Origin: Butyricicoccus pullicaecorum
Lineage (GTDB): Bacteria > Bacillota > Clostridia > Oscillospirales > Butyricicoccaceae
NCBI GenBank assembly: GCA_018366035.1
Contig: JAGZIW010000006.1
Location: 126,847-190,846 of the forward strand
Length of the DNA: 64,000 bases
Direction of reading: 5' to 3'
Every line of letters begins with the position of its first letter. The first letter of the stretch is position 1. The notes under the pieces were generated by a model. The model saw only the letters and a program-made list of their open reading frames with translations. It did no database searches and was not told the origin of the DNA. The position numbers and the translations under genes were made by a program. This document shows positions 1 through 64,000 of the stretch, piece after piece.

Positions 1-1008
1 GTGACCAAAAAGGTTACCGATTTGTTGGACGCAAAGGGAATGGCATATACATTGTATTCGGATATTAAACCAAATCCAACCATTGAGAATGTAAAGGCGG
101 GTGTAGAGGCATATAAGGCTTCGGGCGCGGATTATATGATTGCTATTGGCGGCGGTTCCTCTATGGATACCGGTAAGGCAATTGGCATTATTATCAACAA
201 TCCGGAGTTTGCAGATGTGCGTTCTTTGGAGGGCGTAGCGCCGACCAAAAATCGTACTGTATTTACCATTGCCGTTCCGACAACTGCGGGCACGGCTGCC
301 GAGGCAACCATCAACTATGTCATTACAGACGTGGAAAAGAAACGCAAGTTTGTTTGTGTAGATACAAATGATATTCCAGATGTTGCGGTTGTAGATCCAG
401 AAATGATGGCAAGTATGCCGAAGAAACTGACCGCTGCAACCGGTATGGACGCCCTGACCCATGCAATTGAAGGCTACACCACAAAGGCAGCATGGGAGTT
501 AGCGGACTGCCTGAACCTTGAGGCAATTCGTCTGATTTCTAGAGGTCTGCGCAGTGCAGTCAATGGGGAAGACGCAGGACGTGAGGATATGGCGCTGGGT
601 CAGTTTGTAACAGGTATGGCATTTTCGAATGTTGGTTTGGGTATTGCGCATTCAATGGCGCATACATTGGGTGCAGTATATGATACACCACATGGTGTTG
701 CCTGTGCAATGATGCTGCCGATTGTTATGGAGTATAATGCAGAGTGCAGCGGAGAGAAATATAAGGCGATTGCGGAGGCAATGGGTGTTGATACAACGGG
801 AATGGATCAGCTGGCTTACCGTAAGGCTGCCATTGATGCAGTGCGCCAGCTGTCTGTTGATGTTGGAATTCCGACTAAGCTGGAAGCACTCCGCGAGGAG
901 GACCTTGATTTTCTGGCAGAGTCCGCTTTTGCAGACGCTTGCTGCCCGGGCAATCCGAAGGATACTAATGTTGCGGATTTGAAGGAACTGTTCCGCAAAT
1001 TACAGTGA
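1..1008 (+). CDS. Iron-containing (group III) alcohol dehydrogenase, FucO/lactaldehyde-reductase-like. The 5' end is cut by the window edge.
   Basis: ORF 1..1008. Fe-ADH motifs are present (GGGSSMDTGK, HAIEGYTT, metal-site GIAHSMAHTLG). The family is typically about 385 aa, so about 50 N-terminal residues lie outside the window. Confidence 0.85.
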   Translation: MTKKVTDLLDAKGMAYTLYSDIKPNPTIENVKAGVEAYKASGADYMIAIGGGSSMDTGKAIGIIINNPEFADVRSLEGVAPTKNRTVFTIAVPTTAGTAAEATINYVITDVEKKRKFVCVDTNDIPDVAVVDPEMMASMPKKLTAATGMDALTHAIEGYTTKAAWELADCLNLEAIRLISRGLRSAVNGEDAGREDMALGQFVTGMAFSNVGLGIAHSMAHTLGAVYDTPHGVACAMMLPIVMEYNAECSGEKYKAIAEAMGVDTTGMDQLAYRKAAIDAVRQLSVDVGIPTKLEALREEDLDFLAESAFADACCPGNPKDTNVADLKELFRKLQ

Positions 1009-1110
1009 TAGAGGTTTACATATTTTGTAAGAACAAAGAGTGGTGCCGTATAAACAGCACCACTCTTTGTTTATCATCATATTTGAAATTCAAAAGCGAT
1101 TTTTTGGTAC

Positions 1111-1602
1111 TCACTCTGCACGTGAATCCGCGATTTGATTTGCACGTACCGTCGCATAAGCAGTTCCGCCTGTGACACTTTCAATTTTAATGCGGAATTG
1201 GCAGTTGGAACTGTCACTGCCTACATAAAATACCTCCTGCCGCTTTTCTCCTGGATTCATTTGCGGAGACATGGCAGAGACGATTTCTCCTTTTCCAATG
1301 TCATATAAATAGACATGGACAGGCTCTGAATCTTTTGGCACTTCACAGTACCAACGGAGATAGAAGCCCTCTCCCTTTTCCATAATAAATCTTGGGGTTT
1401 CATCTGTTCCGCGGCTGCCTGTATCCAAATTCCATTCCTGTAAAAGTGGATATGGCTGTGCTGGGGAAGATGCCAGAGCAGAAGCGTTGTCTGATTGGAT
1501 ATTTTGCGCTGTATCGACTGCATCAGCACGCATTACAGCGGCAGAGAGCAGCATGCAGCCCACAAACATAGCACTCAGGACTCTTTTTGCTTGATATTTC
1601 AT
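1111..1602 (-). CDS. Hypothetical secreted protein, about 163 aa.
   Basis: Internal Met start (MKYQAKRV..) followed by a signal peptide (…LLSAAVMRADA). There are no recognisable catalytic motifs. It lies downstream of repeat element B1. Confidence 0.55.
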   Translation of the reverse strand: MKYQAKRVLSAMFVGCMLLSAAVMRADAVDTAQNIQSDNASALASSPAQPYPLLQEWNLDTGSRGTDETPRFIMEKGEGFYLRWYCEVPKDSEPVHVYLYDIGKGEIVSAMSPQMNPGEKRQEVFYVGSDSSNCQFRIKIESVTGGTAYATVRANQIADSRAE

Positions 1603-1663
1603 GATAACACCCGCTTTTGCTATCAGATACTTAGTTTTTACTTGGAAGGAGTCAGATATATGA

Positions 1664-1836
1664 CATACAATGCCATAGTATAAAAACAGACACACCAAAG
1701 CGCTAGAGTGTGTCTGAAATATATTCCAAATCGGCAGAAAATAGAAAGAAAAGAAACAGATATACGCAAAGAATGGATCTCTGCCGAAGTTGGACGATTT
1801 AATAATTTTCTGTGTTCGTTCAGCTTATATTTACAG
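1664..1836. repeat. Repeat element B, copy 1, about 170 bp and about 85-90% identical to 2139..2300.
   Basis: Direct alignment by eye of 1664..1836 with 2139..2300. Both copies contain the hairpin CAGACACAC…GTGTGTCTG. Confidence 0.8.
1679..1716 (-). terminator. Intrinsic terminator-like hairpin inside B1, read on the minus strand.
   Basis: Minus strand reads CAGACACAC-(12 nt)-GTGTGTCTG followed by TTTTTAT. It lies between the A1 promoter and gene 1111..1602. Confidence 0.55.
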
Positions 1837-1980
1837 CGATAGAATCTATCGCATCTTAATAGCTTATGCAAAGCGGTGCTTAAATCACCATTTTCTTGCT
1901 GCTGCCAGTTTGCATGTCTCATAAGCTGCCTTACGACGTTAAATGTCAAATGATGTTTGCCCATGTTTTTTGAAGGGTTT

Positions 1981-2133
1981 ATATACATAATAGCATACAG
2001 ATGTACAATATACAATACCGCAGCAGAGAATGACCATATATAGCAGAGATTGGTAAAAATGATAGTACTACCATAGAGTAGAAAGCGTCTGTGGATATCA
2101 GCCTGTTTGTCGAGTTTCGGAAAACGGGTGAAA
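1981..2133. repeat. Repeat element A, copy 1, about 150 bp and homologous to 3466..3620.
   Basis: It shares a 42-nt identical block (GCAGAGAATGACCATATATAGCAGAGATTGGTAAAAATGATA) with A2, and the flanks are similar. Confidence 0.8.
1987..2015 (-). promoter_or_regulatory. Predicted sigma-A-type promoter in A1, minus strand.
   Basis: Minus strand reads TTGTAT -17 nt- TATTAT. This geometry is conserved with A2. The direct repeats TCTCTGC at 2023..2029 and 2043..2049 lie 7 nt upstream of the -35. Confidence 0.45.
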
Positions 2134-2138
2134 TGCAG

Positions 2139-2300
2139 CATACAATGCCATAGTATAAAAATAGACACACCAAAGCGACTCTGGTGTGTCTGAATATATT
2201 CCAAACCGGCAGAAAATAGAAAGAAAAGAAAAAGATATACACAAAGGATCTGCCGGAGTTGGACAATTTTGTATTTTTCTGTGTTTATTCAGTTTACCTT
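2139..2300. repeat. Repeat element B, copy 2.
   Basis: Homologous to 1664..1836. It lies immediately downstream on the minus strand of CDS 2342..3424. Confidence 0.8.
2152..2192 (-). terminator. Intrinsic terminator of gene 2342..3424, inside B2.
   Basis: Minus strand reads AGACACACC-(11 nt)-GGTGTGTCT followed by ATTTTTATA. Confidence 0.65.
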
Positions 2301-2341
2301 AGAAATACTTCTTAAATTATTTAACAGATTCAAAGAATTTA

Positions 2342-3424
2342 TCATAATTTCTCAAGCAATATGATACGCATAATATTAGAGTTGTCTGCTCGGAAACACT
2401 GTTCAGCGGCAGACAATCCGTTGGAATTGGAGAACATCATATTGCGGCAAGTGTCCTCGTCCTTGCCTTCGGCAATCGCTGTCAAAACGGCATCACAAGC
2501 AGTAATTGCTTGTTTTGCTTGTGCAATGGTTTCGTTGTAATAGTAATCCAAAACAGGTGTATCCGGCTTAGCAGTGTCCAGAACAGCCTGCATGGTTTTT
2601 TTACCAATTTCGGCACATTGCTTGATTTCGTCCTTGGTTGTTTGATTGTAATTTCGCTGCATCAGCAGAAAAATATTATTTTCCTTATCTGTTGAGCTAT
2701 TTGTACCTGTGACACTGGACGTATTTGCATCAGGTGTATATTGTTTTTGCAGATGTGCGGGAACATCACCACTCTGTGCAAGGTGTTCATAAGTAAATAA
2801 CTGTTCAATTGTGTCTATATAGGTGTTTCCAGCAGCGATTTGCGCGTCGGTCATGGCTGTGCGCAAGAAAATCATGGCTGGACCCTGTGTATCTTTTTCA
2901 CGGTAATTGATATCCATACCACATAACTCGCCGATATTGCGCACCGGAAGATAATTTGTGCTATTGTATTCAATGGGATAGATGACCTCACCGGCTGCAT
3001 TCTTAAAGGTCTGCACCTGATCATCTACGACAACCTTGATATCATCACGCAGTCTGGCAGTAATACCGTCTGTTGTCTCCTGAGAAGCGGTATCATCTTC
3101 TGGGTCGTAAGTGCCGGATTCTGCATGAATTAGCTTTTGTGTAGTACCGCTTAGTGTGATAGTTTTAGAGGACTCATTCCAAGAGACATTTTTTCCCATC
3201 CACTCACCAGCAGTACGAATCGGGATATAAGTGGTGCCATTATAGCTTAGAAAATCAATTTCTTTGCCATTTGCGTCCCAACAGTACGCTCGCCGTCCTT
3301 CGGTGTAGATACGTCCATTGATTGTATTTGCCTGAATATCAGATACAGCAAGTGCGTTCACACCACAGGACAGAATCGCTGCGGTCGTTGCGGTGAACAC
3401 CAATGTTTTCCAATATTTTTTCAT
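2342..3424 (-). CDS. Secreted protein with copper-amine-oxidase N-terminal-like repeats, about 360 aa.
   Basis: The RBS AAGAGGTG lies 7 nt before ATG(MKKYWK). A signal peptide is present. Two 'YIPIR/YLPVR'-type repeats (IDFLSYNGTTYIPIRTAGEWMG and VIYPIEYNSTNYLPVRNIGELCG) are typical of the Cu-amine-oxidase N-terminal domain common in clostridial cell-surface proteins. Confidence 0.7.
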   Translation of the reverse strand: MKKYWKTLVFTATTAAILSCGVNALAVSDIQANTINGRIYTEGRRAYCWDANGKEIDFLSYNGTTYIPIRTAGEWMGKNVSWNESSKTITLSGTTQKLIHAESGTYDPEDDTASQETTDGITARLRDDIKVVVDDQVQTFKNAAGEVIYPIEYNSTNYLPVRNIGELCGMDINYREKDTQGPAMIFLRTAMTDAQIAAGNTYIDTIEQLFTYEHLAQSGDVPAHLQKQYTPDANTSSVTGTNSSTDKENNIFLLMQRNYNQTTKDEIKQCAEIGKKTMQAVLDTAKPDTPVLDYYYNETIAQAKQAITACDAVLTAIAEGKDEDTCRNMMFSNSNGLSAAEQCFRADNSNIMRIILLEKL

Positions 3425-3465
3425 AAAAAACACCTCTTAAAATAATTATCTTATTTGAAGAATCT

Positions 3466-3620
3466 ATATGTATAGTAGCATGCAGATGTGTAATATACAA
3501 TATCACGGCAGAGAATGACCATATATAGCAGAGATTGGTAAAAATGATACATGACCATGAGATGGAAAGCCAGCTGTGGACAATCTGCACAGCATGCTTG
3601 TCTGGTTTAGGAAAGCTGGT
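3466..3620. repeat. Repeat element A, copy 2. It overlaps the last 4 codons of LytTR gene 3607..4332.
   Basis: Homologous to 1981..2133 with an identical 42-nt core block. Confidence 0.8.
3472..3500 (-). promoter_or_regulatory. Predicted promoter of gene 2342..3424 in A2, with upstream direct repeats.
   Basis: Minus strand reads TTGTAT -17 nt- TACTAT, about 40 nt upstream of the start codon. TCTCTGC repeats at 3508..3514 and 3528..3534 have a 20-bp period and lie 7 nt upstream of the -35. Confidence 0.5.
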
Positions 3621-4332
3621 GAAAACCTGTTTTTACAGACAGTTTCTGCTGAGCATTTTTTTGCAGATAGCTGAAAAATACAGCATGAAATTGTTTTCTG
3701 CGCATTCGGCTTATATTGATGTGGCTGCCGTTTATCATTTTGATGTCATCTTTCACAAAGTCTGAAATGTGATGCAGATTGATTAAGAAGCTTGCATGTA
3801 CCCGACAAAAATCATATTCTGCCAGCAGGGTTTCTACATTTTTTAATCTTGTGCGAATTGCATGTTGTCCATCAATTGTATGTGCTATCACAACGTAATT
3901 TTGACATTCAAAATATAAAATATCCTGCAAGGGCATACAAAAGGTTCTGCCATAATCATCGGTCAGAGTAATGGTTTTGCAGTTCGAAATCTGCAGCGCC
4001 TGTTGGAGCACCTCCTGAAATTTTTTCTCCTGTATCGGTTTTAGCAAATAGCGGAATGCAATACCGAATGCCTCTGCCGCACAGGTGCTTGTTTCACTCA
4101 CCAGAATAATGAGGGGCTTTTGCTTTCCCGTCATCAATATTTGGACTTGCTTCAAACGCTCTGAATGTTCTTCTTCAACATACAGGAAGATAAGCGGAAA
4201 GAACTCCTGTTTTGCACTTTCTATCAGACTTTCCATAGAATCAAAGCTGATATATGGGAGCGCTGCCGCATATTTTTGCAGCAGAGGCTCCATGCACTCA
4301 CAAATTTGAAAATCACAAATTGCTATTCTCAT
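3607..4332 (-). CDS. LytTR-family DNA-binding regulator with a degenerate N-terminal receiver domain.
   Basis: The C-terminal LytTR domain reads ITLTDDYGRTFCMPLQDILYFECQNYVVIAHTIDGQHAIR…FCRVHASFLINLHHI. The N-terminal receiver-like fold lacks the acidic pair and the phospho-acceptor Asp (FLYVEEEH sits at the expected position). Confidence 0.8.
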   Translation of the reverse strand: MRIAICDFQICECMEPLLQKYAAALPYISFDSMESLIESAKQEFFPLIFLYVEEEHSERLKQVQILMTGKQKPLIILVSETSTCAAEAFGIAFRYLLKPIQEKKFQEVLQQALQISNCKTITLTDDYGRTFCMPLQDILYFECQNYVVIAHTIDGQHAIRTRLKNVETLLAEYDFCRVHASFLINLHHISDFVKDDIKMINGSHINISRMRRKQFHAVFFSYLQKNAQQKLSVKTGFHQLS

Positions 4333-4487
4333 ACTTTAGCACCTATCCTGTCTCAGACCAAAGATCTTTTCAGTGTTTTTATGTCTGTTGTGTTTCAGTC
4401 CAACAAAAGCGAAACGTCTCTCATGATGAAAAGCAAGGGACACGCTCCTTGTTGGTTCAAAGTAATGATTTATTTAGTGGATAGGAT

Positions 4488-4754
4488 TTAGACATTGATC
4501 CAGTATGGGTCAACCCAACAGCCTTTCGTTTCATTCCAACGGCGATATTGCAACACACCGTCCGCATTCTGTCGATATTTATACACAATCTTATCTGCAT
4601 AGGGTGTTATATTAACATTAGATATCGTCATCAAAGATGTGGGCGTTACCGAAGTATTAATCTGTATGTTATGTAGTTCTGCTGCACTAGCTGCGCTTAT
4701 ACAAGCGCTTATGGATAGTAGAGTACCTAATGTACCGATAAATTTGAATTTCAT
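4488..4754 (-). CDS. Small secreted protein, 88 aa with a mature part of about 64 aa.
   Basis: A strong RBS GAGGAGGAG lies 8 nt before ATG(MKFKF). The signal peptide MKFKFIGTLGTLLSISACISAASAA is followed by ELHN. The gene abuts the stop of the blaR1-like gene, consistent with co-transcription. Confidence 0.55.
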   Translation of the reverse strand: MKFKFIGTLGTLLSISACISAASAAELHNIQINTSVTPTSLMTISNVNITPYADKIVYKYRQNADGVLQYRRWNETKGCWVDPYWINV

Positions 4755-4758
4755 TGTA

Positions 4759-5925
4759 TTACTCCTCCTCATATATTATTGGAAAGTCTGTATGTTTTTT
4801 GAAAAAATTGAAATTTTCTTCGGAGATTTGCTTAGAGTTTGTTCCTTCGATATGAATCCAATAAGTCCCATCTTTTTTGATTTCCATCTGAGTATTTGAT
4901 GGAGTCAAATCAATCGCATTCGGCTCAGTACTGGGCGGTGCTTCGTATACTGGCTGCGGGAGCAGAATATAGGATAGCGACAGCATGAGCACACAAACCA
5001 GCGTAACCAGAAAATGAGACAGCCTGTGCGTGTTTTTGGGGGGATAGTGCATGACCGCCTGAAAGCGCTCCTTGATATTTTTTGTGTCGTCAGAATGAAT
5101 AAATGCGGTTGCCGTATAGCAGGCTGGTTTGGACGGGGATATATTGCGCATCGCCATGACGATTGTGCGCAAATAAGCTGCTTTTTCCGGTTTCTTCATG
5201 TCACGAACCACGATGGTATCGCACTTGATTTCCAGCATTTGCTCTAAATCTTCCCTCAGCAAATATACAATGGGATTCCACCAGAAGATACAGCAAAATA
5301 TCGAAACTATAAATTTGATTAAGATATCGTGGTTTTGAAAGTGCGTATATTCGTGGAGCAGGATATAATACAGCTCCTCGTCGGTATACACATTTTTTGG
5401 AAGTAAAATTGCTTTGTGGAATAAACCAACACCAAAGGGGACTTCGATATTGGGCATTGTATAGAGGGAAACTTTTTGCGGCTTTGCAAACCTTCTCTGT
5501 ACCGATTCAAAGACCGTATATGCCTGTGTATGGCACATGCTGGCGTATTTTCGAATCTGTACACAGGCTTTGTGATAGCGGAAGAAATGCCGAATGAGCA
5601 GGAGAGTGGTAATTCCAGCCCAAAGTATGAGCAGAGCCTGTCCCACAGAAAGCGGAAAGCCAAATAACTCCATGAAATGTGTTTTCAAAAGGTTGCGGAG
5701 CGGCACATAGAACCACGCATATAGATATTTGTCGCCCAATACAATCACCTGCGCAATTTCCGCAGGAAAGAAGGCACGTGCCATACTCAGCAGATAGAGC
5801 ACAAGGATAGCCCAAAGACTAAATCCGCTTTTGACACAGTATAGCCTGCGAAGAACATACATGCCGCCAATTAAAAGTGTGCTCCAGAATATGGACGCCA
5901 AAAAAGAGCATAATGTTATCTGCAT
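4759..5925 (-). CDS. BlaR1/MecR1-family M56 zinc-metallopeptidase signal transducer lacking a penicillin-binding sensor domain.
   Basis: The HExxH motif LLHEYTHFQNHD is present with multiple N-terminal TM helices and a short C-terminal extracellular tail without SxxK/KTG motifs. The ATG(MQITL) start lies just after the blaI stop. Confidence 0.8.
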   Translation of the reverse strand: MQITLCSFLASIFWSTLLIGGMYVLRRLYCVKSGFSLWAILVLYLLSMARAFFPAEIAQVIVLGDKYLYAWFYVPLRNLLKTHFMELFGFPLSVGQALLILWAGITTLLLIRHFFRYHKACVQIRKYASMCHTQAYTVFESVQRRFAKPQKVSLYTMPNIEVPFGVGLFHKAILLPKNVYTDEELYYILLHEYTHFQNHDILIKFIVSIFCCIFWWNPIVYLLREDLEQMLEIKCDTIVVRDMKKPEKAAYLRTIVMAMRNISPSKPACYTATAFIHSDDTKNIKERFQAVMHYPPKNTHRLSHFLVTLVCVLMLSLSYILLPQPVYEAPPSTEPNAIDLTPSNTQMEIKKDGTYWIHIEGTNSKQISEENFNFFKKHTDFPIIYEEE

Positions 5926-5926
5926 A

Positions 5927-6355
5927 TCAATCTTTCTCCTGATCGGTTTCTTCAAAGATATCGATCATCTGTTCCAGTTCGTCAATCAGCTTTTCATATT
6001 TTGTGCGGTCGGTTTTCTTATCCTCTTTTTTTACAAGTGCCATGGCGATTTTTGCAAAGGAACTTGTGTTCACGCCTTGCTGTGCGAGCAGTTCAGCAAC
6101 ATATTCCTCCTTGCTCATGCAAGGCTTGAATTGTCTGGTATACCGCTTGCCCGACTTTACAAAGCCGCAGACCGCAAGGAATTCGGACTCCTCTAAAATG
6201 CCCAGCATTTTATGGATATAACTCATGCTCCAGTTTGCGGCTTCTGGATACTCTTTTGCCAGCGGCAGGATTTCCAAGCTGGTCAGCGGAACTCCCTGAT
6301 CCCAAAAAATATTGAGTAATGTTTCTTCGGAGTTGGATAGCTTCTTTTTATTCAT
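5927..6355 (-). CDS. blaI: BlaI/MecI/CopY-family transcriptional repressor.
   Basis: It is a 142-aa winged-helix repressor (…SNSEETLLNIFWDQGVPLTSLEIL…SYIHKMLGILEESEFL…) immediately upstream of the M56 peptidase gene. The RBS is AAAGGTGA. Confidence 0.8.
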   Translation of the reverse strand: MNKKKLSNSEETLLNIFWDQGVPLTSLEILPLAKEYPEAANWSMSYIHKMLGILEESEFLAVCGFVKSGKRYTRQFKPCMSKEEYVAELLAQQGVNTSSFAKIAMALVKKEDKKTDRTKYEKLIDELEQMIDIFEETDQEKD

Positions 6356-6414
6356 GGCAATCACCTTTCCTCACATATAATAACCATTTTGGTTTTTATA
6401 TATTTTATGGGGTT

Positions 6415-6443
6415 ATTATAATCAGATTTTGCTCAAAAGTCAA
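6415..6443 (-). promoter_or_regulatory. Consensus sigma-A promoter for the blaI operon.
   Basis: Minus strand reads TTGACT -17 nt- TATAAT, about 55 nt upstream of the blaI ATG. The inverted repeats TATAATAACC…GGTTATTATA in the leader are a candidate BlaI operator. Confidence 0.6.
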
Positions 6444-6461
6444 TATCATAATGGAATATAA

Positions 6462-6497
6462 AAAAAGCATTGATTCAAAAATCAATGCTTTTATCGT
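6462..6497 (-). terminator. Intrinsic terminator downstream of the GNAT gene (bidirectional hairpin).
   Basis: AAAAAAGCATTGATT-CAAAAA-TCAATGCTTTTAT, with A and T runs on both sides. Confidence 0.7.
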
Positions 6498-6508
6498 ATC
6501 TGTAAATT

Positions 6509-6790
6509 TTAGGATTCCTCCGCCAGCAGGTCTGCATGCTCAGGGTGCTGAGAAAACCATTTTTGTGCATAAGAGCAGGTGGGAATCGCTTTTTGACCCT
6601 TGCTGCGCAGCTCCTGTGTGAGTGCATCAATCAGCTTTCCAGCAACGCCTTGTCCTCTCAGCGAGGAGTCTACAACAGTGGAGGTGATTTCTATGGTGTC
6701 CTCAGTTCTGCTGGCAAATGCTACAAAGGCAATTTCTTCCCCGTTTTGATTTTCGAGCCAAATACGTCCTGTTTTCTTTTTGAAATCCAT
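6509..6790 (-). CDS. Small GNAT-family N-acetyltransferase.
   Basis: The 93-aa protein carries the acetyl-CoA binding motif RGQGVAGKLIDAL. Confidence 0.7.
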   Translation of the reverse strand: MDFKKKTGRIWLENQNGEEIAFVAFASRTEDTIEITSTVVDSSLRGQGVAGKLIDALTQELRSKGQKAIPTCSYAQKWFSQHPEHADLLAEES

Positions 6791-6821
6791 TTTGAAAACT
6801 CCTTTTTTTGATATCTTGTGA

Positions 6822-6867
6822 TATGGAAAACAAAGACCGTAAGCAGCTTACGCATTGCTTGCGGTCT
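6822..6867 (-). terminator. Intrinsic terminator downstream of the dsrE-like/trx operon.
   Basis: Minus strand reads AGACCGCAAGCA-loop-TGCTTACGGTCT followed by TTGTTTTCC. Confidence 0.55.
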
Positions 6868-6886
6868 GAATGTTTCTGATTGAAAA

Positions 6887-7258
6887 TCAGGTGAGCTGTA
6901 AAGAGCCTTTTGCGTTCATCAGCAGGGATACGACATCTGGTGCATTGATCAGTTCAAAGCGGCTGTCCATATCCTCGGCAGTAAAACCATTGTGGAGCAT
7001 GCAGGCGTTGCAAATGCAGACTTGACCGCCCAGCTGCAGGAATTCCTCCAGTTGTCCGCTGACCTCCGCAAAAGGAGCGCCAATGTCAATGCCCTTGGTG
7101 GCATTGGGCTTGCCGAGCGCTACCGCATCTACCATCAGAATGATGGTAGCGCTGTGTCCCTGCTTGAGTGCATTGAGTCCCATCACAACTGCAACTGTGA
7201 CATGATTGGGATTGGATTTTCCCTCGAATAAAGTCACTACGAAATCTGTATTGCGCAT
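6887..7258 (-). CDS. DsrE/DsrF-like family protein.
   Basis: The 123-aa sequence (VAVVMGLNALKQGH…CICNACM) fits the DsrE/DsrF fold family. Confidence 0.65.
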   Translation of the reverse strand: MRNTDFVVTLFEGKSNPNHVTVAVVMGLNALKQGHSATIILMVDAVALGKPNATKGIDIGAPFAEVSGQLEEFLQLGGQVCICNACMLHNGFTAEDMDSRFELINAPDVVSLLMNAKGSLQLT

Positions 7259-7285
7259 TGAAAATTCCCTCCTAATTGCTTTGAT

Positions 7286-7594
7286 TTAATCCAGCATTGC
7301 CAGAATTTGTTCCTTTGGGCGTGCACCGACTGCATGATTGGTGATTTTTCCATTCTTTACGACCATGAGGGTGGGGATACTTGCAACCTGAAACTGTCCA
7401 GCCAGTTCCTGTTCATCTTGTACGTTGATTTTTACAACCTTGATTTCTGGGTGCTCCTCTGCAATTTCCTCTACAATCGGAACGACCATACGGCAGGGGC
7501 CACACCATGGTGCCCAGAAATCCAGAAGGACAGGCTTATCACTTTCGACAACCTCATGATGAAAATTGCTTTTATTTACATTGATTGCAGACAT
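7286..7594 (-). CDS. trxA: Thioredoxin.
   Basis: WAPWCGPC active-site motif in a 102-aa protein. Confidence 0.9.
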   Translation of the reverse strand: MSAINVNKSNFHHEVVESDKPVLLDFWAPWCGPCRMVVPIVEEIAEEHPEIKVVKINVQDEQELAGQFQVASIPTLMVVKNGKITNHAVGARPKEQILAMLD

Positions 7595-7742
7595 TGTAAT
7601 GTCCTCCTTTGTTTTCTTTTATGCGTTTACTATAACACGTTTCCGTTTCCGCTTCTGTAACTTTATCACAGAGAAAGGGAGAGATAGCAAGAGCCTGTAT
7701 AGAGAACTATACAGGCTCATTTCTGTTTATAAAGATATATTG

Positions 7743-9323
7743 TCAATTTCCTGCCTGATAGATAACGGCTCCGTCTACAATGGTTGCCAATATCCGAATA
7801 TGCTCCAAGTCACGTTTGGGGATATCGAGGGGATTCTGCTCCAAGATGACAAAGTTTGCCTTTTTACCTTGCGCAAGACTGCCCTTGTCTGTTTCCTCGC
7901 CATACTGATAGGCTGCGTTCAAGGTGACCGCTTTTAAGGCGTCCATAACAGAAACTGCCTGATTCTGATCAAGCGGGATTCCGTTTCGGGTGACGCGGTT
8001 GACTGCACAGCTGATGGTTTTCATCATATCAGGCGGGAGAACAGGGCTGTCCTGATGAAACGTATAGTGCAGATTACATTCCAGCGCATCATGGACGGGA
8101 GAAATGCGGCGGCCGCGCTGCTCCCCGAAGTTTGCCAAATGGATATCACCCCAGTAATAAGTGTGTGCAACAAAAAAGCTTGGAATCATGGAAAGCTTTT
8201 CCATGCGCTGCAATTCTTTCTTTTGCACAAGCTGTGCATGAATCATAACAGGACGACAGGTATCTGTGACAGAATGATCACAAACAACCTTTTCAAATTG
8301 CGTTACAAATTGATCGGCAGCGGCGTCTCCGTTGCAATGTGCCAGCAGCTGTGCATGATCTGCCAGTGCCTGTTCAATGAAATGATACAGTTCGTTATCT
8401 GAATGAATCGGGTAGCCGCAATCGGTTGTTCCCGTATAGGGTTCTTTCACCCATGCGGTTTTTCCCTGCGGAGAGCCGTCCAAAAAGATTTTATAGCCGC
8501 CAAGACGGAAGTGGTTGTGATAGCTGTGCTCCTCTGCATGCTTCTGATAGATTTCACGGCAGTGCGCCAAATCCAGATAGCCAACAACATCGATTTTTAA
8601 CAGCTGTTCGTTGGAAAGCATTTTGAGCAGGGGGTACAGGGTATCGGATACCATACCGTCTTGAATTGTGGTAATGCCATATTGCGCATATATCCTTTGC
8701 GCTTCGACTACATTTTTTTTGAGCACTTCGATATCAAAAGAGGAAATGGATTTTTGAAATTCAATAAATGCGTTTTCTTCCATATAGCCATTGAGACGTC
8801 CTGTGTCTTTGAATCGACCAAAGCGGCCACCCTTCGGTGGTTGTACAGTGTCATCTAGCCCTTCCTTTTGCAAACCGTAAGAGTTGACAACGCCTATGTG
8901 ATTGGATATGTGGATAATCATAATCGGATAATCAGAACCAATCAGATCCAGAACATGACAATCAGGGTGTGCTTTTTCTTTTAAGAAATTTTGGTCGTAA
9001 TTGACGCCGATGACCCATTGTCCCTTGGGAATCTTCCGTTTGCGGATAAATTCCTGCATGGTGGAAACGATATCGTCAAAATCCCTTGCCTCGGATAAAT
9101 CGCACTGAGAAAGCGAATTTGCAAAGCCGATAAAATGGGAGTGTCCATCAATAAAGCCGGGCAAAAGGGTATTGCCCTGCAAATTGATTTTTTCACCCTG
9201 CCAGTCCTTGGGCGGTTCGGTATAAACAGCAAGGATACGATCCGCTTCCACCGCAATCGCTGCTGCCACTGGATTTTTTTCGTCCATCGTGAGAATGGTA
9301 CCGTTATAATATAATGTTTTCAC
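7743..9323 (-). CDS. Amidohydrolase-family (amidohydrolase 3-like) metal-dependent hydrolase.
   Basis: The 526-aa protein carries the N-terminal metal-binding motif GFIDGHSHF and a C-terminal amidohydrolase fold. Confidence 0.75.
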   Translation of the reverse strand: MKTLYYNGTILTMDEKNPVAAAIAVEADRILAVYTEPPKDWQGEKINLQGNTLLPGFIDGHSHFIGFANSLSQCDLSEARDFDDIVSTMQEFIRKRKIPKGQWVIGVNYDQNFLKEKAHPDCHVLDLIGSDYPIMIIHISNHIGVVNSYGLQKEGLDDTVQPPKGGRFGRFKDTGRLNGYMEENAFIEFQKSISSFDIEVLKKNVVEAQRIYAQYGITTIQDGMVSDTLYPLLKMLSNEQLLKIDVVGYLDLAHCREIYQKHAEEHSYHNHFRLGGYKIFLDGSPQGKTAWVKEPYTGTTDCGYPIHSDNELYHFIEQALADHAQLLAHCNGDAAADQFVTQFEKVVCDHSVTDTCRPVMIHAQLVQKKELQRMEKLSMIPSFFVAHTYYWGDIHLANFGEQRGRRISPVHDALECNLHYTFHQDSPVLPPDMMKTISCAVNRVTRNGIPLDQNQAVSVMDALKAVTLNAAYQYGEETDKGSLAQGKKANFVILEQNPLDIPKRDLEHIRILATIVDGAVIYQAGN

Positions 9324-9398
9324 ATGCGCTCCTCCTGTGCTGTTATCAGTATTTGTAGTTTGTGATTTATGCAGGCTTGTTCATACAACAATTTGCTC

Positions 9399-10316
9399 CT
9401 ATGTTATGGCATCTTTGGATTTTCTGGTATAGTTTGCTGCTATAATGCCGGCACTGACAAGACCCAATGCGCACCAGCTTTGGAATGTCCAGCTTCTCTC
9501 AGATAGAAAGACGGCGGACAGAATCGCGCCAAATACCGGAATGAGGAACCCGTATAGTGATACGGTGCCAACGGGCCACTTTTTCAGCAGCGTTGTCCAA
9601 ATGGTAAATGCGGCAGACGATAAAATGATAAGATAAAGCATCAGGAAGCAGCCCTTAATGGATAGCGTTCCAATCGAACCACCGCCGCCATAGCCCAGAG
9701 CAAGCAGGAAGATACCGCCCAGTGTGAGCTGCCAGCCGGTGAGAACCATGGGGTCCCGTCCGGCTGTCATCACACGGGACACCAAAGCGCCCATGCCGGC
9801 AGAAGCCGCTGACAGAAGTACCAGCCCATCACCCATGAGCGAGAAGCCCCCCAAATCTCCGCCCAGCTGCAAAAGCACGACACCGGAAAATCCCATGAGA
9901 CAGCCGATTGTCTTTGTCAGCGTCAGCTTATCATTTGCCAGAAAGATATGGGCAAACAGAATGGCAAAGAATGTCTGTGTGCCGGAAAGCAAAGCGCCCT
10001 TGGTTCCGGTTGTGTGGGACAAACCAATATAATAGCATACATATTGAATGATGCTTTGGAAAAGACAAATTGACAAAATGGCACCAATGTTGCTTCGATT
10101 GATGGGTATGTTACGCTTTCCGATAAGAAGCGCAATCATGAGTGTTAGAATTCCCGCCATTGTAAAGCGCCAGCCTGCAAACACCAGCTGTGAAAAGGAA
10201 TCCGAGCCGATTCCAAAGAGTGCGTAGCCGACCTTGATGCAGGGCACGGCGCTGCCCCACAATGCTGTGGTCAGGATTGCCGGTAATACCAATGTGAACA
10301 GTTTATGCTTTTGCAA
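9399..10316 (-). CDS. EamA/DMT-family transporter.
   Basis: The 305-aa protein has 10 predicted TM helices and two EamA-like halves. Confidence 0.75.
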   Translation of the reverse strand: MQKHKLFTLVLPAILTTALWGSAVPCIKVGYALFGIGSDSFSQLVFAGWRFTMAGILTLMIALLIGKRNIPINRSNIGAILSICLFQSIIQYVCYYIGLSHTTGTKGALLSGTQTFFAILFAHIFLANDKLTLTKTIGCLMGFSGVVLLQLGGDLGGFSLMGDGLVLLSAASAGMGALVSRVMTAGRDPMVLTGWQLTLGGIFLLALGYGGGGSIGTLSIKGCFLMLYLIILSSAAFTIWTTLLKKWPVGTVSLYGFLIPVFGAILSAVFLSERSWTFQSWCALGLVSAGIIAANYTRKSKDAIT

Positions 10317-10380
10317 ACCTTTTCCCCCTTATTCTGTCCTGCACAGCGTGCGTACAGGATACTATTTTCAGATCGGTATT

Positions 10381-10409
10381 ATAATAGCATGTTTTTCTGT
10401 TTTTGTAAA
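10381..10409 (-). promoter_or_regulatory. Predicted promoter of the DMT transporter gene.
   Basis: Minus strand reads TTTACA -17 nt- TATTAT. The perfect palindrome ATATGTCAcaaaTGACATAT at 10432..10451 lies about 25 bp upstream. Confidence 0.45.
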
Positions 10410-10556
10410 TCTATGGGCATTTATCTGAGAGATATGTCACAAATGACATATATTTTCATTGCAGATATAGATGCCCCCTGCAGCGCCAGCTATGCGATGC
10501 AGGGGGAGAAAATAGGGACTGAAAATATAAGATTAGCTGTCCGCAATGCAGCTGTG

Positions 10557-11900
10557 TCAAAGCGCCAGCATGACAGAGGAGTGAAACACATGCAGGTCGT
10601 GAGTGAACTCCACCCCTCCATCGTATTTGTCTGCAATCGCCTCGATATTACGCAGCCCCAAACCGCTGTGATTAGGTTTGCTGGAAATATATCGGCCACC
10701 AACTTTTTTTGTTTCCTCGTGAAAGCCATTGTCCACAGTAATTGCCAGCATTTGCCCGTAACAGAGCATGTGAAACTGTATGAATCGCTCGTCCGGCTCT
10801 CCGCGGCTGGCAGCGTAGATGGCGTTTTCCAGCAGATTGCCGAGGATCACAGAAAGGTCGATATCCGAAATGGAAAGCGTATCAGGAATCTGGATACGGG
10901 CGTCAAAGCGAATATCCTCTTGTATGGCGATAGTCTGATAGTATCCAACGACCATGTTGACTATGGGGTTGTGGCAGAGCTCGATTAACTCATCTTGCTG
11001 AACAGCACACAGATACTGTTCCAAATATTCGCTTGCTTCCTGTACTTGGCCACGCTGCAAGAAGCCTTGCAGCGTAATAATATGATGCCGCATATCGTGA
11101 CGCAGCCGGCGGCTGTTCTCGATGTTGGTACAAATGTGATGATACTGTTCCTTTTGAATGGAAAGCAGGTGGCGGGTCTGACTTGTATCGTGCTGAGAGC
11201 GCAGCTTTTCATAGGAGAGATATATCATTTTGAAGAAGATGAGATAAATCGTCAGAACCAGCGCAAACAGGGCAAAATACAGGAACAGAGACATTGGATT
11301 ATAGAGGTATTCATAGTCGATGAAAGACAGCCCCACGGTCAGCAGCAGAAAGAGAAACAAGGGAAGTCCCGATAGATAGGTACATTCCTTGGCTGTCAGC
11401 TCAGCTTCCATCGGGCAGTAGTACCGAATCAGAATCAATAGGAACAAGGGCAGAATCAGTGCGGTGCTCAAAGCCAGACTGATAATTGTCCAGCTGCGGT
11501 AGGGAAGCCCGTCATAACCAGTGGAGGGGAGCAGGCGGGTACAGATGACATTGTTGATAGAAGTGATTACCAGTCCGCAGGTAAGGACAAAGGAAAAAAT
11601 AAATAGTTTTTTCTGCCAGATTTCTCTGACCAAATACAGATACCAGATCAGGCAGGGAAACAGACACAGGATAAAGGCCACGTTGACTGCTTGAAACAGG
11701 GTGTGGTCAGGAGGAAACAGCTGCTGTAAAGTACAGCCACCGATTGCAAAAAGTATAGCAAGTGTCAGGATCAGCCAAAGAGTCAAGACTACAGAGCGCT
11801 TTGTGGACAAGCGAAGATGTTTGCGGTAGGGATAAAACGCAAGGACAGCAAAGGGAATAATTTGCAGCAAAAAGCCGGTAAACAGTCGGAGAAAGGTCAT
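10557..11900 (-). CDS. Membrane sensor histidine kinase of the AgrC/ComD/BlpH-like (HPK10, GHKL HATPase_c_5) type.
   Basis: The 447-aa protein has about 8-10 TM helices. It has the H-box RHDMRHHIITLQG and a C-terminal GHKL ATPase region (N-box LLENAIYA, G-box GLGLRNIEAIADKYDGG). Its cognate LytTR regulator lies immediately upstream. Confidence 0.8.
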   Translation of the reverse strand: MTFLRLFTGFLLQIIPFAVLAFYPYRKHLRLSTKRSVVLTLWLILTLAILFAIGGCTLQQLFPPDHTLFQAVNVAFILCLFPCLIWYLYLVREIWQKKLFIFSFVLTCGLVITSINNVICTRLLPSTGYDGLPYRSWTIISLALSTALILPLFLLILIRYYCPMEAELTAKECTYLSGLPLFLFLLLTVGLSFIDYEYLYNPMSLFLYFALFALVLTIYLIFFKMIYLSYEKLRSQHDTSQTRHLLSIQKEQYHHICTNIENSRRLRHDMRHHIITLQGFLQRGQVQEASEYLEQYLCAVQQDELIELCHNPIVNMVVGYYQTIAIQEDIRFDARIQIPDTLSISDIDLSVILGNLLENAIYAASRGEPDERFIQFHMLCYGQMLAITVDNGFHEETKKVGGRYISSKPNHSGLGLRNIEAIADKYDGGVEFTHDLHVFHSSVMLAL

Positions 11901-11905
11901 GGCAT

Positions 11906-12616
11906 TTACCTCCGTGTCAGGTCGAATAGGAATCGTTGGTACTGTGCTTTGAGTTCGGCACGATTGTTTCTGGAAAGAGAAATTTCGGTTCCATCTTTCA
12001 GAATCAGCTTGCTGGAGAGAAAGGAACGAATAAATTCCATATTCACCACAAAGCTGCGCTGAGGTCGCAGAAAACGGCAGCTGTCCAATTGTTCAAAGAG
12101 CGTATTTAGAGAAGTGTAGGTCTGAAACTGCTGTGTATTTGTATGAACGATACACAGCTTATTAAACACCTCGATATAGGTGATTCGTTTGGCTGGAATA
12201 GAAATGCTGCCTTGACTGCTATGAATGTGCAAAACAGGGTTGGCACTCTCTCCCAAACGGGTAAGACAGCGATCCATTGCTTCCCACACGGCGGACTGCT
12301 CTAAGGGTTTGAGCAGATAGTGCACTGCGCCCAGACCAAAGGCTTCAATGGCGTGCTCTCGACTAGTGGTGATGAATACGACCTGTGGATCTCCGCCCAG
12401 ATGCCGAATGACTTCTGTGCCCAGAAGCCCGTCTAGATAAATATCCATGAAGATGATTTGAAAGCTCTGTGACATATCTAAAAGCGCTTCTCCTCTGAAA
12501 AAGCGTGTAATGGCAAATTCCAGACCGTGTGTGGATTGGTATGCCCGAAGAAAGGCTTCCAGAATATCGAGTTGCTGCGGTTCATCATCGCACAGCGCGA
12601 TCTGCAAGAGGAACAC
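11906..12616 (-). CDS. LytTR-family response regulator (ComE/AgrA-like).
   Basis: The receiver domain has an acidic N-terminus (LCDDEP) and the phospho-acceptor in IIFMDIYLDG. The C-terminal LytTR domain reads …YIEVFNKLCIVHTNTQQF…FLRPQRSFVVNMEFI. Confidence 0.85.
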   Translation of the reverse strand: MFLLQIALCDDEPQQLDILEAFLRAYQSTHGLEFAITRFFRGEALLDMSQSFQIIFMDIYLDGLLGTEVIRHLGGDPQVVFITTSREHAIEAFGLGAVHYLLKPLEQSAVWEAMDRCLTRLGESANPVLHIHSSQGSISIPAKRITYIEVFNKLCIVHTNTQQFQTYTSLNTLFEQLDSCRFLRPQRSFVVNMEFIRSFLSSKLILKDGTEISLSRNNRAELKAQYQRFLFDLTRR

Positions 12617-12969
12617 TTCCTTTCCTTATGATTTAGTTTATCATAACAACAAATCTGTTTCAGCACAACAAGTTATTTCGTAAAAAGCAGATTTTTGGCG
12701 TGAACTGCACATCTATGATTGGGGCGAGTCATATATAATAAAGATAAACCAAAAAGGTGAATCAAATTTTAATTAAGAAAGAGGCAGATGTTCTCTGTAG
12801 GAAAGGAGAGCACCTGTATTAGAAATTGATTCCACAATAGAAAGTTCCTATATAGATTAAGGTGTGCAATCTATTGCAGGGGCGCAGCAGACCCGTAATT
12901 GCAATAATTCATATGAGTTTAAGCCATTTTTTGATGACAAACAAGGGGAAGTGAAGAGGGGAAAAGGTC

Positions 12970-14133
12970 ATGAGAGTGTTGCAAAAGATAGGTATATTAT
13001 GTCTGACAATGTTTATAATGGCGGTGCTGACTGCTTGTGAAGCAGGGAAGGATCCTCAAAAAACTGTCGAAAAAACGACTGTACGTATAGCAGTAATGGG
13101 AAATCCTGAAAATTTTTACGCTTCTTATATGGACGGTATAGAAGCAGCTGTTTCTGATGTCCAAAAGGAGTATGCAGATACCGAATATCTCTTTGATGTT
13201 GAGTTTTTCAACGATGAATCAAATTATGAAAAAGGCATGAAAATTGTTGACCAATTGATACACAATGATGATTTTATCGGTGTAATCGGTTCGAGAAATA
13301 TGGAAATTAGCAGTGGAACCGCACATATTTTCGATGAGTACGGAAAGGTTTTCGTTGCACCATATTATATGTATGACAGTGTGTGTGCGGATAACTATTA
13401 TGATTATGTTTTTTCCATGTGCAGTTCTGCTAAAAATACAGGAATCCTTTTAAGAAAAGCAGCAGAGCAGAGCAATGCTGAAAAATGGGCAGCATGCTTC
13501 ACTTCCCGTGAATTTGAGAGAGACGAACTGATTGGTTTTGTAAATTATCAAGGTTACAAAACCGAAGTCGTAGACTGCATATCCATAGAGGAATTGAGTA
13601 AGGATTTCGATGCAGTGTATGATAAATGGGAGCTGTTAGGGGTGGAAGGTGTTGCTTTCTTTGTAAAAGAATTGGAAGGACATAACATCTTGAAGAAGCT
13701 GAAAGCGAAAAATCCGAATCTGGTTTGCGCAGGCGATATCTTATTTGATGACAGCTTGATGATGGAGGAAGATGCAGCATTTGAAGCCGGAATGAAAGAC
13801 TTCATCATAGCAGACGCTTTCTATTTAGATGAGAATGACGAAAGTGAAAACCAGAAGGTTGATCAGATTGCACAAAGCTATCTTCGTGAAAAGGGTATTC
13901 AGATAGATTATTGGTATTTGCAGGGCTATAATGCAGTGCGTATGCTTTGCGATACTGTTGTAAAAAATAAAACGACAGATCCAAAGGTGATAGCTGAGGC
14001 TTTGCACGTTGATGGATATGACGGGCTTATGCAGATATTCCAGTTTGATATGCGCGGTGTTCAGACCAAGGTTCCTGATTATTATCAAATCTATACATCA
14101 GAGGGCACTTGGAAGAAATATATTGCACATTAG
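12970..14133 (+). CDS. Lipoprotein with a type-I periplasmic-binding-protein (Leu/Ile/Val- or amide-receptor-like) fold.
   Basis: Lipobox LTAC after the signal peptide. The two-lobed PBP-like sequence (IAVMGNPEN…IGVIGSRNM…) is present. It is the first gene of the exporter operon and no permease or ATPase partner is adjacent. Confidence 0.65.
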   Translation: MRVLQKIGILCLTMFIMAVLTACEAGKDPQKTVEKTTVRIAVMGNPENFYASYMDGIEAAVSDVQKEYADTEYLFDVEFFNDESNYEKGMKIVDQLIHNDDFIGVIGSRNMEISSGTAHIFDEYGKVFVAPYYMYDSVCADNYYDYVFSMCSSAKNTGILLRKAAEQSNAEKWAACFTSREFERDELIGFVNYQGYKTEVVDCISIEELSKDFDAVYDKWELLGVEGVAFFVKELEGHNILKKLKAKNPNLVCAGDILFDDSLMMEEDAAFEAGMKDFIIADAFYLDENDESENQKVDQIAQSYLREKGIQIDYWYLQGYNAVRMLCDTVVKNKTTDPKVIAEALHVDGYDGLMQIFQFDMRGVQTKVPDYYQIYTSEGTWKKYIAH

Positions 14134-14144
14134 GGGGATCGTTA

Positions 14145-15019
14145 TGGGATTGTTCAGAGAAAAAGCCATGCAAAGCAGCAGTACATTATCTGATGTCGGA
14201 AGGGGAATTGCAGGTATTCGTATTTCTGTATGGCTTTCGGTCATGGGTCTTGGAATTTGTGCTGCCGTTTTTATGATATGGCTGTTTTTCGGCACGATAT
14301 ATGAGACTGTTTCCGTTACTGGACTTGTATGGCCTTTGGAATCTGGAGGAACAGTATATGCGGAAACAACAGGTATTGTAACAGGACAAGTGATATATTC
14401 TGGTGCAGAGGTGAAAGCTGGAGATATTTTGGCGATTTTATACGATGATGAAGCACTCATGCAGCTCGATCTTGCCAAAACAGAAAATTCTTCTGCCTTT
14501 GCAGAATTACAAAAAAAGTACATTAGAAAAACGGTTGTTCGTTCTCATGTTGACGGTATCGTATCGCACATTGTAGATAAGGATACTCGTGTTGCCGAAG
14601 GTGAAGTAGTAGCAGAGGTCATTCCCTTTGATAAAGACGGAAATAATAAAAGAATTACCACATTTATTCCGGCTGATCGGTTAGATCAAATCGAAAATAA
14701 TATGGAGGTTCAGATTGTCCCCGAATTTGCGTCACGGGATAGGGACGGATATGTCTATGGTTATATATCGAGTGTTGGAAAATATCCAATAACCGGAGAA
14801 TATGTCAAGCAGTATTATGATTCTATATTTTCTTTGGGTATCGATATGCAGGAAAAGTATATCTGTGTGGAAATCACAATGGTTTCCGACGCAAACGCAA
14901 AAAGTGGATTAAAATGGTCCAATACAAAAAGTGAGGAAATTGATATAGGTCTGGGAACGCTCTGCCATTGCGATGTTGTCACCAATAAGCTGCAGCCATA
15001 CCAGTATTTGGTCAGGTAG
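14145..15019 (+). CDS. HlyD-family membrane-fusion/adaptor protein (bacteriocin-secretion accessory type).
   Basis: The RBS GGGGGA precedes ATG(MGLFRE). There is one N-terminal TM helix and a biotin-lipoyl-like hairpin (VIYSGAEVKAGDILAILYD). It is shorter than LcnD/ComB (291 aa). Confidence 0.7.
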
Positions 15020-15027
15020 GTGACAGT

Positions 15028-17166
15028 ATGAAAAAAGTGAAAAAGGTAAAACCAGTATTACAGATGGAGGTTACGGAATGTGGTGCAGCTTCACTTTGTA
15101 TGATACTGGATTATTATGGAAAATCAGTTGCGATGGAGCAGCTGCGTCTTGAGTGCGGGGTTTCCAGAAATGGCGTCAATGCAAAAAATATAGCAAGAGC
15201 CTCTATGCTGCATGGGCTCAAGCCACGCGCCTTAAAGGTGGGCGTACATGCAGCAAAGGAATTGAAATTTCCTGCCATCATTCACTGGAATATGGATCAC
15301 TTTGTGGTGCTTTGCGGATTCACAAAAAAAGGTGCTGTGATTGCAGATCCAGCGTCAGGGCTAAGATATGTACTGGAAGAAGAATTTTCCAAAAACTTTA
15401 CTGGGATTGCGCTGGAATTTACACCGAATGAAAGCTTTGAAAAAAATAGAACGCTGAAAAAGGATTATATCAAATCCTGTCTAAAATCGTTCGCACTCGT
15501 TCTGATTATATTTGTGGTTTGTGAGTTTTGCATGCTCATATCTGGCGGTGTTCTTCCTTTTCTAAACTCAGTATACATTAATAAAGTGCTTTTAGATGGT
15601 AAAATGCAGCAGCTTTCCTTTGCAACTGCGGTATTACTTATTTGTTTGTTGATTGCTTTTTTTGGTGGTGTGATAAGGGCATATACCATAAACAAAATTG
15701 TAAAACAGTTGAATGCGAAATTGAATTTTGGATTTTTTGAGCATATATTAAAATTTCCCATAGAATTTTTCTTGCAGAGAAATTCCGGAGAGCTGGCTAT
15801 GAGGCAGGGGGAAGTGATGAATACGGGAAGATGGATTGTGATGATGCTGCCGTTTATCTTCACATCAATGCTTCAGATTTTCATATATCTGACACTTTTG
15901 ATTTTTATGAATCTAAAAATTGCAATCATTGGTGCTGTTATGGTCGTAGTGAATGCAATAGCCGTGGTAATCGCTTCCAAGCGGTATCGGGAAAAGGTTA
16001 TGAGATCTGATCGGGAACGCGCCACGCTGCAAGGGCTTATTTCGCAAACTATAGACGCTGTGGAAACGATAAAATCCTGTGGCTGTGAAGATGCTGTTTT
16101 TGAAAGGCTGATTTCTGCCGGCAGTATCGCAATCAATGCAAGAACAGAGATCGAAAAGACCACAGTTCTCACCAATACAGTATTTACATTTTTGAACGCT
16201 TTTTCCTCAGCTTTGGTGATTGTGGCAGGTGTATGGGAAATCTTATTCAGTTCTTTGACGACAGGCTCCCTGATTGCGCTTCAGGGGGTTATGGCGGCAA
16301 TGCTGGCACCAATTGGAAACGCGATGAATATGGGATTTCAGATGCAGCAGCTCTCTGGTATGACACACAGAACAAATGATGTCATGCGCTATATGACAGA
16401 TACAAAGTTTGCCGAAGCTGAGCAGAAAGAGTTAACAGAGCTGGACAGTGACATAACATTTGAAAACATCACGTTCGGATATAGCCCTTTGGATACGCCA
16501 ATTTTAAAGGATTTTCATTTCCATATAAAAAAAGGAGGCAGTCTAGCCATAGTAGGCGGCAGTGGCAGTGGAAAATCTACTGTTGCAAAGCTGATTGCAG
16601 GATTGTTTTGTGAACAAAACGGTAAGATATTTTTTGGCAGCAGCGAAAGAAAGGAAATCGGACGAGATGACTTCTATTCGGAGGTTGCAGTCGTAACACA
16701 AAGTATCAGGCTTTTTGAGGGAACTGTGCTGGATAATATCACCATGTTTGACAATACCATTCCGTATGATGATGTTGTCGCTGCGGCAAAAATCGCTTGT
16801 ATTCATGAGGGGATTATTGCAAGACCTTCAGGTTATCGTGAGTGGGTGTCAGAAAATGGAAGAAATTTTTCAGGTGGGCAAAGACAGAGAATTGAAATTG
16901 CAAGAGCAATTGTGAAAAAGCCAAAACTGCTGATTATGGACGAGGCAACAAGCGCCTTAGATGCGGACACGGAAATGGATATTATGCAGGCAGTGTCTGA
17001 CATGGGAATCACAACGATTGTAGTAGCACACAGGCTTTCTGCAATAAGATATTGCGATAGTATCATTGTTATGAGAAATGGAGAGATTGCAGAACGTGGT
17101 ACGCACCATGAGCTTATGGCAATGGACGGAGAATATGCTGCGCTTCAGAGAGAAGGTGATATCTAG
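15028..17166 (+). CDS. Peptidase-C39 domain ABC transporter (bacteriocin/peptide-pheromone exporter, ComA/LagD-like).
   Basis: The N-terminal C39 domain has catalytic Cys18 (VTECGAASLCMILDYYG) and His (HFVVL). It also has a 6-TM permease domain and an NBD with Walker A GGSGSGKST, signature SGGQRQRIEIARA and Walker B LLIMDEAT. Confidence 0.9.
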   Translation: MKKVKKVKPVLQMEVTECGAASLCMILDYYGKSVAMEQLRLECGVSRNGVNAKNIARASMLHGLKPRALKVGVHAAKELKFPAIIHWNMDHFVVLCGFTKKGAVIADPASGLRYVLEEEFSKNFTGIALEFTPNESFEKNRTLKKDYIKSCLKSFALVLIIFVVCEFCMLISGGVLPFLNSVYINKVLLDGKMQQLSFATAVLLICLLIAFFGGVIRAYTINKIVKQLNAKLNFGFFEHILKFPIEFFLQRNSGELAMRQGEVMNTGRWIVMMLPFIFTSMLQIFIYLTLLIFMNLKIAIIGAVMVVVNAIAVVIASKRYREKVMRSDRERATLQGLISQTIDAVETIKSCGCEDAVFERLISAGSIAINARTEIEKTTVLTNTVFTFLNAFSSALVIVAGVWEILFSSLTTGSLIALQGVMAAMLAPIGNAMNMGFQMQQLSGMTHRTNDVMRYMTDTKFAEAEQKELTELDSDITFENITFGYSPLDTPILKDFHFHIKKGGSLAIVGGSGSGKSTVAKLIAGLFCEQNGKIFFGSSERKEIGRDDFYSEVAVVTQSIRLFEGTVLDNITMFDNTIPYDDVVAAAKIACIHEGIIARPSGYREWVSENGRNFSGGQRQRIEIARAIVKKPKLLIMDEATSALDADTEMDIMQAVSDMGITTIVVAHRLSAIRYCDSIIVMRNGEIAERGTHHELMAMDGEYAALQREGDI

Positions 17167-19280
17167 TGAAGGAACTTGAAAGAATAAGAGAAAAAAAGCG
17201 TGAAGATATTCGGCTTGCCCATGAGAATATGGAGAAAGCGCTCAAGGGAAATGGTGGTTTACAGGGCGTGAATGCAGTGCTGAAATTTTTAAATGTCAAT
17301 GGGAGTGTTGACGACAGTTTGCCAATTCGTGTACAGCTTGAAAGGCTTACGGAGCGCTATAATATCAATATTCGCTATGGAAAGCTTGAAACAGATTTTT
17401 ATATGAAAGCGATACTGCCCATGCTTGTAAAGACAAAGGAGGATACGTATCTTGCGGTGATACCAAGACAGAACGGCTCCTGCTACTATATAAAGGGCAA
17501 TCAAAAGATAAATTTATCCGAAGAAAAACGTACATTGTTTACAGATGAGGCACTGTACTTTTATAAGAATTTGGGAAATGATAGGGTTACCTTAAAAAGC
17601 CTTGTGCAGTTCATGTTCGATTGTGTATCGACAAGAGATAAGTTGACAGTAATATTGCTTTCCGTAACAGCGTCGGTAAGCGGGCTGCTTCTGCCATGGG
17701 CAAATAACTATATTTTTTCTAAGATTATTCCGACAGGGGATTCGTCGGGCGTTTTAGCTACTGCGGCACTGATGCTGTCTGCAATCCTGACTGCGACGAT
17801 TGTAAAGCTGATTCAATCCTTTGTAATGACCAATTCGATGGCGAGGGTGAGTGCGTATGTCCAAAATAGTGTTATTCATCGATTGCTAAGAGTACAGTCT
17901 GGATTTTTTAAATCTGAGAAGTCAGGAGCTGTTTCGGATTTGATCATGCGGTTTTCTGATATCTTGCAGATTATATCAGCAAATAGTATTACTGCTTTTA
18001 TATCAGCAGCTTTATCTGTGGTATATCTCTATCAAATTTATCATTATGCACCTTCTCTTTTGGGTGTAACGTTTTTGATAACGGCTATACTTTTAATTGT
18101 TATTATAAGAGAAGGTGTATCTAGTATTCAATACAAAAAAACATACGCAAAAGCGCTGTCCGATATGTCTGGCTTTGTTTATGAAATGTTTTCGGGTATG
18201 GAACAGGTAAAGTTAAACGGAGCGGAGGCAAAAATGCTGCATCGGTGGAGTCAACGATATGTCACATGTGCCAATGCGGAGACACCGCCGTTTGTTATAA
18301 GGTATTCCGAAGTGCTTTATAAGCTGATTACGACCCTTGCGATGCTTTTTATATTTTGGGGTGCTGCAGATGTCCCTGCATCGAGTTACATTGCGTTTGC
18401 AACTTCGTATGGTTCGTATATTGGAGCACTGATGAGTCTCGCGGGCGTAATTGCAACAATTGGTGAGTTTCAGGCAGCCTACGAAATGGTGCGTCCGCTC
18501 TTTGATGCAGGGCTTGAGGAGACAGAGACGAACAAGCAAAGACCAGCAGAGATAAATGGTGAGATCACGGTTTCAGATTTGTCGTTTCGATATCATGATA
18601 CAATGCCTTATATCATAAAGGACATGTCTTTTCGTGTGAAAAAGGGCGAGAGTATTGGAATTGTGGGAGCCTCAGGCTGTGGGAAATCCACACTGATCCG
18701 GCTGCTTTTGGGATTTGAAACGCCTGAGGACGGCAGTATTTATATTGACGGATTTGATTTGAGAGAGCTGGATTTGAAATATTATCGGCAAAATATTGGT
18801 ACCGTGATGCAAAATGCAAAGCTGATATCAGGAGATATTTATTCTAATATAGTATTGACAAAGCCAAATGCACACATTGACGAGGTGTGGGAAGCGGTTT
18901 CTCTGGCGGGCCTGTACGATGATATTACAGCACTTCCTATGGGACTGCATACGCCTGTTAGTGAGGATAACTGTACGCTTTCCGGAGGTCAACGGCAGAG
19001 AATATTGATAGCGAGAGTCATGATTGCAAAGCCATCTATACTGATCTTTGATGAAGCGACATCTGCACTGGATAATATTACACAGGCTAAGATTACAGAA
19101 GGTATCAATCGGCTTGACTGCACGAAACTGATAGTGGCGCACCGATATACAACAATTAGGGCTTGTGATAGGATTTTTGTGATGGATCGAGGTAGGATTG
19201 CAGAATGTGGTACTTATCATGAGTTGATTGCTAAAAAGGGCATATTTTTTGGACTGATGTCAGGACAAAAGTTGCAATAA
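17166..19280 (+). CDS. Second ABC transporter permease/ATPase with an N-terminal non-catalytic (C39-like?) extension.
   Basis: GTG start overlaps the upstream stop. The first 150 aa or so lack the Cys/His protease motifs. Then come a 6-TM domain and an NBD (GASGCGKST, LSGGQRQRILIARV, ILIFDEATSALD). Tandem pairing with a C39-ABC resembles the TIGR03796/TIGR03797 'NHLM' exporter pair. Confidence 0.85.
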   Translation: MKELERIREKKREDIRLAHENMEKALKGNGGLQGVNAVLKFLNVNGSVDDSLPIRVQLERLTERYNINIRYGKLETDFYMKAILPMLVKTKEDTYLAVIPRQNGSCYYIKGNQKINLSEEKRTLFTDEALYFYKNLGNDRVTLKSLVQFMFDCVSTRDKLTVILLSVTASVSGLLLPWANNYIFSKIIPTGDSSGVLATAALMLSAILTATIVKLIQSFVMTNSMARVSAYVQNSVIHRLLRVQSGFFKSEKSGAVSDLIMRFSDILQIISANSITAFISAALSVVYLYQIYHYAPSLLGVTFLITAILLIVIIREGVSSIQYKKTYAKALSDMSGFVYEMFSGMEQVKLNGAEAKMLHRWSQRYVTCANAETPPFVIRYSEVLYKLITTLAMLFIFWGAADVPASSYIAFATSYGSYIGALMSLAGVIATIGEFQAAYEMVRPLFDAGLEETETNKQRPAEINGEITVSDLSFRYHDTMPYIIKDMSFRVKKGESIGIVGASGCGKSTLIRLLLGFETPEDGSIYIDGFDLRELDLKYYRQNIGTVMQNAKLISGDIYSNIVLTKPNAHIDEVWEAVSLAGLYDDITALPMGLHTPVSEDNCTLSGGQRQRILIARVMIAKPSILIFDEATSALDNITQAKITEGINRLDCTKLIVAHRYTTIRACDRIFVMDRGRIAECGTYHELIAKKGIFFGLMSGQKLQ

Positions 19281-19388
19281 CAAAAATGAGAAAGAGGTGA
19301 AAAGATAACAAGGAAAGAACTCATATATTTGCGTGAAAAATCACGCAGCAGGTTGTTCAATGCAAAATGAATTAAGGAGGGGAAAAAC

Positions 19389-22300
19389 TTGAATAAAATT
19401 CAACAGAGGGCAGTAAGTGGTATTTTGTCATTTTCAATGATTGTATCAGCAATGCCCAGCGCATTTGCGCGAAATGAATCAATTAGTGGGACAGCCGAAA
19501 TTTCTTTTGCGGCGTCAAAGTATGTCGTCTCAGAAAATGAAAAAAAGCTGAAAGTGAAAATCGTACGCTCAGGCGGTAACGAGAGTAAGATTGATGTAGC
19601 ATTTAAGACAGCTGATTTTACTGCTGAATATGGCGCTGACTATGTTGTACTTGACGAAAACGGTGATGAATTGCCTGTTGTTGACGGAATTGCTCCAGAT
19701 GAATCTATGTTTGAGGAGGTATCGGACAATGCAATCATTACAGAGGTTGATGAGGATACTACTGTAACAGACGATCAAACCACTGAAAAATTAGAGGAAT
19801 CAGAGCAAAATACTGAAGATAACAATACAACAGATGAAATCATAAACGATGAGGGAGAGGTCGAAGAGCTTTCGACTGTAATTGAAAATGTTTCTGATGC
19901 GGAAATTCAGGAGGAGACCGCTGATGCAGAGAAGCCGGAGGAGTCTCTTGAAAAATCAGAGTCTGAGAATAGCAATCCTGTAACAGGTGAACAGACAGAT
20001 GAAAAATCTGAACAGCCCGGTGAAGATGTTGGAGATGATACCACGGGAGACGAAGGCGGTGAGGATACCGATACTGAGACTCAGGAGCCGACAGAAAATG
20101 TTCCAGATACAGAAAAGCAGGACGAGGTATCTGATACTGCGGAAGATGAGCCAACTTTGGATAGTCAAGGCACAGCAAGGACCTCCACCGGTTCTGCTCT
20201 GCTTGATGCACAGGCACAGTATTTACAATTGCCTGACGAAGATGGAGAGACTGCGGAAGCAGTAGAAAACATTCTTACAGAGACAAACAACTATTTTCAA
20301 GGTGCGCGTGGTGCAGTGGGTGTTGTGACCTTTCAGGAGGGACAAACCCAAAAGGAAATCACAATAAAGATTCTTGATAATGATCGCGCTCATGCAGATA
20401 AGATTATCATGCTGTCGCTTATGGGAATAAACGGCGATGAGAAAACTTCACTTGCAGCAAATCCTACGGCGTATGTTAATATTATGGACGATGAGGCATA
20501 TGAAAAGCCTGTTATTACTCCAGCGATCAATGAAATTACGCTGACAGAGCAGGAGCCGACCTATGAACTTACGCTCACAAGAAACGAGGGCGTTGAATAC
20601 TACACTTCTGTTCTTGTTTCGACAGTTAAGGGCACAGCACAAGAGGGCTACCATTATGAAAAAATCGAAAATGCAAGCCTTGCGTTTGTGCCCGGAGAAA
20701 CAGAAAAGAAAGTGAAGATTTCAGCGGAACACTTCGACAAAGAAATGACGTTTGGAATTCGCTTGGAAAGTGATGGCACCTGTGAGATAACAGATGAATA
20801 CATTGATGTAACCATGGCGGCAAAGTCTGCGCAAGCTGCTGTAATAAATAGCGAAGCCGCTGTGCTAACGTCTGTGGATAATAACATTGCGCAGGCAGCA
20901 TCAAATGTACTCGGAGCCCCATCTACACTAGTTGTACTGGATATGGAGAAGGGGCCTAGCATGGGCAGTCAGGATGGTTGGCATAGAAGGGGAGAAAGGG
21001 ATTATGGTCTTTATGAAACCTATAAGAATAGTGGCAGGACATGGGTTGCGAAGAATGCAACCAATCTTTCTGGCGTAGACAAAATTTCGTTTTCTCATCA
21101 GAACAAGGGACATTATGTCGGAAAACGTGGGGCATACCATATCTTTATTGAACTCCTTCGTGGAAAGGACAGAGATGATTACGGAGCATCTGGTGACAAA
21201 AATCTCAGAAAAGATGGAAATCATGGATGGACAGACAGTAGGCTAGATGTTTCGGAGTTGAACGGTGATTATTTTATCCGTTTTGGTATCAGAAATGATG
21301 GCTGGCCCGCTGATAATGCGGAAAGCTGGTTTGGAGATCGTGTGCATTTAGAGTGGAAAAGGTATAACTTTGACATTCATAACAAACAGGTATTTAACCG
21401 CCTTGCATATGATTACGCAGATAAAACTGGTGAAGCTTTAAAAATCGCATATACAGATGGTCAAGATGATTATGATTATATTCCTTCTGTGAAGCTGGTG
21501 GATAACGCAGGCAATGAGGTAAGTGGTTTTTATGCGAATGCAAATCAAACAATAAAGCCGGTATCGACAAATCCGCAGCTTGATGCAAAGTATGGCGTAG
21601 AGCTTGAGGGCGTATATCTTTATACAAAAGACAACGACAGTCTTTATAGGAAAGAGACCAGATACCCATATAAGGATCATTGGTATACAGACAAGACGTT
21701 GTGGATACCTTCGAGCGGCATAAGCGCAGACCAGAGTTTGGCAGAACGCATTGACAAAACATTTGGACGCAATGTAACAGTAGTCAAAGTGATGCCGAAG
21801 TTTAAGCAAAAAACAATCACGTTAAATGTTCATAATATAGATGATGAAAATACGTATATTGCTAATATGAACAGCAAGCAGGCGGAAAGCTATCGTGATT
21901 GGGGGGCGAGGGGATATTATAATCAATATACCTTCCCAATGAATTCCAAGATTAAGGTTCGTGCGGTTGGTGCTTCAAATAAAACGATTACAGGATTCAA
22001 AGTAGATCTGTGGTCAAAGTCGGATAAGGACGATCCGATCTATTCTGATAGTAATGCACCAGAAAGAATGACGTATGTTCTTTCTGAAAATATGAGTTTT
22101 TATCCGAGAACCGAGAATGACGGAATGAATGTTGCGTATATGCCGAATGTGGATAAGGTGGTAGATGATCTGACAGGGCGCGCATTTCTCCAGCCGTCAA
22201 CCGCACAGGAGGCAGAAGAGCTGCTCGCTTCCAATAAAAACGGTGATATCCATATCAAAACAGTTTATCCGGGCATGCTCTGGACACTGCGCGCAACAGC

Positions 22301-25300
22301 ACCAGAAGGATATTATGTCAAGTGGACAAATGGAACCGGAGATATTAAAAATATCAACGGAATGATAGATGCAAGCTCCGATCCAAATGTCAACGAGCAA
22401 ACAGAAAGTACGAAAAAGTTCAAGGACTTGTATAATCCGATTTTCGGTGATATATTGTCTCGCGATATCGTACAGAACAACACAAAATATTATTATGAGT
22501 TTGTAAAGAATAACAATACATCAACGGTAGTCAAAGGCAGAGTAGAACGGGAAAATGGAAGTTTTTACGATGTGGTACACAATAGGCGGCTCGATGTAAC
22601 ACCAGTTAACGCGACACAGGTAAGTATTGCGGGAACTGCTGGATTTACAGATGGGACGGGTCACTTTGCCATAGAGGTTAAAAATGTTCCACGTTCAGGA
22701 ATGATTAGTATTCTGGTAGATGACAATGGAACTACGTATCCCGCTACAGCGTTGATAAATAATCTATATCTGACACTTCCGGCGTACGAGTGTTTCAAGC
22801 CAAAGGCATTGAATATAAGATATGAAGATGATGTAACCAATAAAATAAACGGTACAGCTGTCAATGTCAAAGATGATACACTGCATATAACCGCAGAGGT
22901 CGAAAGCAATGGTACCATTGAGCCTGTGGACGCAAAATTCTCTATCCATAAGGTGAATGGTTCGGTGATTGATTGTTCAACAGACAGCAGATTTACCAAC
23001 GGGTTTGCAAACAGAACAGCAACACTCAGCTTTAATCCGAAATCTGTATTGGATTCGGGTGACAGAATATACGTTTCTTTCACAGACCAGAATGGTAAGT
23101 CTTATAAATCAATGGATTTGGGGTATGACTTTGTTACGCCGCTTAATCTCGGAACCTTTTTGTTCCCGCTGATTGGCAGTGAGCTGCTCGAAGACACATA
23201 CAGCAGTGCGGTAGAGCTGATAGGTGACCCACTTGGCAACGTATCGTTAGGTAAGATTGGCTTTGATGAACCTGTAACGGAAGATGTTACTCCGCCGGGA
23301 ATGGACTCCAATGAGTATAAGTATCAAATGACAACTTATCAATTTGGTGACTATAAGAGTGCGGTAAAGACCTTCGGTGCGGAGAGTGAGGAGGAGCCTG
23401 ACCAGAGCAAGAGTGAAGAGACAAAGAAAAAGGCGAAAAAGGCATTGGACAAGAACGGTCAAAAACCTGATGGAGGAGGATATAAAACGGCAAAATCCTT
23501 CTCATGGGAGCTTTCCCCTAAAATGGTATTTGCCATGCAGCTAACAAGCCGAAATGTAGATGGTGAATACAAATACTTCTTTGAAGAACTGGATTTCATT
23601 GTAGGGCTTGACTTTGATGTGGACGGAAAAATAACGATCACTTTGCCCATTGGAATGAACGTCATTATCACGGCTGGACTGAATGGAAATATTACTGGCA
23701 TATTCCAACTCAAAACCGATTACACAGGAGATTCGACATGGAACACCAATAAGGTCGAGTACAGTCCGGAGACATTCGGATTATTCGAAGAAATAGAGCA
23801 TGTCAACAGAAAGGCATATCTGATGCTCGATCCGAATATTTCGCTTGGACTTGGCGTAGAGATTGCAATTATTGAATTGGGTGGACATGCGAACTTCAAC
23901 TTTGATATGGATTTTGAATTTGGACTGAATGCAGGTTCGTTAGGACACCGCATGTACGGTGATATGACATATAACTTTGATTATTATATCAAGGTGCTGT
24001 CATTTGAGGTTTACTCTAATGCAACAAAGGAACAGACTGTCAAGCTATTTTCGGAGAATGCCGATGGACATATCGAACCCGACCTCATTCCGGATCTTTT
24101 GAGTGCGGAAGATGATAGAATACAATCCATACAGTCAACAAGAGATTATCTTGACAATGAATCGGGGTGGAACAGCAGCAATTATGCAATATCACCTTTT
24201 GATATCGATGCAGGCAATACAGAGGAAATGACTTTGCAAAGCGGAATATATCCCAGCGCAAAGACAACGCTTACACCAATTGGTGGCGGTAAGATGTTTA
24301 TGACATTCATCGGTGATGTGCCGTCAAGAGGTGATGTGGATCGAACTGGTCTGTTTTACTCCATATATGATGGCACAACATGGTCACAGCCAAAGCTGGT
24401 AGACGATGATGGAACGCTAGATGATTACCCGAATGTATTTGATTTGGGAGATAAGCTGTTGATTTCATGGTCCTCGGCAGACAAAAAGTTTGGGAACAAT
24501 GCAACAACGCAGCAGGCTTTGTCCGCGCTGGATATCAAGACGGTGTTCTTTGAAAAAAAGAGTGAACGTTTTGAACAGGTGACACAGCTGACACATAAAA
24601 CAGAGCAGGACTATGCTGCGGATGTGAATCCGAAGGCTGCATATGACAGTACAAGCGACAGACTGATACTCTACTATACCAAAACTGAGTATGAAGATGC
24701 CAAAACATTGACAGATCTTACTACTGCTGCATCGGTTATCGCATACCGTTTCTATGAAAATGGGAAGTGGAATGATGCATCAAGCTATACAGATAAAGAG
24801 CTTGCAGGTGTTACAGACAAGGAGGCGTATAAACGAAATTGGTACGGTCAGAGATTCCTTGATACGAGACTTGACAAAATGAGCCAAGAAATGCTCCGAA
24901 TCGTTGATTCCGATGCAATTTCTTACAACGGGCTGGCGCTCTATGCATGGACGGTTGACTATGATAAGGATTTGAATACCGTAGAGGACCGCGATGTATT
25001 CATGCAGATTTATAACTTTAAGCAAAATGATTTTACCCATATCGTAAAAATGACGCCAGAAGCAGGTGCGTATCAAGCACCACAATTTGGCCGATATAAA
25101 GATGAAACATTCCTGTTCTATTCTTCTATTGGGAAATTGGGAGAAGGTGAGAATCAAGAACAAAGCGGTATTGCTTATTTGGAGGTAAGCGATATTATCT
25201 CAAACGATAAGTACACAAAGGTCAATATAGGTTCCTCTGAGTACTATAAGCTGGAATACGAAACAATGTCTGGGGAAACAACTTCCAGCGATGGAACAAT

Positions 25301-27431
25301 CATTCCCGAAGAAAAGCAAACTGTAAAGATTATGCCGTCATATGCTGTGAAATTAGATGGATATGTAAACAATTACAGTGTTGACGTCGATCAGAACGAA
25401 AGCATGTATTTGACATGGACAAATTCTGATGAAAATGGTTCCAGACAGGTATATACATCTATTTTTGACTGTGACCCGTCTGTGGGTACGAAAGCTGCAG
25501 CAGCTGATGAGGCTTCGCGGAACTCAGACTGGAGTGAAGCGTTTAAGCTGACAAATGCAGAAGATGTATCGTACAGAAATGCTGATGCAGCTGTTATGGA
25601 CGGAAAGCTTTATATTGTATCATCAAAGACTCCTTATATTACAGATGGTGACAGCAAGAAGCTTGATGATAACAATACAAGCCTTGTCATGCTGACACAT
25701 ATACCATATGCAAGGGCTGTAACAGTCGATGAAAATGCGCTGACAGTAAATACAGAATATGTGTATCCGAATACAGGATTCGTTCTAACTTCAACAGTAA
25801 AGAATGAGGGTACTAAATTTATTGACAAACCAGTTACCTTTAGATTCACAATGGTATCTAATGGTGTGGTGACAGAGTTTGGAACACAGACCGTAGAAGG
25901 TGTCTGGGGTGCCGGAAAGATGTTGCAGGCATCTGTCAATGTTCCTGCAATTTCTGAGATTCGTGATGATCTTACTTTCTGTGCAGATATTACCGTAGAA
26001 GGCGGAACACCAATTCGACAGGAGATGCGTATTATAAAGGAGCATAATCTGGTTTCTGATGGAGATGCCTCTCTCGTAGAGAATACGGACGGGCATAGTC
26101 TGTATATCCCGCTGAAAAACAAGGGAAATGTCACGTCCCCAGAGGTTACGGTAAGTCTATATACCGCGAAGGGAGATACTGTAGATAAGCTGATAGACGC
26201 ATATACTGTCAATACCATTGCCGAAAATACATCAATAACGATGGAGGAGACGGTTCAAATTCCTGACAGTGCCTTTGTGATTGATGAAAATGACGGTGCA
26301 GCAGATATTATTGCAGTGGTACAGGCTGGCGGCGAGGACGTGATTACACTCAAAGCGACTGCACACAAAAATTTCGATGCACAGGCAATCGAAACGATGC
26401 GTAAGGTGACTGGTGTGTCCATCGAGGGCAATGACAGAATTTATGCAAAGCGCCTTGAGGATATTGAAATTGCAACGGAAGTTGGAGGTACAGCAGGCGA
26501 TGAAGTTATGGTTCTCTGGAAAAGCGACAATGCAGATGTTGTATATGTCAGAGAAGACAACACTTTGTTTGCAGCCGGAAACGGTACGGCTCGTCTGACA
26601 GGTTATGTTATCCCGTCTGCACAAAATATCGTATTCCAATACGACGGAACATCAGAGAAGGAAGATGTGCTGAAGAATATACCTTCGACACTGCATCACA
26701 CAGTAGTTGCAGATGTAATCGTAAACGAAACTGGCACAGATTCTGGTGGTGGTTCTTCCGGAGGCAGTTCCGACGATGATGATGATTTTGATAAAGAGGA
26801 ACCCAAAAAGGAAGAAGAATTGAATGAGCCAACTACACCGTCAACCGGAACTTGGACAAATCCATTCCGTGATGTTTCTAGCGATGATTGGTTCTTTGAC
26901 AGCGTTCAATATGTTTGTGAGAACAACATCTTCAAGGGCATGACGGATACAAGCTTTGAACCACACGCCAAATTGACAAGAGCAATGCTGGTAACAGTGC
27001 TCTATCGTTTGGAGGGAGATTTAGATATGAATGGAATTTCAGGAAGTTCGTTTACAGATGTGGCAGCAGAAAGCTGGTATGGAGATGCTGTATATTGGGC
27101 AAGCCAGAACGGGATTGTAAAGGGGTATGCAGAAGGAACTTTTGCGCCAAATGATCAAATTACCCGTGAACAGTTTGCGGCCATTATGGAGCGTTATGCT
27201 ACCTATGAGGGAAATAGAGTATCAAATTCTGTCGATATGTCGCAATTTACGGACAAAGAAGAAATTTCAGATTGGGCAGTCACAAGTCTTTCTTGGGCGG
27301 TTGGCTCCGGTTTGATTTCTGGTAAGGGCAATGGTATCCTAGATCCAAAGGGCAGCGCAACACGTGCTGAGGCTGCTGCAATTCTCCAGAGATATATAGA
27401 AAATATATCGAAAAACAGTATGGTACAATAA
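19389..27431 (+). CDS. Giant (2680 aa) secreted multidomain S-layer-homology surface protein.
   Basis: TTG start after RBS AAGGAGGGG, then a Sec signal peptide (…SAMPSAFA|RNES). Two Calx-beta-like domains are present, the first split by a D/E/T-rich insert of about 200 aa. A BNR Asp-box (SIYDGTTW) and CARDB-like segments (VKNEGT.., LKNKGNV..) follow. A Big_2-like domain, a GS/D-rich linker and three C-terminal SLH repeats (WFFDSVQYV…, WYGDAVYWA…, DWAVTSLSWA…) complete the protein. Confidence 0.85.
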   Translation: MNKIQQRAVSGILSFSMIVSAMPSAFARNESISGTAEISFAASKYVVSENEKKLKVKIVRSGGNESKIDVAFKTADFTAEYGADYVVLDENGDELPVVDGIAPDESMFEEVSDNAIITEVDEDTTVTDDQTTEKLEESEQNTEDNNTTDEIINDEGEVEELSTVIENVSDAEIQEETADAEKPEESLEKSESENSNPVTGEQTDEKSEQPGEDVGDDTTGDEGGEDTDTETQEPTENVPDTEKQDEVSDTAEDEPTLDSQGTARTSTGSALLDAQAQYLQLPDEDGETAEAVENILTETNNYFQGARGAVGVVTFQEGQTQKEITIKILDNDRAHADKIIMLSLMGINGDEKTSLAANPTAYVNIMDDEAYEKPVITPAINEITLTEQEPTYELTLTRNEGVEYYTSVLVSTVKGTAQEGYHYEKIENASLAFVPGETEKKVKISAEHFDKEMTFGIRLESDGTCEITDEYIDVTMAAKSAQAAVINSEAAVLTSVDNNIAQAASNVLGAPSTLVVLDMEKGPSMGSQDGWHRRGERDYGLYETYKNSGRTWVAKNATNLSGVDKISFSHQNKGHYVGKRGAYHIFIELLRGKDRDDYGASGDKNLRKDGNHGWTDSRLDVSELNGDYFIRFGIRNDGWPADNAESWFGDRVHLEWKRYNFDIHNKQVFNRLAYDYADKTGEALKIAYTDGQDDYDYIPSVKLVDNAGNEVSGFYANANQTIKPVSTNPQLDAKYGVELEGVYLYTKDNDSLYRKETRYPYKDHWYTDKTLWIPSSGISADQSLAERIDKTFGRNVTVVKVMPKFKQKTITLNVHNIDDENTYIANMNSKQAESYRDWGARGYYNQYTFPMNSKIKVRAVGASNKTITGFKVDLWSKSDKDDPIYSDSNAPERMTYVLSENMSFYPRTENDGMNVAYMPNVDKVVDDLTGRAFLQPSTAQEAEELLASNKNGDIHIKTVYPGMLWTLRATAPEGYYVKWTNGTGDIKNINGMIDASSDPNVNEQTESTKKFKDLYNPIFGDILSRDIVQNNTKYYYEFVKNNNTSTVVKGRVERENGSFYDVVHNRRLDVTPVNATQVSIAGTAGFTDGTGHFAIEVKNVPRSGMISILVDDNGTTYPATALINNLYLTLPAYECFKPKALNIRYEDDVTNKINGTAVNVKDDTLHITAEVESNGTIEPVDAKFSIHKVNGSVIDCSTDSRFTNGFANRTATLSFNPKSVLDSGDRIYVSFTDQNGKSYKSMDLGYDFVTPLNLGTFLFPLIGSELLEDTYSSAVELIGDPLGNVSLGKIGFDEPVTEDVTPPGMDSNEYKYQMTTYQFGDYKSAVKTFGAESEEEPDQSKSEETKKKAKKALDKNGQKPDGGGYKTAKSFSWELSPKMVFAMQLTSRNVDGEYKYFFEELDFIVGLDFDVDGKITITLPIGMNVIITAGLNGNITGIFQLKTDYTGDSTWNTNKVEYSPETFGLFEEIEHVNRKAYLMLDPNISLGLGVEIAIIELGGHANFNFDMDFEFGLNAGSLGHRMYGDMTYNFDYYIKVLSFEVYSNATKEQTVKLFSENADGHIEPDLIPDLLSAEDDRIQSIQSTRDYLDNESGWNSSNYAISPFDIDAGNTEEMTLQSGIYPSAKTTLTPIGGGKMFMTFIGDVPSRGDVDRTGLFYSIYDGTTWSQPKLVDDDGTLDDYPNVFDLGDKLLISWSSADKKFGNNATTQQALSALDIKTVFFEKKSERFEQVTQLTHKTEQDYAADVNPKAAYDSTSDRLILYYTKTEYEDAKTLTDLTTAASVIAYRFYENGKWNDASSYTDKELAGVTDKEAYKRNWYGQRFLDTRLDKMSQEMLRIVDSDAISYNGLALYAWTVDYDKDLNTVEDRDVFMQIYNFKQNDFTHIVKMTPEAGAYQAPQFGRYKDETFLFYSSIGKLGEGENQEQSGIAYLEVSDIISNDKYTKVNIGSSEYYKLEYETMSGETTSSDGTIIPEEKQTVKIMPSYAVKLDGYVNNYSVDVDQNESMYLTWTNSDENGSRQVYTSIFDCDPSVGTKAAAADEASRNSDWSEAFKLTNAEDVSYRNADAAVMDGKLYIVSSKTPYITDGDSKKLDDNNTSLVMLTHIPYARAVTVDENALTVNTEYVYPNTGFVLTSTVKNEGTKFIDKPVTFRFTMVSNGVVTEFGTQTVEGVWGAGKMLQASVNVPAISEIRDDLTFCADITVEGGTPIRQEMRIIKEHNLVSDGDASLVENTDGHSLYIPLKNKGNVTSPEVTVSLYTAKGDTVDKLIDAYTVNTIAENTSITMEETVQIPDSAFVIDENDGAADIIAVVQAGGEDVITLKATAHKNFDAQAIETMRKVTGVSIEGNDRIYAKRLEDIEIATEVGGTAGDEVMVLWKSDNADVVYVREDNTLFAAGNGTARLTGYVIPSAQNIVFQYDGTSEKEDVLKNIPSTLHHTVVADVIVNETGTDSGGGSSGGSSDDDDDFDKEEPKKEEELNEPTTPSTGTWTNPFRDVSSDDWFFDSVQYVCENNIFKGMTDTSFEPHAKLTRAMLVTVLYRLEGDLDMNGISGSSFTDVAAESWYGDAVYWASQNGIVKGYAEGTFAPNDQITREQFAAIMERYATYEGNRVSNSVDMSQFTDKEEISDWAVTSLSWAVGSGLISGKGNGILDPKGSATRAEAAAILQRYIENISKNSMVQ

Positions 27432-27454
27432 TTTTTAGAAAGGTTGATAAAATT

Positions 27455-27613
27455 ATGGCAAAGGAAATGAAGAATCTAAACAAAGAGGCAGAGGAGCAGG
27501 ACGTTCAGGAGCTTGACTTTGACGAATTGGAAGAGGTTACAGGAGGATCTATAAAAGATGTCGTTTATACCCCGACGGTAGATATCAGTCAGGACACGAA
27601 GTTAAAAATCTGA
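27455..27613 (+). CDS. Double-glycine-leader precursor peptide, 52 aa. It is absent from the ORF track because it is under 60 aa.
   Basis: ATG lies 24 nt after the giant-protein stop, with RBS GAAAGG upstream. Translation is MAKEMKNLNKEAEEQDVQELDFDELEEVTGG|SIKDVVYTPTVDISQDTKLKI. The leader fits the GG consensus (L-12, E-8, L-7, V-4, GG). An intrinsic terminator follows directly. Confidence 0.7.
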   Translation: MAKEMKNLNKEAEEQDVQELDFDELEEVTGGSIKDVVYTPTVDISQDTKLKI

Positions 27614-27630
27614 GTTCTGTGAAGTGAAAT

Positions 27631-27668
27631 GTGGAGAGCTGTTTTATAACAGCTCTCCACATTTTTAT
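27631..27668 (+). terminator. Intrinsic terminator ending the exporter/giant-protein/peptide operon.
   Basis: GTGGAGAGCTGTT-ttat-AACAGCTCTCCAC followed by ATTTTTAT. Confidence 0.8.
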
Positions 27669-27840
27669 CTGATGGAGCAACTTTCGCAGGGAAAGCCATG
27701 GAATATCGTGTCTGATAGTTATAGTGTGAAGTTGTCAGAAGTATCCATTATTTTCAGAAAGTCACATGATGCCTTTCTAAAGTTAGATCATTGCCTTCTC
27801 TTCTGTGATATAGTTTTCTTTATAAAATAAATACCGAGGC

Positions 27841-27888
27841 GAAAAACAGAAAAAGAAAACCGCCATTTCTTAACGAAATGACGGTTTT
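27841..27888 (-). terminator. Intrinsic terminator of the tRNA gene.
   Basis: Minus strand reads AAAACCGTCATTTC-gttaa-GAAATGGCGGTTTT followed by a T-rich run. Confidence 0.6.
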
Positions 27889-27890
27889 AA

Positions 27891-27966
<76 letters not shown>

Positions 27967-28006
27967 ATATCTGGTGTTGTGCACCGCTCATGTTTGGTGC
28001 TCCATT

Positions 28007-28035
28007 ATAATATCATATCGACAGGGCGATGTCAA
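28007..28035 (-). promoter_or_regulatory. Sigma-A promoter of the tRNA-fMet gene.
   Basis: Minus strand reads TTGACA -17 nt- TATTAT(AAT), about 40 nt upstream of the tRNA 5' end. Confidence 0.65.
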
Positions 28036-28060
28036 CGCTTTTTTGAAAAAAATTTATTGT

Positions 28061-28107
28061 ACAGTAAAAAATCGAATGGGGCAGACCGGTATGAGAAGGG
28101 TCTGCCC
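28061..28107 (-). terminator. Intrinsic terminator downstream of dacB.
   Basis: Minus strand reads GGGCAGACC-loop-GGTCTGCCC followed by ATTCGATTTTTTAC. Confidence 0.65.
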
Positions 28108-28135
28108 GAAATATGTATTCGAGGATTGAAAGAAA

Positions 28136-29521
28136 TCAGTTATCCTTATGATGCTGGTCGCGTTCATACTGTTCCATACGGGAATACTTTGAACGCATCA
28201 TCTGCTGCCGGCGTATCCGCTTGCGGCGAATACGGATCATATAGAGGGATATATAAAGGATAAACAGGGCAATCAGTACAACCAGAAGCACCTTGAATAT
28301 AGGGGTGCTGAAAAAGTTTTCCAATAGATAGGCGTAGTAGAGTACCTCGGACATGGAAACATCGCTGAGTGCGAGCAGGTCAACCGTACCATAGGTGACT
28401 CCGTCGCGTGACAGGGTCATCGTACCAAGCTTGTCTCCCTTAGTAATGGGGGCGACAATATCCTGTTTGACAGATAATGTTTTTTCGAAGTCCTCCAATG
28501 TCAGATCTTTCGGTACAGTTGCGTCAAGGTCACTGCCTGCTACAAGCATTAAAGAATCTGTCTGTGTAGAAAGCCGGATCGGAACCTCTTCAATTTCGGC
28601 ACCCTCTTCTACAAGCGTTTTGGAGGCATAATTATCGTATGCCCACATAAACAGGCGCTTTGTTTCGGGAAATGAGAGGGGATAGGGATCATTCGGGAGA
28701 CGTTCGCAGCCGAGCATAACAGAAATAAGCTTGGCTTTTTTCTTTTCGGCAGCTGCAACCAGACAGTAGCCTGCCTGTGAGGTATGTCCGGTTTTTACGC
28801 CCTTTGCATAGCCATAAAAATGTGGGTTATTGCGGGATAAAATTAGTTGGTTGGTTGTCAGAATATACAGGTTTTTTCCATTCGGATGCTCGGAAACCTT
28901 GTTGGTCACACTGAGATTTTTCTGTGCAGTATTGGCAATCATGGCAAAAGTTTCGTTTTTCATTGCCTCTTGCGTAATACGGAACAGGTCATGGGCAGTG
29001 GTGTAATGGTTGTCATCATGCAGACCGTTTGGATTGACAAAATGTGTATCCGTACAACCCAGATCGGCCGCACGTGCATTCATTTTTTTTACGAATTCGG
29101 GGATAGAACCGCCAACAAAACGTGCAAGTGTGTTCGCTGCTTCGTTGCCGGAGGGCAGCATGAGACCATAAAGCAAATCAATGACGGGAACTTCTTCTCC
29201 TACTACAAAGCCAGCCATAGAACCGTCGGAGGGGATTCCGTTGAAGTCCTCTTCCAATACTGTGACCTTCTGCTCAAGATCCTGAACATTATCCAGTACA
29301 ATCAGTGCGGTCATGATTTTTGTTGTGGAAGCGGGATATCGGCGTTCCTCCGCATTTTTTTGATAAAGCGGCATTCCGGTGACAGGGTCACCGAGATAAA
29401 CAGCTTCCGCTTGGATCATAGGATCTTCAATCGCCTGTGCGGTGGGAACGAATAAGACGGAAATGCACAGTAGAACGGTCAATAGCACGGCGAAATGTCG
29501 CCGCAGGGCAGGGAAAGTCAT
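28136..29521 (-). CDS. dacB: D-alanyl-D-alanine carboxypeptidase (serine-type, PBP5/DacB-like) with a C-terminal membrane anchor.
   Basis: Signal peptide, then SxxK (ASTTKIMT), SxN (LPSGNEAAN) and KTG (GVKTGHT) motifs, and a C-terminal TM helix. Confidence 0.85.
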   Translation of the reverse strand: MTFPALRRHFAVLLTVLLCISVLFVPTAQAIEDPMIQAEAVYLGDPVTGMPLYQKNAEERRYPASTTKIMTALIVLDNVQDLEQKVTVLEEDFNGIPSDGSMAGFVVGEEVPVIDLLYGLMLPSGNEAANTLARFVGGSIPEFVKKMNARAADLGCTDTHFVNPNGLHDDNHYTTAHDLFRITQEAMKNETFAMIANTAQKNLSVTNKVSEHPNGKNLYILTTNQLILSRNNPHFYGYAKGVKTGHTSQAGYCLVAAAEKKKAKLISVMLGCERLPNDPYPLSFPETKRLFMWAYDNYASKTLVEEGAEIEEVPIRLSTQTDSLMLVAGSDLDATVPKDLTLEDFEKTLSVKQDIVAPITKGDKLGTMTLSRDGVTYGTVDLLALSDVSMSEVLYYAYLLENFFSTPIFKVLLVVLIALFILYISLYMIRIRRKRIRRQQMMRSKYSRMEQYERDQHHKDN

Positions 29522-29778
29522 TCTTCGGGTTCCTCCAGTATAAAGTCCTCATCGGAAAAGTGTCCTCGTATGACGGCGGGTTTGGGTGGAATACGACGCA
29601 GAGGGTCATAGCGGAATGCGCGGCAAGCGTAGCTTGTCGGTACCACGCCGCGTCGGCGGCAGGCAACATGCTCGCCGTCGAGCGGCGCAGAACGGGCGCA
29701 GTAAAGACAGCGTGGCTCGATATCCTGACGGAATAGAAAACGATTTGGTCGCAATGTACACCATACCTCCTTTTGCAC
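29518..29778 (-). CDS. Small Cys-rich hypothetical protein (86 aa) translationally coupled to dacB.
   Basis: ORF with five Cys (CxxC plus three more). Its stop overlaps the dacB ATG (ATGA). No family was recognised. Confidence 0.4.
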   Translation of the reverse strand: MQKEVWCTLRPNRFLFRQDIEPRCLYCARSAPLDGEHVACRRRGVVPTSYACRAFRYDPLRRIPPKPAVIRGHFSDEDFILEEPEE

Positions 29779-29797
29779 GAATGGGTATATATCATTA

Positions 29798-30895
29798 TTA
29801 TAGCGGAATATGATGCTTTTTTCCAGAGAAAATTACACAAAAAAGTGAATATATGAAGAAAATAAATCCGATTGCAGGTTTTCCGGCGGACGATATGGGA
29901 TAGGGAGAAAACGTAGAGATGGAGATGGGAAAAGCTGCCTGACAAAGAATGGTCAAGGCAGCGGCAAGCAAGCCATGCAAAGCCTTCCCGTATAAGACAC
30001 GCCGAATGGACAATCCGTTCATGACCGCTGCCGTTTGACAGAGCACAGAGCAGCCGCCAAATCCCACAAGCATGCTCATCGCCGGAAGCAGTGCGCGGCC
30101 GCAGGACTCCGGAAGAAGCACCAGACCGCTGGTCATTTCCAAAAGACCGGTGAGCAGCGGTGCAGCGGCTGCTTCCGGTGCCCCAAGGAACCAAAGAAGG
30201 GGTGCACAGAGAATCGGTGCCAGCGCAAATACACCAGCGGCTTCCAATACATGGCGAAGCATGGAAAAAAGCATGATGAATACGGTGATTTTGAGACAGG
30301 AGCGTCCAGCTTGTTCAGCAGATGCAACAAGGCTTGCAGAGAAAGATACATTGGCTGGCAAGCTTCGTTGGGGAGATTTTTGGTATTGTGCCGTGTGGTG
30401 AGGAAGCAGAAGTCCGGTCAAGAGTGCGGTCACAATATGGATTCCATATAAAAATAAGCCGATTTTGATAGAGCCGCATAGTCCGGCTCCGCATACGCCG
30501 ATGAGAAATGCTGGTCCTGTATTGTTACAAAAACCGAGCAGCTGCTCGGTCTCTGTGCGGGATAATGTACCAGACTGATAAAGTTCGTATGCTGCCTGCG
30601 CACCGATTGGGTAACCGCCAATCAGCCCAAGCAGCAAGGGACCGGCAGACTCACCGGACAATCCGTATAGGCGGCGCAGCAGCGGTGCACACCAGTTTCC
30701 CAGTTTTCGTACAGCGCCCGTGCGAATGAGCAGACCACTCAAAACAAAAAAAGGAAACAAAGATGGAATTGCCGTAGAATATGCGATTTTAAGACCTTCC
30801 TGCACCCCCTGTGCAGCAGCACTGGCATGGGGAAGAACCAAAAAAAAGAATGCACAGGAAAAAATAATGGCAGAATAAGAAAGCAATGTGCGCAT
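29798..30895 (-). CDS. ylbJ: Sporulation integral membrane protein YlbJ (nucleoside-recognition/Gate-domain family).
   Basis: Start ATG(MRTLLSYS). A polytopic membrane protein with two Gate-like halves (GLIGGYPIGAQ…, LLEMTSG…). Confidence 0.65.
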   Translation of the reverse strand: MRTLLSYSAIIFSCAFFFLVLPHASAAAQGVQEGLKIAYSTAIPSLFPFFVLSGLLIRTGAVRKLGNWCAPLLRRLYGLSGESAGPLLLGLIGGYPIGAQAAYELYQSGTLSRTETEQLLGFCNNTGPAFLIGVCGAGLCGSIKIGLFLYGIHIVTALLTGLLLPHHTAQYQKSPQRSLPANVSFSASLVASAEQAGRSCLKITVFIMLFSMLRHVLEAAGVFALAPILCAPLLWFLGAPEAAAAPLLTGLLEMTSGLVLLPESCGRALLPAMSMLVGFGGCSVLCQTAAVMNGLSIRRVLYGKALHGLLAAALTILCQAAFPISISTFSPYPISSAGKPAIGFIFFIYSLFCVIFSGKKHHIPL

Positions 30896-31004
30896 AAGAA
30901 GTCCCCCTTGGCAGTACATAGAAAAATTCAGCTTTGTCCATCGTATGCAGTGCGGTCTAGTTTCATGCTGGGAGTGCATAGACTGTGAGGTGGAAGGGAG
31001 GTGC

Positions 31005-31262
31005 ATGCGGATGGGACTGCTGGAATGGAGCGAGCGGGTTGGTCGTGTGGTACAGGGCAGACCACGGCTTGAGGTCGAGAATGGCCGTCTGGTCATTGAA
31101 CAGCACAAAAGTATGCGTGCATACAGCAGTACATGTATCCGGGTGGACTGCCCGGGCGGTGAGGTGTGTATTGAAGGAGAACAGCTGACGCTGGAGGCAC
31201 TTTCAAGGGCAGAACTGTCGATTCAGGGGACGATAATAAGCGTAACATGGAAGGACAGGTGA
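31005..31262 (+). CDS. yqfC: YabP-family sporulation protein (YqfC-like).
   Basis: RBS GGAGGTG. About 86 aa (…LEVENGRLVIEQHKSMRAYSSTCIRVD…LSIQGTIISVTW) with the YabP/YqfC fold signature. It lies immediately upstream of yqfD. Confidence 0.7.
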   Translation: MRMGLLEWSERVGRVVQGRPRLEVENGRLVIEQHKSMRAYSSTCIRVDCPGGEVCIEGEQLTLEALSRAELSIQGTIISVTWKDR

Positions 31263-31268
31263 TATAAG

Positions 31269-32492
31269 ATGCTGGGACGGCTGCTTATGTGGTCAGCGGG
31301 AAGGATAAAGATTAGAGTGCAGGGGGCGTCAACAGAGCGCTTCTTGAATGTGTGCCTGCGCGGGGAAATCGAACTATGGAATGTGGTACGCATAGATGCA
31401 CGTACTTTGACAGCCACGCTGTCCTTACAGGATTTCTATCGGCTGCGCAGCTTTATGGGACGTACTGGCTGTCGTGTACATGTTATCAAAAAATCTGGGC
31501 TGCCATTTTGGGGCAAGTGGCTGAAAATGCGCCCGCTGCTTGTGGGAGGCACCGTGGGGCTGCTTGGGCTTATGGTAATGCTGAGCCAATTTCTGTGGGT
31601 GCTGGAGATTGATGCAGCGCCGGGGGTACCTGTGGCAAAGCTGCGGCATATCCTGCGCGAATCTGGTATTTATGAAGGGGCATATTTGCAGAACATTGAG
31701 ACAGATGTTGCCAGACGTGCCATTCAGACCGAGATTCCAGAGGCTGGTGTGATTACCATAACCAAAATCGGCAATGCAATTCGGATCTCTGTACAGGAGG
31801 CTGTACCCACCCCGAAAAAGCTCGACCGCGCCGCACCGACGGGACTTGTAGCAGAGCGGGCTGGTGTAATCAGCAAAGCAACAATTACCGGAGGAGACCT
31901 TTTGGTAAAGCCCGGAGATGCGGTGGAAACCGGAACCCTGTTGGTTTCCTCAGCGGTGCCAAACACGACTGAATGGGGGGTGCCGCATCGCACACATAGC
32001 ATGGGGCGTGTCATGGCATACACCAGCCGTACAGCAGAATTTTTGCTCCCTTTAACTTGGATACAGGAGACTCCAACGGACAAGGTCCGAACACAATATG
32101 CTTTGGTTTTTGGTGATCGCCGCATAAATTTATATTTAGGGAGTGGTATTACAGCGGGGAGTTGTGATAAAATAATAGAAAAAACAAGGCTTTCGATTGG
32201 CAGTCGTCTGATGCTGCCCATCTCGCTTGTTCGGCAGACCTATCAGGTTCAAGATGCCGCCCTGATAACCGGAGATGCACAAAAAGTGGGAGAGGCAGCG
32301 GCAAAGCGCTTTTTAGATGAACTGGCGCAGACACTAGATGGAAAAATTCTGGAAAGCAGCTGGCAGGCGGAAGAAGTGAATGGTGCAGTACGCGTGCGTG
32401 TGACGGCGGCTTGTGAAGAACAGATTGCAGCCGAGATGATCGATTACACGCCGCTTCCTGAAAAACCAGAGCCGAAAAATGAGGATTCATAA
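31269..32492 (+). CDS. yqfD: Sporulation protein YqfD (stage IV).
   Basis: A 407-aa protein with an N-terminal YqfD-domain (IKIRVQGASTERFLNVCLRGEIELWNV) and a central TM segment. Confidence 0.75.
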   Translation: MLGRLLMWSAGRIKIRVQGASTERFLNVCLRGEIELWNVVRIDARTLTATLSLQDFYRLRSFMGRTGCRVHVIKKSGLPFWGKWLKMRPLLVGGTVGLLGLMVMLSQFLWVLEIDAAPGVPVAKLRHILRESGIYEGAYLQNIETDVARRAIQTEIPEAGVITITKIGNAIRISVQEAVPTPKKLDRAAPTGLVAERAGVISKATITGGDLLVKPGDAVETGTLLVSSAVPNTTEWGVPHRTHSMGRVMAYTSRTAEFLLPLTWIQETPTDKVRTQYALVFGDRRINLYLGSGITAGSCDKIIEKTRLSIGSRLMLPISLVRQTYQVQDAALITGDAQKVGEAAAKRFLDELAQTLDGKILESSWQAEEVNGAVRVRVTAACEEQIAAEMIDYTPLPEKPEPKNEDS

Positions 32493-32515
32493 GCCTTGCA
32501 AGGTTTTAGAAAGGC

Positions 32516-33583
32516 ATGACAAATATTATGATAGAAAAAACCATGCAAATGGAACAGGTTGATTTGATGATTGCCGTTTTTGGGGCATTCGATGAGAATA
32601 TTAAGCTCATTGAACGCGAACTTGGGGTGTCGATCGTCAGCCGAGAAACCGAACTGAAGATTTCAGGTGAGCCGCAGGCGGCAGAGACTGCGGAGCGGGT
32701 TCTGATTGCCCTTTTGGAGATGGCACGCCGCGGAGATGCGGTTGGTACGCAAAGCGTTCAATATGTCATTGGATTAGCACGGGAGGGACGAGAACATGAG
32801 GTGCACGCGATGGGGCGTGATGTGCTGGTCATTACTGCGAAGGGAAAGCCGGTGAAAGCCAAGACGCTGGGACAGAAAAAATATATGGAGGCAATTCGCA
32901 ATCATACGGTGACTATGGGGATTGGTCCGGCAGGTACCGGAAAAACCTATCTCGCAGTAGCGGCGGCGGTTGCAGCGTTTCGGGATAAGCAGGTATCCCG
33001 TATCATTTTGACGCGTCCGGCAGTTGAGGCTGGAGAGAAGCTTGGATTTTTGCCCGGGGATTTACAGAGTAAGGTCGATCCCTATCTGCGTCCTTTGTAT
33101 GATGGGCTGTTTGACATGATGGGTGCGGAAACCTTTCAGAAACATATGGAAAAAGGCTCCATCGAGGTAGCGCCGCTTGCGTATATGCGCGGACGTACCT
33201 TGGACGATTCCTTTATCATTTTGGACGAGGCGCAGAACACCACACCGGAACAGATGAAAATGTTTTTGACCCGTATTGGGTTTGGCTCCAAGGCGGTGAT
33301 TACAGGCGATATCACACAGATCGATCTGCCCGATGGAAAAATTTCCGGACTGAGAGAGGCTTGCCGCGTACTGGAAAATGTTGAGGATATTGCGCAGTGC
33401 TATCTGACAGATAAAGATGTTGTGCGGCATGAGCTGGTACAGAGGATTGTTAAGGCGTATGCAGACTATGAAAGCCGTAAAAAGCCGCGTGAGCGGGAGC
33501 AGCCCACTATGCGCCGTAAGCAAAGCATGCAGCAGGACGGTACGCCGCGCACATTCAGACGTCGATTGGAGGGAAGAAGATGA
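32516..33583 (+). CDS. phoH: PhoH-family ATPase (YbeZ-like).
   Basis: Walker A GIGPAGTGKTYLA and the PhoH C-terminal domain. The start may be one of the internal Met a few codons downstream. Confidence 0.85.
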   Translation: MTNIMIEKTMQMEQVDLMIAVFGAFDENIKLIERELGVSIVSRETELKISGEPQAAETAERVLIALLEMARRGDAVGTQSVQYVIGLAREGREHEVHAMGRDVLVITAKGKPVKAKTLGQKKYMEAIRNHTVTMGIGPAGTGKTYLAVAAAVAAFRDKQVSRIILTRPAVEAGEKLGFLPGDLQSKVDPYLRPLYDGLFDMMGAETFQKHMEKGSIEVAPLAYMRGRTLDDSFIILDEAQNTTPEQMKMFLTRIGFGSKAVITGDITQIDLPDGKISGLREACRVLENVEDIAQCYLTDKDVVRHELVQRIVKAYADYESRKKPREREQPTMRRKQSMQQDGTPRTFRRRLEGRR

Positions 33584-34074
33584 GTCATCGAATCCGTGTA
33601 ACGACAGAGGTAGATTTGCCGCGTGAAGCAGAAGTGTGTGCGCTCATCACCTCTTGTGCAGAGCAGGTGCTTTTGCAGGAGGATATTGACTTTGATGCGT
33701 TCATTGATGTCACAATTGTCGTTGGAGAAACCATTCGGCAGATGAATGCGGAATATCGGGACAAAGATGCGGTGACAGATGTTCTTTCTTTTCCCATGTA
33801 TGCGTTTTATAACGGAGAAGCACAGGAACCGCTGGACGATGATCCGGAGACCCACTGTGTGATGCTGGGTGATATGATCTTAAATTATGACCGTGCTTGT
33901 GAACAGGCAGCAGATTTTGGTCATTCTGCGGAACGTGAGTGCGGATTTTTGACAGTACATTCAGTTTTACATTTGCTCGGATATGACCACGAGCGGGACG
34001 AAGCAGACCGTCTGCTCATGCGCAAAAAGGAAGAAGAAAATCTCGCTGCACTGGGTTTGGTACGCAAGGTATGA
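33580..34074 (+). CDS. ybeY: rRNA maturation RNase YbeY.
   Basis: Metal-binding motif HSVLHLLGYDHE. It is coupled to phoH by an ATGA overlap. Confidence 0.9.
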   Translation: MSHRIRVTTEVDLPREAEVCALITSCAEQVLLQEDIDFDAFIDVTIVVGETIRQMNAEYRDKDAVTDVLSFPMYAFYNGEAQEPLDDDPETHCVMLGDMILNYDRACEQAADFGHSAERECGFLTVHSVLHLLGYDHERDEADRLLMRKKEEENLAALGLVRKV

Positions 34075-34535
34075 TGGGGCATGAAATTCGAAAGCTGCGC
34101 CAAAGCTTTCAATATGCCATTCGCGGGATCGGTCTTTGCATGGCAAGCGAACGAAATTTTCGGATACACCTGACTGCGGCAGGATATGTAACAATTTTTG
34201 CATTTTTAGGCAGGTTATCATCGGTACAATGTGCAGTGCTGGCACTGTGCTTTGGGGTGATGATGGGTGCTGAGCTTATGAATACAGCAATCGAATATCT
34301 GTGCGATTGGAAAGCGGCCGGATACGACCGCACCGTGCGCGATGCCAAGGATATTGCGGCGGCCGCTGTGTTCGTGTGTGCAGTTTCGTGTACGATTATT
34401 GGATTGCTGTTCTTTCTCCCTGTCCTGCCGTTTGTTTTGAGACAGCTGCGGGCACATGTTTTTTTGTTGACAGCACTTGTGATATCAGTGCCCTGTGCTG
34501 TCTGGTTTATTTTTGCATTTGGAAGGAAAAGATAA
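34071..34535 (+). CDS. dgkA: Diacylglycerol kinase/undecaprenol kinase (DgkA family).
   Basis: A three-TM small kinase (RNFRIHLTAAG…MGAELMNTAIE). Confidence 0.8.
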   Translation: MMGHEIRKLRQSFQYAIRGIGLCMASERNFRIHLTAAGYVTIFAFLGRLSSVQCAVLALCFGVMMGAELMNTAIEYLCDWKAAGYDRTVRDAKDIAAAAVFVCAVSCTIIGLLFFLPVLPFVLRQLRAHVFLLTALVISVPCAVWFIFAFGRKR

Positions 34536-35429
34536 ATGAAAATTACAAAAACTGCGATTATTTCGATGGTCGGTAGACCGAATGTGGGAAAATCTACGCT
34601 GACCAATAAGCTGGTTGGGCGCAAGGTTGCAATCGTATCGGATAAACCGCAAACGACCCGTACACGGATCACGGGCTTGCTCAACCGTGACTGCTGTCAG
34701 TATGTATTTCTGGATACGCCGGGGCTGCATAAGCCGCGTTCTCGGCTGGGAGATTACATGGTCAAGGTGGTTGCGGATACGGTGTCTGAGGTTGACGCTG
34801 CGGCGCTGATCGTAGAGCCGGTTGCCAATATCGGTGCACCAGAGGAAAATCTGATTGCACAAATCAAGGCTTCTAATATTCCGGCTATCCTTGTCATCAA
34901 CAAAATCGATACCGTAAAGCATGAAGATTTGCTTGCTGTGATTGCGGCATATGCCGCACAGCACGAATTTGCAGCCATTGTTCCCGTCTGTGCCCGTACA
35001 GGTGAAGGGCTGGACGATTTGCTTTGTGAGTTTGAAAAATTTGCACTGGAAGGACCACAGCTGTTCCCAGAGGATATGATTTCAGATCAGCCGGAAAAGC
35101 AGATGGCGGCAGAGATCATTCGCGAAAAAATGCTGCGGCTGCTGGATCGGGAGGTCCCGCATGGAGTCGCGGTTGGTATTGAGAAGATGGAAAAGCGCGA
35201 AAATGGTGTTACTGCTATTTATGCAACCATTTACTGCGAAAAAGCCAGTCATAAAGGCATTATCATTGGTAAGAATGGTGTCATGCTCAAGCGCATCGGT
35301 GAGTATGCGCGCCGTGATCTCGAACGTGAGTTTGACAGCAAGGTTTATCTGGATCTGTGGATAAAGGTCAAGGAGGACTGGCGCAACAACCAGTATCAGA
35401 TGCGTAATTTTGGATATCAGGACGAATAA
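34536..35429 (+). CDS. era: GTPase Era.
   Basis: G1 motif GRPNVGKSTL, G3 motif DTPG and a C-terminal KH domain. Confidence 0.92.
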   Translation: MKITKTAIISMVGRPNVGKSTLTNKLVGRKVAIVSDKPQTTRTRITGLLNRDCCQYVFLDTPGLHKPRSRLGDYMVKVVADTVSEVDAAALIVEPVANIGAPEENLIAQIKASNIPAILVINKIDTVKHEDLLAVIAAYAAQHEFAAIVPVCARTGEGLDDLLCEFEKFALEGPQLFPEDMISDQPEKQMAAEIIREKMLRLLDREVPHGVAVGIEKMEKRENGVTAIYATIYCEKASHKGIIIGKNGVMLKRIGEYARRDLEREFDSKVYLDLWIKVKEDWRNNQYQMRNFGYQDE

Positions 35430-35516
35430 GAGCCTGAGATAGACATAGAATGCAGGATTTGCCAACATTATGTCGGATTCTTTGGGGAAGACTAAGCCTT
35501 GAAAGGAGCGATTCTA

Positions 35517-35660
35517 ATGGACGTACAAGCATTCTGGGATCGATTTATCCACACAGGAGAGCCGGCGGCATATTTACTATATCGCGGGCTGGTACAGGAC
35601 AAAGAGGAGCGATATGGAGCATCTAACGCTCAAGGGTCTGGTCATTCGGGAAAATGATTT
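35517..35660 (+). CDS. YqzL-family small protein (47 aa), not in the ORF track.
   Basis: RBS GAAAGGAG lies 7 nt before the ATG. Translation is MDVQAFWDRFIHTGEPAAYLLYRGLVQDKEE…. It occupies the same era–recO position as yqzL in Bacillus. It overlaps the recO start in another frame. Confidence 0.45.
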
Positions 35661-36405
35661 CGGAGATCAGGATCGGTATATTACAGTACTGACAGAAGCG
35701 GGGCGTCGCATCGAGGTGCTATGTAAAGGTGTGCGCAGACGCGGCGGGCGTATGGTGCACGCCGTGCGGCTGTTTTGCTTTAGCGAACTGACCCTGTATG
35801 CAGGGCGCGGCGGAAAGTTTACTTTGACACAGGCGGATCTCATAGCATCTTTTTGGGGCGTGACGGAGAGCATGGAAAACTACGCCTTATGCTGTTATCT
35901 TGCGGAGCTTGCCGGACATATGACCGATACAGAGGTAGATAGTCCGGCAGTGACTCGGCTGCTGTTATATGCACTGCGCGCCATTGCGGATCAAAAACGG
36001 GATCGTCTGACCGTCAAGGCGGCATTTGAATTGAGAATCATGGCGGAGAGCGGATATACACCGGATCTGTCTGCGTGTTCTGTGTGCAGCACGCAGACGA
36101 TGGAACCTGTCTGGTTTTCTCCGCAGGACGGTGTGTGCCGCTGCGGTGCGTGCACCACACGGCTTGGTACATGTGGATATGCTTGCCTGTCGCCTGCAAC
36201 ACTGGCGGCTTTTTCGCATATCCTGACACAGACAATCCCGCGCGTCTATGCATTCTCCTTATCTGGGGCAGCGCGGATACAGCTGGCAGAGCTGTGCGAA
36301 GCCTATGCACTCTGTCATGCAGAGCGTGGCTTTGACAGTCTGACATTTTATCACTCCCTCGAGGCGGAGGGAGGTATTTCAAGAATATTGGGAGCAAAAA
36401 AATGA
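35614..36405 (+). CDS. recO: DNA repair protein RecO.
   Basis: N-terminal OB-fold (LKGLVIRENDFGDQDRYITVLT) and a C-terminal Cys4 zinc motif (CSVCS…CRCGAC). Confidence 0.85.
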   Translation: MEHLTLKGLVIRENDFGDQDRYITVLTEAGRRIEVLCKGVRRRGGRMVHAVRLFCFSELTLYAGRGGKFTLTQADLIASFWGVTESMENYALCCYLAELAGHMTDTEVDSPAVTRLLLYALRAIADQKRDRLTVKAAFELRIMAESGYTPDLSACSVCSTQTMEPVWFSPQDGVCRCGACTTRLGTCGYACLSPATLAAFSHILTQTIPRVYAFSLSGAARIQLAELCEAYALCHAERGFDSLTFYHSLEAEGGISRILGAKK

Positions 36406-38801
36406 ACCGATTGGCACAAAAATCACTTCATACATTGGAATATTTTACCGTTTTGGAGCTGTTGGCAGCACAGACGGTCTCGGCACATGGACGTGAGCTT
36501 GCGCTTGCACTGCGCCCGATTTCTGATCGGGAAGATGTAGCGCTTTCTTTGCGTCAGACAACGGACGCAAAGGATATGATGGTCAAAAATGGCAGCCCAA
36601 CCTTAGGCGGAATTCGGGATATTACCGCTGCACTGCGCCGATGTGAGGTGGGCGGCGTACTCAATATGCGGGAACTTCTAGATGTCGCATCACTCTTGCA
36701 GGCGTCCAGACTCATGCAGGCATATTTTGCTGAACAGGAAGAAAAGACTACGCTCACTGCGATTTATCACCGTCTATCCGGAAACCGTGCGCTGGAGGAA
36801 TCCATCACCACATCGATTTTATCCGAGGAGGAAATGGCCGATGGCGCTTCGGCAGAACTTGCTTCGATTCGGCGTGAAATGCGTCGGATCGGCGGCAGGG
36901 TGCGTGAAACGCTTGGGCGTCTGATTTCGGGTGAGCGTGCAAAATACTTACAGGAAGCCATTATTACCCAGCGCAATGGGCGCTTTGTTGTTCCGGTAAA
37001 AGCGGAGCATCGCGGCGACGTGCCGGGACTTGTGCATGATACCTCGGGAACGGGTGCCACCATCTTTGTGGAACCTGCGCAGGTGGTCGAAATCAATAAT
37101 CAGCTCAAGGTCTTGGAGGGGCGAGAGCAGCAGGAAGTTGAGCGGATCTTAGCGGCACTGTCAGCGGACGTTGCACAGTGCGCAGACTCTCTCCAAGAGG
37201 ATTATGAAGCTCTCTGTACCTTTGACTTCATTTTTGCACGTGCCAAGCTGTCCTTTCAGCTTAACGCAAGTGAACCGCGGCTGACAGAACAGTATCGTGT
37301 GAATTTGCAGCGTGCGCGGCATCCGCTGTTGGATCAGAAGCAGGCAGTTCCGATTGACATTGCAATTGGTGATACCTATGATACCTTGGTGATTACAGGT
37401 CCAAATACAGGAGGTAAGACGGTATCCATTAAGACACTGGGACTTCTATGTCTGATGGCGCAATCCGGTCTGCATATTCCGGCGAATGAACTGTCTGAGG
37501 TCTGTGTTTTTGAAAATATTTATGCAGATATCGGCGATGAACAGTCGATCGAGCAGAGTCTGTCCACGTTTTCCTCACATATGAAAACCATTGTAGGGAT
37601 TATGGAAAAGTGTGCACGTGGTGATCTGGTTTTGTTCGATGAGCTGGGCGCGGGAACTGACCCTGTGGAAGGGGCGGCGCTTGCGGTTTCAGTGATCGGC
37701 TATGCCAGACAAATGGGTGCACGGGTTGCAGCAACTACGCATTATTCTGAACTTAAGACCTTCGCACTGACAACAGAAGGCGTAGAAAATGCTTCCTGTG
37801 AGTTCGATGTCAGCACGCTGCGCCCAACCTATCGCTTGCTGACGGGAATTCCGGGCAAGTCCAATGCGTTTGCTATTGCGGCACGTTTGGGCTTGCAGCC
37901 AGCGATATTGGAGCACGCAAAGGAGCAGATTTCGAATGAGAACACGCGGTTTGAAGATGTGCTTGTGGAACTGGAAAAAGAGCGCCGACAGTTGGAAAGA
38001 TATAAAGCAGAGGCAGAACGTCTGCGGGCATCTGCGCAAAGCGAACGAGATAAGGCAGAAAATCTGCGTGACAAAACACAAGATGAAACCGACCGGATCT
38101 TGGAAAATGCGCGTCTCAAGGCTGACCGCATTTTGAAAGACGCCCGTATGGCGGCCGAAACGGTCTTTGACGAACTCGAGGATATGAAAAAGCAGGCGCA
38201 GAAGTCGGCAGCAGATGCAAATTTATCTGCGGCAAAGACTGCGCTTCGTGGTATTATTACACAAACGGAGACTGAACTGCGCGGTCAGGCGCGGCAGAAG
38301 CACACGGTTGACCGCAATGTGGTGCAAAATTTGAAGGCCGGAGATGAAGTACAGCTTTTGAATGTGTCAGGGGTAACGGCAACCGTACTCAAAGCGCCAG
38401 ATGCGGAGGGAAACGTGCAGGTACAGGCAGGCATCATGAAGATGATGGTGCGGATAGAGGAAGTACGCCCACTCAAAAAGAAGGAAAGCAAGACGACCTC
38501 GAAAAAAAAGCCGGCAAGCGGCACAGGACATGGCGTGCGGGAACTGCGTGTGCAGGCTGCACCCAGCGAAATCGACGTGCGTGGACTTTGCGCAGAGGAG
38601 GCGATTTTGGAAGTGGATCAGTTTATTTCCTCTGCACTCATGAGTAAGCTTCCGAGCGTGCGGATTATCCATGGCAAGGGAACGGGAACTCTTCGTGCTG
38701 CCATTCAGTCTCACTTAAAGCGAAATAAGTTCTGCAAGACTGTGCGCAATGGCGTGTTTGGTGAGGGAGAAATGGGCGTGACCGTAGTAGAATTTCGATG
38801 A
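36402..38801 (+). CDS. mutS2: Endonuclease MutS2.
   Basis: Walker A GPNTGGKT, a MutS ATPase core and a C-terminal Smr domain. The 799-aa gene overlaps recO (ATGA). Confidence 0.9.
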   Translation: MNRLAQKSLHTLEYFTVLELLAAQTVSAHGRELALALRPISDREDVALSLRQTTDAKDMMVKNGSPTLGGIRDITAALRRCEVGGVLNMRELLDVASLLQASRLMQAYFAEQEEKTTLTAIYHRLSGNRALEESITTSILSEEEMADGASAELASIRREMRRIGGRVRETLGRLISGERAKYLQEAIITQRNGRFVVPVKAEHRGDVPGLVHDTSGTGATIFVEPAQVVEINNQLKVLEGREQQEVERILAALSADVAQCADSLQEDYEALCTFDFIFARAKLSFQLNASEPRLTEQYRVNLQRARHPLLDQKQAVPIDIAIGDTYDTLVITGPNTGGKTVSIKTLGLLCLMAQSGLHIPANELSEVCVFENIYADIGDEQSIEQSLSTFSSHMKTIVGIMEKCARGDLVLFDELGAGTDPVEGAALAVSVIGYARQMGARVAATTHYSELKTFALTTEGVENASCEFDVSTLRPTYRLLTGIPGKSNAFAIAARLGLQPAILEHAKEQISNENTRFEDVLVELEKERRQLERYKAEAERLRASAQSERDKAENLRDKTQDETDRILENARLKADRILKDARMAAETVFDELEDMKKQAQKSAADANLSAAKTALRGIITQTETELRGQARQKHTVDRNVVQNLKAGDEVQLLNVSGVTATVLKAPDAEGNVQVQAGIMKMMVRIEEVRPLKKKESKTTSKKKPASGTGHGVRELRVQAAPSEIDVRGLCAEEAILEVDQFISSALMSKLPSVRIIHGKGTGTLRAAIQSHLKRNKFCKTVRNGVFGEGEMGVTVVEFR

Positions 38802-39041
38802 TGAGAAAAGAAAAAAGAAAAAATGAAAAGCTTCCGAAACAGTTGTCAGGGGTTGGGAATTGTTCAAATGGTTCAATATGAAATGTAAAAATTGCATATT
38901 TTCTACAAATCAGACGAGTATTTCCGCTAAAATAGGATTGACGAAAAGGGAAAAAAAAGGTATCCTATTATCATATCGATAAATGAGAGTCAGAAACAGT
39001 CAAAGAACCGATTAAACTTTGAATTAGGGAGCGATGAGGAA

Positions 39042-39305
39042 ATGTATTCGAAAGAAGTACAGGTGACCAATCAGGTAGGTCTTTATGCAAGACCAGCAAC
39101 TTTTTTCATTCAGAAGGCAAATGAGTTTAAGAGCACGATCCTCGTTGAGAAGGAAGAACGCCGTGTCAATGCAAAGAGCCTGCTTGGTATTTTGTCTCTT
39201 GGCATTACTAAGGGCACTACGATCAATTTGATCGCTGATGGTCCAGATGAGGAAGAAGCCGTCAATGCACTTGTAGAGCTGATTACTTCAAATTTCTCAG
39301 ACTAA
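39042..39305 (+). CDS. HPr-like phosphocarrier protein with Tyr at the His15 position (Crh-like).
   Basis: It aligns with HPr at GLYARPAT (versus GIHARPAT) and at the Ser46 region (NAKSLLGI). It is 87 aa. Confidence 0.8.
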   Translation: MYSKEVQVTNQVGLYARPATFFIQKANEFKSTILVEKEERRVNAKSLLGILSLGITKGTTINLIADGPDEEEAVNALVELITSNFSD

Positions 39306-39323
39306 GCCATTTTGTAAGGTCCA

Positions 39324-39353
39324 TAAAAGCACCGCGTGAGCGGTGCTTTTCTT
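39324..39353 (+). terminator. Intrinsic terminator after the HPr-like gene.
   Basis: AAAAGCACCGC-gtga-GCGGTGCTTTTCTT. Confidence 0.75.
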
Positions 39354-39389
39354 GTATATCAGAAATTGTCGATTTATTTGGAAAGAATC

Positions 39390-41219
39390 ATGCAGGAACG
39401 ATTTGAAGAACTTAAAAATAAGGTGCGCAGTTTACCGCTTATGTCAGGCGTTTATATTATGAAAAACAAGGCAGGACAGGTTATTTACGTTGGAAAGGCG
39501 AAGGCGCTCAAAAATCGGGTTTCTCAATATTTTCAATCAGATGCCAGACATAGCCCTAAAACCTTGCGCATGGTGTCGAATATCTATGACTTTGATATCA
39601 TTGTTACAGAGACAGAATTTGAGGCATTGGTGCTTGAAAACCAGATGATCAAAAAATATCAGCCAAAGTATAATATTTTGCTGAAAGATGACAAGGGATA
39701 TCCCTTTATCAAGGTGACCCTTTCCAGATCATATCCGGAATTTTCGATTGTGTCCAAGCCGGCTGCTGATGCGGACCGATATTTTGGCCCGTATACGAGC
39801 CGCCGTGCGGCAGCCAATGCCATTGATACCATCAACGAAGCGCTCAAGCTTAAAACCTGCCGCCGTGTTTTTCCACGTGACATTGGAAAGGAAAGACCGT
39901 GCCTGAATCTGCATTTGGGACGTTGCATTGCACCCTGTACAGGACAGATTCAACAAGAAGAATATGCAGAGCGTGTGCGCGAAGCAGTTGCACTTCTCGA
40001 AGGCAACGATAAAAAGCTGCTGACGGATTTGGAAGCACGTATGGAGCAGGCTGCCGAAGAATTACATTTTGAACAGGCTGCGGTATTGCGCGATCGGATT
40101 CGGGCGATCCATGCGCTGGGAGAAAAACAGAAGGTTGTGGCTGCGGCGTTTGCAGAGCTTGATGCCATAGCTTATGTGCAGGGGCAGACACGAGGCTGCG
40201 TTGTTGTACTGCATTATCTTGCAGGCAATTTGTATGACAAGGAATTTACTTTGCTCGATGGGGTCACGGCTGCCGATGCAGGGGAGGCACTGGGGGCATT
40301 TCTCAAGCAATATTACACGTTTCGGAACGCGGTGCCGCGCACCGTGCTGCTCTCTGATCCCGTGGACGAAATGGAGGCAGTGGGAGAATTCCTCTCCTCG
40401 ATTGCGGCAAGAAAGGTGGAGCTTACGGTGCCGCAGCGTGGCAGAAAGCACGATATCGTGCGGCTGGCACACAAGAATGCAGAGGAGGAAATTCTGCGTG
40501 TAGAGACCAGTCTGGAACGTCGTGTGAGATCGCTCGAGCTTTTACAGCAGATGACAGGAATGAAAGCCCTGCCGGCTGTTTTGGAAGCATATGATATCTC
40601 CAATTTTGCCGGACAGGATACCGTGGGCTCAATGGTGGTGTTTGCAGATGCAAAGCCGGCACGTTCACGCTATCGCAAATTTCGAATTGCAGTGGCAGCC
40701 AATGGACAAGACGATTATGCTTCCATGCGCGAAATGCTGACACGGCGCTTGCAGCGCTTTCAAGATGGTGATGAAAAGTTTTGTCCGCTCCCAGACGCGT
40801 TTCTCATCGATGGCGGATTGGGGCATGTGCGTGTTGCAGGGGAAGTGCTCGAGCAATTTGGCATAGATGTACCGTGCTTTGGTATGGTAAAGGACGACCG
40901 CCACCGCACCCGCGCATTGATTGCACCTGACGGACGGGAATTTGGGATTTCTACGGTTCCGGCTGTGTTTGCGCTGATTGGGCGGATTCAGGAGGAAGTA
41001 CACCGCTTTGCCATTACCTATAACCGTGCGCTTGGCAGCAAAAGACTGCGCGGCTCCTCTTTGGACAAGATCGAAGGGGTAGGAGAAAAGCGGCGCAATG
41101 ATTTATTGAAACACTTTGGAACCATTGAGAATATTAAGGCGGCGTCAGTAGAGGAACTGTCGCGTGTGGTGCCCCGCACAGTGGCAGAGCATATTGCGTC
41201 ATACTACCAGAAAAAATAA
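39390..41219 (+). CDS. uvrC: Excinuclease ABC subunit C.
   Basis: GIY-YIG motif (GVYIMKNKAGQVIYVGKA), the UvrC homology region and C-terminal RNase H/HhH domains. The ATG(MQERF) lies downstream of the terminator, so the 39336 start on the ORF track is rejected. Confidence 0.88.
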   Translation: MQERFEELKNKVRSLPLMSGVYIMKNKAGQVIYVGKAKALKNRVSQYFQSDARHSPKTLRMVSNIYDFDIIVTETEFEALVLENQMIKKYQPKYNILLKDDKGYPFIKVTLSRSYPEFSIVSKPAADADRYFGPYTSRRAAANAIDTINEALKLKTCRRVFPRDIGKERPCLNLHLGRCIAPCTGQIQQEEYAERVREAVALLEGNDKKLLTDLEARMEQAAEELHFEQAAVLRDRIRAIHALGEKQKVVAAAFAELDAIAYVQGQTRGCVVVLHYLAGNLYDKEFTLLDGVTAADAGEALGAFLKQYYTFRNAVPRTVLLSDPVDEMEAVGEFLSSIAARKVELTVPQRGRKHDIVRLAHKNAEEEILRVETSLERRVRSLELLQQMTGMKALPAVLEAYDISNFAGQDTVGSMVVFADAKPARSRYRKFRIAVAANGQDDYASMREMLTRRLQRFQDGDEKFCPLPDAFLIDGGLGHVRVAGEVLEQFGIDVPCFGMVKDDRHRTRALIAPDGREFGISTVPAVFALIGRIQEEVHRFAITYNRALGSKRLRGSSLDKIEGVGEKRRNDLLKHFGTIENIKAASVEELSRVVPRTVAEHIASYYQKK

Positions 41220-41241
41220 AAATAGGAGGAGTTATAAAAAT

Positions 41242-41799
41242 ATGCGAGTCATTTCCGGCACGGCACGGGGGAAAAAACTGATTCCGGTGTCAGGCATGGG
41301 CACCCGACCTACCACAGATCGGGTGAAGGAATCTGTATTTAATATCATTCAAAATCATGTGCAATCTGCACGTGTACTCGATTTGTTTGCGGGAACTGGT
41401 CAGATGGGCATTGAAGCCTTGTCTCGTGGAGCGGTGCATTGTGATTTTGTCGATCGGGATAAGGCGGCACAAAATGTGATTCGGAAAAATGTGGAGGCTG
41501 CGCGTGTTTCCGAGCGCGCACGGGTCACAGGCGGAGACTTTGGTTCTTTTGTGGCAGGCTGTAAAAAAGAGATGTATGATATCATCTTTTTGGATCCGCC
41601 GTATGGCGGAAAAATACTTGGAGAAGCCCTGCGCGCAATAGAAAGGTTTGACATCTTGTCGAGAACTGGTATAATAGTATGCGAAAGTTTTGTAGACGAT
41701 TCCGTGCAAACCAAATTTTCGATTGGCCGTACCTATCGATATGGAACCGTTCAGATTATGATTTTATCACATCAGCAGGAGAATGGAACGAATCTATGA
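41242..41799 (+). CDS. rsmD: 16S rRNA (guanine966-N2)-methyltransferase RsmD.
   Basis: RBS AGGAGGAG. Starts MRVISGTARG. SAM motif DLFAGTGQMGIEALSRG and DPPY motif. Confidence 0.85.
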   Translation: MRVISGTARGKKLIPVSGMGTRPTTDRVKESVFNIIQNHVQSARVLDLFAGTGQMGIEALSRGAVHCDFVDRDKAAQNVIRKNVEAARVSERARVTGGDFGSFVAGCKKEMYDIIFLDPPYGGKILGEALRAIERFDILSRTGIIVCESFVDDSVQTKFSIGRTYRYGTVQIMILSHQQENGTNL

Positions 41800-42281
41800 A
41801 AATTGCAATCTATCCGGGGAGTTTTGATCCGGTGACGCTGGGGCATTTAGATGTCATTGAACGAGCATCATCACTTTTTGACCGTCTAATCGTGGTTGTT
41901 ATGCACAACCAGACAAAGACGCCAATGTTTACATTGGAGGAACGTCAGAAATTTCTGCGTCAGATTACAGTACATTTGGACAATGTGGAAGTAGATGGAT
42001 TTTGCGGCTTGTTGGCAGAGTATGCGGCAAAACGCGGTGCATGCACCATTGTAAAAGGGCTGCGCGCAGTTTCCGATTTTGAATCTGAGTTCCAGATGGC
42101 GCTGGCAAACCGGAAGCTGAACCCAAATCTTGATACTGCATTTTTGATGACGAGTGCAAAGTACATGTATTTGTCCTCGTCGCTGGTGAAGGATATTGCG
42201 GCCCATGGCGGTGCAATCTCTGGCTTTGTTTCGTCGGAGATCGAAACAGAGGTCTTGAAACGAATGAGAAAGGAAGACTGA
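41796..42281 (+). CDS. coaD: Phosphopantetheine adenylyltransferase.
   Basis: YPGSFDPVTLGHLD (H/TxGH motif). ATGA overlap with rsmD. Confidence 0.92.
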   Translation: MKIAIYPGSFDPVTLGHLDVIERASSLFDRLIVVVMHNQTKTPMFTLEERQKFLRQITVHLDNVEVDGFCGLLAEYAAKRGACTIVKGLRAVSDFESEFQMALANRKLNPNLDTAFLMTSAKYMYLSSSLVKDIAAHGGAISGFVSSEIETEVLKRMRKED

Positions 42282-42285
42282 ATTT

Positions 42286-42750
42286 ATGGCAGCTGCATTA
42301 GAAGAACTGATCAATAATATTCAGGAAATGGTTCAGGAGGCATGGACGCTTCCATTGGCGAGTGACAAGTGTGTAATTGAGCGTGAGAGAATGCTCGATC
42401 TGATTGACGAGCTGCGCAGTACATTGCCGGCAGACATCAAGATGGCGGCAGAGATTGTTCAGCAGAGAAATCAAATGATGGCAGACGGCAGACGAGAGCT
42501 CGATACCATGAAAAAACGCCTTGAAGAGGAAGCGCGCAAGATGCTCAGCAAAACGGAAATCATGCAGCAGGCGCGCGCACGGGCAAAGGAAATCGTAGGG
42601 AATGCAGAGATTCAGGCAAAAGAGCTGCGCCGCGCAGCGAATGAATACTGTGAGGATTCCCTCAAGCGCACCGAAGAGGCGCTCAGCTTATCTTCGGAGG
42701 AGCTCAAGAAAGCGCGTGCGCGATTTCGATCGGCAGCGAAAAATGGATAA
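42286..42750 (+). CDS. Hypothetical coiled-coil protein, 154 aa.
   Basis: ORF immediately after coaD. It is highly charged and alpha-helical (…EEARKMLSKTEIMQQARARAKEI…). No catalytic motifs were found. Confidence 0.45.
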   Translation: MAAALEELINNIQEMVQEAWTLPLASDKCVIERERMLDLIDELRSTLPADIKMAAEIVQQRNQMMADGRRELDTMKKRLEEEARKMLSKTEIMQQARARAKEIVGNAEIQAKELRRAANEYCEDSLKRTEEALSLSSEELKKARARFRSAAKNG

Positions 42751-43008
42751 ATACAGGAGGAGGACGTTTGTGCGTTCTCCTTTTGCTTGAGACTGTCGAA
42801 GGGCTGTCAAAGTCCTTTCAGACGGTGAAATTCCGCTGAAGATACCTCAATTGTGCGGCGAATAAAAATTTTCTTGTTGTATATTTCAATTGTTTTCGTC
42901 TGTACCCGTCAAAGAATGAAAATCGAACAAATGTACGAAAAACGTGGAAAAATGTAAAAAAATGTACACTTCTGTCCGTTAAAATTGAAGTAAAGGCGCG
43001 GGAAGGGG

Positions 43009-43037
43009 TTGCAATTTGGTTACAAAACGACTATAAT
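43009..43037 (+). promoter_or_regulatory. Near-consensus sigma-A promoter of the dcw cluster (P-mra).
   Basis: TTGCAA -17 nt- TATAAT, 75 nt upstream of rsmH. Confidence 0.6.
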
Positions 43038-43112
43038 AGAACAAGAATAGAGGGTGTCTCTATTTTTTAGTGTGCCTAAATCATAGGGCTCAGGATATTA
43101 GGAAATTTAAGC

Positions 43113-44054
43113 ATGAACGATTTTTTTCATATCAGTATTTTGCTGGAGCCTTGCCTTGACGCATTGCAGATTAAGCCGGACGGTGTCTACATAGATGCAA
43201 CCCTTGGTGGGGCAGGACATTCATTCCATATTGCCAGCCGTTTGTCCGATGCGGGAACACTGCTCTGCATAGACAGGGACAGAGAAGCCCTTGCAAATGC
43301 AGAGGTTCGCTTGGCACCTGTACGAAACCGTGTGCGTTTGTGCCAAAGTGATTTTCGGCAGTTAGATGCAGTTTTGTCACGTGAGGGCTTTACACAGGCA
43401 GATGGCATACTCTTTGATTTGGGCGTATCCTCTCCGCAGCTCGATCATGGGGAACGTGGCTTTTCCTACATGAAGGACGCACCGCTTGATATGCGCATGG
43501 ATCAGGGACAGGCTCTGACAGCCTATGATATTGTCAATGGCTGGTCGCGTGAGGAAATCCGCAGAATTCTGTTTGAATACGGAGAAGAACGCTATGCACC
43601 GCTCATCGCGGCTGCAATCGAGCGGTACCGTCAGCAAAAGCCGATTGAGACAACACTGGAACTTGTAGATATTATCAAGGGTGCAATGCCTGTGAAGGCA
43701 CTGCGCGAAAAGCAGCACCCAGCAAAGCGCAGCTTTCAGGCAATTCGGATTGCGGTCAATGATGAACTTGGCGCAGTTTCTGAGGCGATGGAAAAGGCGA
43801 TTGATGTGCTTGCGCCGTGTGGGCGTTTGGCTGTCATTACTTTTCACTCACTGGAAGACCGCATTGTAAAAAACACATTCCAGAAGGCGGCACAGGGCTG
43901 TACCTGTCCGCGTGATTTTCCGGTATGTGTGTGCGGCAATCAGCCGCGCATCAAAATAATTACACGTAAACCAATCGTTCCGAACAGTGATGAGCTGAAC
44001 GAGAACGCCCGTGCCCGCAGTGCAAAGCTGCGTGTGTGCGAGAAACTGGGGTAA
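43113..44054 (+). CDS. rsmH: 16S rRNA (cytosine1402-N4)-methyltransferase RsmH (MraW).
   Basis: The 313-aa protein has a SAM-binding N-terminus (DATLGGAGHS) and the MraW family C-terminus. Confidence 0.9.
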   Translation: MNDFFHISILLEPCLDALQIKPDGVYIDATLGGAGHSFHIASRLSDAGTLLCIDRDREALANAEVRLAPVRNRVRLCQSDFRQLDAVLSREGFTQADGILFDLGVSSPQLDHGERGFSYMKDAPLDMRMDQGQALTAYDIVNGWSREEIRRILFEYGEERYAPLIAAAIERYRQQKPIETTLELVDIIKGAMPVKALREKQHPAKRSFQAIRIAVNDELGAVSEAMEKAIDVLAPCGRLAVITFHSLEDRIVKNTFQKAAQGCTCPRDFPVCVCGNQPRIKIITRKPIVPNSDELNENARARSAKLRVCEKLG

Positions 44055-44073
44055 CTACGAGAGGAGTCCAATT

Positions 44074-44658
44074 ATGATAAAAGCAAGCCGTGACAGCGCT
44101 GCATATCAACTGGACGCTGCATCGTCGCCAGACCAGCTGGACACCAGCCGTTTTGCGCAGCCTGAAAAATCAGATGTGCAGCAACAGCAGTCGAAGCCGG
44201 AGGGGAGACAGCCGGCGTCAAAACAAAAACAAACCGCTGGCAGACATCATAAAAAAAACAAAAAAGGGACGCAAATCAGGCAGCGTATTCGACTGGTTAC
44301 ACCAGCAAGACTGTTTTGTGCGGTTTTTGTTGGCATTTTGTGTACTTGCTTGATTTATTCGCAGATGATGTTGACCGTAAAGACACATGAGCTGAGCCAG
44401 TGCGAGAGTGAACTGAAGGTACTTGAAAGTGCCCATGTGTCGCTTATGAGTAAGTATGAGCAGCAATATAATGCAGATTATATTGCGGAATATGCAGAAA
44501 ATACACTTGGCATGGTGAAATTAAGCACCAGTCAGATCGAATATATCGAACTTGCCAGACAGGAGGGCATTGATGTCACATCGTCAGCGCCGACAACCGG
44601 TGGTGTGGTTGGTTCGCTTGTGAGAGGCTTTACTGCGCTTTTGGAATATCTGCGATAA
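44074..44658 (+). CDS. ftsL: FtsL/DivIC-like septum formation initiator.
   Basis: A bitopic protein with one TM helix (LFCAVFVGILCTCLIY) then a coiled coil. It sits at the ftsL position between rsmH and the PBP gene. Confidence 0.6.
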   Translation: MIKASRDSAAYQLDAASSPDQLDTSRFAQPEKSDVQQQQSKPEGRQPASKQKQTAGRHHKKNKKGTQIRQRIRLVTPARLFCAVFVGILCTCLIYSQMMLTVKTHELSQCESELKVLESAHVSLMSKYEQQYNADYIAEYAENTLGMVKLSTSQIEYIELARQEGIDVTSSAPTTGGVVGSLVRGFTALLEYLR

Positions 44659-44747
44659 GCCCCGCAATAAGATAGATACTACGGGAGTGAGAGGTGTCAT
44701 GCACTTCTGACTCCTTTTTTTCTGAATTTGACGGAGGAATCACGCTT

Positions 44748-47249
44748 ATGCCCATGAAAGGTCCCGGCAAGGAAATGCAGCGCCGTATGGTTGTTATGGC
44801 ATCGCTTGCCTGCTTAATCGGGTTTTCCGCAGTTGCTGCGCGCTTGGCTTGGATGCAAATCTATCAGTTTGAGTATTATAATACCAAAGCAAGCTCTCTG
44901 CAAACGAGAGATACGATTTTGCAGCCAAAGCGCGGCACAATTTATGACAGTAATATGACCGAGCTTGCGGTTTCCGCGAGCACAGAACGTGTGGAAATTT
45001 ATCCAAGCCAGTTCGTCAGCAAGGACAATATCAATTCCCAAAAAAAAGGACTCAATATACCGGTAGAGGAGCAGCAGGAACGGGTTGCAAGGCTGCTGTC
45101 TGATGTTTTGGGGGTGGATTACGAATCTGTACTGAAAAAAGCACAGGACACCAAGAAGGGCGGTCTAAGCGTTGCGTTTGGTGTGGAAAAAGAGGTTGCT
45201 GACCGCCTGCGTGAGGAAATTAAAAAAGCCAAAGATGCGTATGATGAGGATACAAAGCGTATTCGGGCAAATGACGGTGTGGGAAGCTATTCTGATGAAG
45301 CTTTTGTTTATGGCAGTCTGATTGGCTTTGTAGATGACTATCACCGTTATTATCCAATGGGGGCTTTTGCTTCTCAGGCAATTGGCTTTATGACAGAAAA
45401 TGAAAATCCGGTAGGACAGTGGGGAATCGAACGGCAGTATGAAGCCGAGCTTGCCGGATCTGCCGGACGCATTGTACGGGCGGCAAATTCCTCTGGCGGG
45501 CAGCTTCCGGTCGAGGCAGAGCAGTATGTTCCGGCGCAAGATGGAAATTCTGTGGTTCTTACTATTGACTCTACGATTCAGGAAACACTGGAAAAGCAGC
45601 TGGAGACTGCGCTTGCAGATAACCCGAAAGCACGCGGCGGCGTTTCCGGCATCGTCATGGATGTAAAAACAGGAGAACTGCTGGCACTTGCAGAGCTGCC
45701 GGACTTTGATCCCAATACACCGAATACCATTACAAATGAACAGCAGATCGCTTCGATGAAGGAGCAGCTGACCGAAAAATTGACCGAAAAAGAAATGGAT
45801 ACCACACAGCTGCCAGACGATGAGTGGTTCAAAAATGGTGGTTCCAAAAATTTGACACAGGAAATGCAGGACAATAAGGACTTGATTTCTATTTTGACGG
45901 AAATCCGCACCACATCTCTCAATGATATGTGGAAAATCAAGCCGGTTACAGACAAATATGAGCCGGGATCTGCGTTTAAGCTTGTGACAGTCGCTGCGGC
46001 GTATGAGGAACATGCAGTTGATGCAAACAGCACATTTTTCTGCAATGGTGCTTTGAAGGTGGATTCGGAGACGACTATTAAATGTCATAAGATTGCGGGT
46101 CATGGTCAGCAGACCTTGACAGAGGCTTTGGAAAATTCTTGTAACGTCGCGATGATGAATATTGCATTCCAGTTGGGTGCAGATAAATTTTATGAATATT
46201 TTGATGCATTCGGTTTGCTGGATCGCACTGAAATCGATCTTCCGGGCGAGCGCGATACCGTTTCCTCTGACATGCACAGTTTGGAAGCTTTGCGTAAAAC
46301 AAAGAGTACACTGGCGACTACATCTTTCGGTCAGCGCTTTAAGGTTTCCCCAATTCAGATGTTGTCTACGGTTTGTGCAATTGTAGATGATGGAAGACTC
46401 AAGAAACCACATATTGTAAAGGAAATATTGAATGCAGATGGTACAGTGAAGCAGGTGATAGAGCCTGAGATTAAACGTCAGGTTGTCTCAGCAGAGACTT
46501 CCGCATATATGCGTGAGGCAATGGAGAAGGTCGTTTCAGAAGGTACCGGACAGAACGCTTATGTTGCAGGATTCCGCATTGGCGGTAAGACCGCAACCTC
46601 GGAGCTGTCTTTGCCGGGCACACCACTTGACAAGCAGCGCTATACGGCATCTTTTGTCGGCGTTGCGCCTATGGACGATCCGCAAATTGCTGTCCTCATT
46701 ATTATTTCAGATTTGCCGTATTCGGCACCTCATGGCGGCGGTGCTATTGCAGCGCCGGTTGTTGGACGTGTGATGAATGAAGTGCTGCAATATTTGGGCA
46801 CAGAGCCAATTTATGATGAGAGCGAAACCGATCGGCGGGAGATGAGTACGCCGCGCGTCATTGGTATGACAAAAGAAGATGCAAAGGCGGCGGCAGAACG
46901 TGCAGAGCTGAAGTGTCGATTCTTAGGGGAGGGAGACACGGTAAGCGATCAGGTTCCGAGTGCCGGTCAGAAGATTCCCGTAGGCAGTGAGATGATTATT
47001 TATCTGGGTGACCGCACCAAGACGACTGAGCCGGTTACAGTACCACGTCTCATTGGACGCTCTCCAGAAGAAGTGGAGTCTATGCTGGAAAGTCGTAATC
47101 TGTATGTACGGCGTACAGGTGTAGCAAGCAATAAGTATAACTGGCAGACCAATGCCATTAAACAAAATCCAGCAGCCGGAAGTAAAGTATCTGTTGGTAC
47201 TGTGATTGAGGTCGAGTTCTCAAATACAGAGGGCGTAAGTGACCGCTAA
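44748..47249 (+). CDS. Class B penicillin-binding protein with two C-terminal PASTA domains (SpoVD/FtsI/PBP2B-like).
   Basis: RBS GGAGGA lies 8 nt before ATG(MPMKGPG). Transpeptidase motifs SxxK (GSAFK), SCN and KTA(T) are present. Two PASTA repeats sit at the C-terminus. Confidence 0.85.
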   Translation: MPMKGPGKEMQRRMVVMASLACLIGFSAVAARLAWMQIYQFEYYNTKASSLQTRDTILQPKRGTIYDSNMTELAVSASTERVEIYPSQFVSKDNINSQKKGLNIPVEEQQERVARLLSDVLGVDYESVLKKAQDTKKGGLSVAFGVEKEVADRLREEIKKAKDAYDEDTKRIRANDGVGSYSDEAFVYGSLIGFVDDYHRYYPMGAFASQAIGFMTENENPVGQWGIERQYEAELAGSAGRIVRAANSSGGQLPVEAEQYVPAQDGNSVVLTIDSTIQETLEKQLETALADNPKARGGVSGIVMDVKTGELLALAELPDFDPNTPNTITNEQQIASMKEQLTEKLTEKEMDTTQLPDDEWFKNGGSKNLTQEMQDNKDLISILTEIRTTSLNDMWKIKPVTDKYEPGSAFKLVTVAAAYEEHAVDANSTFFCNGALKVDSETTIKCHKIAGHGQQTLTEALENSCNVAMMNIAFQLGADKFYEYFDAFGLLDRTEIDLPGERDTVSSDMHSLEALRKTKSTLATTSFGQRFKVSPIQMLSTVCAIVDDGRLKKPHIVKEILNADGTVKQVIEPEIKRQVVSAETSAYMREAMEKVVSEGTGQNAYVAGFRIGGKTATSELSLPGTPLDKQRYTASFVGVAPMDDPQIAVLIIISDLPYSAPHGGGAIAAPVVGRVMNEVLQYLGTEPIYDESETDRREMSTPRVIGMTKEDAKAAAERAELKCRFLGEGDTVSDQVPSAGQKIPVGSEMIIYLGDRTKTTEPVTVPRLIGRSPEEVESMLESRNLYVRRTGVASNKYNWQTNAIKQNPAAGSKVSVGTVIEVEFSNTEGVSDR

Positions 47250-47273
47250 TGAAGAGAAGAGAGGCTGATCCGT

Positions 47274-48710
47274 ATGAAACTGCGTGATTTATTACAAGAT
47301 ATTCCCGTGCTCTCCAGTGCAGTGGATTTAGACACCGAGATTCGGGAGGTACGTTACGATTCCAGAGCCGTAGAGTCGGGTGATTTATTTGTCGCAATTC
47401 GGGGCTTTGCCGCCGATGGACATGAGTATATTGGAATGGCGCTCAAAAAAGGAGCTGCTGCTGTGGTATGTCAGGAGGCAGGCAAGGGGATTCCGGCAAT
47501 CATTGTTGCCGATACCCGCGCTGCATTGGCCGATATTGCAGGCAATCGGTTTGGACACCCATCTGAAAAGCTCAAGATGATCGGTGTTACGGGAACCAAT
47601 GGCAAAACAACTACAACAACACTCATCAAGCATATTTTGGAGTGTCAGGGCTTCAAGGTGGGACTCATCGGAACCAATCAGAATATGATTGGAGAGCAGG
47701 TGATCCCGACAGAACGCACCACACCAGAGTCTTATGAACTTCAAGCATTATTTGCACGCATGGCAGATGCAGGCTGCACACACTGTGTTATGGAAGTGTC
47801 TTCACACTCCTTGGTGCTCGACCGTGTGCGCGGGGTGCGTTTTGAAACCGGCGTGTTCACCAATCTTACGCAGGATCATTTGGATTTCCATAAGACTATG
47901 GAAGCCTATCGTGAGGCAAAGGCAAAATTGTTCGAACTGAGTAATCAGGGGGTCATCAATTTAGATGACCCAGCAGCAGAAAAAATGCTGGCAAGTGCAC
48001 ATTGCCCCTGCATGACCTTCTCGGCGCGAAAGGACGCTGCGGATTTGTCTGCCAAGAATATAGTATTGGGTGCTTCTGGCGTGGAATTTGTAGCAGCAGA
48101 AAAGGGCGGGATCGCACGGGTTTCTTTGGGGATTCCGGGACTTTTCTCTGTGGAAAATGCGCTGGCAGCCATGGGTGCCTGTCTTACGCTGGGCATTTCG
48201 ATTGAGGCTTGTGCGCATGCACTGGAAAGCGCACAGGGTGTTGCAGGGCGTGCGGAGGTCGTGCCAACAGATACAGATTATACTGTGCTCATTGACTATG
48301 CACATGCGCCGGACGGTGTATCCAATATCCTGCGCACAGTGCGCGGGTTTGCACAGGGACGTGTGATTGCGCTCTTTGGCTGCGGCGGAGACCGTGATAA
48401 AACCAAGCGACCCATTATGGGAAGGATTGCGGCAGAGCTTGCAGATTACTGTATAGTGACCTCGGATAATCCGCGTACCGAGCAGCCGCAGGCGATTATT
48501 GATGATATTCTGACAGGTATGCAGGACGCCAAGGTTCCGGTAGATGTGATTTGTGACCGTGTGCAGGCGATCCACCATGCATTGGCGCTTGCAAAGACGG
48601 GTGATGTTGTGGTTCTCATGGGCAAGGGGCACGAAACCTATCAGGAAATTGACCATGTCAAGCATCACATGGACGAACGGGAAATTATTGCAGATTATTT
48701 TAAGAAGTAA
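47274..48710 (+). CDS. murE: UDP-N-acetylmuramoyl-L-alanyl-D-glutamate–2,6-diaminopimelate ligase.
   Basis: Mur ligase P-loop GVTGTNGKTTTT. It sits at the murE position in the dcw cluster. Confidence 0.9.
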   Translation: MKLRDLLQDIPVLSSAVDLDTEIREVRYDSRAVESGDLFVAIRGFAADGHEYIGMALKKGAAAVVCQEAGKGIPAIIVADTRAALADIAGNRFGHPSEKLKMIGVTGTNGKTTTTTLIKHILECQGFKVGLIGTNQNMIGEQVIPTERTTPESYELQALFARMADAGCTHCVMEVSSHSLVLDRVRGVRFETGVFTNLTQDHLDFHKTMEAYREAKAKLFELSNQGVINLDDPAAEKMLASAHCPCMTFSARKDAADLSAKNIVLGASGVEFVAAEKGGIARVSLGIPGLFSVENALAAMGACLTLGISIEACAHALESAQGVAGRAEVVPTDTDYTVLIDYAHAPDGVSNILRTVRGFAQGRVIALFGCGGDRDKTKRPIMGRIAAELADYCIVTSDNPRTEQPQAIIDDILTGMQDAKVPVDVICDRVQAIHHALALAKTGDVVVLMGKGHETYQEIDHVKHHMDEREIIADYFKK

Positions 48711-48777
48711 CAGCGGTACCACAGACCTGTAAAGGCTGTAAGCTTGCTGGAAAACAGAGATAGAAGGGGAGTCATTT

Positions 48778-50145
48778 ATGGAGCCATTTACCCTCTCTCA
48801 GGCAGCTGCATGGACGGAAGGCACCTGCACGGCAGATGTGACAATTACAAAGGTTGTACGAGATGCACGTGAGGCGCAGTCGGGAAGTTTATTTGTCGCA
48901 ATTCAGGGAGAACGATTTGACGGACATGATTTTATAGGGCAGGCGGTGGAGCGCGGTGCGGCAGCAGTACTCACCCACCGAAAAGAGGAAACCTATCCAA
49001 TACCAGCGCTCTATGTACAGGATACTCGGCAGGCACTGCTGGATTTGGCAGGTGGATACCGCATGCAGTTTGACTGTCCGGTGGTTGCTGTTACAGGTTC
49101 TGTTGGCAAGACGACGACCAAAGAGATGATTGCATCGGTGTTGTCTGAGCGGTATCAGACCTTGAAAACGCAGGGGAATCTCAATAATACCATTGGCATG
49201 CCCTTTACAGCCTTGGAACTTACACAAGAGACCGAAGCGGCTGTGTTTGAGATGGGCATGTCCGGATTTGGAGAAATCGCAGCCATGGCAGCCTGTGGGC
49301 AGCCGAATTTGGCAGTTATTACAATGATTGGTACCTCTCATATTGAATTTCTCGGCTCGAGAGAAGGAATTTGCCGCGCAAAGATGGAAATTCTGGAAGG
49401 GCTTGCAGCCCGTGGCGGCATTGCGATCCTAAATGGCGATGAGCCGCTTCTGTGGGAGCAGCGTGACCAGCTGTTTGGCAGAGTGGTGTGGTTTGGTGTA
49501 CAAAACCCAGAGTGTATGTTCCGTGCACAGGAGATTTCCTGTAAAGATGGCATATTGCAGTTTACGATGATTATGCCGGAGGGGAGTCAGAAGGTTTCTG
49601 TAACCTCACAGGGCACACATAACGTGACAAATGCACTGGCAGCAGCGGCCTGCGGTTGGCTTCTGGGGTTGGACGGTGCAGAAATTGCAGCCGGTCTTTC
49701 CGCATATCGTCCGGTTGGAATGCGCGAAAAGTGCTATGAAAGAAATGGGTTCATCATCTATGAGGACTGCTATAATGCAAGTCCGGATTCGATGGAGGCA
49801 GCGCTTCGGGCAATGTCGGAGATGGAAAGCTCGCGTCATATCGCTGTACTGGGGGGTATGGGAGAGCTTGGAGATTATGCGGAAGAGGGACATCGCCGCG
49901 CGGGCCGCGCAGCAGCAGCGTATGCGGATATTCTCTTGACCTATGGTGAAAATACAGAATACCTGCGTGAAGGGGCACGGGAGGCAGGCATGGACGAAGC
50001 CAATATTTGGGGATTTGACAGCCACAAGACGCTTGCTGCGGCCCTCCAAACCCTTGCACAGTCAGGCGATGTTCTGCTGTTTAAGGGCAGTCGCTCTATG
50101 CAGATGGAGAATGCTTTGAAATTGTTCCTTGGGGAGGAAGTTTAA
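48778..50145 (+). CDS. murF: UDP-N-acetylmuramoyl-tripeptide–D-alanyl-D-alanine ligase.
   Basis: P-loop VTGSVGKTTTKEM and the Mur ligase C-terminal domain. Confidence 0.9.
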   Translation: MEPFTLSQAAAWTEGTCTADVTITKVVRDAREAQSGSLFVAIQGERFDGHDFIGQAVERGAAAVLTHRKEETYPIPALYVQDTRQALLDLAGGYRMQFDCPVVAVTGSVGKTTTKEMIASVLSERYQTLKTQGNLNNTIGMPFTALELTQETEAAVFEMGMSGFGEIAAMAACGQPNLAVITMIGTSHIEFLGSREGICRAKMEILEGLAARGGIAILNGDEPLLWEQRDQLFGRVVWFGVQNPECMFRAQEISCKDGILQFTMIMPEGSQKVSVTSQGTHNVTNALAAAACGWLLGLDGAEIAAGLSAYRPVGMREKCYERNGFIIYEDCYNASPDSMEAALRAMSEMESSRHIAVLGGMGELGDYAEEGHRRAGRAAAAYADILLTYGENTEYLREGAREAGMDEANIWGFDSHKTLAAALQTLAQSGDVLLFKGSRSMQMENALKLFLGEEV

Positions 50146-50147
50146 TT

Positions 50148-51149
50148 ATGAAAACCATTCTGATTGCAGCAGTGATTGCCTTTGCTGTAACTGTTGTCAT
50201 CGGCAAGCCCATTATACGGTGGCTGCAAAAACAGAAATTTGGACAAAAGATTCTCGAAATTGGTCCAAAGTGGCATATGAATAAGCAGTATACCCCGACA
50301 ATGGGCGGATTTATGTTTATGATTGGCATTTCAGCCGCGGTGGGCATCACCGGACTGCTCTTAGGTGTATTTTCGTCTGGCGGTGCAGCAATTGGCAGTT
50401 TTTTTTCGGTATGGCTTTTGGCAGTTGCCTATGGCTGCGTTGGCTTTGTAGATGATTGGGCGAAAATCAAGAAGAAGGAAAATGCAGGACTGACCCCAAA
50501 ACAGAAATTGATTTTACAAATTGTGGTTGCGGCGGTATTTGTATCCCTCCTGCACCTGTCAGGAGATCTGCCAATGGTCGAAGGTGGGGGAATCCTGCTG
50601 CCAATTCCGGGCACCAGCATTTCGCTGACGCTGCCATGGGTAGTCTATCTTATTTTTGCAATTTTTACCATCGTGGCAGAAAATAATGCAGTGAATTTGA
50701 CCGACGGTATTGATGGGCTTGCAGCGAGTGTGACCTTGCCGGTTGCCGTATTTTTCATGGCACTCAATTACGGGCATAATCTCGGGGCAACTGTCTTTGC
50801 AGCAGCTCTTGTCGGTGCCCTCTGTGCGTTTTTGATTTATAATTTTAACCCAGCTAAGGTGTTTATGGGAGATACCGGTTCGCTGTTCTTAGGCGGTGCC
50901 GTTGCAGGGCTTGCGTTTGCAGCAGGTCAGCCGCTTATTTTGCTGCCGGTTGGATTGATTTATCTCGTCGAGACGATTTCTGTTGTTTTGCAGGTTGGCT
51001 ATTTTAAGTTGAGCCATGGCAAACGTTTGTTTAAGATGGCGCCTATTCACCACCATTTTGAAATGTGCGGTTGGGGAGAAAAGAAAATCGTGTTTGTATT
51101 TGCGGGAATCACAGTGATTATGTGTGCATTGTCTTGGGTGTTACTCTAA
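50148..51149 (+). CDS. mraY: Phospho-N-acetylmuramoyl-pentapeptide transferase.
   Basis: A 10-TM protein with conserved motifs (NAVNLTDGIDGLA, HHHFE). Confidence 0.92.
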   Translation: MKTILIAAVIAFAVTVVIGKPIIRWLQKQKFGQKILEIGPKWHMNKQYTPTMGGFMFMIGISAAVGITGLLLGVFSSGGAAIGSFFSVWLLAVAYGCVGFVDDWAKIKKKENAGLTPKQKLILQIVVAAVFVSLLHLSGDLPMVEGGGILLPIPGTSISLTLPWVVYLIFAIFTIVAENNAVNLTDGIDGLAASVTLPVAVFFMALNYGHNLGATVFAAALVGALCAFLIYNFNPAKVFMGDTGSLFLGGAVAGLAFAAGQPLILLPVGLIYLVETISVVLQVGYFKLSHGKRLFKMAPIHHHFEMCGWGEKKIVFVFAGITVIMCALSWVLL

Positions 51150-51183
51150 TGGACTGCTGTGTGCCCGCCGGAAAGGAGTCCGC

Positions 51184-52356
51184 ATGAATATCACAACACC
51201 CCAGAACAAACGGGCTAAACAGCAGCCACAGCATATTGCGCCACGCACACAACGGCTAGACGGCAGTACCCTGCTTGGGATTGTGCTGCTGTTGGCTGTT
51301 GGACTCATTGCGCTGTTTTCCGCAAGCTATCCCACAGCAATCAGTAAATTTGATAATGGTATGTATTTTATCACAAGGCAGGGGCTTTATGCCGTTTTGG
51401 GTTTTGTCGGTATGCTTGTGGTGTCTAGCGTGGATTATCATGTTTATCTGCGTTTCCAAAAGCCGTTTTTTCTATTTTGTCTTGGCTTATTGATCCTTGT
51501 CCCTTTTATTGGTGTAGAGCATAATGGCGCTCAGCGCTGGATCAATCTGCCGATTTTGGGTGAATTCCAGCCATCTGAGCTGATGAAGCTTTCGGTTATC
51601 ATTTCGTTTTCATACTATACTGTCAAGATGGGAGATAAGGTACGGGAGCTTCGGGGAAATTTACCATTTTTTGGCGCACTGGTAGTTATTGCAGGGCTTT
51701 TGTATATGGAGCCGCATTTATCAGCAACCATTATTATCTTTGGTATTGGGCTTGCTATTTTGATTGTAGCAGGCATGAAGGTTTGGTATTTTATTCCGCT
51801 GGGTGTAGTTCTCGGTGCAGCCGGCACATGGTATATTACAACACAGGGCTATGCAAATGCCCGTATTCAATCTTGGCTTGACCCGTTTGCAACTGCTGAA
51901 ATTTTTCGGCATGATGGCTGGCAGGGCGGCAACAGCCAGATTGCAATTGGCTCCGGCGGTCTTTGGGGTCGTGGACTGGGGCAGGGACTGCAAAAGCATC
52001 TGTACTTACCAGAACCGCAGAATGATTTTATTTTTTCTGCGTGGTGTGAGGAAATGGGATTTATTGGGGCAATCATTGTTATCCTTCTGTTTGCCTTTTT
52101 GATCTACCGCTGTTATTATGTTGCCTTTCATGCACCGGATAAAATGGGCTGCCTGATTGCAACAGGAATCGCAACCAAGCTGGCGATTCAGACATTAGTA
52201 AACCTTTGGGTTGTCACAGGATTGTTTCCTGTTACAGGTGCATCTTTGCCGTTCTTTAGCTATGGAGGCACGGCACTCATCATGCAGATGGGCGAAATGG
52301 GTATCCTTTTGAATATTTCACGCAATATGCTGCCCAGCGAAAAACGCCGGGGCTAG
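51184..52356 (+). CDS. ftsW: FtsW/RodA/SpoVE-family peptidoglycan glycosyltransferase (SEDS).
   Basis: RBS GAAAGGAG. A polytopic membrane protein with SEDS motifs (…LPEPQNDFIFS…, …PFFSYGGTA…). Confidence 0.85.
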   Translation: MNITTPQNKRAKQQPQHIAPRTQRLDGSTLLGIVLLLAVGLIALFSASYPTAISKFDNGMYFITRQGLYAVLGFVGMLVVSSVDYHVYLRFQKPFFLFCLGLLILVPFIGVEHNGAQRWINLPILGEFQPSELMKLSVIISFSYYTVKMGDKVRELRGNLPFFGALVVIAGLLYMEPHLSATIIIFGIGLAILIVAGMKVWYFIPLGVVLGAAGTWYITTQGYANARIQSWLDPFATAEIFRHDGWQGGNSQIAIGSGGLWGRGLGQGLQKHLYLPEPQNDFIFSAWCEEMGFIGAIIVILLFAFLIYRCYYVAFHAPDKMGCLIATGIATKLAIQTLVNLWVVTGLFPVTGASLPFFSYGGTALIMQMGEMGILLNISRNMLPSEKRRG

Positions 52357-52367
52357 GGAGAGTATTT

Positions 52368-53492
52368 ATGAAGCTGTATATTACTGGCGGCGGCACAGGT
52401 GGTCATGTGACGCCGGGGCTTGCCATTGCACGATATTTTGAAAGCAAACGTTCGGATATGGAGGTGCGTTTTGCGGGCACCAGCCGCGGGATCGAGTCAC
52501 GGCTTGTACCGCGTGAGGGATACCCGCTCGATACGATAGAAATTGTGGGTCTGCGCCGTGCACTCAGTCCGGCTGCAATTGGGCACAATCTCAATGCACT
52601 GCGGCTGGCAGCAGCTTCAATTGGTACTGCGAAAAAGCTGCTGCGGCAGGCGAAGCCAGATGTTGTTATCGGCTGCGGCGGCTACGCTTCCTTTCCCATC
52701 GTGTCCGCCGCCCAAAAGCTTGGTATTCCGACTGTATTGCTGGAGGTCAATGCGTATCCCGGCATTACCACCAAGATGCTGGCAAAAAAAGCGGATAAGG
52801 TGCTCATTTGCTTTGAGGAGGCACGGGAACTGGTTGGCGGAGGCGATAAGGTCGTTTTGACCGGCTCTCCTGTGCGCGGTGAAATTGTGTTTGCAGATCG
52901 GGAGAAGGCACGCGAGAAGCTGAGACTTCGTCCAGAGGATAGGTTTGTTGTGTCTTTTTGGGGTTCTATGGGCGCAAAGTATATGAACGAGCACATGGCA
53001 GGTATGCTCGCGCTGGAAACCAAAAAGGGAACCACGTTTCATCATATCCATGCAACTGGTTCGGCAGCATTTCAGTGGCTGCCAAAGATGGCGAGAGAGC
53101 AAGGTGCCATTTTAGAAGGTGGTATGGTCGAGGTTACAGAATATATCTATGATATGGCATCTTATATGGCGGCAGCAGATTTGGTGATCTGCCGTGCAGG
53201 GGCAGCGACCATTGGAGAGTTGTGTGCGCTGGGACGTGCTTCGATTATGGTGCCATCTCCGTATGTCGCAGAAAATCATCAGGAGAAGAATGCACGGGCT
53301 TTGGAGCATGCAGGGGCATGTGAGGTGCTATTGGAGCAGGAGGCGACACCGGAAAAGCTGCTTGGCATGACAGAACGGCTGCTGGCAGACGACAGAAAAC
53401 GGGAAGCTATGGGAAAGGCAGCAGCAAAACTGGCACAGCTGGACGCAGGAGAAAAAATTTATCAAGAGATTTTAACCGTTCTGCCCCAGTGA
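52368..53492 (+). CDS. murG: UDP-N-acetylglucosamine–N-acetylmuramyl-(pentapeptide) pyrophosphoryl-undecaprenol N-acetylglucosamine transferase.
   Basis: N-terminal GGTGGHV and a C-terminal GT28 domain. Confidence 0.92.
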   Translation: MKLYITGGGTGGHVTPGLAIARYFESKRSDMEVRFAGTSRGIESRLVPREGYPLDTIEIVGLRRALSPAAIGHNLNALRLAAASIGTAKKLLRQAKPDVVIGCGGYASFPIVSAAQKLGIPTVLLEVNAYPGITTKMLAKKADKVLICFEEARELVGGGDKVVLTGSPVRGEIVFADREKAREKLRLRPEDRFVVSFWGSMGAKYMNEHMAGMLALETKKGTTFHHIHATGSAAFQWLPKMAREQGAILEGGMVEVTEYIYDMASYMAAADLVICRAGAATIGELCALGRASIMVPSPYVAENHQEKNARALEHAGACEVLLEQEATPEKLLGMTERLLADDRKREAMGKAAAKLAQLDAGEKIYQEILTVLPQ

Positions 53493-53515
53493 TTCGGAAA
53501 CAGTGAGGTTTGAAT

Positions 53516-54670
53516 ATGGCAAAACGGAAAGTGCATACAGATTCCGGTCGGTCCGCGCGTCAGGCGCGGACCGGTCTGGATCGTTTTGCTGCCCCAGAAG
53601 AAGGAAACAATGTTTCTCCGCAGAAACCCTCTGTGCAGCGCCCAAAGGATACAAGTGGACAAAGAGCCAGACAGGCACAAGCAGAACAGCGCCGCAGGGC
53701 GGGTTCTCCTTCACAAGGTCGGACAACAAAAATGACGCCGCACCAGCAGCCACATAACAGCCGCAGGCCAATGGCACCCGGACGGACAGAGCGGGAACGC
53801 TCGCTGCACCTGCGCAAAATTATAAAGCGCAAGGAAAGACGTGCCCGAATGTATAAATTTATGGCAGTCCTTCTAAGTTTCGTATGCGGGATTTTCGCAC
53901 TTACGACCTTCTTTCAGGTGGAATCGATTGAAATAGAAGGATTGTCACGCTATACCACCGATGAGGTTCGGCAGGTTTTGGGGATACAGCAGGGAGACAA
54001 TCTCTTTTTTTGTGACAGAAAAGGTGCAGAGAAACGTTTACAGACGCAGTATCCATATTTTGAAAGTGTTTGGATTGAACGGGATATGCCGAATCAGCTC
54101 ATCGTGCATATCAAAGAGGCAAAGCCTATTGCAGCAGTCAATGGAATACAGGGCGGCTGGTTTGTGCTGGATAAAAACTGTCGGGTGCTGGAGCGAACCG
54201 ACCAGAGCGGAGCAAATGGAATTGCACAGGTTATGGGAATCCGCACAAGCGGCGCAGAAGCGGGACAAACTTTGACAGCGGATAATGTACAGGCTGTGGA
54301 GGACTTGAAAATACTCGCAAATGCACTGGATACTGCCGGACTTGCTGGAAAAGCAACGCTGTATAATTTGCAGGATCCCAATAATATTTGGTTTTTATAT
54401 GAGGAGCGGTTTGCGGTCTGCGTCGGGGATACCAGTGAACTGCCGCGTAAGCTCGCAATTCTCGATGCCCTCATTCAAGGTGACCAATTTACTCCGTCAG
54501 ATCGCGGCTCCATCAATCTTGCATTGGGGGACCGCGCTATCACAAATACCAATTTATCTGCCGTAGATGTGCTCAAGACCGTGCGCGGACAGATGGATAT
54601 TGAACGGATTCACAATCAAACTGTACAGGAGCAGGAGGATTCTGCGGATATGGAAGAATCTGGAGAATAA
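53516..54670 (+). CDS. divIB: Cell-division protein DivIB/FtsQ-like with a long basic N-terminal tail.
   Basis: One TM helix (FMAVLLSFVCGIFALTTFF), followed by POTRA and FtsQ beta-domains. About 110 N-terminal residues are R/K/Q-rich and disordered. Confidence 0.7.
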   Translation: MAKRKVHTDSGRSARQARTGLDRFAAPEEGNNVSPQKPSVQRPKDTSGQRARQAQAEQRRRAGSPSQGRTTKMTPHQQPHNSRRPMAPGRTERERSLHLRKIIKRKERRARMYKFMAVLLSFVCGIFALTTFFQVESIEIEGLSRYTTDEVRQVLGIQQGDNLFFCDRKGAEKRLQTQYPYFESVWIERDMPNQLIVHIKEAKPIAAVNGIQGGWFVLDKNCRVLERTDQSGANGIAQVMGIRTSGAEAGQTLTADNVQAVEDLKILANALDTAGLAGKATLYNLQDPNNIWFLYEERFAVCVGDTSELPRKLAILDALIQGDQFTPSDRGSINLALGDRAITNTNLSAVDVLKTVRGQMDIERIHNQTVQEQEDSADMEESGE

Positions 54671-54727
54671 TGTCTGATACTGTCGTGTGGAAAAGTAAGT
54701 TTTTTTCACAAAGTGAGCGGTAACATC

Positions 54728-54756
54728 TTGCCAAATGGCCAGAAAAGCGGTAAAAT
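54728..54756 (+). promoter_or_regulatory. Predicted ftsZ promoter.
   Basis: TTGCCA -17 nt- TAAAAT, about 110 nt upstream of the ftsZ ATG. Confidence 0.5.
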
Positions 54757-54867
54757 GAAAAGAAATGGGGGCAGTGCGCTTCTTTTTAAGAAACTGTGCA
54801 ATCGATTCAGATTTCAAGATATGGAATTAAGGAAAATTTTTCGAATACACATACGGAGGACGGCAAA

Positions 54868-56040
54868 ATGGGATTTCAGTTTGAAGCAGGACTTGATAAT
54901 GTAGTAAATATTAAAGTAGTTGGTATCGGTGGCGGCGGCAATAATGCTGTAAACCGCATGATTTCTAATGGGATACAGGGCGTAGAATTCATCGCCATCA
55001 ATACGGACAAGCAGGCACTGCAATACTCTTCTGCACCGACTAAGATCCAGATCGGAGAGAAGATCACCAAGGGACAGGGCGCAGGCTCTGACCCCATGCG
55101 TGGACAGAAAGCGGCAGAGGAAAGCAAGGACGAAATTGCTTCTGCACTGGAGGGTGCACATATGGTGTTTATCACTGCTGGCATGGGCGGCGGCACAGGA
55201 ACTGGTGCGGCGCCGGTCGTTGCAGAGATTGCGCGCTCTATGGGTATGCTGACCATCGGTGTTGTAACACGTCCATTTGCATTTGAAGGCAAAAAGCGTC
55301 TGGAACAGGCACTTTATGGTATTGAAAATATGCGTGAGAATGTAGATTCTCTAGTTATCATTCCAAATGAACGTCTCAAGTTTGTTTCCGAGCAAAAAAT
55401 CACATTTAAGAATGCGTTTGAGATTGCAGACAATGTTCTGCGTCAGGCAGTTGCAAATATTTCTGAGCTGATCACCGTACCCGGTTTTATCAATCTTGAT
55501 TTTGCAGACGTGACTTCGGTTATGAAGGACGCCGGATTTGCGCATATCGGTACTGGTGCTGCGACGGGCAAGGACAAGGCTTCTGAGGCTGCACAGATGG
55601 CAATCTCCAGCCCGCTGCTTGAAACCTCGATTGATAATGCACGCGGCATCATTCTTTCCATTAGCGGTTCTGCGGATATTGGTCTGGAGGAAATCGAGAC
55701 AGCAGCAGGTATGGTACAGGCTGCGGCGCACCCAGATGCTCATATTATCTTTGGTGCATCTATTGATGAGGATTTGGACGATGAGCTGCGTGTAGTTGTT
55801 ATTGCAACCGGCTTTGACAACGTACCGGAATCCGCAAAGGGTCCAGACGGCAAGGCGGTACCAGCAGTGCAGAATACAGCAGCTGGAGCGGCGGCACAGA
55901 GCGGTTTCCAAACGCCTTTTCGCGCACAGCAGGCAGAGCAGGTATCACAGGATACACAGCAGCTGTCGCACCCGACACAGGCTGAAATCGAAGATGATGC
56001 GTTTAAGGCGATCATTGATATCTTCAATCACAATAACTAA
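54868..56040 (+). CDS. ftsZ: Cell-division GTPase FtsZ.
   Basis: RBS GGAGGA. Starts [31 protein letters not shown]. Tubulin signature GGGTGTG. Confidence 0.95.
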
Positions 56041-56064
56041 AAACACACACGATTTTATGCGTGT

Positions 56065-56095
56065 AAAAACAGCCCTAAAGCAGGGCTGTTTTTGC
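56065..56095 (+). terminator. Intrinsic terminator after ftsZ.
   Basis: AAAAACAGCCCT-aaagc-AGGGCTGTTTTTG. Confidence 0.85.
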
Positions 56096-56225
56096 CACAT
56101 ATAGTGAATGTCAAATAAGAGAAAGGAGCTGATGGGCTGTGAGCCCTGAACCGAGTCGAAAACGGGAATATGGTTTGCAGCGTGTCACGGATTTGGGCTG
56201 ACCGCTGTAGAAAGGCGGTTTGCTT

Positions 56226-57170
56226 ATGATTGAATATTTCAAGTCTGATGCAGGGCGCGTGGTACAGATCTCAGCATTTGAAACTGGCTGCTGGATCAAT
56301 TTGGTGCGCCCTTCGTCAGAGGAGATCAGATGTATTTTAGATGATCACGGTGTAGAGGAGGACTTCCTGCGCGCGGCACTCGACCCAGAGGAAAGCTCTC
56401 GTGTTGAGGTGGAGGAAGAACAGACCCTGCTGATCGTCGATATTCCAACCATTGAAGAAAGCAATGTAGAACAGGACGAATCCAAGATTTTTGGAACGCT
56501 GCCTATGGGCATTGTGGTTTTGCCAAATACTGTGATTACAGTCTGTCTGCAAGATACAGCGGTTCTGCGTGGAATCGCACAAAACAAGGTACGCGATATT
56601 CATACCGCGCTGCGTACAAGATTGGTGCTCCAGATCCTGCTGCGCGTAGCCGGATTGTTCCTGCGGAATCTGCGTATGATTGAGCGGGACTTTACACATA
56701 TTGAGAATCATTTATATGAATCTCTGAAAAATGAAGAACTGTTCCGCTTGCTGGGCTTGTCCAAGTCGCTTGTCTATTTTTCAGCTTCCCTCAAGTCCAA
56801 CGAGGTCACGATGGAAAAGGTGCTGCGTGGACGTGTACTCAAGCTGTATGAGGACGACCGCGATCTTTTGGAAGATGCACTCATTGAGATTCGTCAGGCA
56901 AATGAGATGGCAACAATTTATTCTAGCATCGTCAATGGTACAAGAGAAGCCTATTCCTCGGTTGTGTCCAACGATATGAACAGCATTATGAAGGTGCTGA
57001 CCATTATTACCATTTTTATGACCATTCCGAATATCATTTTTGGTTTCTATGGTATGAATATTTTGGGAAATCAGCTTCCGCTTGCCTCATGGTGGTGGGT
57101 TCCTGTGATTATTGCAGTGGTTGGCTGTATCGGTGCATGGATTTTTATGAAGCGCAAAAACTTGTTATAA
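56226..57170 (+). CDS. corA: CorA-family Mg2+/Co2+ transporter.
   Basis: Two C-terminal TM helices with the YGMN motif (FGFYGMNI). Confidence 0.85.
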   Translation: MIEYFKSDAGRVVQISAFETGCWINLVRPSSEEIRCILDDHGVEEDFLRAALDPEESSRVEVEEEQTLLIVDIPTIEESNVEQDESKIFGTLPMGIVVLPNTVITVCLQDTAVLRGIAQNKVRDIHTALRTRLVLQILLRVAGLFLRNLRMIERDFTHIENHLYESLKNEELFRLLGLSKSLVYFSASLKSNEVTMEKVLRGRVLKLYEDDRDLLEDALIEIRQANEMATIYSSIVNGTREAYSSVVSNDMNSIMKVLTIITIFMTIPNIIFGFYGMNILGNQLPLASWWWVPVIIAVVGCIGAWIFMKRKNLL

Positions 57171-57183
57171 GAAAAAGCTGTTC

Positions 57184-57222
57184 AAGGACATTTCCAAGAA
57201 CAGCTTTTTTGTTTGAGATTTT
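57184..57222. terminator. Bidirectional intrinsic terminator between corA (+) and argF (-).
   Basis: AAAAAGCTGTTC-aaggacatttccaa-GAACAGCTTTTTT. Confidence 0.8.
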
Positions 57223-57236
57223 TGGACAGCGCGTGA

Positions 57237-58142
57237 TTATGCACCCAATAGTTTTACAAGCACTGCCTTTTGTGCATGCAGGCGGTTTTCTGCTTCTTCG
57301 AATAGTTCATCTGCATGCGCTTCAAATACTTCCGCTGTGATTTCCTGCCCGCGGTATGCAGGCAGACAGTGCAGCACCATGGCGCCCTCGCGTGCAGCTG
57401 CCATCAGGGTATCATTGATCTGATAGCCTTTGAAAATCCTTGCACGTTCTTCTTTTTCGCTTTCCTGACCCATGGAAGCCCATGTGTCGGTATAGACAAC
57501 ATCTGCATTTTGAGCCGCCTGCATGGGATCGGTCGTCAAGGTGAAGTTTGGATTGTTTTTTGCAAATTCCAGTACAATGGGGTCTGGCTGATAGCCCGCC
57601 GGACAGGCAACAGAGATTTTCATACCCGTTTTGAGTCCGCCAACAATCAGAGAGTTTGTCATATTGTTGCCGTCTCCGATATAGGCAAGGTGAATTCCAT
57701 CGAGAGAAGCGTATTTTTCACGAATCGTCATCAGGTCTGCAAGTACCTGACAAGGGTGTGCAAAATCGGTAAGTCCATTGATGATGGGAATAGAGCCATA
57801 TTCAGCAAGATCTTCGACCTCTTTCTGCGCAAAAGTCCGAATCATAATACCGTCCAGATAGCGGGAGAGGACACGGGCGGTATCCTGTACAGGCTCTCCG
57901 CGTCCAATTTGCAGGTCGCGGGAAGATAAGAACAGCGCCTGTCCCCCCAACTGATACATACCTGTTTCAAAAGAAACACGGGTACGGGTCGAGGATTTTT
58001 GAAAAATCATACCAAGTGATTTTCCGGCAAGCAGTGGGTGTGCGATGCCATTCTTTCTTTCATATTTGAGCTGGTCGGCAAGATCGAGGATTGAAATGAT
58101 TTCCTCAGCAGAAAGGTCGAGCAGCTTGAGTAAGTGTTTCAT
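57237..58142 (-). CDS. argF: Ornithine carbamoyltransferase.
   Basis: STRTRVSFE carbamoyl-phosphate motif, HCLP motif, 301 aa. Confidence 0.92.
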   Translation of the reverse strand: MKHLLKLLDLSAEEIISILDLADQLKYERKNGIAHPLLAGKSLGMIFQKSSTRTRVSFETGMYQLGGQALFLSSRDLQIGRGEPVQDTARVLSRYLDGIMIRTFAQKEVEDLAEYGSIPIINGLTDFAHPCQVLADLMTIREKYASLDGIHLAYIGDGNNMTNSLIVGGLKTGMKISVACPAGYQPDPIVLEFAKNNPNFTLTTDPMQAAQNADVVYTDTWASMGQESEKEERARIFKGYQINDTLMAAAREGAMVLHCLPAYRGQEITAEVFEAHADELFEEAENRLHAQKAVLVKLLGA

Positions 58143-58156
58143 AAATAAAATCCTTT

Positions 58157-59344
58157 CTATTCATTGCAGAATACGGTTTTCATGATGGCAAGCGCCTCAT
58201 CAAGCTCGGAATATGTAATGGTAAGCGGAGGCAGCAGACGAATGATATTCTTTCCGGCAGTTAATGCGAGAACACCGTGCGCAATGAGCTTGCTTGCAAG
58301 TACACTGTGCTGCCCTTCTGGAACGATAATGCCCAGCATAAGACCCAAGCCGCGCACGCCTTCAATCATGGGTGCGTGAAGCGCTAGGATTTTATTTTGG
58401 AGATAGTCACCTTTTTGACGGACCTCCTCCAGAAATGCCGGCTCATTTACAATGGACAGAACGGCATTGGCAGCCGCGCACATAGCGGGAGAGCCGCCAA
58501 AGGTGGTCGCATGGGTTCCAGATGTCAGAACATCGCAGCAGGATTTTGCTGCCATAACCGCACCAATGGGAACGCCGCCGCCCAGTCCTTTTGCCATGGT
58601 GACGATATCCGGCTGAATGTCATATTGCTGGAAGCAGAACAGTGAGCCAGTGCGCCCAATACCGGTTTGCACTTCATCAATGATGAGCAGCAGATCCCTT
58701 TCACGGCACAGTGCTTCGACCGCCTTTACAAAGCTGGGATCTTGCGGAAGGACACCGCCTTCTCCCTGAATCAACTCCATCATAATGGCGCAGGTACTGT
58801 CATCGATCTTGGATTCGAGATCGGCGACATTGCCTGCCGCTGCGTAGTCAAAACCCTCTGTAAAGGGAAAAAAGAAATCATGAAAACGGGTTTGACCGGT
58901 TGCCTTTAAGGTAGTGATGGTGCGCCCATGAAAGGAGTTCCAAAGGGTAATGATTTTGTGTCGGCCGGCGCCATATTTATCAAAGGAATATTTGCGGGCA
59001 AGCTTGATTGCGCCTTCGTTTGCTTCTGCACCGGAGTTTGAAAAGAAAACCTTGCCCATGCCGGTTGAAGTAGCCAATGTTTTTGCAGTCTGCACCATGG
59101 GTGCTGTGGTGAATAGATTGGAAACATGCATGAGCTTATGAATCTGTGCTTCCAGCGCCTGTGTCAGCACAGGGTGATCGTAGCCCAGACAGTTGACACC
59201 GATTCCAGAAGTCAAATCTATATAACGCTTTCCTTCCATATCCCAAAGAGCGGCACCCTTGCCGTGGTCGAGTGCTATCGGAAACCGCCCATAGGTCTGC
59301 ATCACATATTGTTCTTCTTCTGCTTTTAATTGCTGATAAGTCAT
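58157..59344 (-). CDS. argD: Acetylornithine aminotransferase (class III PLP aminotransferase).
   Basis: RBS GGGGGA. Starts MTYQQLKAEEEQYVMQTYGR. PLP-lysine region (DEVQTGIGRTG…TMAKGLGGG). Confidence 0.88.
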   Translation of the reverse strand: MTYQQLKAEEEQYVMQTYGRFPIALDHGKGAALWDMEGKRYIDLTSGIGVNCLGYDHPVLTQALEAQIHKLMHVSNLFTTAPMVQTAKTLATSTGMGKVFFSNSGAEANEGAIKLARKYSFDKYGAGRHKIITLWNSFHGRTITTLKATGQTRFHDFFFPFTEGFDYAAAGNVADLESKIDDSTCAIMMELIQGEGGVLPQDPSFVKAVEALCRERDLLLIIDEVQTGIGRTGSLFCFQQYDIQPDIVTMAKGLGGGVPIGAVMAAKSCCDVLTSGTHATTFGGSPAMCAAANAVLSIVNEPAFLEEVRQKGDYLQNKILALHAPMIEGVRGLGLMLGIIVPEGQHSVLASKLIAHGVLALTAGKNIIRLLPPLTITYSELDEALAIMKTVFCNE

Positions 59345-59363
59345 AAGGAAATCCCCCAAAATT

Positions 59364-60233
59364 TTAGATAAACATGGTTCCAACACCGGCATCGCTTAGA
59401 AGCTCAATCAAAATAGAGTGCTTGACACGACCGTCCTGAATATTGGCACGTTCTACACCCTTGCGGATTGCCTCTACACAGCAGTCTACCTTGGGGATCA
59501 TGCCCCCTGAGATGATGCCCTCCTTAATCAGTGCTGGAACCTCGGAGACCTTCAGGCGGGTCAGCAGAGTGCTTTCATCATTGGGATCACGCAAAAGCCC
59601 GCGCACATCGGTAAGCAGAATGAGTTTTTTTGCGCCAAGTGCGATTGCAAGCTTTGCAGCAGCGGTATCTGCATTGATATTATAGTTGGTATCCTCGTCA
59701 ATACCTTGCGCAACAGTGGAAACAACAGGGATATATCCCTTGCTGAGTACATCAATCACAGGCTGTGGATTGACAGAAACGATATCACCAACATAGCCAT
59801 AGTCGGTATTCTGTTCATCTGTAAGACGTTTGGCACAAAAAAGTCCGCCGTCCATGCCGCCAAGACCGATGCCCTGCCCACCTGCGTGCTGGAGGAGGGT
59901 GACAAGGTCTTTATTGACCTTGCCGCATAGAATCATCTGCACAATGTCCATGGTTTCGCGGTCTGTATAGCGCAGACCATTGACAAACCGAGATTCTTTG
60001 CCGATTTTTTTGAGCATTTCTGAGATTTCCGGACCGCCGCCGTGCACCACAACAACACGCACGCCAACAAGAGACAGCAGCACGATATCGTGAATGACAG
60101 CATCTTTGAGAGTTTCGTTTATCATTGCATTGCCGCCGTATTTGATTACAACGGTCTGTCCGTAATATTCTTGAATATAGGGGAGTGCCTCCACCAAAAC
60201 ATTTGCGTTTGCTGCGGGATCAAATGTATTCAT
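59364..60233 (-). CDS. argB: Acetylglutamate kinase.
   Basis: VIKYGGNAM…VVVHGGGP amino-acid kinase motifs. Confidence 0.92.
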   Translation of the reverse strand: MNTFDPAANANVLVEALPYIQEYYGQTVVIKYGGNAMINETLKDAVIHDIVLLSLVGVRVVVVHGGGPEISEMLKKIGKESRFVNGLRYTDRETMDIVQMILCGKVNKDLVTLLQHAGGQGIGLGGMDGGLFCAKRLTDEQNTDYGYVGDIVSVNPQPVIDVLSKGYIPVVSTVAQGIDEDTNYNINADTAAAKLAIALGAKKLILLTDVRGLLRDPNDESTLLTRLKVSEVPALIKEGIISGGMIPKVDCCVEAIRKGVERANIQDGRVKHSILIELLSDAGVGTMFI

Positions 60234-60242
60234 AGCTGCTCC

Positions 60243-61451
60243 TTAAGTACGATAATCACCGTTGATTTTTACATAGTCATAGGTGAGGTCACAGCCCCAT
60301 GCGGTGGCAGAACTATTGCCGTCATAGAGTGTAATTGCAATCGTGACTTCATCTTCAGACAGGATTTGTTTTGCAAGTGCTTCGTCAAAATCCAGTGCGC
60401 GTCCGGATTCACATACGGTAATCGTTCCGGCACATGAGCAAAAAGCAACACGAACGGTTTCGGGGTTAAAGGACTCACCAGAGTAGCCCATTGCACACAG
60501 GATACGTCCCCAATTTGCATCTGCGCCAAACATAGCAGCTTTCACAAGTGAGGATTTGCATACTGCCTTGGCAAGCCCTTCAGCGGCAGCTTCATCGCAG
60601 GCACCTGAAACTGTGCAGGTAATGAGACGAGATGCACCCTCGCCGTCTGCTGCAATTTTACGTGCAAGAATGATGCACACGGCTTCCAGTGCTTCGTAGA
60701 AGGAAGCGGCAGCTTCTATGTTTTGAATGGGTGGATTTTCTGCAAGTCCGTTTGCCAGAATACAGCAGGTATCGTTGGTTGAGGTGTCTCCGTCTACGGA
60801 AACACGGTTGAAGGATTTTTGAACAGCTTTGGAAAGCAGTGATTGTAGCACACTCCCATCGATTGCACAGTCTGTGGTGAGAAAGCACAGCATGGTGCCC
60901 ATATTGGGGTGGATCATACCGGAGCCTTTACAGATACCTCCCAGATGGCAGGTCTTTCCGTCAACGGAAAAGGAAACAGCTGCGGACTTTTCTATGGTGT
61001 CCGTTGTCATAATGGCGTTGGCAGCTGCATCGGAGCCGTCAGGGGATAGGGTGAGCGTACAAAGCTTTTCTTCAATACATTCGATATTGAGCCGCTGTCC
61101 AATCACGCCTGTTGAACAAACAATAACGTCTGATTCTGGTATGCCCAGCAGCTTTGCGCAGGCTGCGGACTCTCGGTAGGCGTTTTGGAGCCCGTCAGGT
61201 GCACAGGCATTTGCGTTGCCGGAATTGACAATGATTGCCTGTGCCTGCTGATTAGCGAGATGCTCCCGTGTCACTTGAATGGGCGCTGCCTGTACGCGGT
61301 TTTTGGTATAGACTGCCGCCGCCGTACAGACAGTTTGGGAATAAATTACAGCGGTATCATTTTTTGTGGAAGATGCTTTGATACCGCAGCAGGTTGCGCC
61401 GGCAGAAAAGCCTTGCGCAGCGGTCACGCCGCCAGAAATGATTTCATACAT
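60243..61451 (-). CDS. argJ: Bifunctional ornithine acetyltransferase/N-acetylglutamate synthase.
   Basis: ArgJ family with the autoproteolytic site …GTMLCFLTTD (T-M-L). Confidence 0.9.
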   Translation of the reverse strand: MYEIISGGVTAAQGFSAGATCCGIKASSTKNDTAVIYSQTVCTAAAVYTKNRVQAAPIQVTREHLANQQAQAIIVNSGNANACAPDGLQNAYRESAACAKLLGIPESDVIVCSTGVIGQRLNIECIEEKLCTLTLSPDGSDAAANAIMTTDTIEKSAAVSFSVDGKTCHLGGICKGSGMIHPNMGTMLCFLTTDCAIDGSVLQSLLSKAVQKSFNRVSVDGDTSTNDTCCILANGLAENPPIQNIEAAASFYEALEAVCIILARKIAADGEGASRLITCTVSGACDEAAAEGLAKAVCKSSLVKAAMFGADANWGRILCAMGYSGESFNPETVRVAFCSCAGTITVCESGRALDFDEALAKQILSEDEVTIAITLYDGNSSATAWGCDLTYDYVKINGDYRT

Positions 61452-61469
61452 GGGAAATAAATTCTCCTT

Positions 61470-62378
61470 CTATCGGGTAAGTCCAGTGGTTTCCTCCAAA
61501 CCGAGCATAAGATTCATATTTTGAACCGCAGCACCAGAAGCACCCTTACCGAGATTGTCAAAGAGTGCCGTGACAATGGTCTGCGTTTGATGTCCATTGA
61601 CATAGAGTGTGAGACTGTCACGTCCTGCAAACATGTTGGCAGAGAGCGTTGAGGGCTCCGTAGACTGAACGGAAACGAGAGGCTGCTCTGCATAGTGAGC
61701 CGAGAGAAGCTCCCAAACCGTCTGTACATTCATATGTGGCAGGCTTACTGTGGTTGCCATTCCCTTATAGTAGTCATCAACCACGGGACAGAATACGGGA
61801 GGCTGTGTGAGTCCACAAACGGTCTGCATTTCCGGTAAATGCTTATGCTGCAAATGCAATCCGTAAATGCGGGGGGCATAGAGGTCGACAGACTTTTGCT
61901 GTGCTTCGTAATCTGCAATCATTTTCTTGCCGCCGCCGGAATAGCCCGTGAGAGAAAAACAGGTCAAAGGAGTATCTCTGGAAAGCAGACCAGCAGACAC
62001 CAACGGATAGACAATGGAGATGAAACCGGTTGCGTGACAGCCCGGGTTTGCGACACGAGCTGCCTGCTGGATTGCAGTACGATGAGCGGGAGAAAGCTCG
62101 GCAAAGCCATATGTCCACACAGTACGATGAGCAGTTGAGGCATCGATCACACGTGTATGAGGATTTTCAATGAGAGATACAGCTTCGCGTGCAGCGGCGT
62201 CGGGCAGACAAAGGAATACGATGTCGGCGGCATTGAGAAAGCGGCGGCGCTCCTCTGGATCTTTTCGCTTGTCAGGGGAAATGAGCAGAAGTTCCAAGTC
62301 ATCGCGCGCGCCCAGCCGCTCATAAATTTGCAGACCGGTGGTTCCCTCTTTGCCGTCAATATAAATTTTGGGACGCAT
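61470..62378 (-). CDS. argC: N-acetyl-gamma-glutamyl-phosphate reductase, short ('uncommon') form.
   Basis: 302 aa. It carries the catalytic Cys in NPGCHATG and an N-terminal Rossmann fold, and sits at the argC position of the operon. Confidence 0.8.
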   Translation of the reverse strand: MRPKIYIDGKEGTTGLQIYERLGARDDLELLLISPDKRKDPEERRRFLNAADIVFLCLPDAAAREAVSLIENPHTRVIDASTAHRTVWTYGFAELSPAHRTAIQQAARVANPGCHATGFISIVYPLVSAGLLSRDTPLTCFSLTGYSGGGKKMIADYEAQQKSVDLYAPRIYGLHLQHKHLPEMQTVCGLTQPPVFCPVVDDYYKGMATTVSLPHMNVQTVWELLSAHYAEQPLVSVQSTEPSTLSANMFAGRDSLTLYVNGHQTQTIVTALFDNLGKGASGAAVQNMNLMLGLEETTGLTR

Positions 62379-63772
62379 CAGGCATTGCCTCCCTGTGCAT
62401 CAAGAAAGTCCTGTATCACCTGAATTTGACGGGAAACCTCCTCCGGTGCAGGGCCACCCAAGGAGCGGCGTTCCTGTACACAGGTAACGAGGTCGATGGC
62501 GTGATAAATATCTTGCTCAAAGAGTGGGGACACCGCCTTGTATTCATCAAGAGACAGGGTGTCCAGCGTTTTTTCATGCTCGATGCAGTAATGTACCAGT
62601 GTACCGGTTGCTTTGTAGGCATCTCGGAAGGGAACTCCCTTTTTGGTGAGATAGTCGGCGCAGTCGGTGGCATTGATAAAGCCGCGTTTTGCCGCATTTT
62701 CCATATTCTGTGTGAGGACAGTCATAGTCTGAAACATGGGCGCAATCACCTTGAGACAATTTTTTACCGTATCAATGGCTTCAAAGGTTGCTTCCTTATC
62801 CTCCTGCATATCCTTGTTGTAGGCGAGCGGGATTGCCTTCATAAAGGTTAGGAGGGTTGTGAGTGCGCCATAGACGCGACCGGTTTTTCCGCGGATCAGT
62901 TCGCAGATATCCGGATTTTTCTTTTGCGGCATGATGGACGAGCCTGTGGAATAGGCATCGTCCAGTTCGATGAACTTGAATTCCCAAGAGCACCACGCAA
63001 TCACTTCTTCAGAAAGACGGGAAAGGTGCATCATCAAAATAGAAAGCGCAGAGCACAGCTCAATGCAGTAGTCCCGATCAGATACCCCATCAAGCGAGTT
63101 GTCCATAACAGAGGAGAATCCCAGAAGATCTGCAACAAGGCTGCGGTCAATGGGATAGGTTGTACCTGCCAGTGCCCCAGATCCCAAGGGGAGTGTATCC
63201 ATACCGCTCAGGCAGTCGTCCAGCCTGCGCACATCGCGCTTTAGCATATTGGCATAAGCCATGAGATGGTGGGCAAAGGTGATTGGCTGTGCACGCTGTA
63301 AATGGGTATAGCCGGGCATTACTGTTTTTATGTGCTGAGCTGCAACATCGCAAAGAACCTGCATAAAGTGCAGCACCAGAGCGCGGATTTCTCCGATTTC
63401 ACGGCGGACATACAGACGCATATCCAGTGCGACCTGATCATTTCGAGAGCGCGCGGTGTGCAGACGCTTGCCGGCATCTCCAATGCGCTCGGTCAGCAAC
63501 TGCTCATTTGCCATGTGAATATCTTCATAGAGTGCAGGGGAAAATTCGATTTTCCCGTCCTCGATGTCTGCGAGGATTCCCTGAAGCCCGCTGATAATTT
63601 TGGATACATCATCTGATGGAATGATACCCTGTTGTCCGAGCATGGTCGCATGCGCAATAGAGCCTTGAATGTCTTCTGCATACATACGGCAGTCAAACAT
63701 AACCGAAGAATTAAAATCGTTTACAACAGCATCGGTTTCCTTTTGGAACCGTCCTGCCCACATTTTAGCCAT
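62378..63772 (-). CDS. argH: Argininosuccinate lyase.
   Basis: Fumarate-lyase signature GSSIMPQKKNPD. Starts MAKMWAGRFQ. Confidence 0.92.
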   Translation of the reverse strand: MAKMWAGRFQKETDAVVNDFNSSVMFDCRMYAEDIQGSIAHATMLGQQGIIPSDDVSKIISGLQGILADIEDGKIEFSPALYEDIHMANEQLLTERIGDAGKRLHTARSRNDQVALDMRLYVRREIGEIRALVLHFMQVLCDVAAQHIKTVMPGYTHLQRAQPITFAHHLMAYANMLKRDVRRLDDCLSGMDTLPLGSGALAGTTYPIDRSLVADLLGFSSVMDNSLDGVSDRDYCIELCSALSILMMHLSRLSEEVIAWCSWEFKFIELDDAYSTGSSIMPQKKNPDICELIRGKTGRVYGALTTLLTFMKAIPLAYNKDMQEDKEATFEAIDTVKNCLKVIAPMFQTMTVLTQNMENAAKRGFINATDCADYLTKKGVPFRDAYKATGTLVHYCIEHEKTLDTLSLDEYKAVSPLFEQDIYHAIDLVTCVQERRSLGGPAPEEVSRQIQVIQDFLDAQGGNA

Positions 63773-63855
63773 AGTTGAAAAGTCCTCGTTTCTGATGGAT
63801 TCGATAATTGGATAAAAGAATACACGGGGCAAAATAAGTCGCCCCGTGTATGGAA

Positions 63856-64000
63856 TTACTCTACAGAGGGGAAGCCCGCACCGGTCTTATCCTGTAATGC
63901 AAGATCGTTCATTGCACGCACCTTGAGCGGCAGACCGAACAGGTTGATAAATCCGGCAGAATCTGCCTGATTGTAGGAATCATCTTCGCCAAAGGTTGCA
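63856..64000 (-). CDS. argG: Argininosuccinate synthase, C-terminal fragment. The 5' end lies outside the window.
   Basis: Translation …[47 protein letters not shown] matches the ArgG C-terminal region. It is operonic with argH. Confidence 0.6.

Follow-up and report, generated by a model that had tools for sequence, protein, structure and literature searches.

A conserved family of predicted double-glycine leader peptides encoded beside giant Calx-beta protein genes in gut Clostridia

Introduction

Directly downstream of the gene for a 2680-aa surface protein in Butyricicoccus pullicaecorum lies a 52-codon open reading frame (ORF) whose translation resembles the precursor of a double-glycine (GG) leader peptide. 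The locus raises the question of whether this short ORF is a gene at all and, if so, whether its product is a bacteriocin, a signal, or something tied to its giant neighbour. GG peptides exported by C39 transporters are usually read as bacteriocins or pheromones, and the family described here fits neither template well. An original prediction, made from the DNA alone, had proposed either a secreted pheromone of the ComC/BlpC kind or a new class of unmodified peptide. The 64-kb stretch of DNA analysed here is referred to as the window, and coordinates are counted from its first letter.

The peptide gene and its signals

The features of the peptide gene are as follows.

27455..27613, + strand: precursor peptide gene, 52 aa, with a translation that is exactly MAKEMKNLNKEAEEQDVQELDFDELEEVTGGSIKDVVYTPTVDISQDTKLKI
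27455-27547, + strand: leader, codons 1-31, with the terminal Gly-Gly at 27542-27547
27548-27610, + strand: predicted mature 21-aa peptide, SIKDVVYTPTVDISQDTKLKI
27611-27613, + strand: stop codon of the peptide gene
27437..27443, + strand: Shine-Dalgarno sequence AGAAAGG, 11 nt before the ATG, read from the sequence
27630..27668, + strand: intrinsic terminator with a 14-bp stem, a TTAT loop and a T5 tail

The stop codon of the giant gene ends at 27431 and the peptide ORF begins 24 nt further on, so that the position, offset, ribosome-binding site and translation are all as originally described. The strong terminator proposed to follow the stop codon is likewise present. It is a perfect 14-bp hairpin (27630-27661) followed by TTTTT, which begins 16 nt past the peptide stop and folds with a dG of -36.5 kcal/mol (z = -6.7; 0/200 shuffles fold equally well). 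The description of the ORF as unreported was incorrect, since NCBI already carries the peptide as 'hypothetical protein Q4A63_02920 [Butyricicoccus pullicaecorum]', from a MAG.

Evidence that the ORF is coding

Short ORFs abound in this DNA, with 155 that reach 40 aa or more in 20 kb, so a 52-codon ORF is by itself within chance. Among the small ORFs of the 64-kb window, the one at 27455..27613 is the sole fit to the GG-leader pattern. It is intact in five gene copies at four loci, namely the window, L013, L007 and L030 (two tandem copies), and the frameshifts or stops that the original prediction had named as counting against it do not occur in these relatives. In one lineage the leader is shortened by 9 nt without loss of frame. 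Two diverged relatives, L013 and L007, have the Shine-Dalgarno sequence unchanged and at an unchanged distance, and the terminator is kept in L013. Overall, the pN/pS of the peptide gene is 0.11-0.31. Within the core, both the comparison of L013 with the first L030 copy (L030a) and that between the two L030 paralogues yield 10-11 synonymous differences and 0 non-synonymous ones.

Because the ORF is intact in relatives, tolerates an in-frame indel and evolves at a pN/pS of 0.1-0.3, it is judged, from its pattern of conservation, to be a genuine, conserved gene for a small peptide precursor. That the stretch might instead hold a fortuitous ORF within the 3′ UTR of the giant gene, or a non-coding RNA element, is given a negligible probability. 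The abundance of short ORFs would allow the former, but not the pN/pS, the in-frame indel and the invariant Shine-Dalgarno site, nor the 72 cluster representatives that a profile search of 1.84 billion proteins recovered at E<=1e-3. As for the latter, no Rfam family reaches threshold except at the neighbouring tRNA. The selection pattern and the family-wide matches effectively refute the chance-ORF reading.

A conserved peptide family

Together with a second search, the profile search gave about 130 related sequences. A word-index protein search with the window peptide alone returned only 3 close relatives; the family becomes visible only by exhaustive profile search. A genome-collection scan with a three-sequence alignment, in which leader patterns were used, found one locus, a metagenome scan with the hand-made core pattern T.DIS.DTK.KI-stop found five, and the plasmid collection gave no family match. 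One hit of 5,715 aa, P0026, was rejected as a false positive caused by a repeated 'IEDLTGGSMADTF' motif. Two of the members illustrate the abundance of these peptides, with P0099 on 213 contigs and P0078 on 75 contigs, and human-gut Clostridia commonly carry the family. The 72 representatives have no Pfam or NCBIfam coverage and none is named, while all copies with a source name are annotated 'hypothetical'. A full-text literature search returned no description of the peptide family or of its pairing with a giant protein, and the main text of a 2026 preprint on gut class II bacteriocins does not describe the family. Judged by these searches, this is an undescribed and previously unmodelled peptide family of gut Clostridia. 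It falls outside existing models, and the new unmodified peptide class is judged the better of the two options originally offered.

The core of the window peptide comprises 21 aa and lacks Cys. It had been described as anionic, which its composition contradicts, as 3 Asp balance 3 Lys for a net charge of 0 and the leader alone is anionic (-8). Its proposed freedom from Cys holds for the window and extends to the family, none of whose 119 cores has a Cys. Core length is fixed at 21-22 residues across the family, Thr10 and Ile13 are conserved at 97% and Asp12 at 74%. Conservation of the core is strong across genera, and the N-terminus of the leader is variable.

The C-terminal part of the leader conforms to the GG consensus (GG or Gly-Ala/Ser at -2/-1, hydrophobic residues at -4, -7, -12 and also -15, and acidic residues at about -8/-9). 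The window leader has G-1, G-2, V-4, L-7, E-8 and L-12, exactly the positions originally named, and also V-15. Among 120 distinct family leaders, G-1/G-2 are found in 100%, V-4 in 96%, L-7 in 95%, L/I/V-12 in 99% and E-13 in 86%. Searches against GG-leader models, which had been suggested as a check, gave a mixed outcome. Four models match the window peptide, all below their cut-offs (TIGR01847, 14.0 vs 15.7; TIGR03949, 17.1 vs 21.5; PF03047, 15 vs 20.4 bits; PF04604, 20 vs 21.7), whereas PF10439 and the NHLP/Nif11 leader models TIGR03793 and TIGR03798 give no match. Within the family, weak matches were obtained to ComC (PF03047; 24/66 members), TIGR03949 (17/66), TIGR01847 (15/66), the TIGR04497 'ATP-grasp target' model (7/66), the VP1 model (5/66) and Nif11 (1/66, marginal at E = 0.066). 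A single member, P0063, exceeds the TIGR01847 cut-off, with 16.4. In every case where the matched stretch was inspected, the weak matches to GG-leader models lie on the leader, as does the single inspected match to TIGR04497. An AlphaFold model of the precursor built on the family alignment has a mean pLDDT of 65 and short helices only, and is uninformative.

The surrounding gene cluster

The genes upstream of the peptide gene are listed below.

10557..11900, - strand: AgrC/ComD-like histidine kinase (HATPase_c_5 2.4e-15, GHKL) with about seven hydrophobic N-terminal segments
11906..12616, - strand: divergent response regulator (LytTR 5e-18; Response_reg 1.1e-10)
12617..12969, no strand: divergent intergenic control region, weakly supported by the blocks GAAA-N-TTCC, GTGCA and CCGTAAT common to L015/L016
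12970..14133, + strand: solute-binding-type lipoprotein, first gene of the string (Peripla_BP_6 2.4e-11; lipobox LTAC by eye)
14144..15019, + strand: HlyD-like accessory protein (291 aa, counted from the ATG at 14144; TIGR03794 best, 111 vs a cut-off of 156)
15028..17166, + strand: C39-peptidase ABC transporter (PCAT), predicted leader protease and exporter (Peptidase_C39 1.9e-34; ABC_membrane; ABC_tran)
17166..19280, + strand: second ABC permease/ATPase, lacking a peptidase domain (TIGR03797 best, 561 vs 709; ABC_membrane; ABC_tran)
19389..27431, + strand: giant surface protein, 2680 aa, with Calx-beta domains and three C-terminal SLH domains (Pfam)

The start of the HlyD-like gene and its ribosome-binding site were read from the sequence. 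The C39 transporter at 15028..17166 contains the Cys/His dyad that had been ascribed to it: Cys18 in 'ECGAASL' and His91 in 'HFVVL', which we take to be the catalytic residues of the C39 peptidase, lie in motifs common to this C39 domain and LahT150. The latter is the closest solved relative of the domain (6mpz, 127 bits), and the best NCBIfam match of the whole transporter is TIGR03796 (688 bits vs a cut-off of 853). The proposal that the exporter shares an operon with the peptide gene stands in so far as the genes form one string and no terminator was detected in the 108-nt gap upstream of the giant gene; co-transcription of the exporter, giant and peptide genes is plausible from this layout. 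Within the DNA fetched, the cassette of binding lipoprotein, HlyD-like protein, C39-ABC and second ABC protein is found in 5/11 lineages (the window, L015, L019, L029 and L032). The binding-protein gene is of the Peripla_BP_6 type in L015, L019 and L032 and of the ABC_sub_bind type in L026, while its counterpart in L029 is a same-sized ORF at that position, not itself domain-scanned.

The divergent kinase/LytTR pair (10557..12616) had been overlooked in the original prediction. The peptide locus has both a multi-pass HATPase_c_5 kinase and a LytTR regulator, separated from the peptide gene by about 15 kb that contain the exporter and giant genes. Within the DNA fetched, the pair occurs in three of the 11 lineages: the window, L015/16 (in the same divergent position) and L018. 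The L015 counterparts of kinase and regulator are each 45% identical to those of the window, and the regulator counterpart occupies the same position. No convincing LytTR-type direct repeats (9-10 bp with 19-23-bp spacing) were found in 12617-12969. A 13-mer common to the window and L015 control regions was set aside, being absent from the near-identical L016.

The giant gene had been treated as incidental. It is instead the sole constant neighbour of the peptide gene, which adjoins a giant Calx-beta homologue (2,200-3,300 aa), encoded on the same strand, in each of the 11 independent lineages whose flanking DNA sufficed (vs 5/11 for the exporter and 3/11 for the kinase and regulator); the suggestion to look for the same short ORF beside orthologous giant genes was thereby borne out. 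Searched with the full-length protein, the giant homologues beside the family members examined are 24-31% identical over up to 1,887 aligned residues. In eight lineages the peptide gene lies 3′ of the giant gene, with a gap of 5-85 nt in 7/8 and 121 nt in L032. Elsewhere it lies 5′, where the gap is ill-defined and about 200 nt in L021. At L007-L012 the peptide gene is retained beside a giant-gene remnant of a mere 108 aa. The giant protein of the window has a Sec-type N-terminus (by eye), and about 1700 aa at its centre are uncharacterised. Residues ~460-2480 gave no Pfam, NCBIfam or PDB sequence match, even when segmented or searched with an 11-sequence profile, and a single-sequence model of residues 1560-1965 had a pLDDT of 40, unusable for a fold search. 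On the evidence of gene order, the giant gene appears to be the peptide's true partner.

Proposed function

The proposal we put forward, with about an even chance of being right, is that the gene specifies an unmodified 21-mer that is cleaved by the C39 domain, exported, and acts on its own cluster. By this account the peptide is probably an autoinducer. By analogy with peptidase-containing ABC transporters, the precursor would be made from the 3′ end of the mRNA that carries the giant gene, and the helix-prone segment of the precursor's leader (L-12, L-7, V-4) would dock in the C39 domain of the 15028..17166 transporter. A cut after Gly31 would release the core from the leader, and linear SIKDVVYTPTVDISQDTKLKI would be exported by the two ABC proteins and the HlyD-like protein. 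Outside the cell the peptide would act on products of its own cluster, and gene context points to the AgrC/ComD-like kinase as the likeliest target. The kinase might then signal through the LytTR regulator to the divergent operon, giving positive feedback on the exporter, the giant protein and the peptide. Judged by the same context, a probable binding partner besides the kinase, or in its place, is the binding lipoprotein, the giant protein or both.

The pheromone of the ComC/BlpC kind that had been proposed is supported by the adjacent kinase with its roughly seven segments and by the LytTR regulator, but not by the conservation pattern, in which the core is conserved and the leader N-terminus variable. 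ComC, BlpC and AgrD signals diversify into pherotypes. With its core conserved and its tie to the giant protein constant, the peptide does not fit a classical pheromone. Moreover, with the kinase and regulator in 3/11 lineages and the exporter in 5/11, signalling through the pair is not a universal role of the family, unless these genes lie elsewhere in the genomes. A different role, which we consider possible but hold only tentatively, is that the mature peptide serves not as a population signal but as a partner specific to the giant Calx-beta protein outside the cell (for example as its ligand, cofactor or added strand, or to regulate or neutralise its activity), and that the kinase pair, where present, only regulates the cluster. 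Adjacency to the giant gene is the only feature constant across the 11 lineages, and such a role also agrees with the fixed length and near-invariant positions of the core, which in some comparisons is more constrained than the leader (0 non-synonymous vs 10-11 synonymous differences). The giants examined have Sec-type N-termini (by eye), which would place them, like the exported peptide, outside the cell, where the two would meet. Set against this, the central region of the giant lacks a recognisable fold or pocket, a gene position at the 3′ end suits an autoinduction loop equally, and L007-L012 keep the peptide gene beside only the giant remnant.

Two further readings would place the peptide among known classes of product. 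It is improbable that it is a RiPP precursor whose conserved Thr/Ser/Asp/Lys core is modified, before or after export, by enzymes encoded elsewhere. Near-invariant positions and a fixed length, as found here, are typical of enzyme-recognised cores, and an S8 protease, a single-module NRPS (C-A-T-TE) and an Lgt paralogue occur in other clusters (L015, L018, L020 and L032); the weak TIGR04497 matches of 7/66 members point the same way. However, S8 protease, NRPS and Lgt are absent from the window ORFs scanned, and the predicted absence of modification enzymes was confirmed for ATP-grasp, LanB/C/M, YcaO and radical SAM proteins within about 15 kb (ORFs from 7.7 to 33.6 kb, together with the other large window ORFs). 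Loci L019, L021, L023 and L033 likewise have no such enzymes nearby, and no core has a Cys. A graspetide at this locus was rejected, as the inspected TIGR04497 match lies on the leader and there is no ATP-grasp gene. An unmodified class II (IId-like) bacteriocin exported via the C39 transporter is very improbable. It would account for the GG leader with a dedicated C39 ABC exporter and accessory protein and for the weak matches to bacteriocin models (class IIb, class IIc and CTB), and three-component regulation of the layout seen here accompanies many class II bacteriocins. The core, by contrast, is hydrophilic and net neutral, without an amphipathic or hydrophobic stretch, no gene for an immunity-type small membrane protein adjoins it, the inspected model matches are sub-threshold and leader-only, and the gene that invariably accompanies the peptide gene codes for a giant surface protein instead of immunity.

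Carried furthest, the role as partner of the giant Calx-beta protein would make peptide and giant a conserved two-gene extracellular module, in which a near-fixed peptide of 21-22 residues binds the wall-anchored giant and is needed for its assembly or activity; we offer this as speculation and think it more doubtful than not. If true, it would be a peptide-assisted giant surface-protein system, previously undescribed in Gram-positive bacteria and frequent in Blautia, Butyricicoccus and other Clostridia of the human gut. A function for the peptide would give a role to a giant surface protein that is widespread among butyrate producers, and could reveal a new mode of cooperation between small exported peptides and cell-surface proteins. 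Experiments would be simple, since a 21-mer without modifications, as predicted here, can be synthesised.

Comparison with known systems

Class II bacteriocins (TIGR01847, PF10439, TIGR03949) have the leader consensus and export route in common with the window peptide, and differ from it in that its core is hydrophilic and neutral, it has no immunity gene and its model matches are sub-threshold. The NHLP/Nif11 RiPP export cassette TIGR03794/03796/03797 (Haft et al. 2010, PMC2887384) provides the best NCBIfam matches of the HlyD-like, C39-ABC and second ABC proteins, although all three fall below the equivalog cut-offs (111/156, 688/853 and 561/709). The window leader, at 31 aa, is without an NHLP or Nif11 domain, and the cluster differs from NHLP/Nif11 systems in having no cyclodehydratase or LanM genes, a Cys-free core and a binding lipoprotein gene before the cassette. 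With LahT of Lachnospiraceae, whose LahT150 (PDB 6mpz) is the nearest solved C39 domain, the window transporter has cleavage at Gly-Gly in common, as a prediction here.

The pneumococcal orphan GG peptides BriC and VP1 are small GG-leader peptides with C39 ABC export, surface or biofilm effects and poorly defined receptors. They differ from the present family in taxonomic range, in having no core similarity to it and in having no link to a giant gene; a review (PMC7595303) covers both.

The ComC/CSP-ComAB-ComDE, BlpC-BlpAB-BlpRH and PlnA-PlnBCD three-component signalling systems of lactic acid bacteria share with the window a GG-leader precursor, a C39 ABC exporter with an accessory protein, and a multi-pass GHKL (HATPase_c_5) kinase with a LytTR regulator beside the cluster. 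The window peptide itself falls outside ComC as modelled by PF03047 (15 vs 20.4 bits), and its gene is not adjacent to comD/comE-type genes. Here the peptide gene lies at the 3′ end, sometimes the 5′ end, of a giant gene instead of beside the kinase and regulator. The kinase pair is absent from most fetched loci, and the exporter is a cassette with two ABC proteins and a binding lipoprotein. Finally, the core of the present family is conserved across genera, whereas that of the ComC, Blp and Pln peptides is hypervariable.

The peptide gene and its transcription unit

Its sequence and those of its relatives show that the ORF at 27455-27613 codes for protein and is conserved, and that its product starts with a canonical double-glycine (GG) leader. 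The gene lies at the end of the following gene string.

Genes and signals of the peptide cluster (NCBIfam scores against curated cut-offs)
10557-11900, HATPase_c_5-domain kinase, about seven hydrophobic segments at its N-terminus
11906-12616, response regulator with a LytTR domain, divergent from the lipoprotein gene
12970-14133, Peripla_BP_6 lipoprotein; no NCBIfam match listed
14144-15019, HlyD-like protein; best model TIGR03794, 111 against 156
15028-17166, C39-peptidase ABC transporter; best model TIGR03796, 688 against 853
17166-19280, second ABC protein; best model TIGR03797, 561 against 709
19389-27431 (+), giant Calx-beta/SLH surface protein, 2680 aa
27437-27443, Shine-Dalgarno site AGAAAGG
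27455-27613 (+), peptide gene
27630-27668, terminator, perfect 14-bp hairpin with T5 tail (dG -36.5 kcal/mol, z = -6.7)
27888-27856 (-), terminator of tRNA-Met
27891-27966 (-), tRNA-Met (CAT)

The translation is the 52-aa product of the original prediction, the start lies 24 nt past the end of the giant gene's stop codon, and the ribosome-binding site and strong terminator are present as claimed. The gene had been considered unreported, which does not stand, as NCBI already holds 'hypothetical protein Q4A63_02920' from a Butyricicoccus pullicaecorum MAG. The tRNA-Met gene and the peptide gene converge, each ending in a terminator of its own (~190 nt between the two), which makes the peptide gene the last in its transcription unit. 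Its length is nothing unusual here, as 20 kb contain 155 ORFs of 40 aa or more; among small ORFs, the sole fit to the GG-leader pattern in the entire 64-kb window is the peptide gene.

Close relatives occur in other assemblies at 75-79% identity (loci L001-L006, L013 and L030/31) and at 69% (L007-L012). Conservation in related genomes, proposed as a check in the original prediction, was found: in DNA alignments the ORF is kept, the Shine-Dalgarno site and its spacing are invariant, third-position changes are many, and a 9-nt deletion in the L007 leader is in frame. Nei-Gojobori counts gave pN/pS of 0.11-0.31 across all pairs, and the cores of L013 and L030a differ by 10 synonymous and 0 non-synonymous changes. 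Tandem peptide genes follow the giant gene in a related Butyricicoccus sp. (L030, 10001-10159 and 10314-10472; also L031). The L030 paralogues differ in their leaders and encode identical cores (11 synonymous, 0 non-synonymous differences), a sequence pattern that indicates strong selection on the core. The neighbouring tRNA-Met alone reached threshold in Rfam. A chance ORF is therefore rejected by the selection counts, the in-frame deletion, the invariant Shine-Dalgarno site and the synonymous-only core changes, together with the Rfam outcome.

The peptide family

A profile of three close sequences, searched exhaustively against 1.84 billion representatives (E<=1e-3), yielded 72 matches, almost all ~50 aa long and aligned end to end; a repeat search with a 66-sequence alignment yielded 82 clusters. 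All source-named matches are 'hypothetical protein', the named taxa are Butyricicoccus, Blautia, Lachnospiraceae, Dehalobacterium, Clostridiaceae and Clostridia, and no Pfam domains were found among the matches. Two family proteins, P0099 and P0078, are present on 213 and 75 contigs, respectively.

Of 120 distinct leaders, all (100%) have G-1 and G-2, 96% have V-4, 95% L-7 and 86% E-13. The window peptide has the GG-leader consensus attributed to it (G-1, G-2, V-4, L-7, E-8 and L-12), and also V-15. It matches GG-leader models only over the leader and always under the curated cut-offs (TIGR01847, 14.0/15.7; PF03047, 15/20.4; PF04604, 20/21.7; TIGR03949, 17.1/21.5). The weak curated-model matches across the family are likewise to GG-leader models, on the leader in every member whose matched stretch was inspected, and no existing model covers the family core.

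Seventy-nine cores have 21 aa and 36 have 22, with the C-terminal consensus S-L-R-D/N-V-x-x-T-x-T-x-D-I-S-x-D-T-K-x-K-I, in which Thr10 and Ile13 reach 97%. The window core lacks Cys, as predicted, and Cys occurs in 0/119 family cores; the window core is not anionic as claimed, having 3 Asp and 3 Lys (net charge 0). In P0028 (85 aa), one ORF holds two tandem leader-plus-core units, with …KKVTGG directly before SGTIDNVDYTPTDDIDDETKEKV… twice, which suggests a gene fusion or a two-product precursor.

The export cassette

The C39 transporter encoded in the same gene string has the intact Cys/His pair ascribed to it, with Cys18 and His91 within motifs shared with LahT150 (6mpz), the nearest solved relative of the domain (127 bits). 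TIGR03794, TIGR03796 and TIGR03797 define the NHLP/Nif11 peptide export cassette (Haft et al., PMC2887384); the window cassette has the same three best models, but all three proteins fall under the curated cut-offs. The giant protein has an ordinary Sec-type N-terminus with an AFA motif at its end (read by eye) and is therefore itself no substrate of the C39 transporter. The 108-nt gap between the second ABC gene and the giant gene (19281-19388) has a short hairpin (GCGTGA-AAAA-TCACGC) that lacks a T-run; past the hairpin, a strong ribosome-binding site precedes a TTG start. Modification enzymes, claimed to be lacking nearby, were found neither within 7.7-33.6 kb nor among the other large window ORFs scanned.

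The binding lipoprotein, HlyD-like, C39-ABC and second ABC genes recur together in the window, L015 (cassette start visible), L019, L029 and L032. Exporter or kinase genes unseen at some loci, given 10-kb flanks, may simply lie further out. Several clusters of other lineages, but not the one in the window, carry an S8 protease (mycosin-like), an NRPS of one module (C-A-T-TE), an Lgt paralogue and a 461-479-aa protein (L015 10182-18511; L018 10483-17329; L020 1-1855 and 10269-11006; L032 1-1317 and 10449-11888). An MFS transporter is seen in L026, L029 and L032 and is missing from the window.

The giant gene as constant neighbour

Genomic context was compared in 11 independent lineages, with flanks up to 10 kb (window with L001/L013/L030; L015/16; L017/18; L019; L020; L021/22; L023/24; L025; L026/L029 with L028; L032; L033). 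The genetic coupling of the peptide gene to a giant secreted protein gene is constant. In 11/11 lineages it adjoins, on the same strand, a gene for a Calx-beta protein of 2,236-3,309 aa, lying directly downstream of it in eight and directly upstream in three. The downstream gaps are 5-85 nt in seven of the eight, and 121 nt in L032. The giants are homologous: searches with the whole window protein align up to 1,887 residues at 24-31% identity, most strongly at window residues about 950-2660. All homologous giants inspected have Sec-type N-termini, while their C-terminal anchors vary (SLH, LRR_5 or Big_2).

The gene preceding the peptide gene on L014, a short contig, likewise ends in SLH repeats. 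In L007-L012 the giant gene is reduced to its final ~310 nt (a 108-aa SLH ORF), with the peptide ORF still intact; in L007 this remnant and the peptide gene (9674-10128) correspond to window 27123-27588, and a restriction-endonuclease/GmrSD defence island lies upstream (1-9445). No fold or family match was found for the central 1,700 residues of the giant. Its best-conserved part, residues about 1500-1965 (window 23889-25283), has repeated beta-hairpin motifs, among them the Asp-box-like 'YSIYDGTTWSQP', with columns of invariant Trp, Tyr and Asp. By eye this part resembles a beta-propeller, a likeness unconfirmed by model or database match.

Regulatory genes and possible roles

Pairs of a HATPase_c_5 kinase and a LytTR regulator sense ComC, BlpC, PlnA and AgrD peptides. 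The pair in the window, overlooked in the original prediction, recurs in L018 and, at 45% identity and again in the divergent position, in L015/16. Ahead of the first operon gene, the control regions of the window (12836-12899) and L015 (1840-1891) share short blocks between genera, namely GAAA-N-TTCC, GTGCA and GCA[AG][GA]CCCGTAAT. The blocks might mark a promoter or a site for a regulator, or be due to chance; a 13-mer common to both regions is missing from L016, though L016 is near-identical. A second LytTR-domain regulator (3607-4332, -) near a BlaR1/M56-type membrane protein (4759-5955, -) appears unrelated to the peptide cluster.

By analogy with the established biochemistry of the LahT, PCAT1 and ComA transporters, the precursor would be cut behind Gly31, at the end of the leader, and a linear 21-mer exported. 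Gene context suggests that, outside the cell, the peptide would act on its own cluster, and autoinduction of the operon, to which the neighbouring AgrC/ComD-like kinase and LytTR regulator point, is the single most likely step in the window genome. The family as a whole does not match a classical pheromone: core sequence is conserved and of fixed length, the giant gene is never missing, and many loci lack the kinase pair. This leaves direct binding of the peptide to the giant protein, or to the lipoprotein, as a serious rival that we regard as possible though tentative. The hydrophilic, neutral core and the lack of an immunity gene make a bacteriocin role unlikely. Modification in trans has a low probability. 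The predicted structure of the peptide alone gave nothing informative.

Relation to known systems

On its defining sequence features, the peptide belongs to the functional class of GG-leader substrates of C39 ABC transporters. It misses the curated thresholds of all the ComC, bacteriocin_sig, class IIb/IIc and NHLP/Nif11 models, and should not be filed under any of these families. In full-text literature covering part of the journals, neither the peptide family nor its association with a giant Calx-beta protein was found described. We rate the export route as known, the peptide family as new and the constant giant partner as unprecedented.
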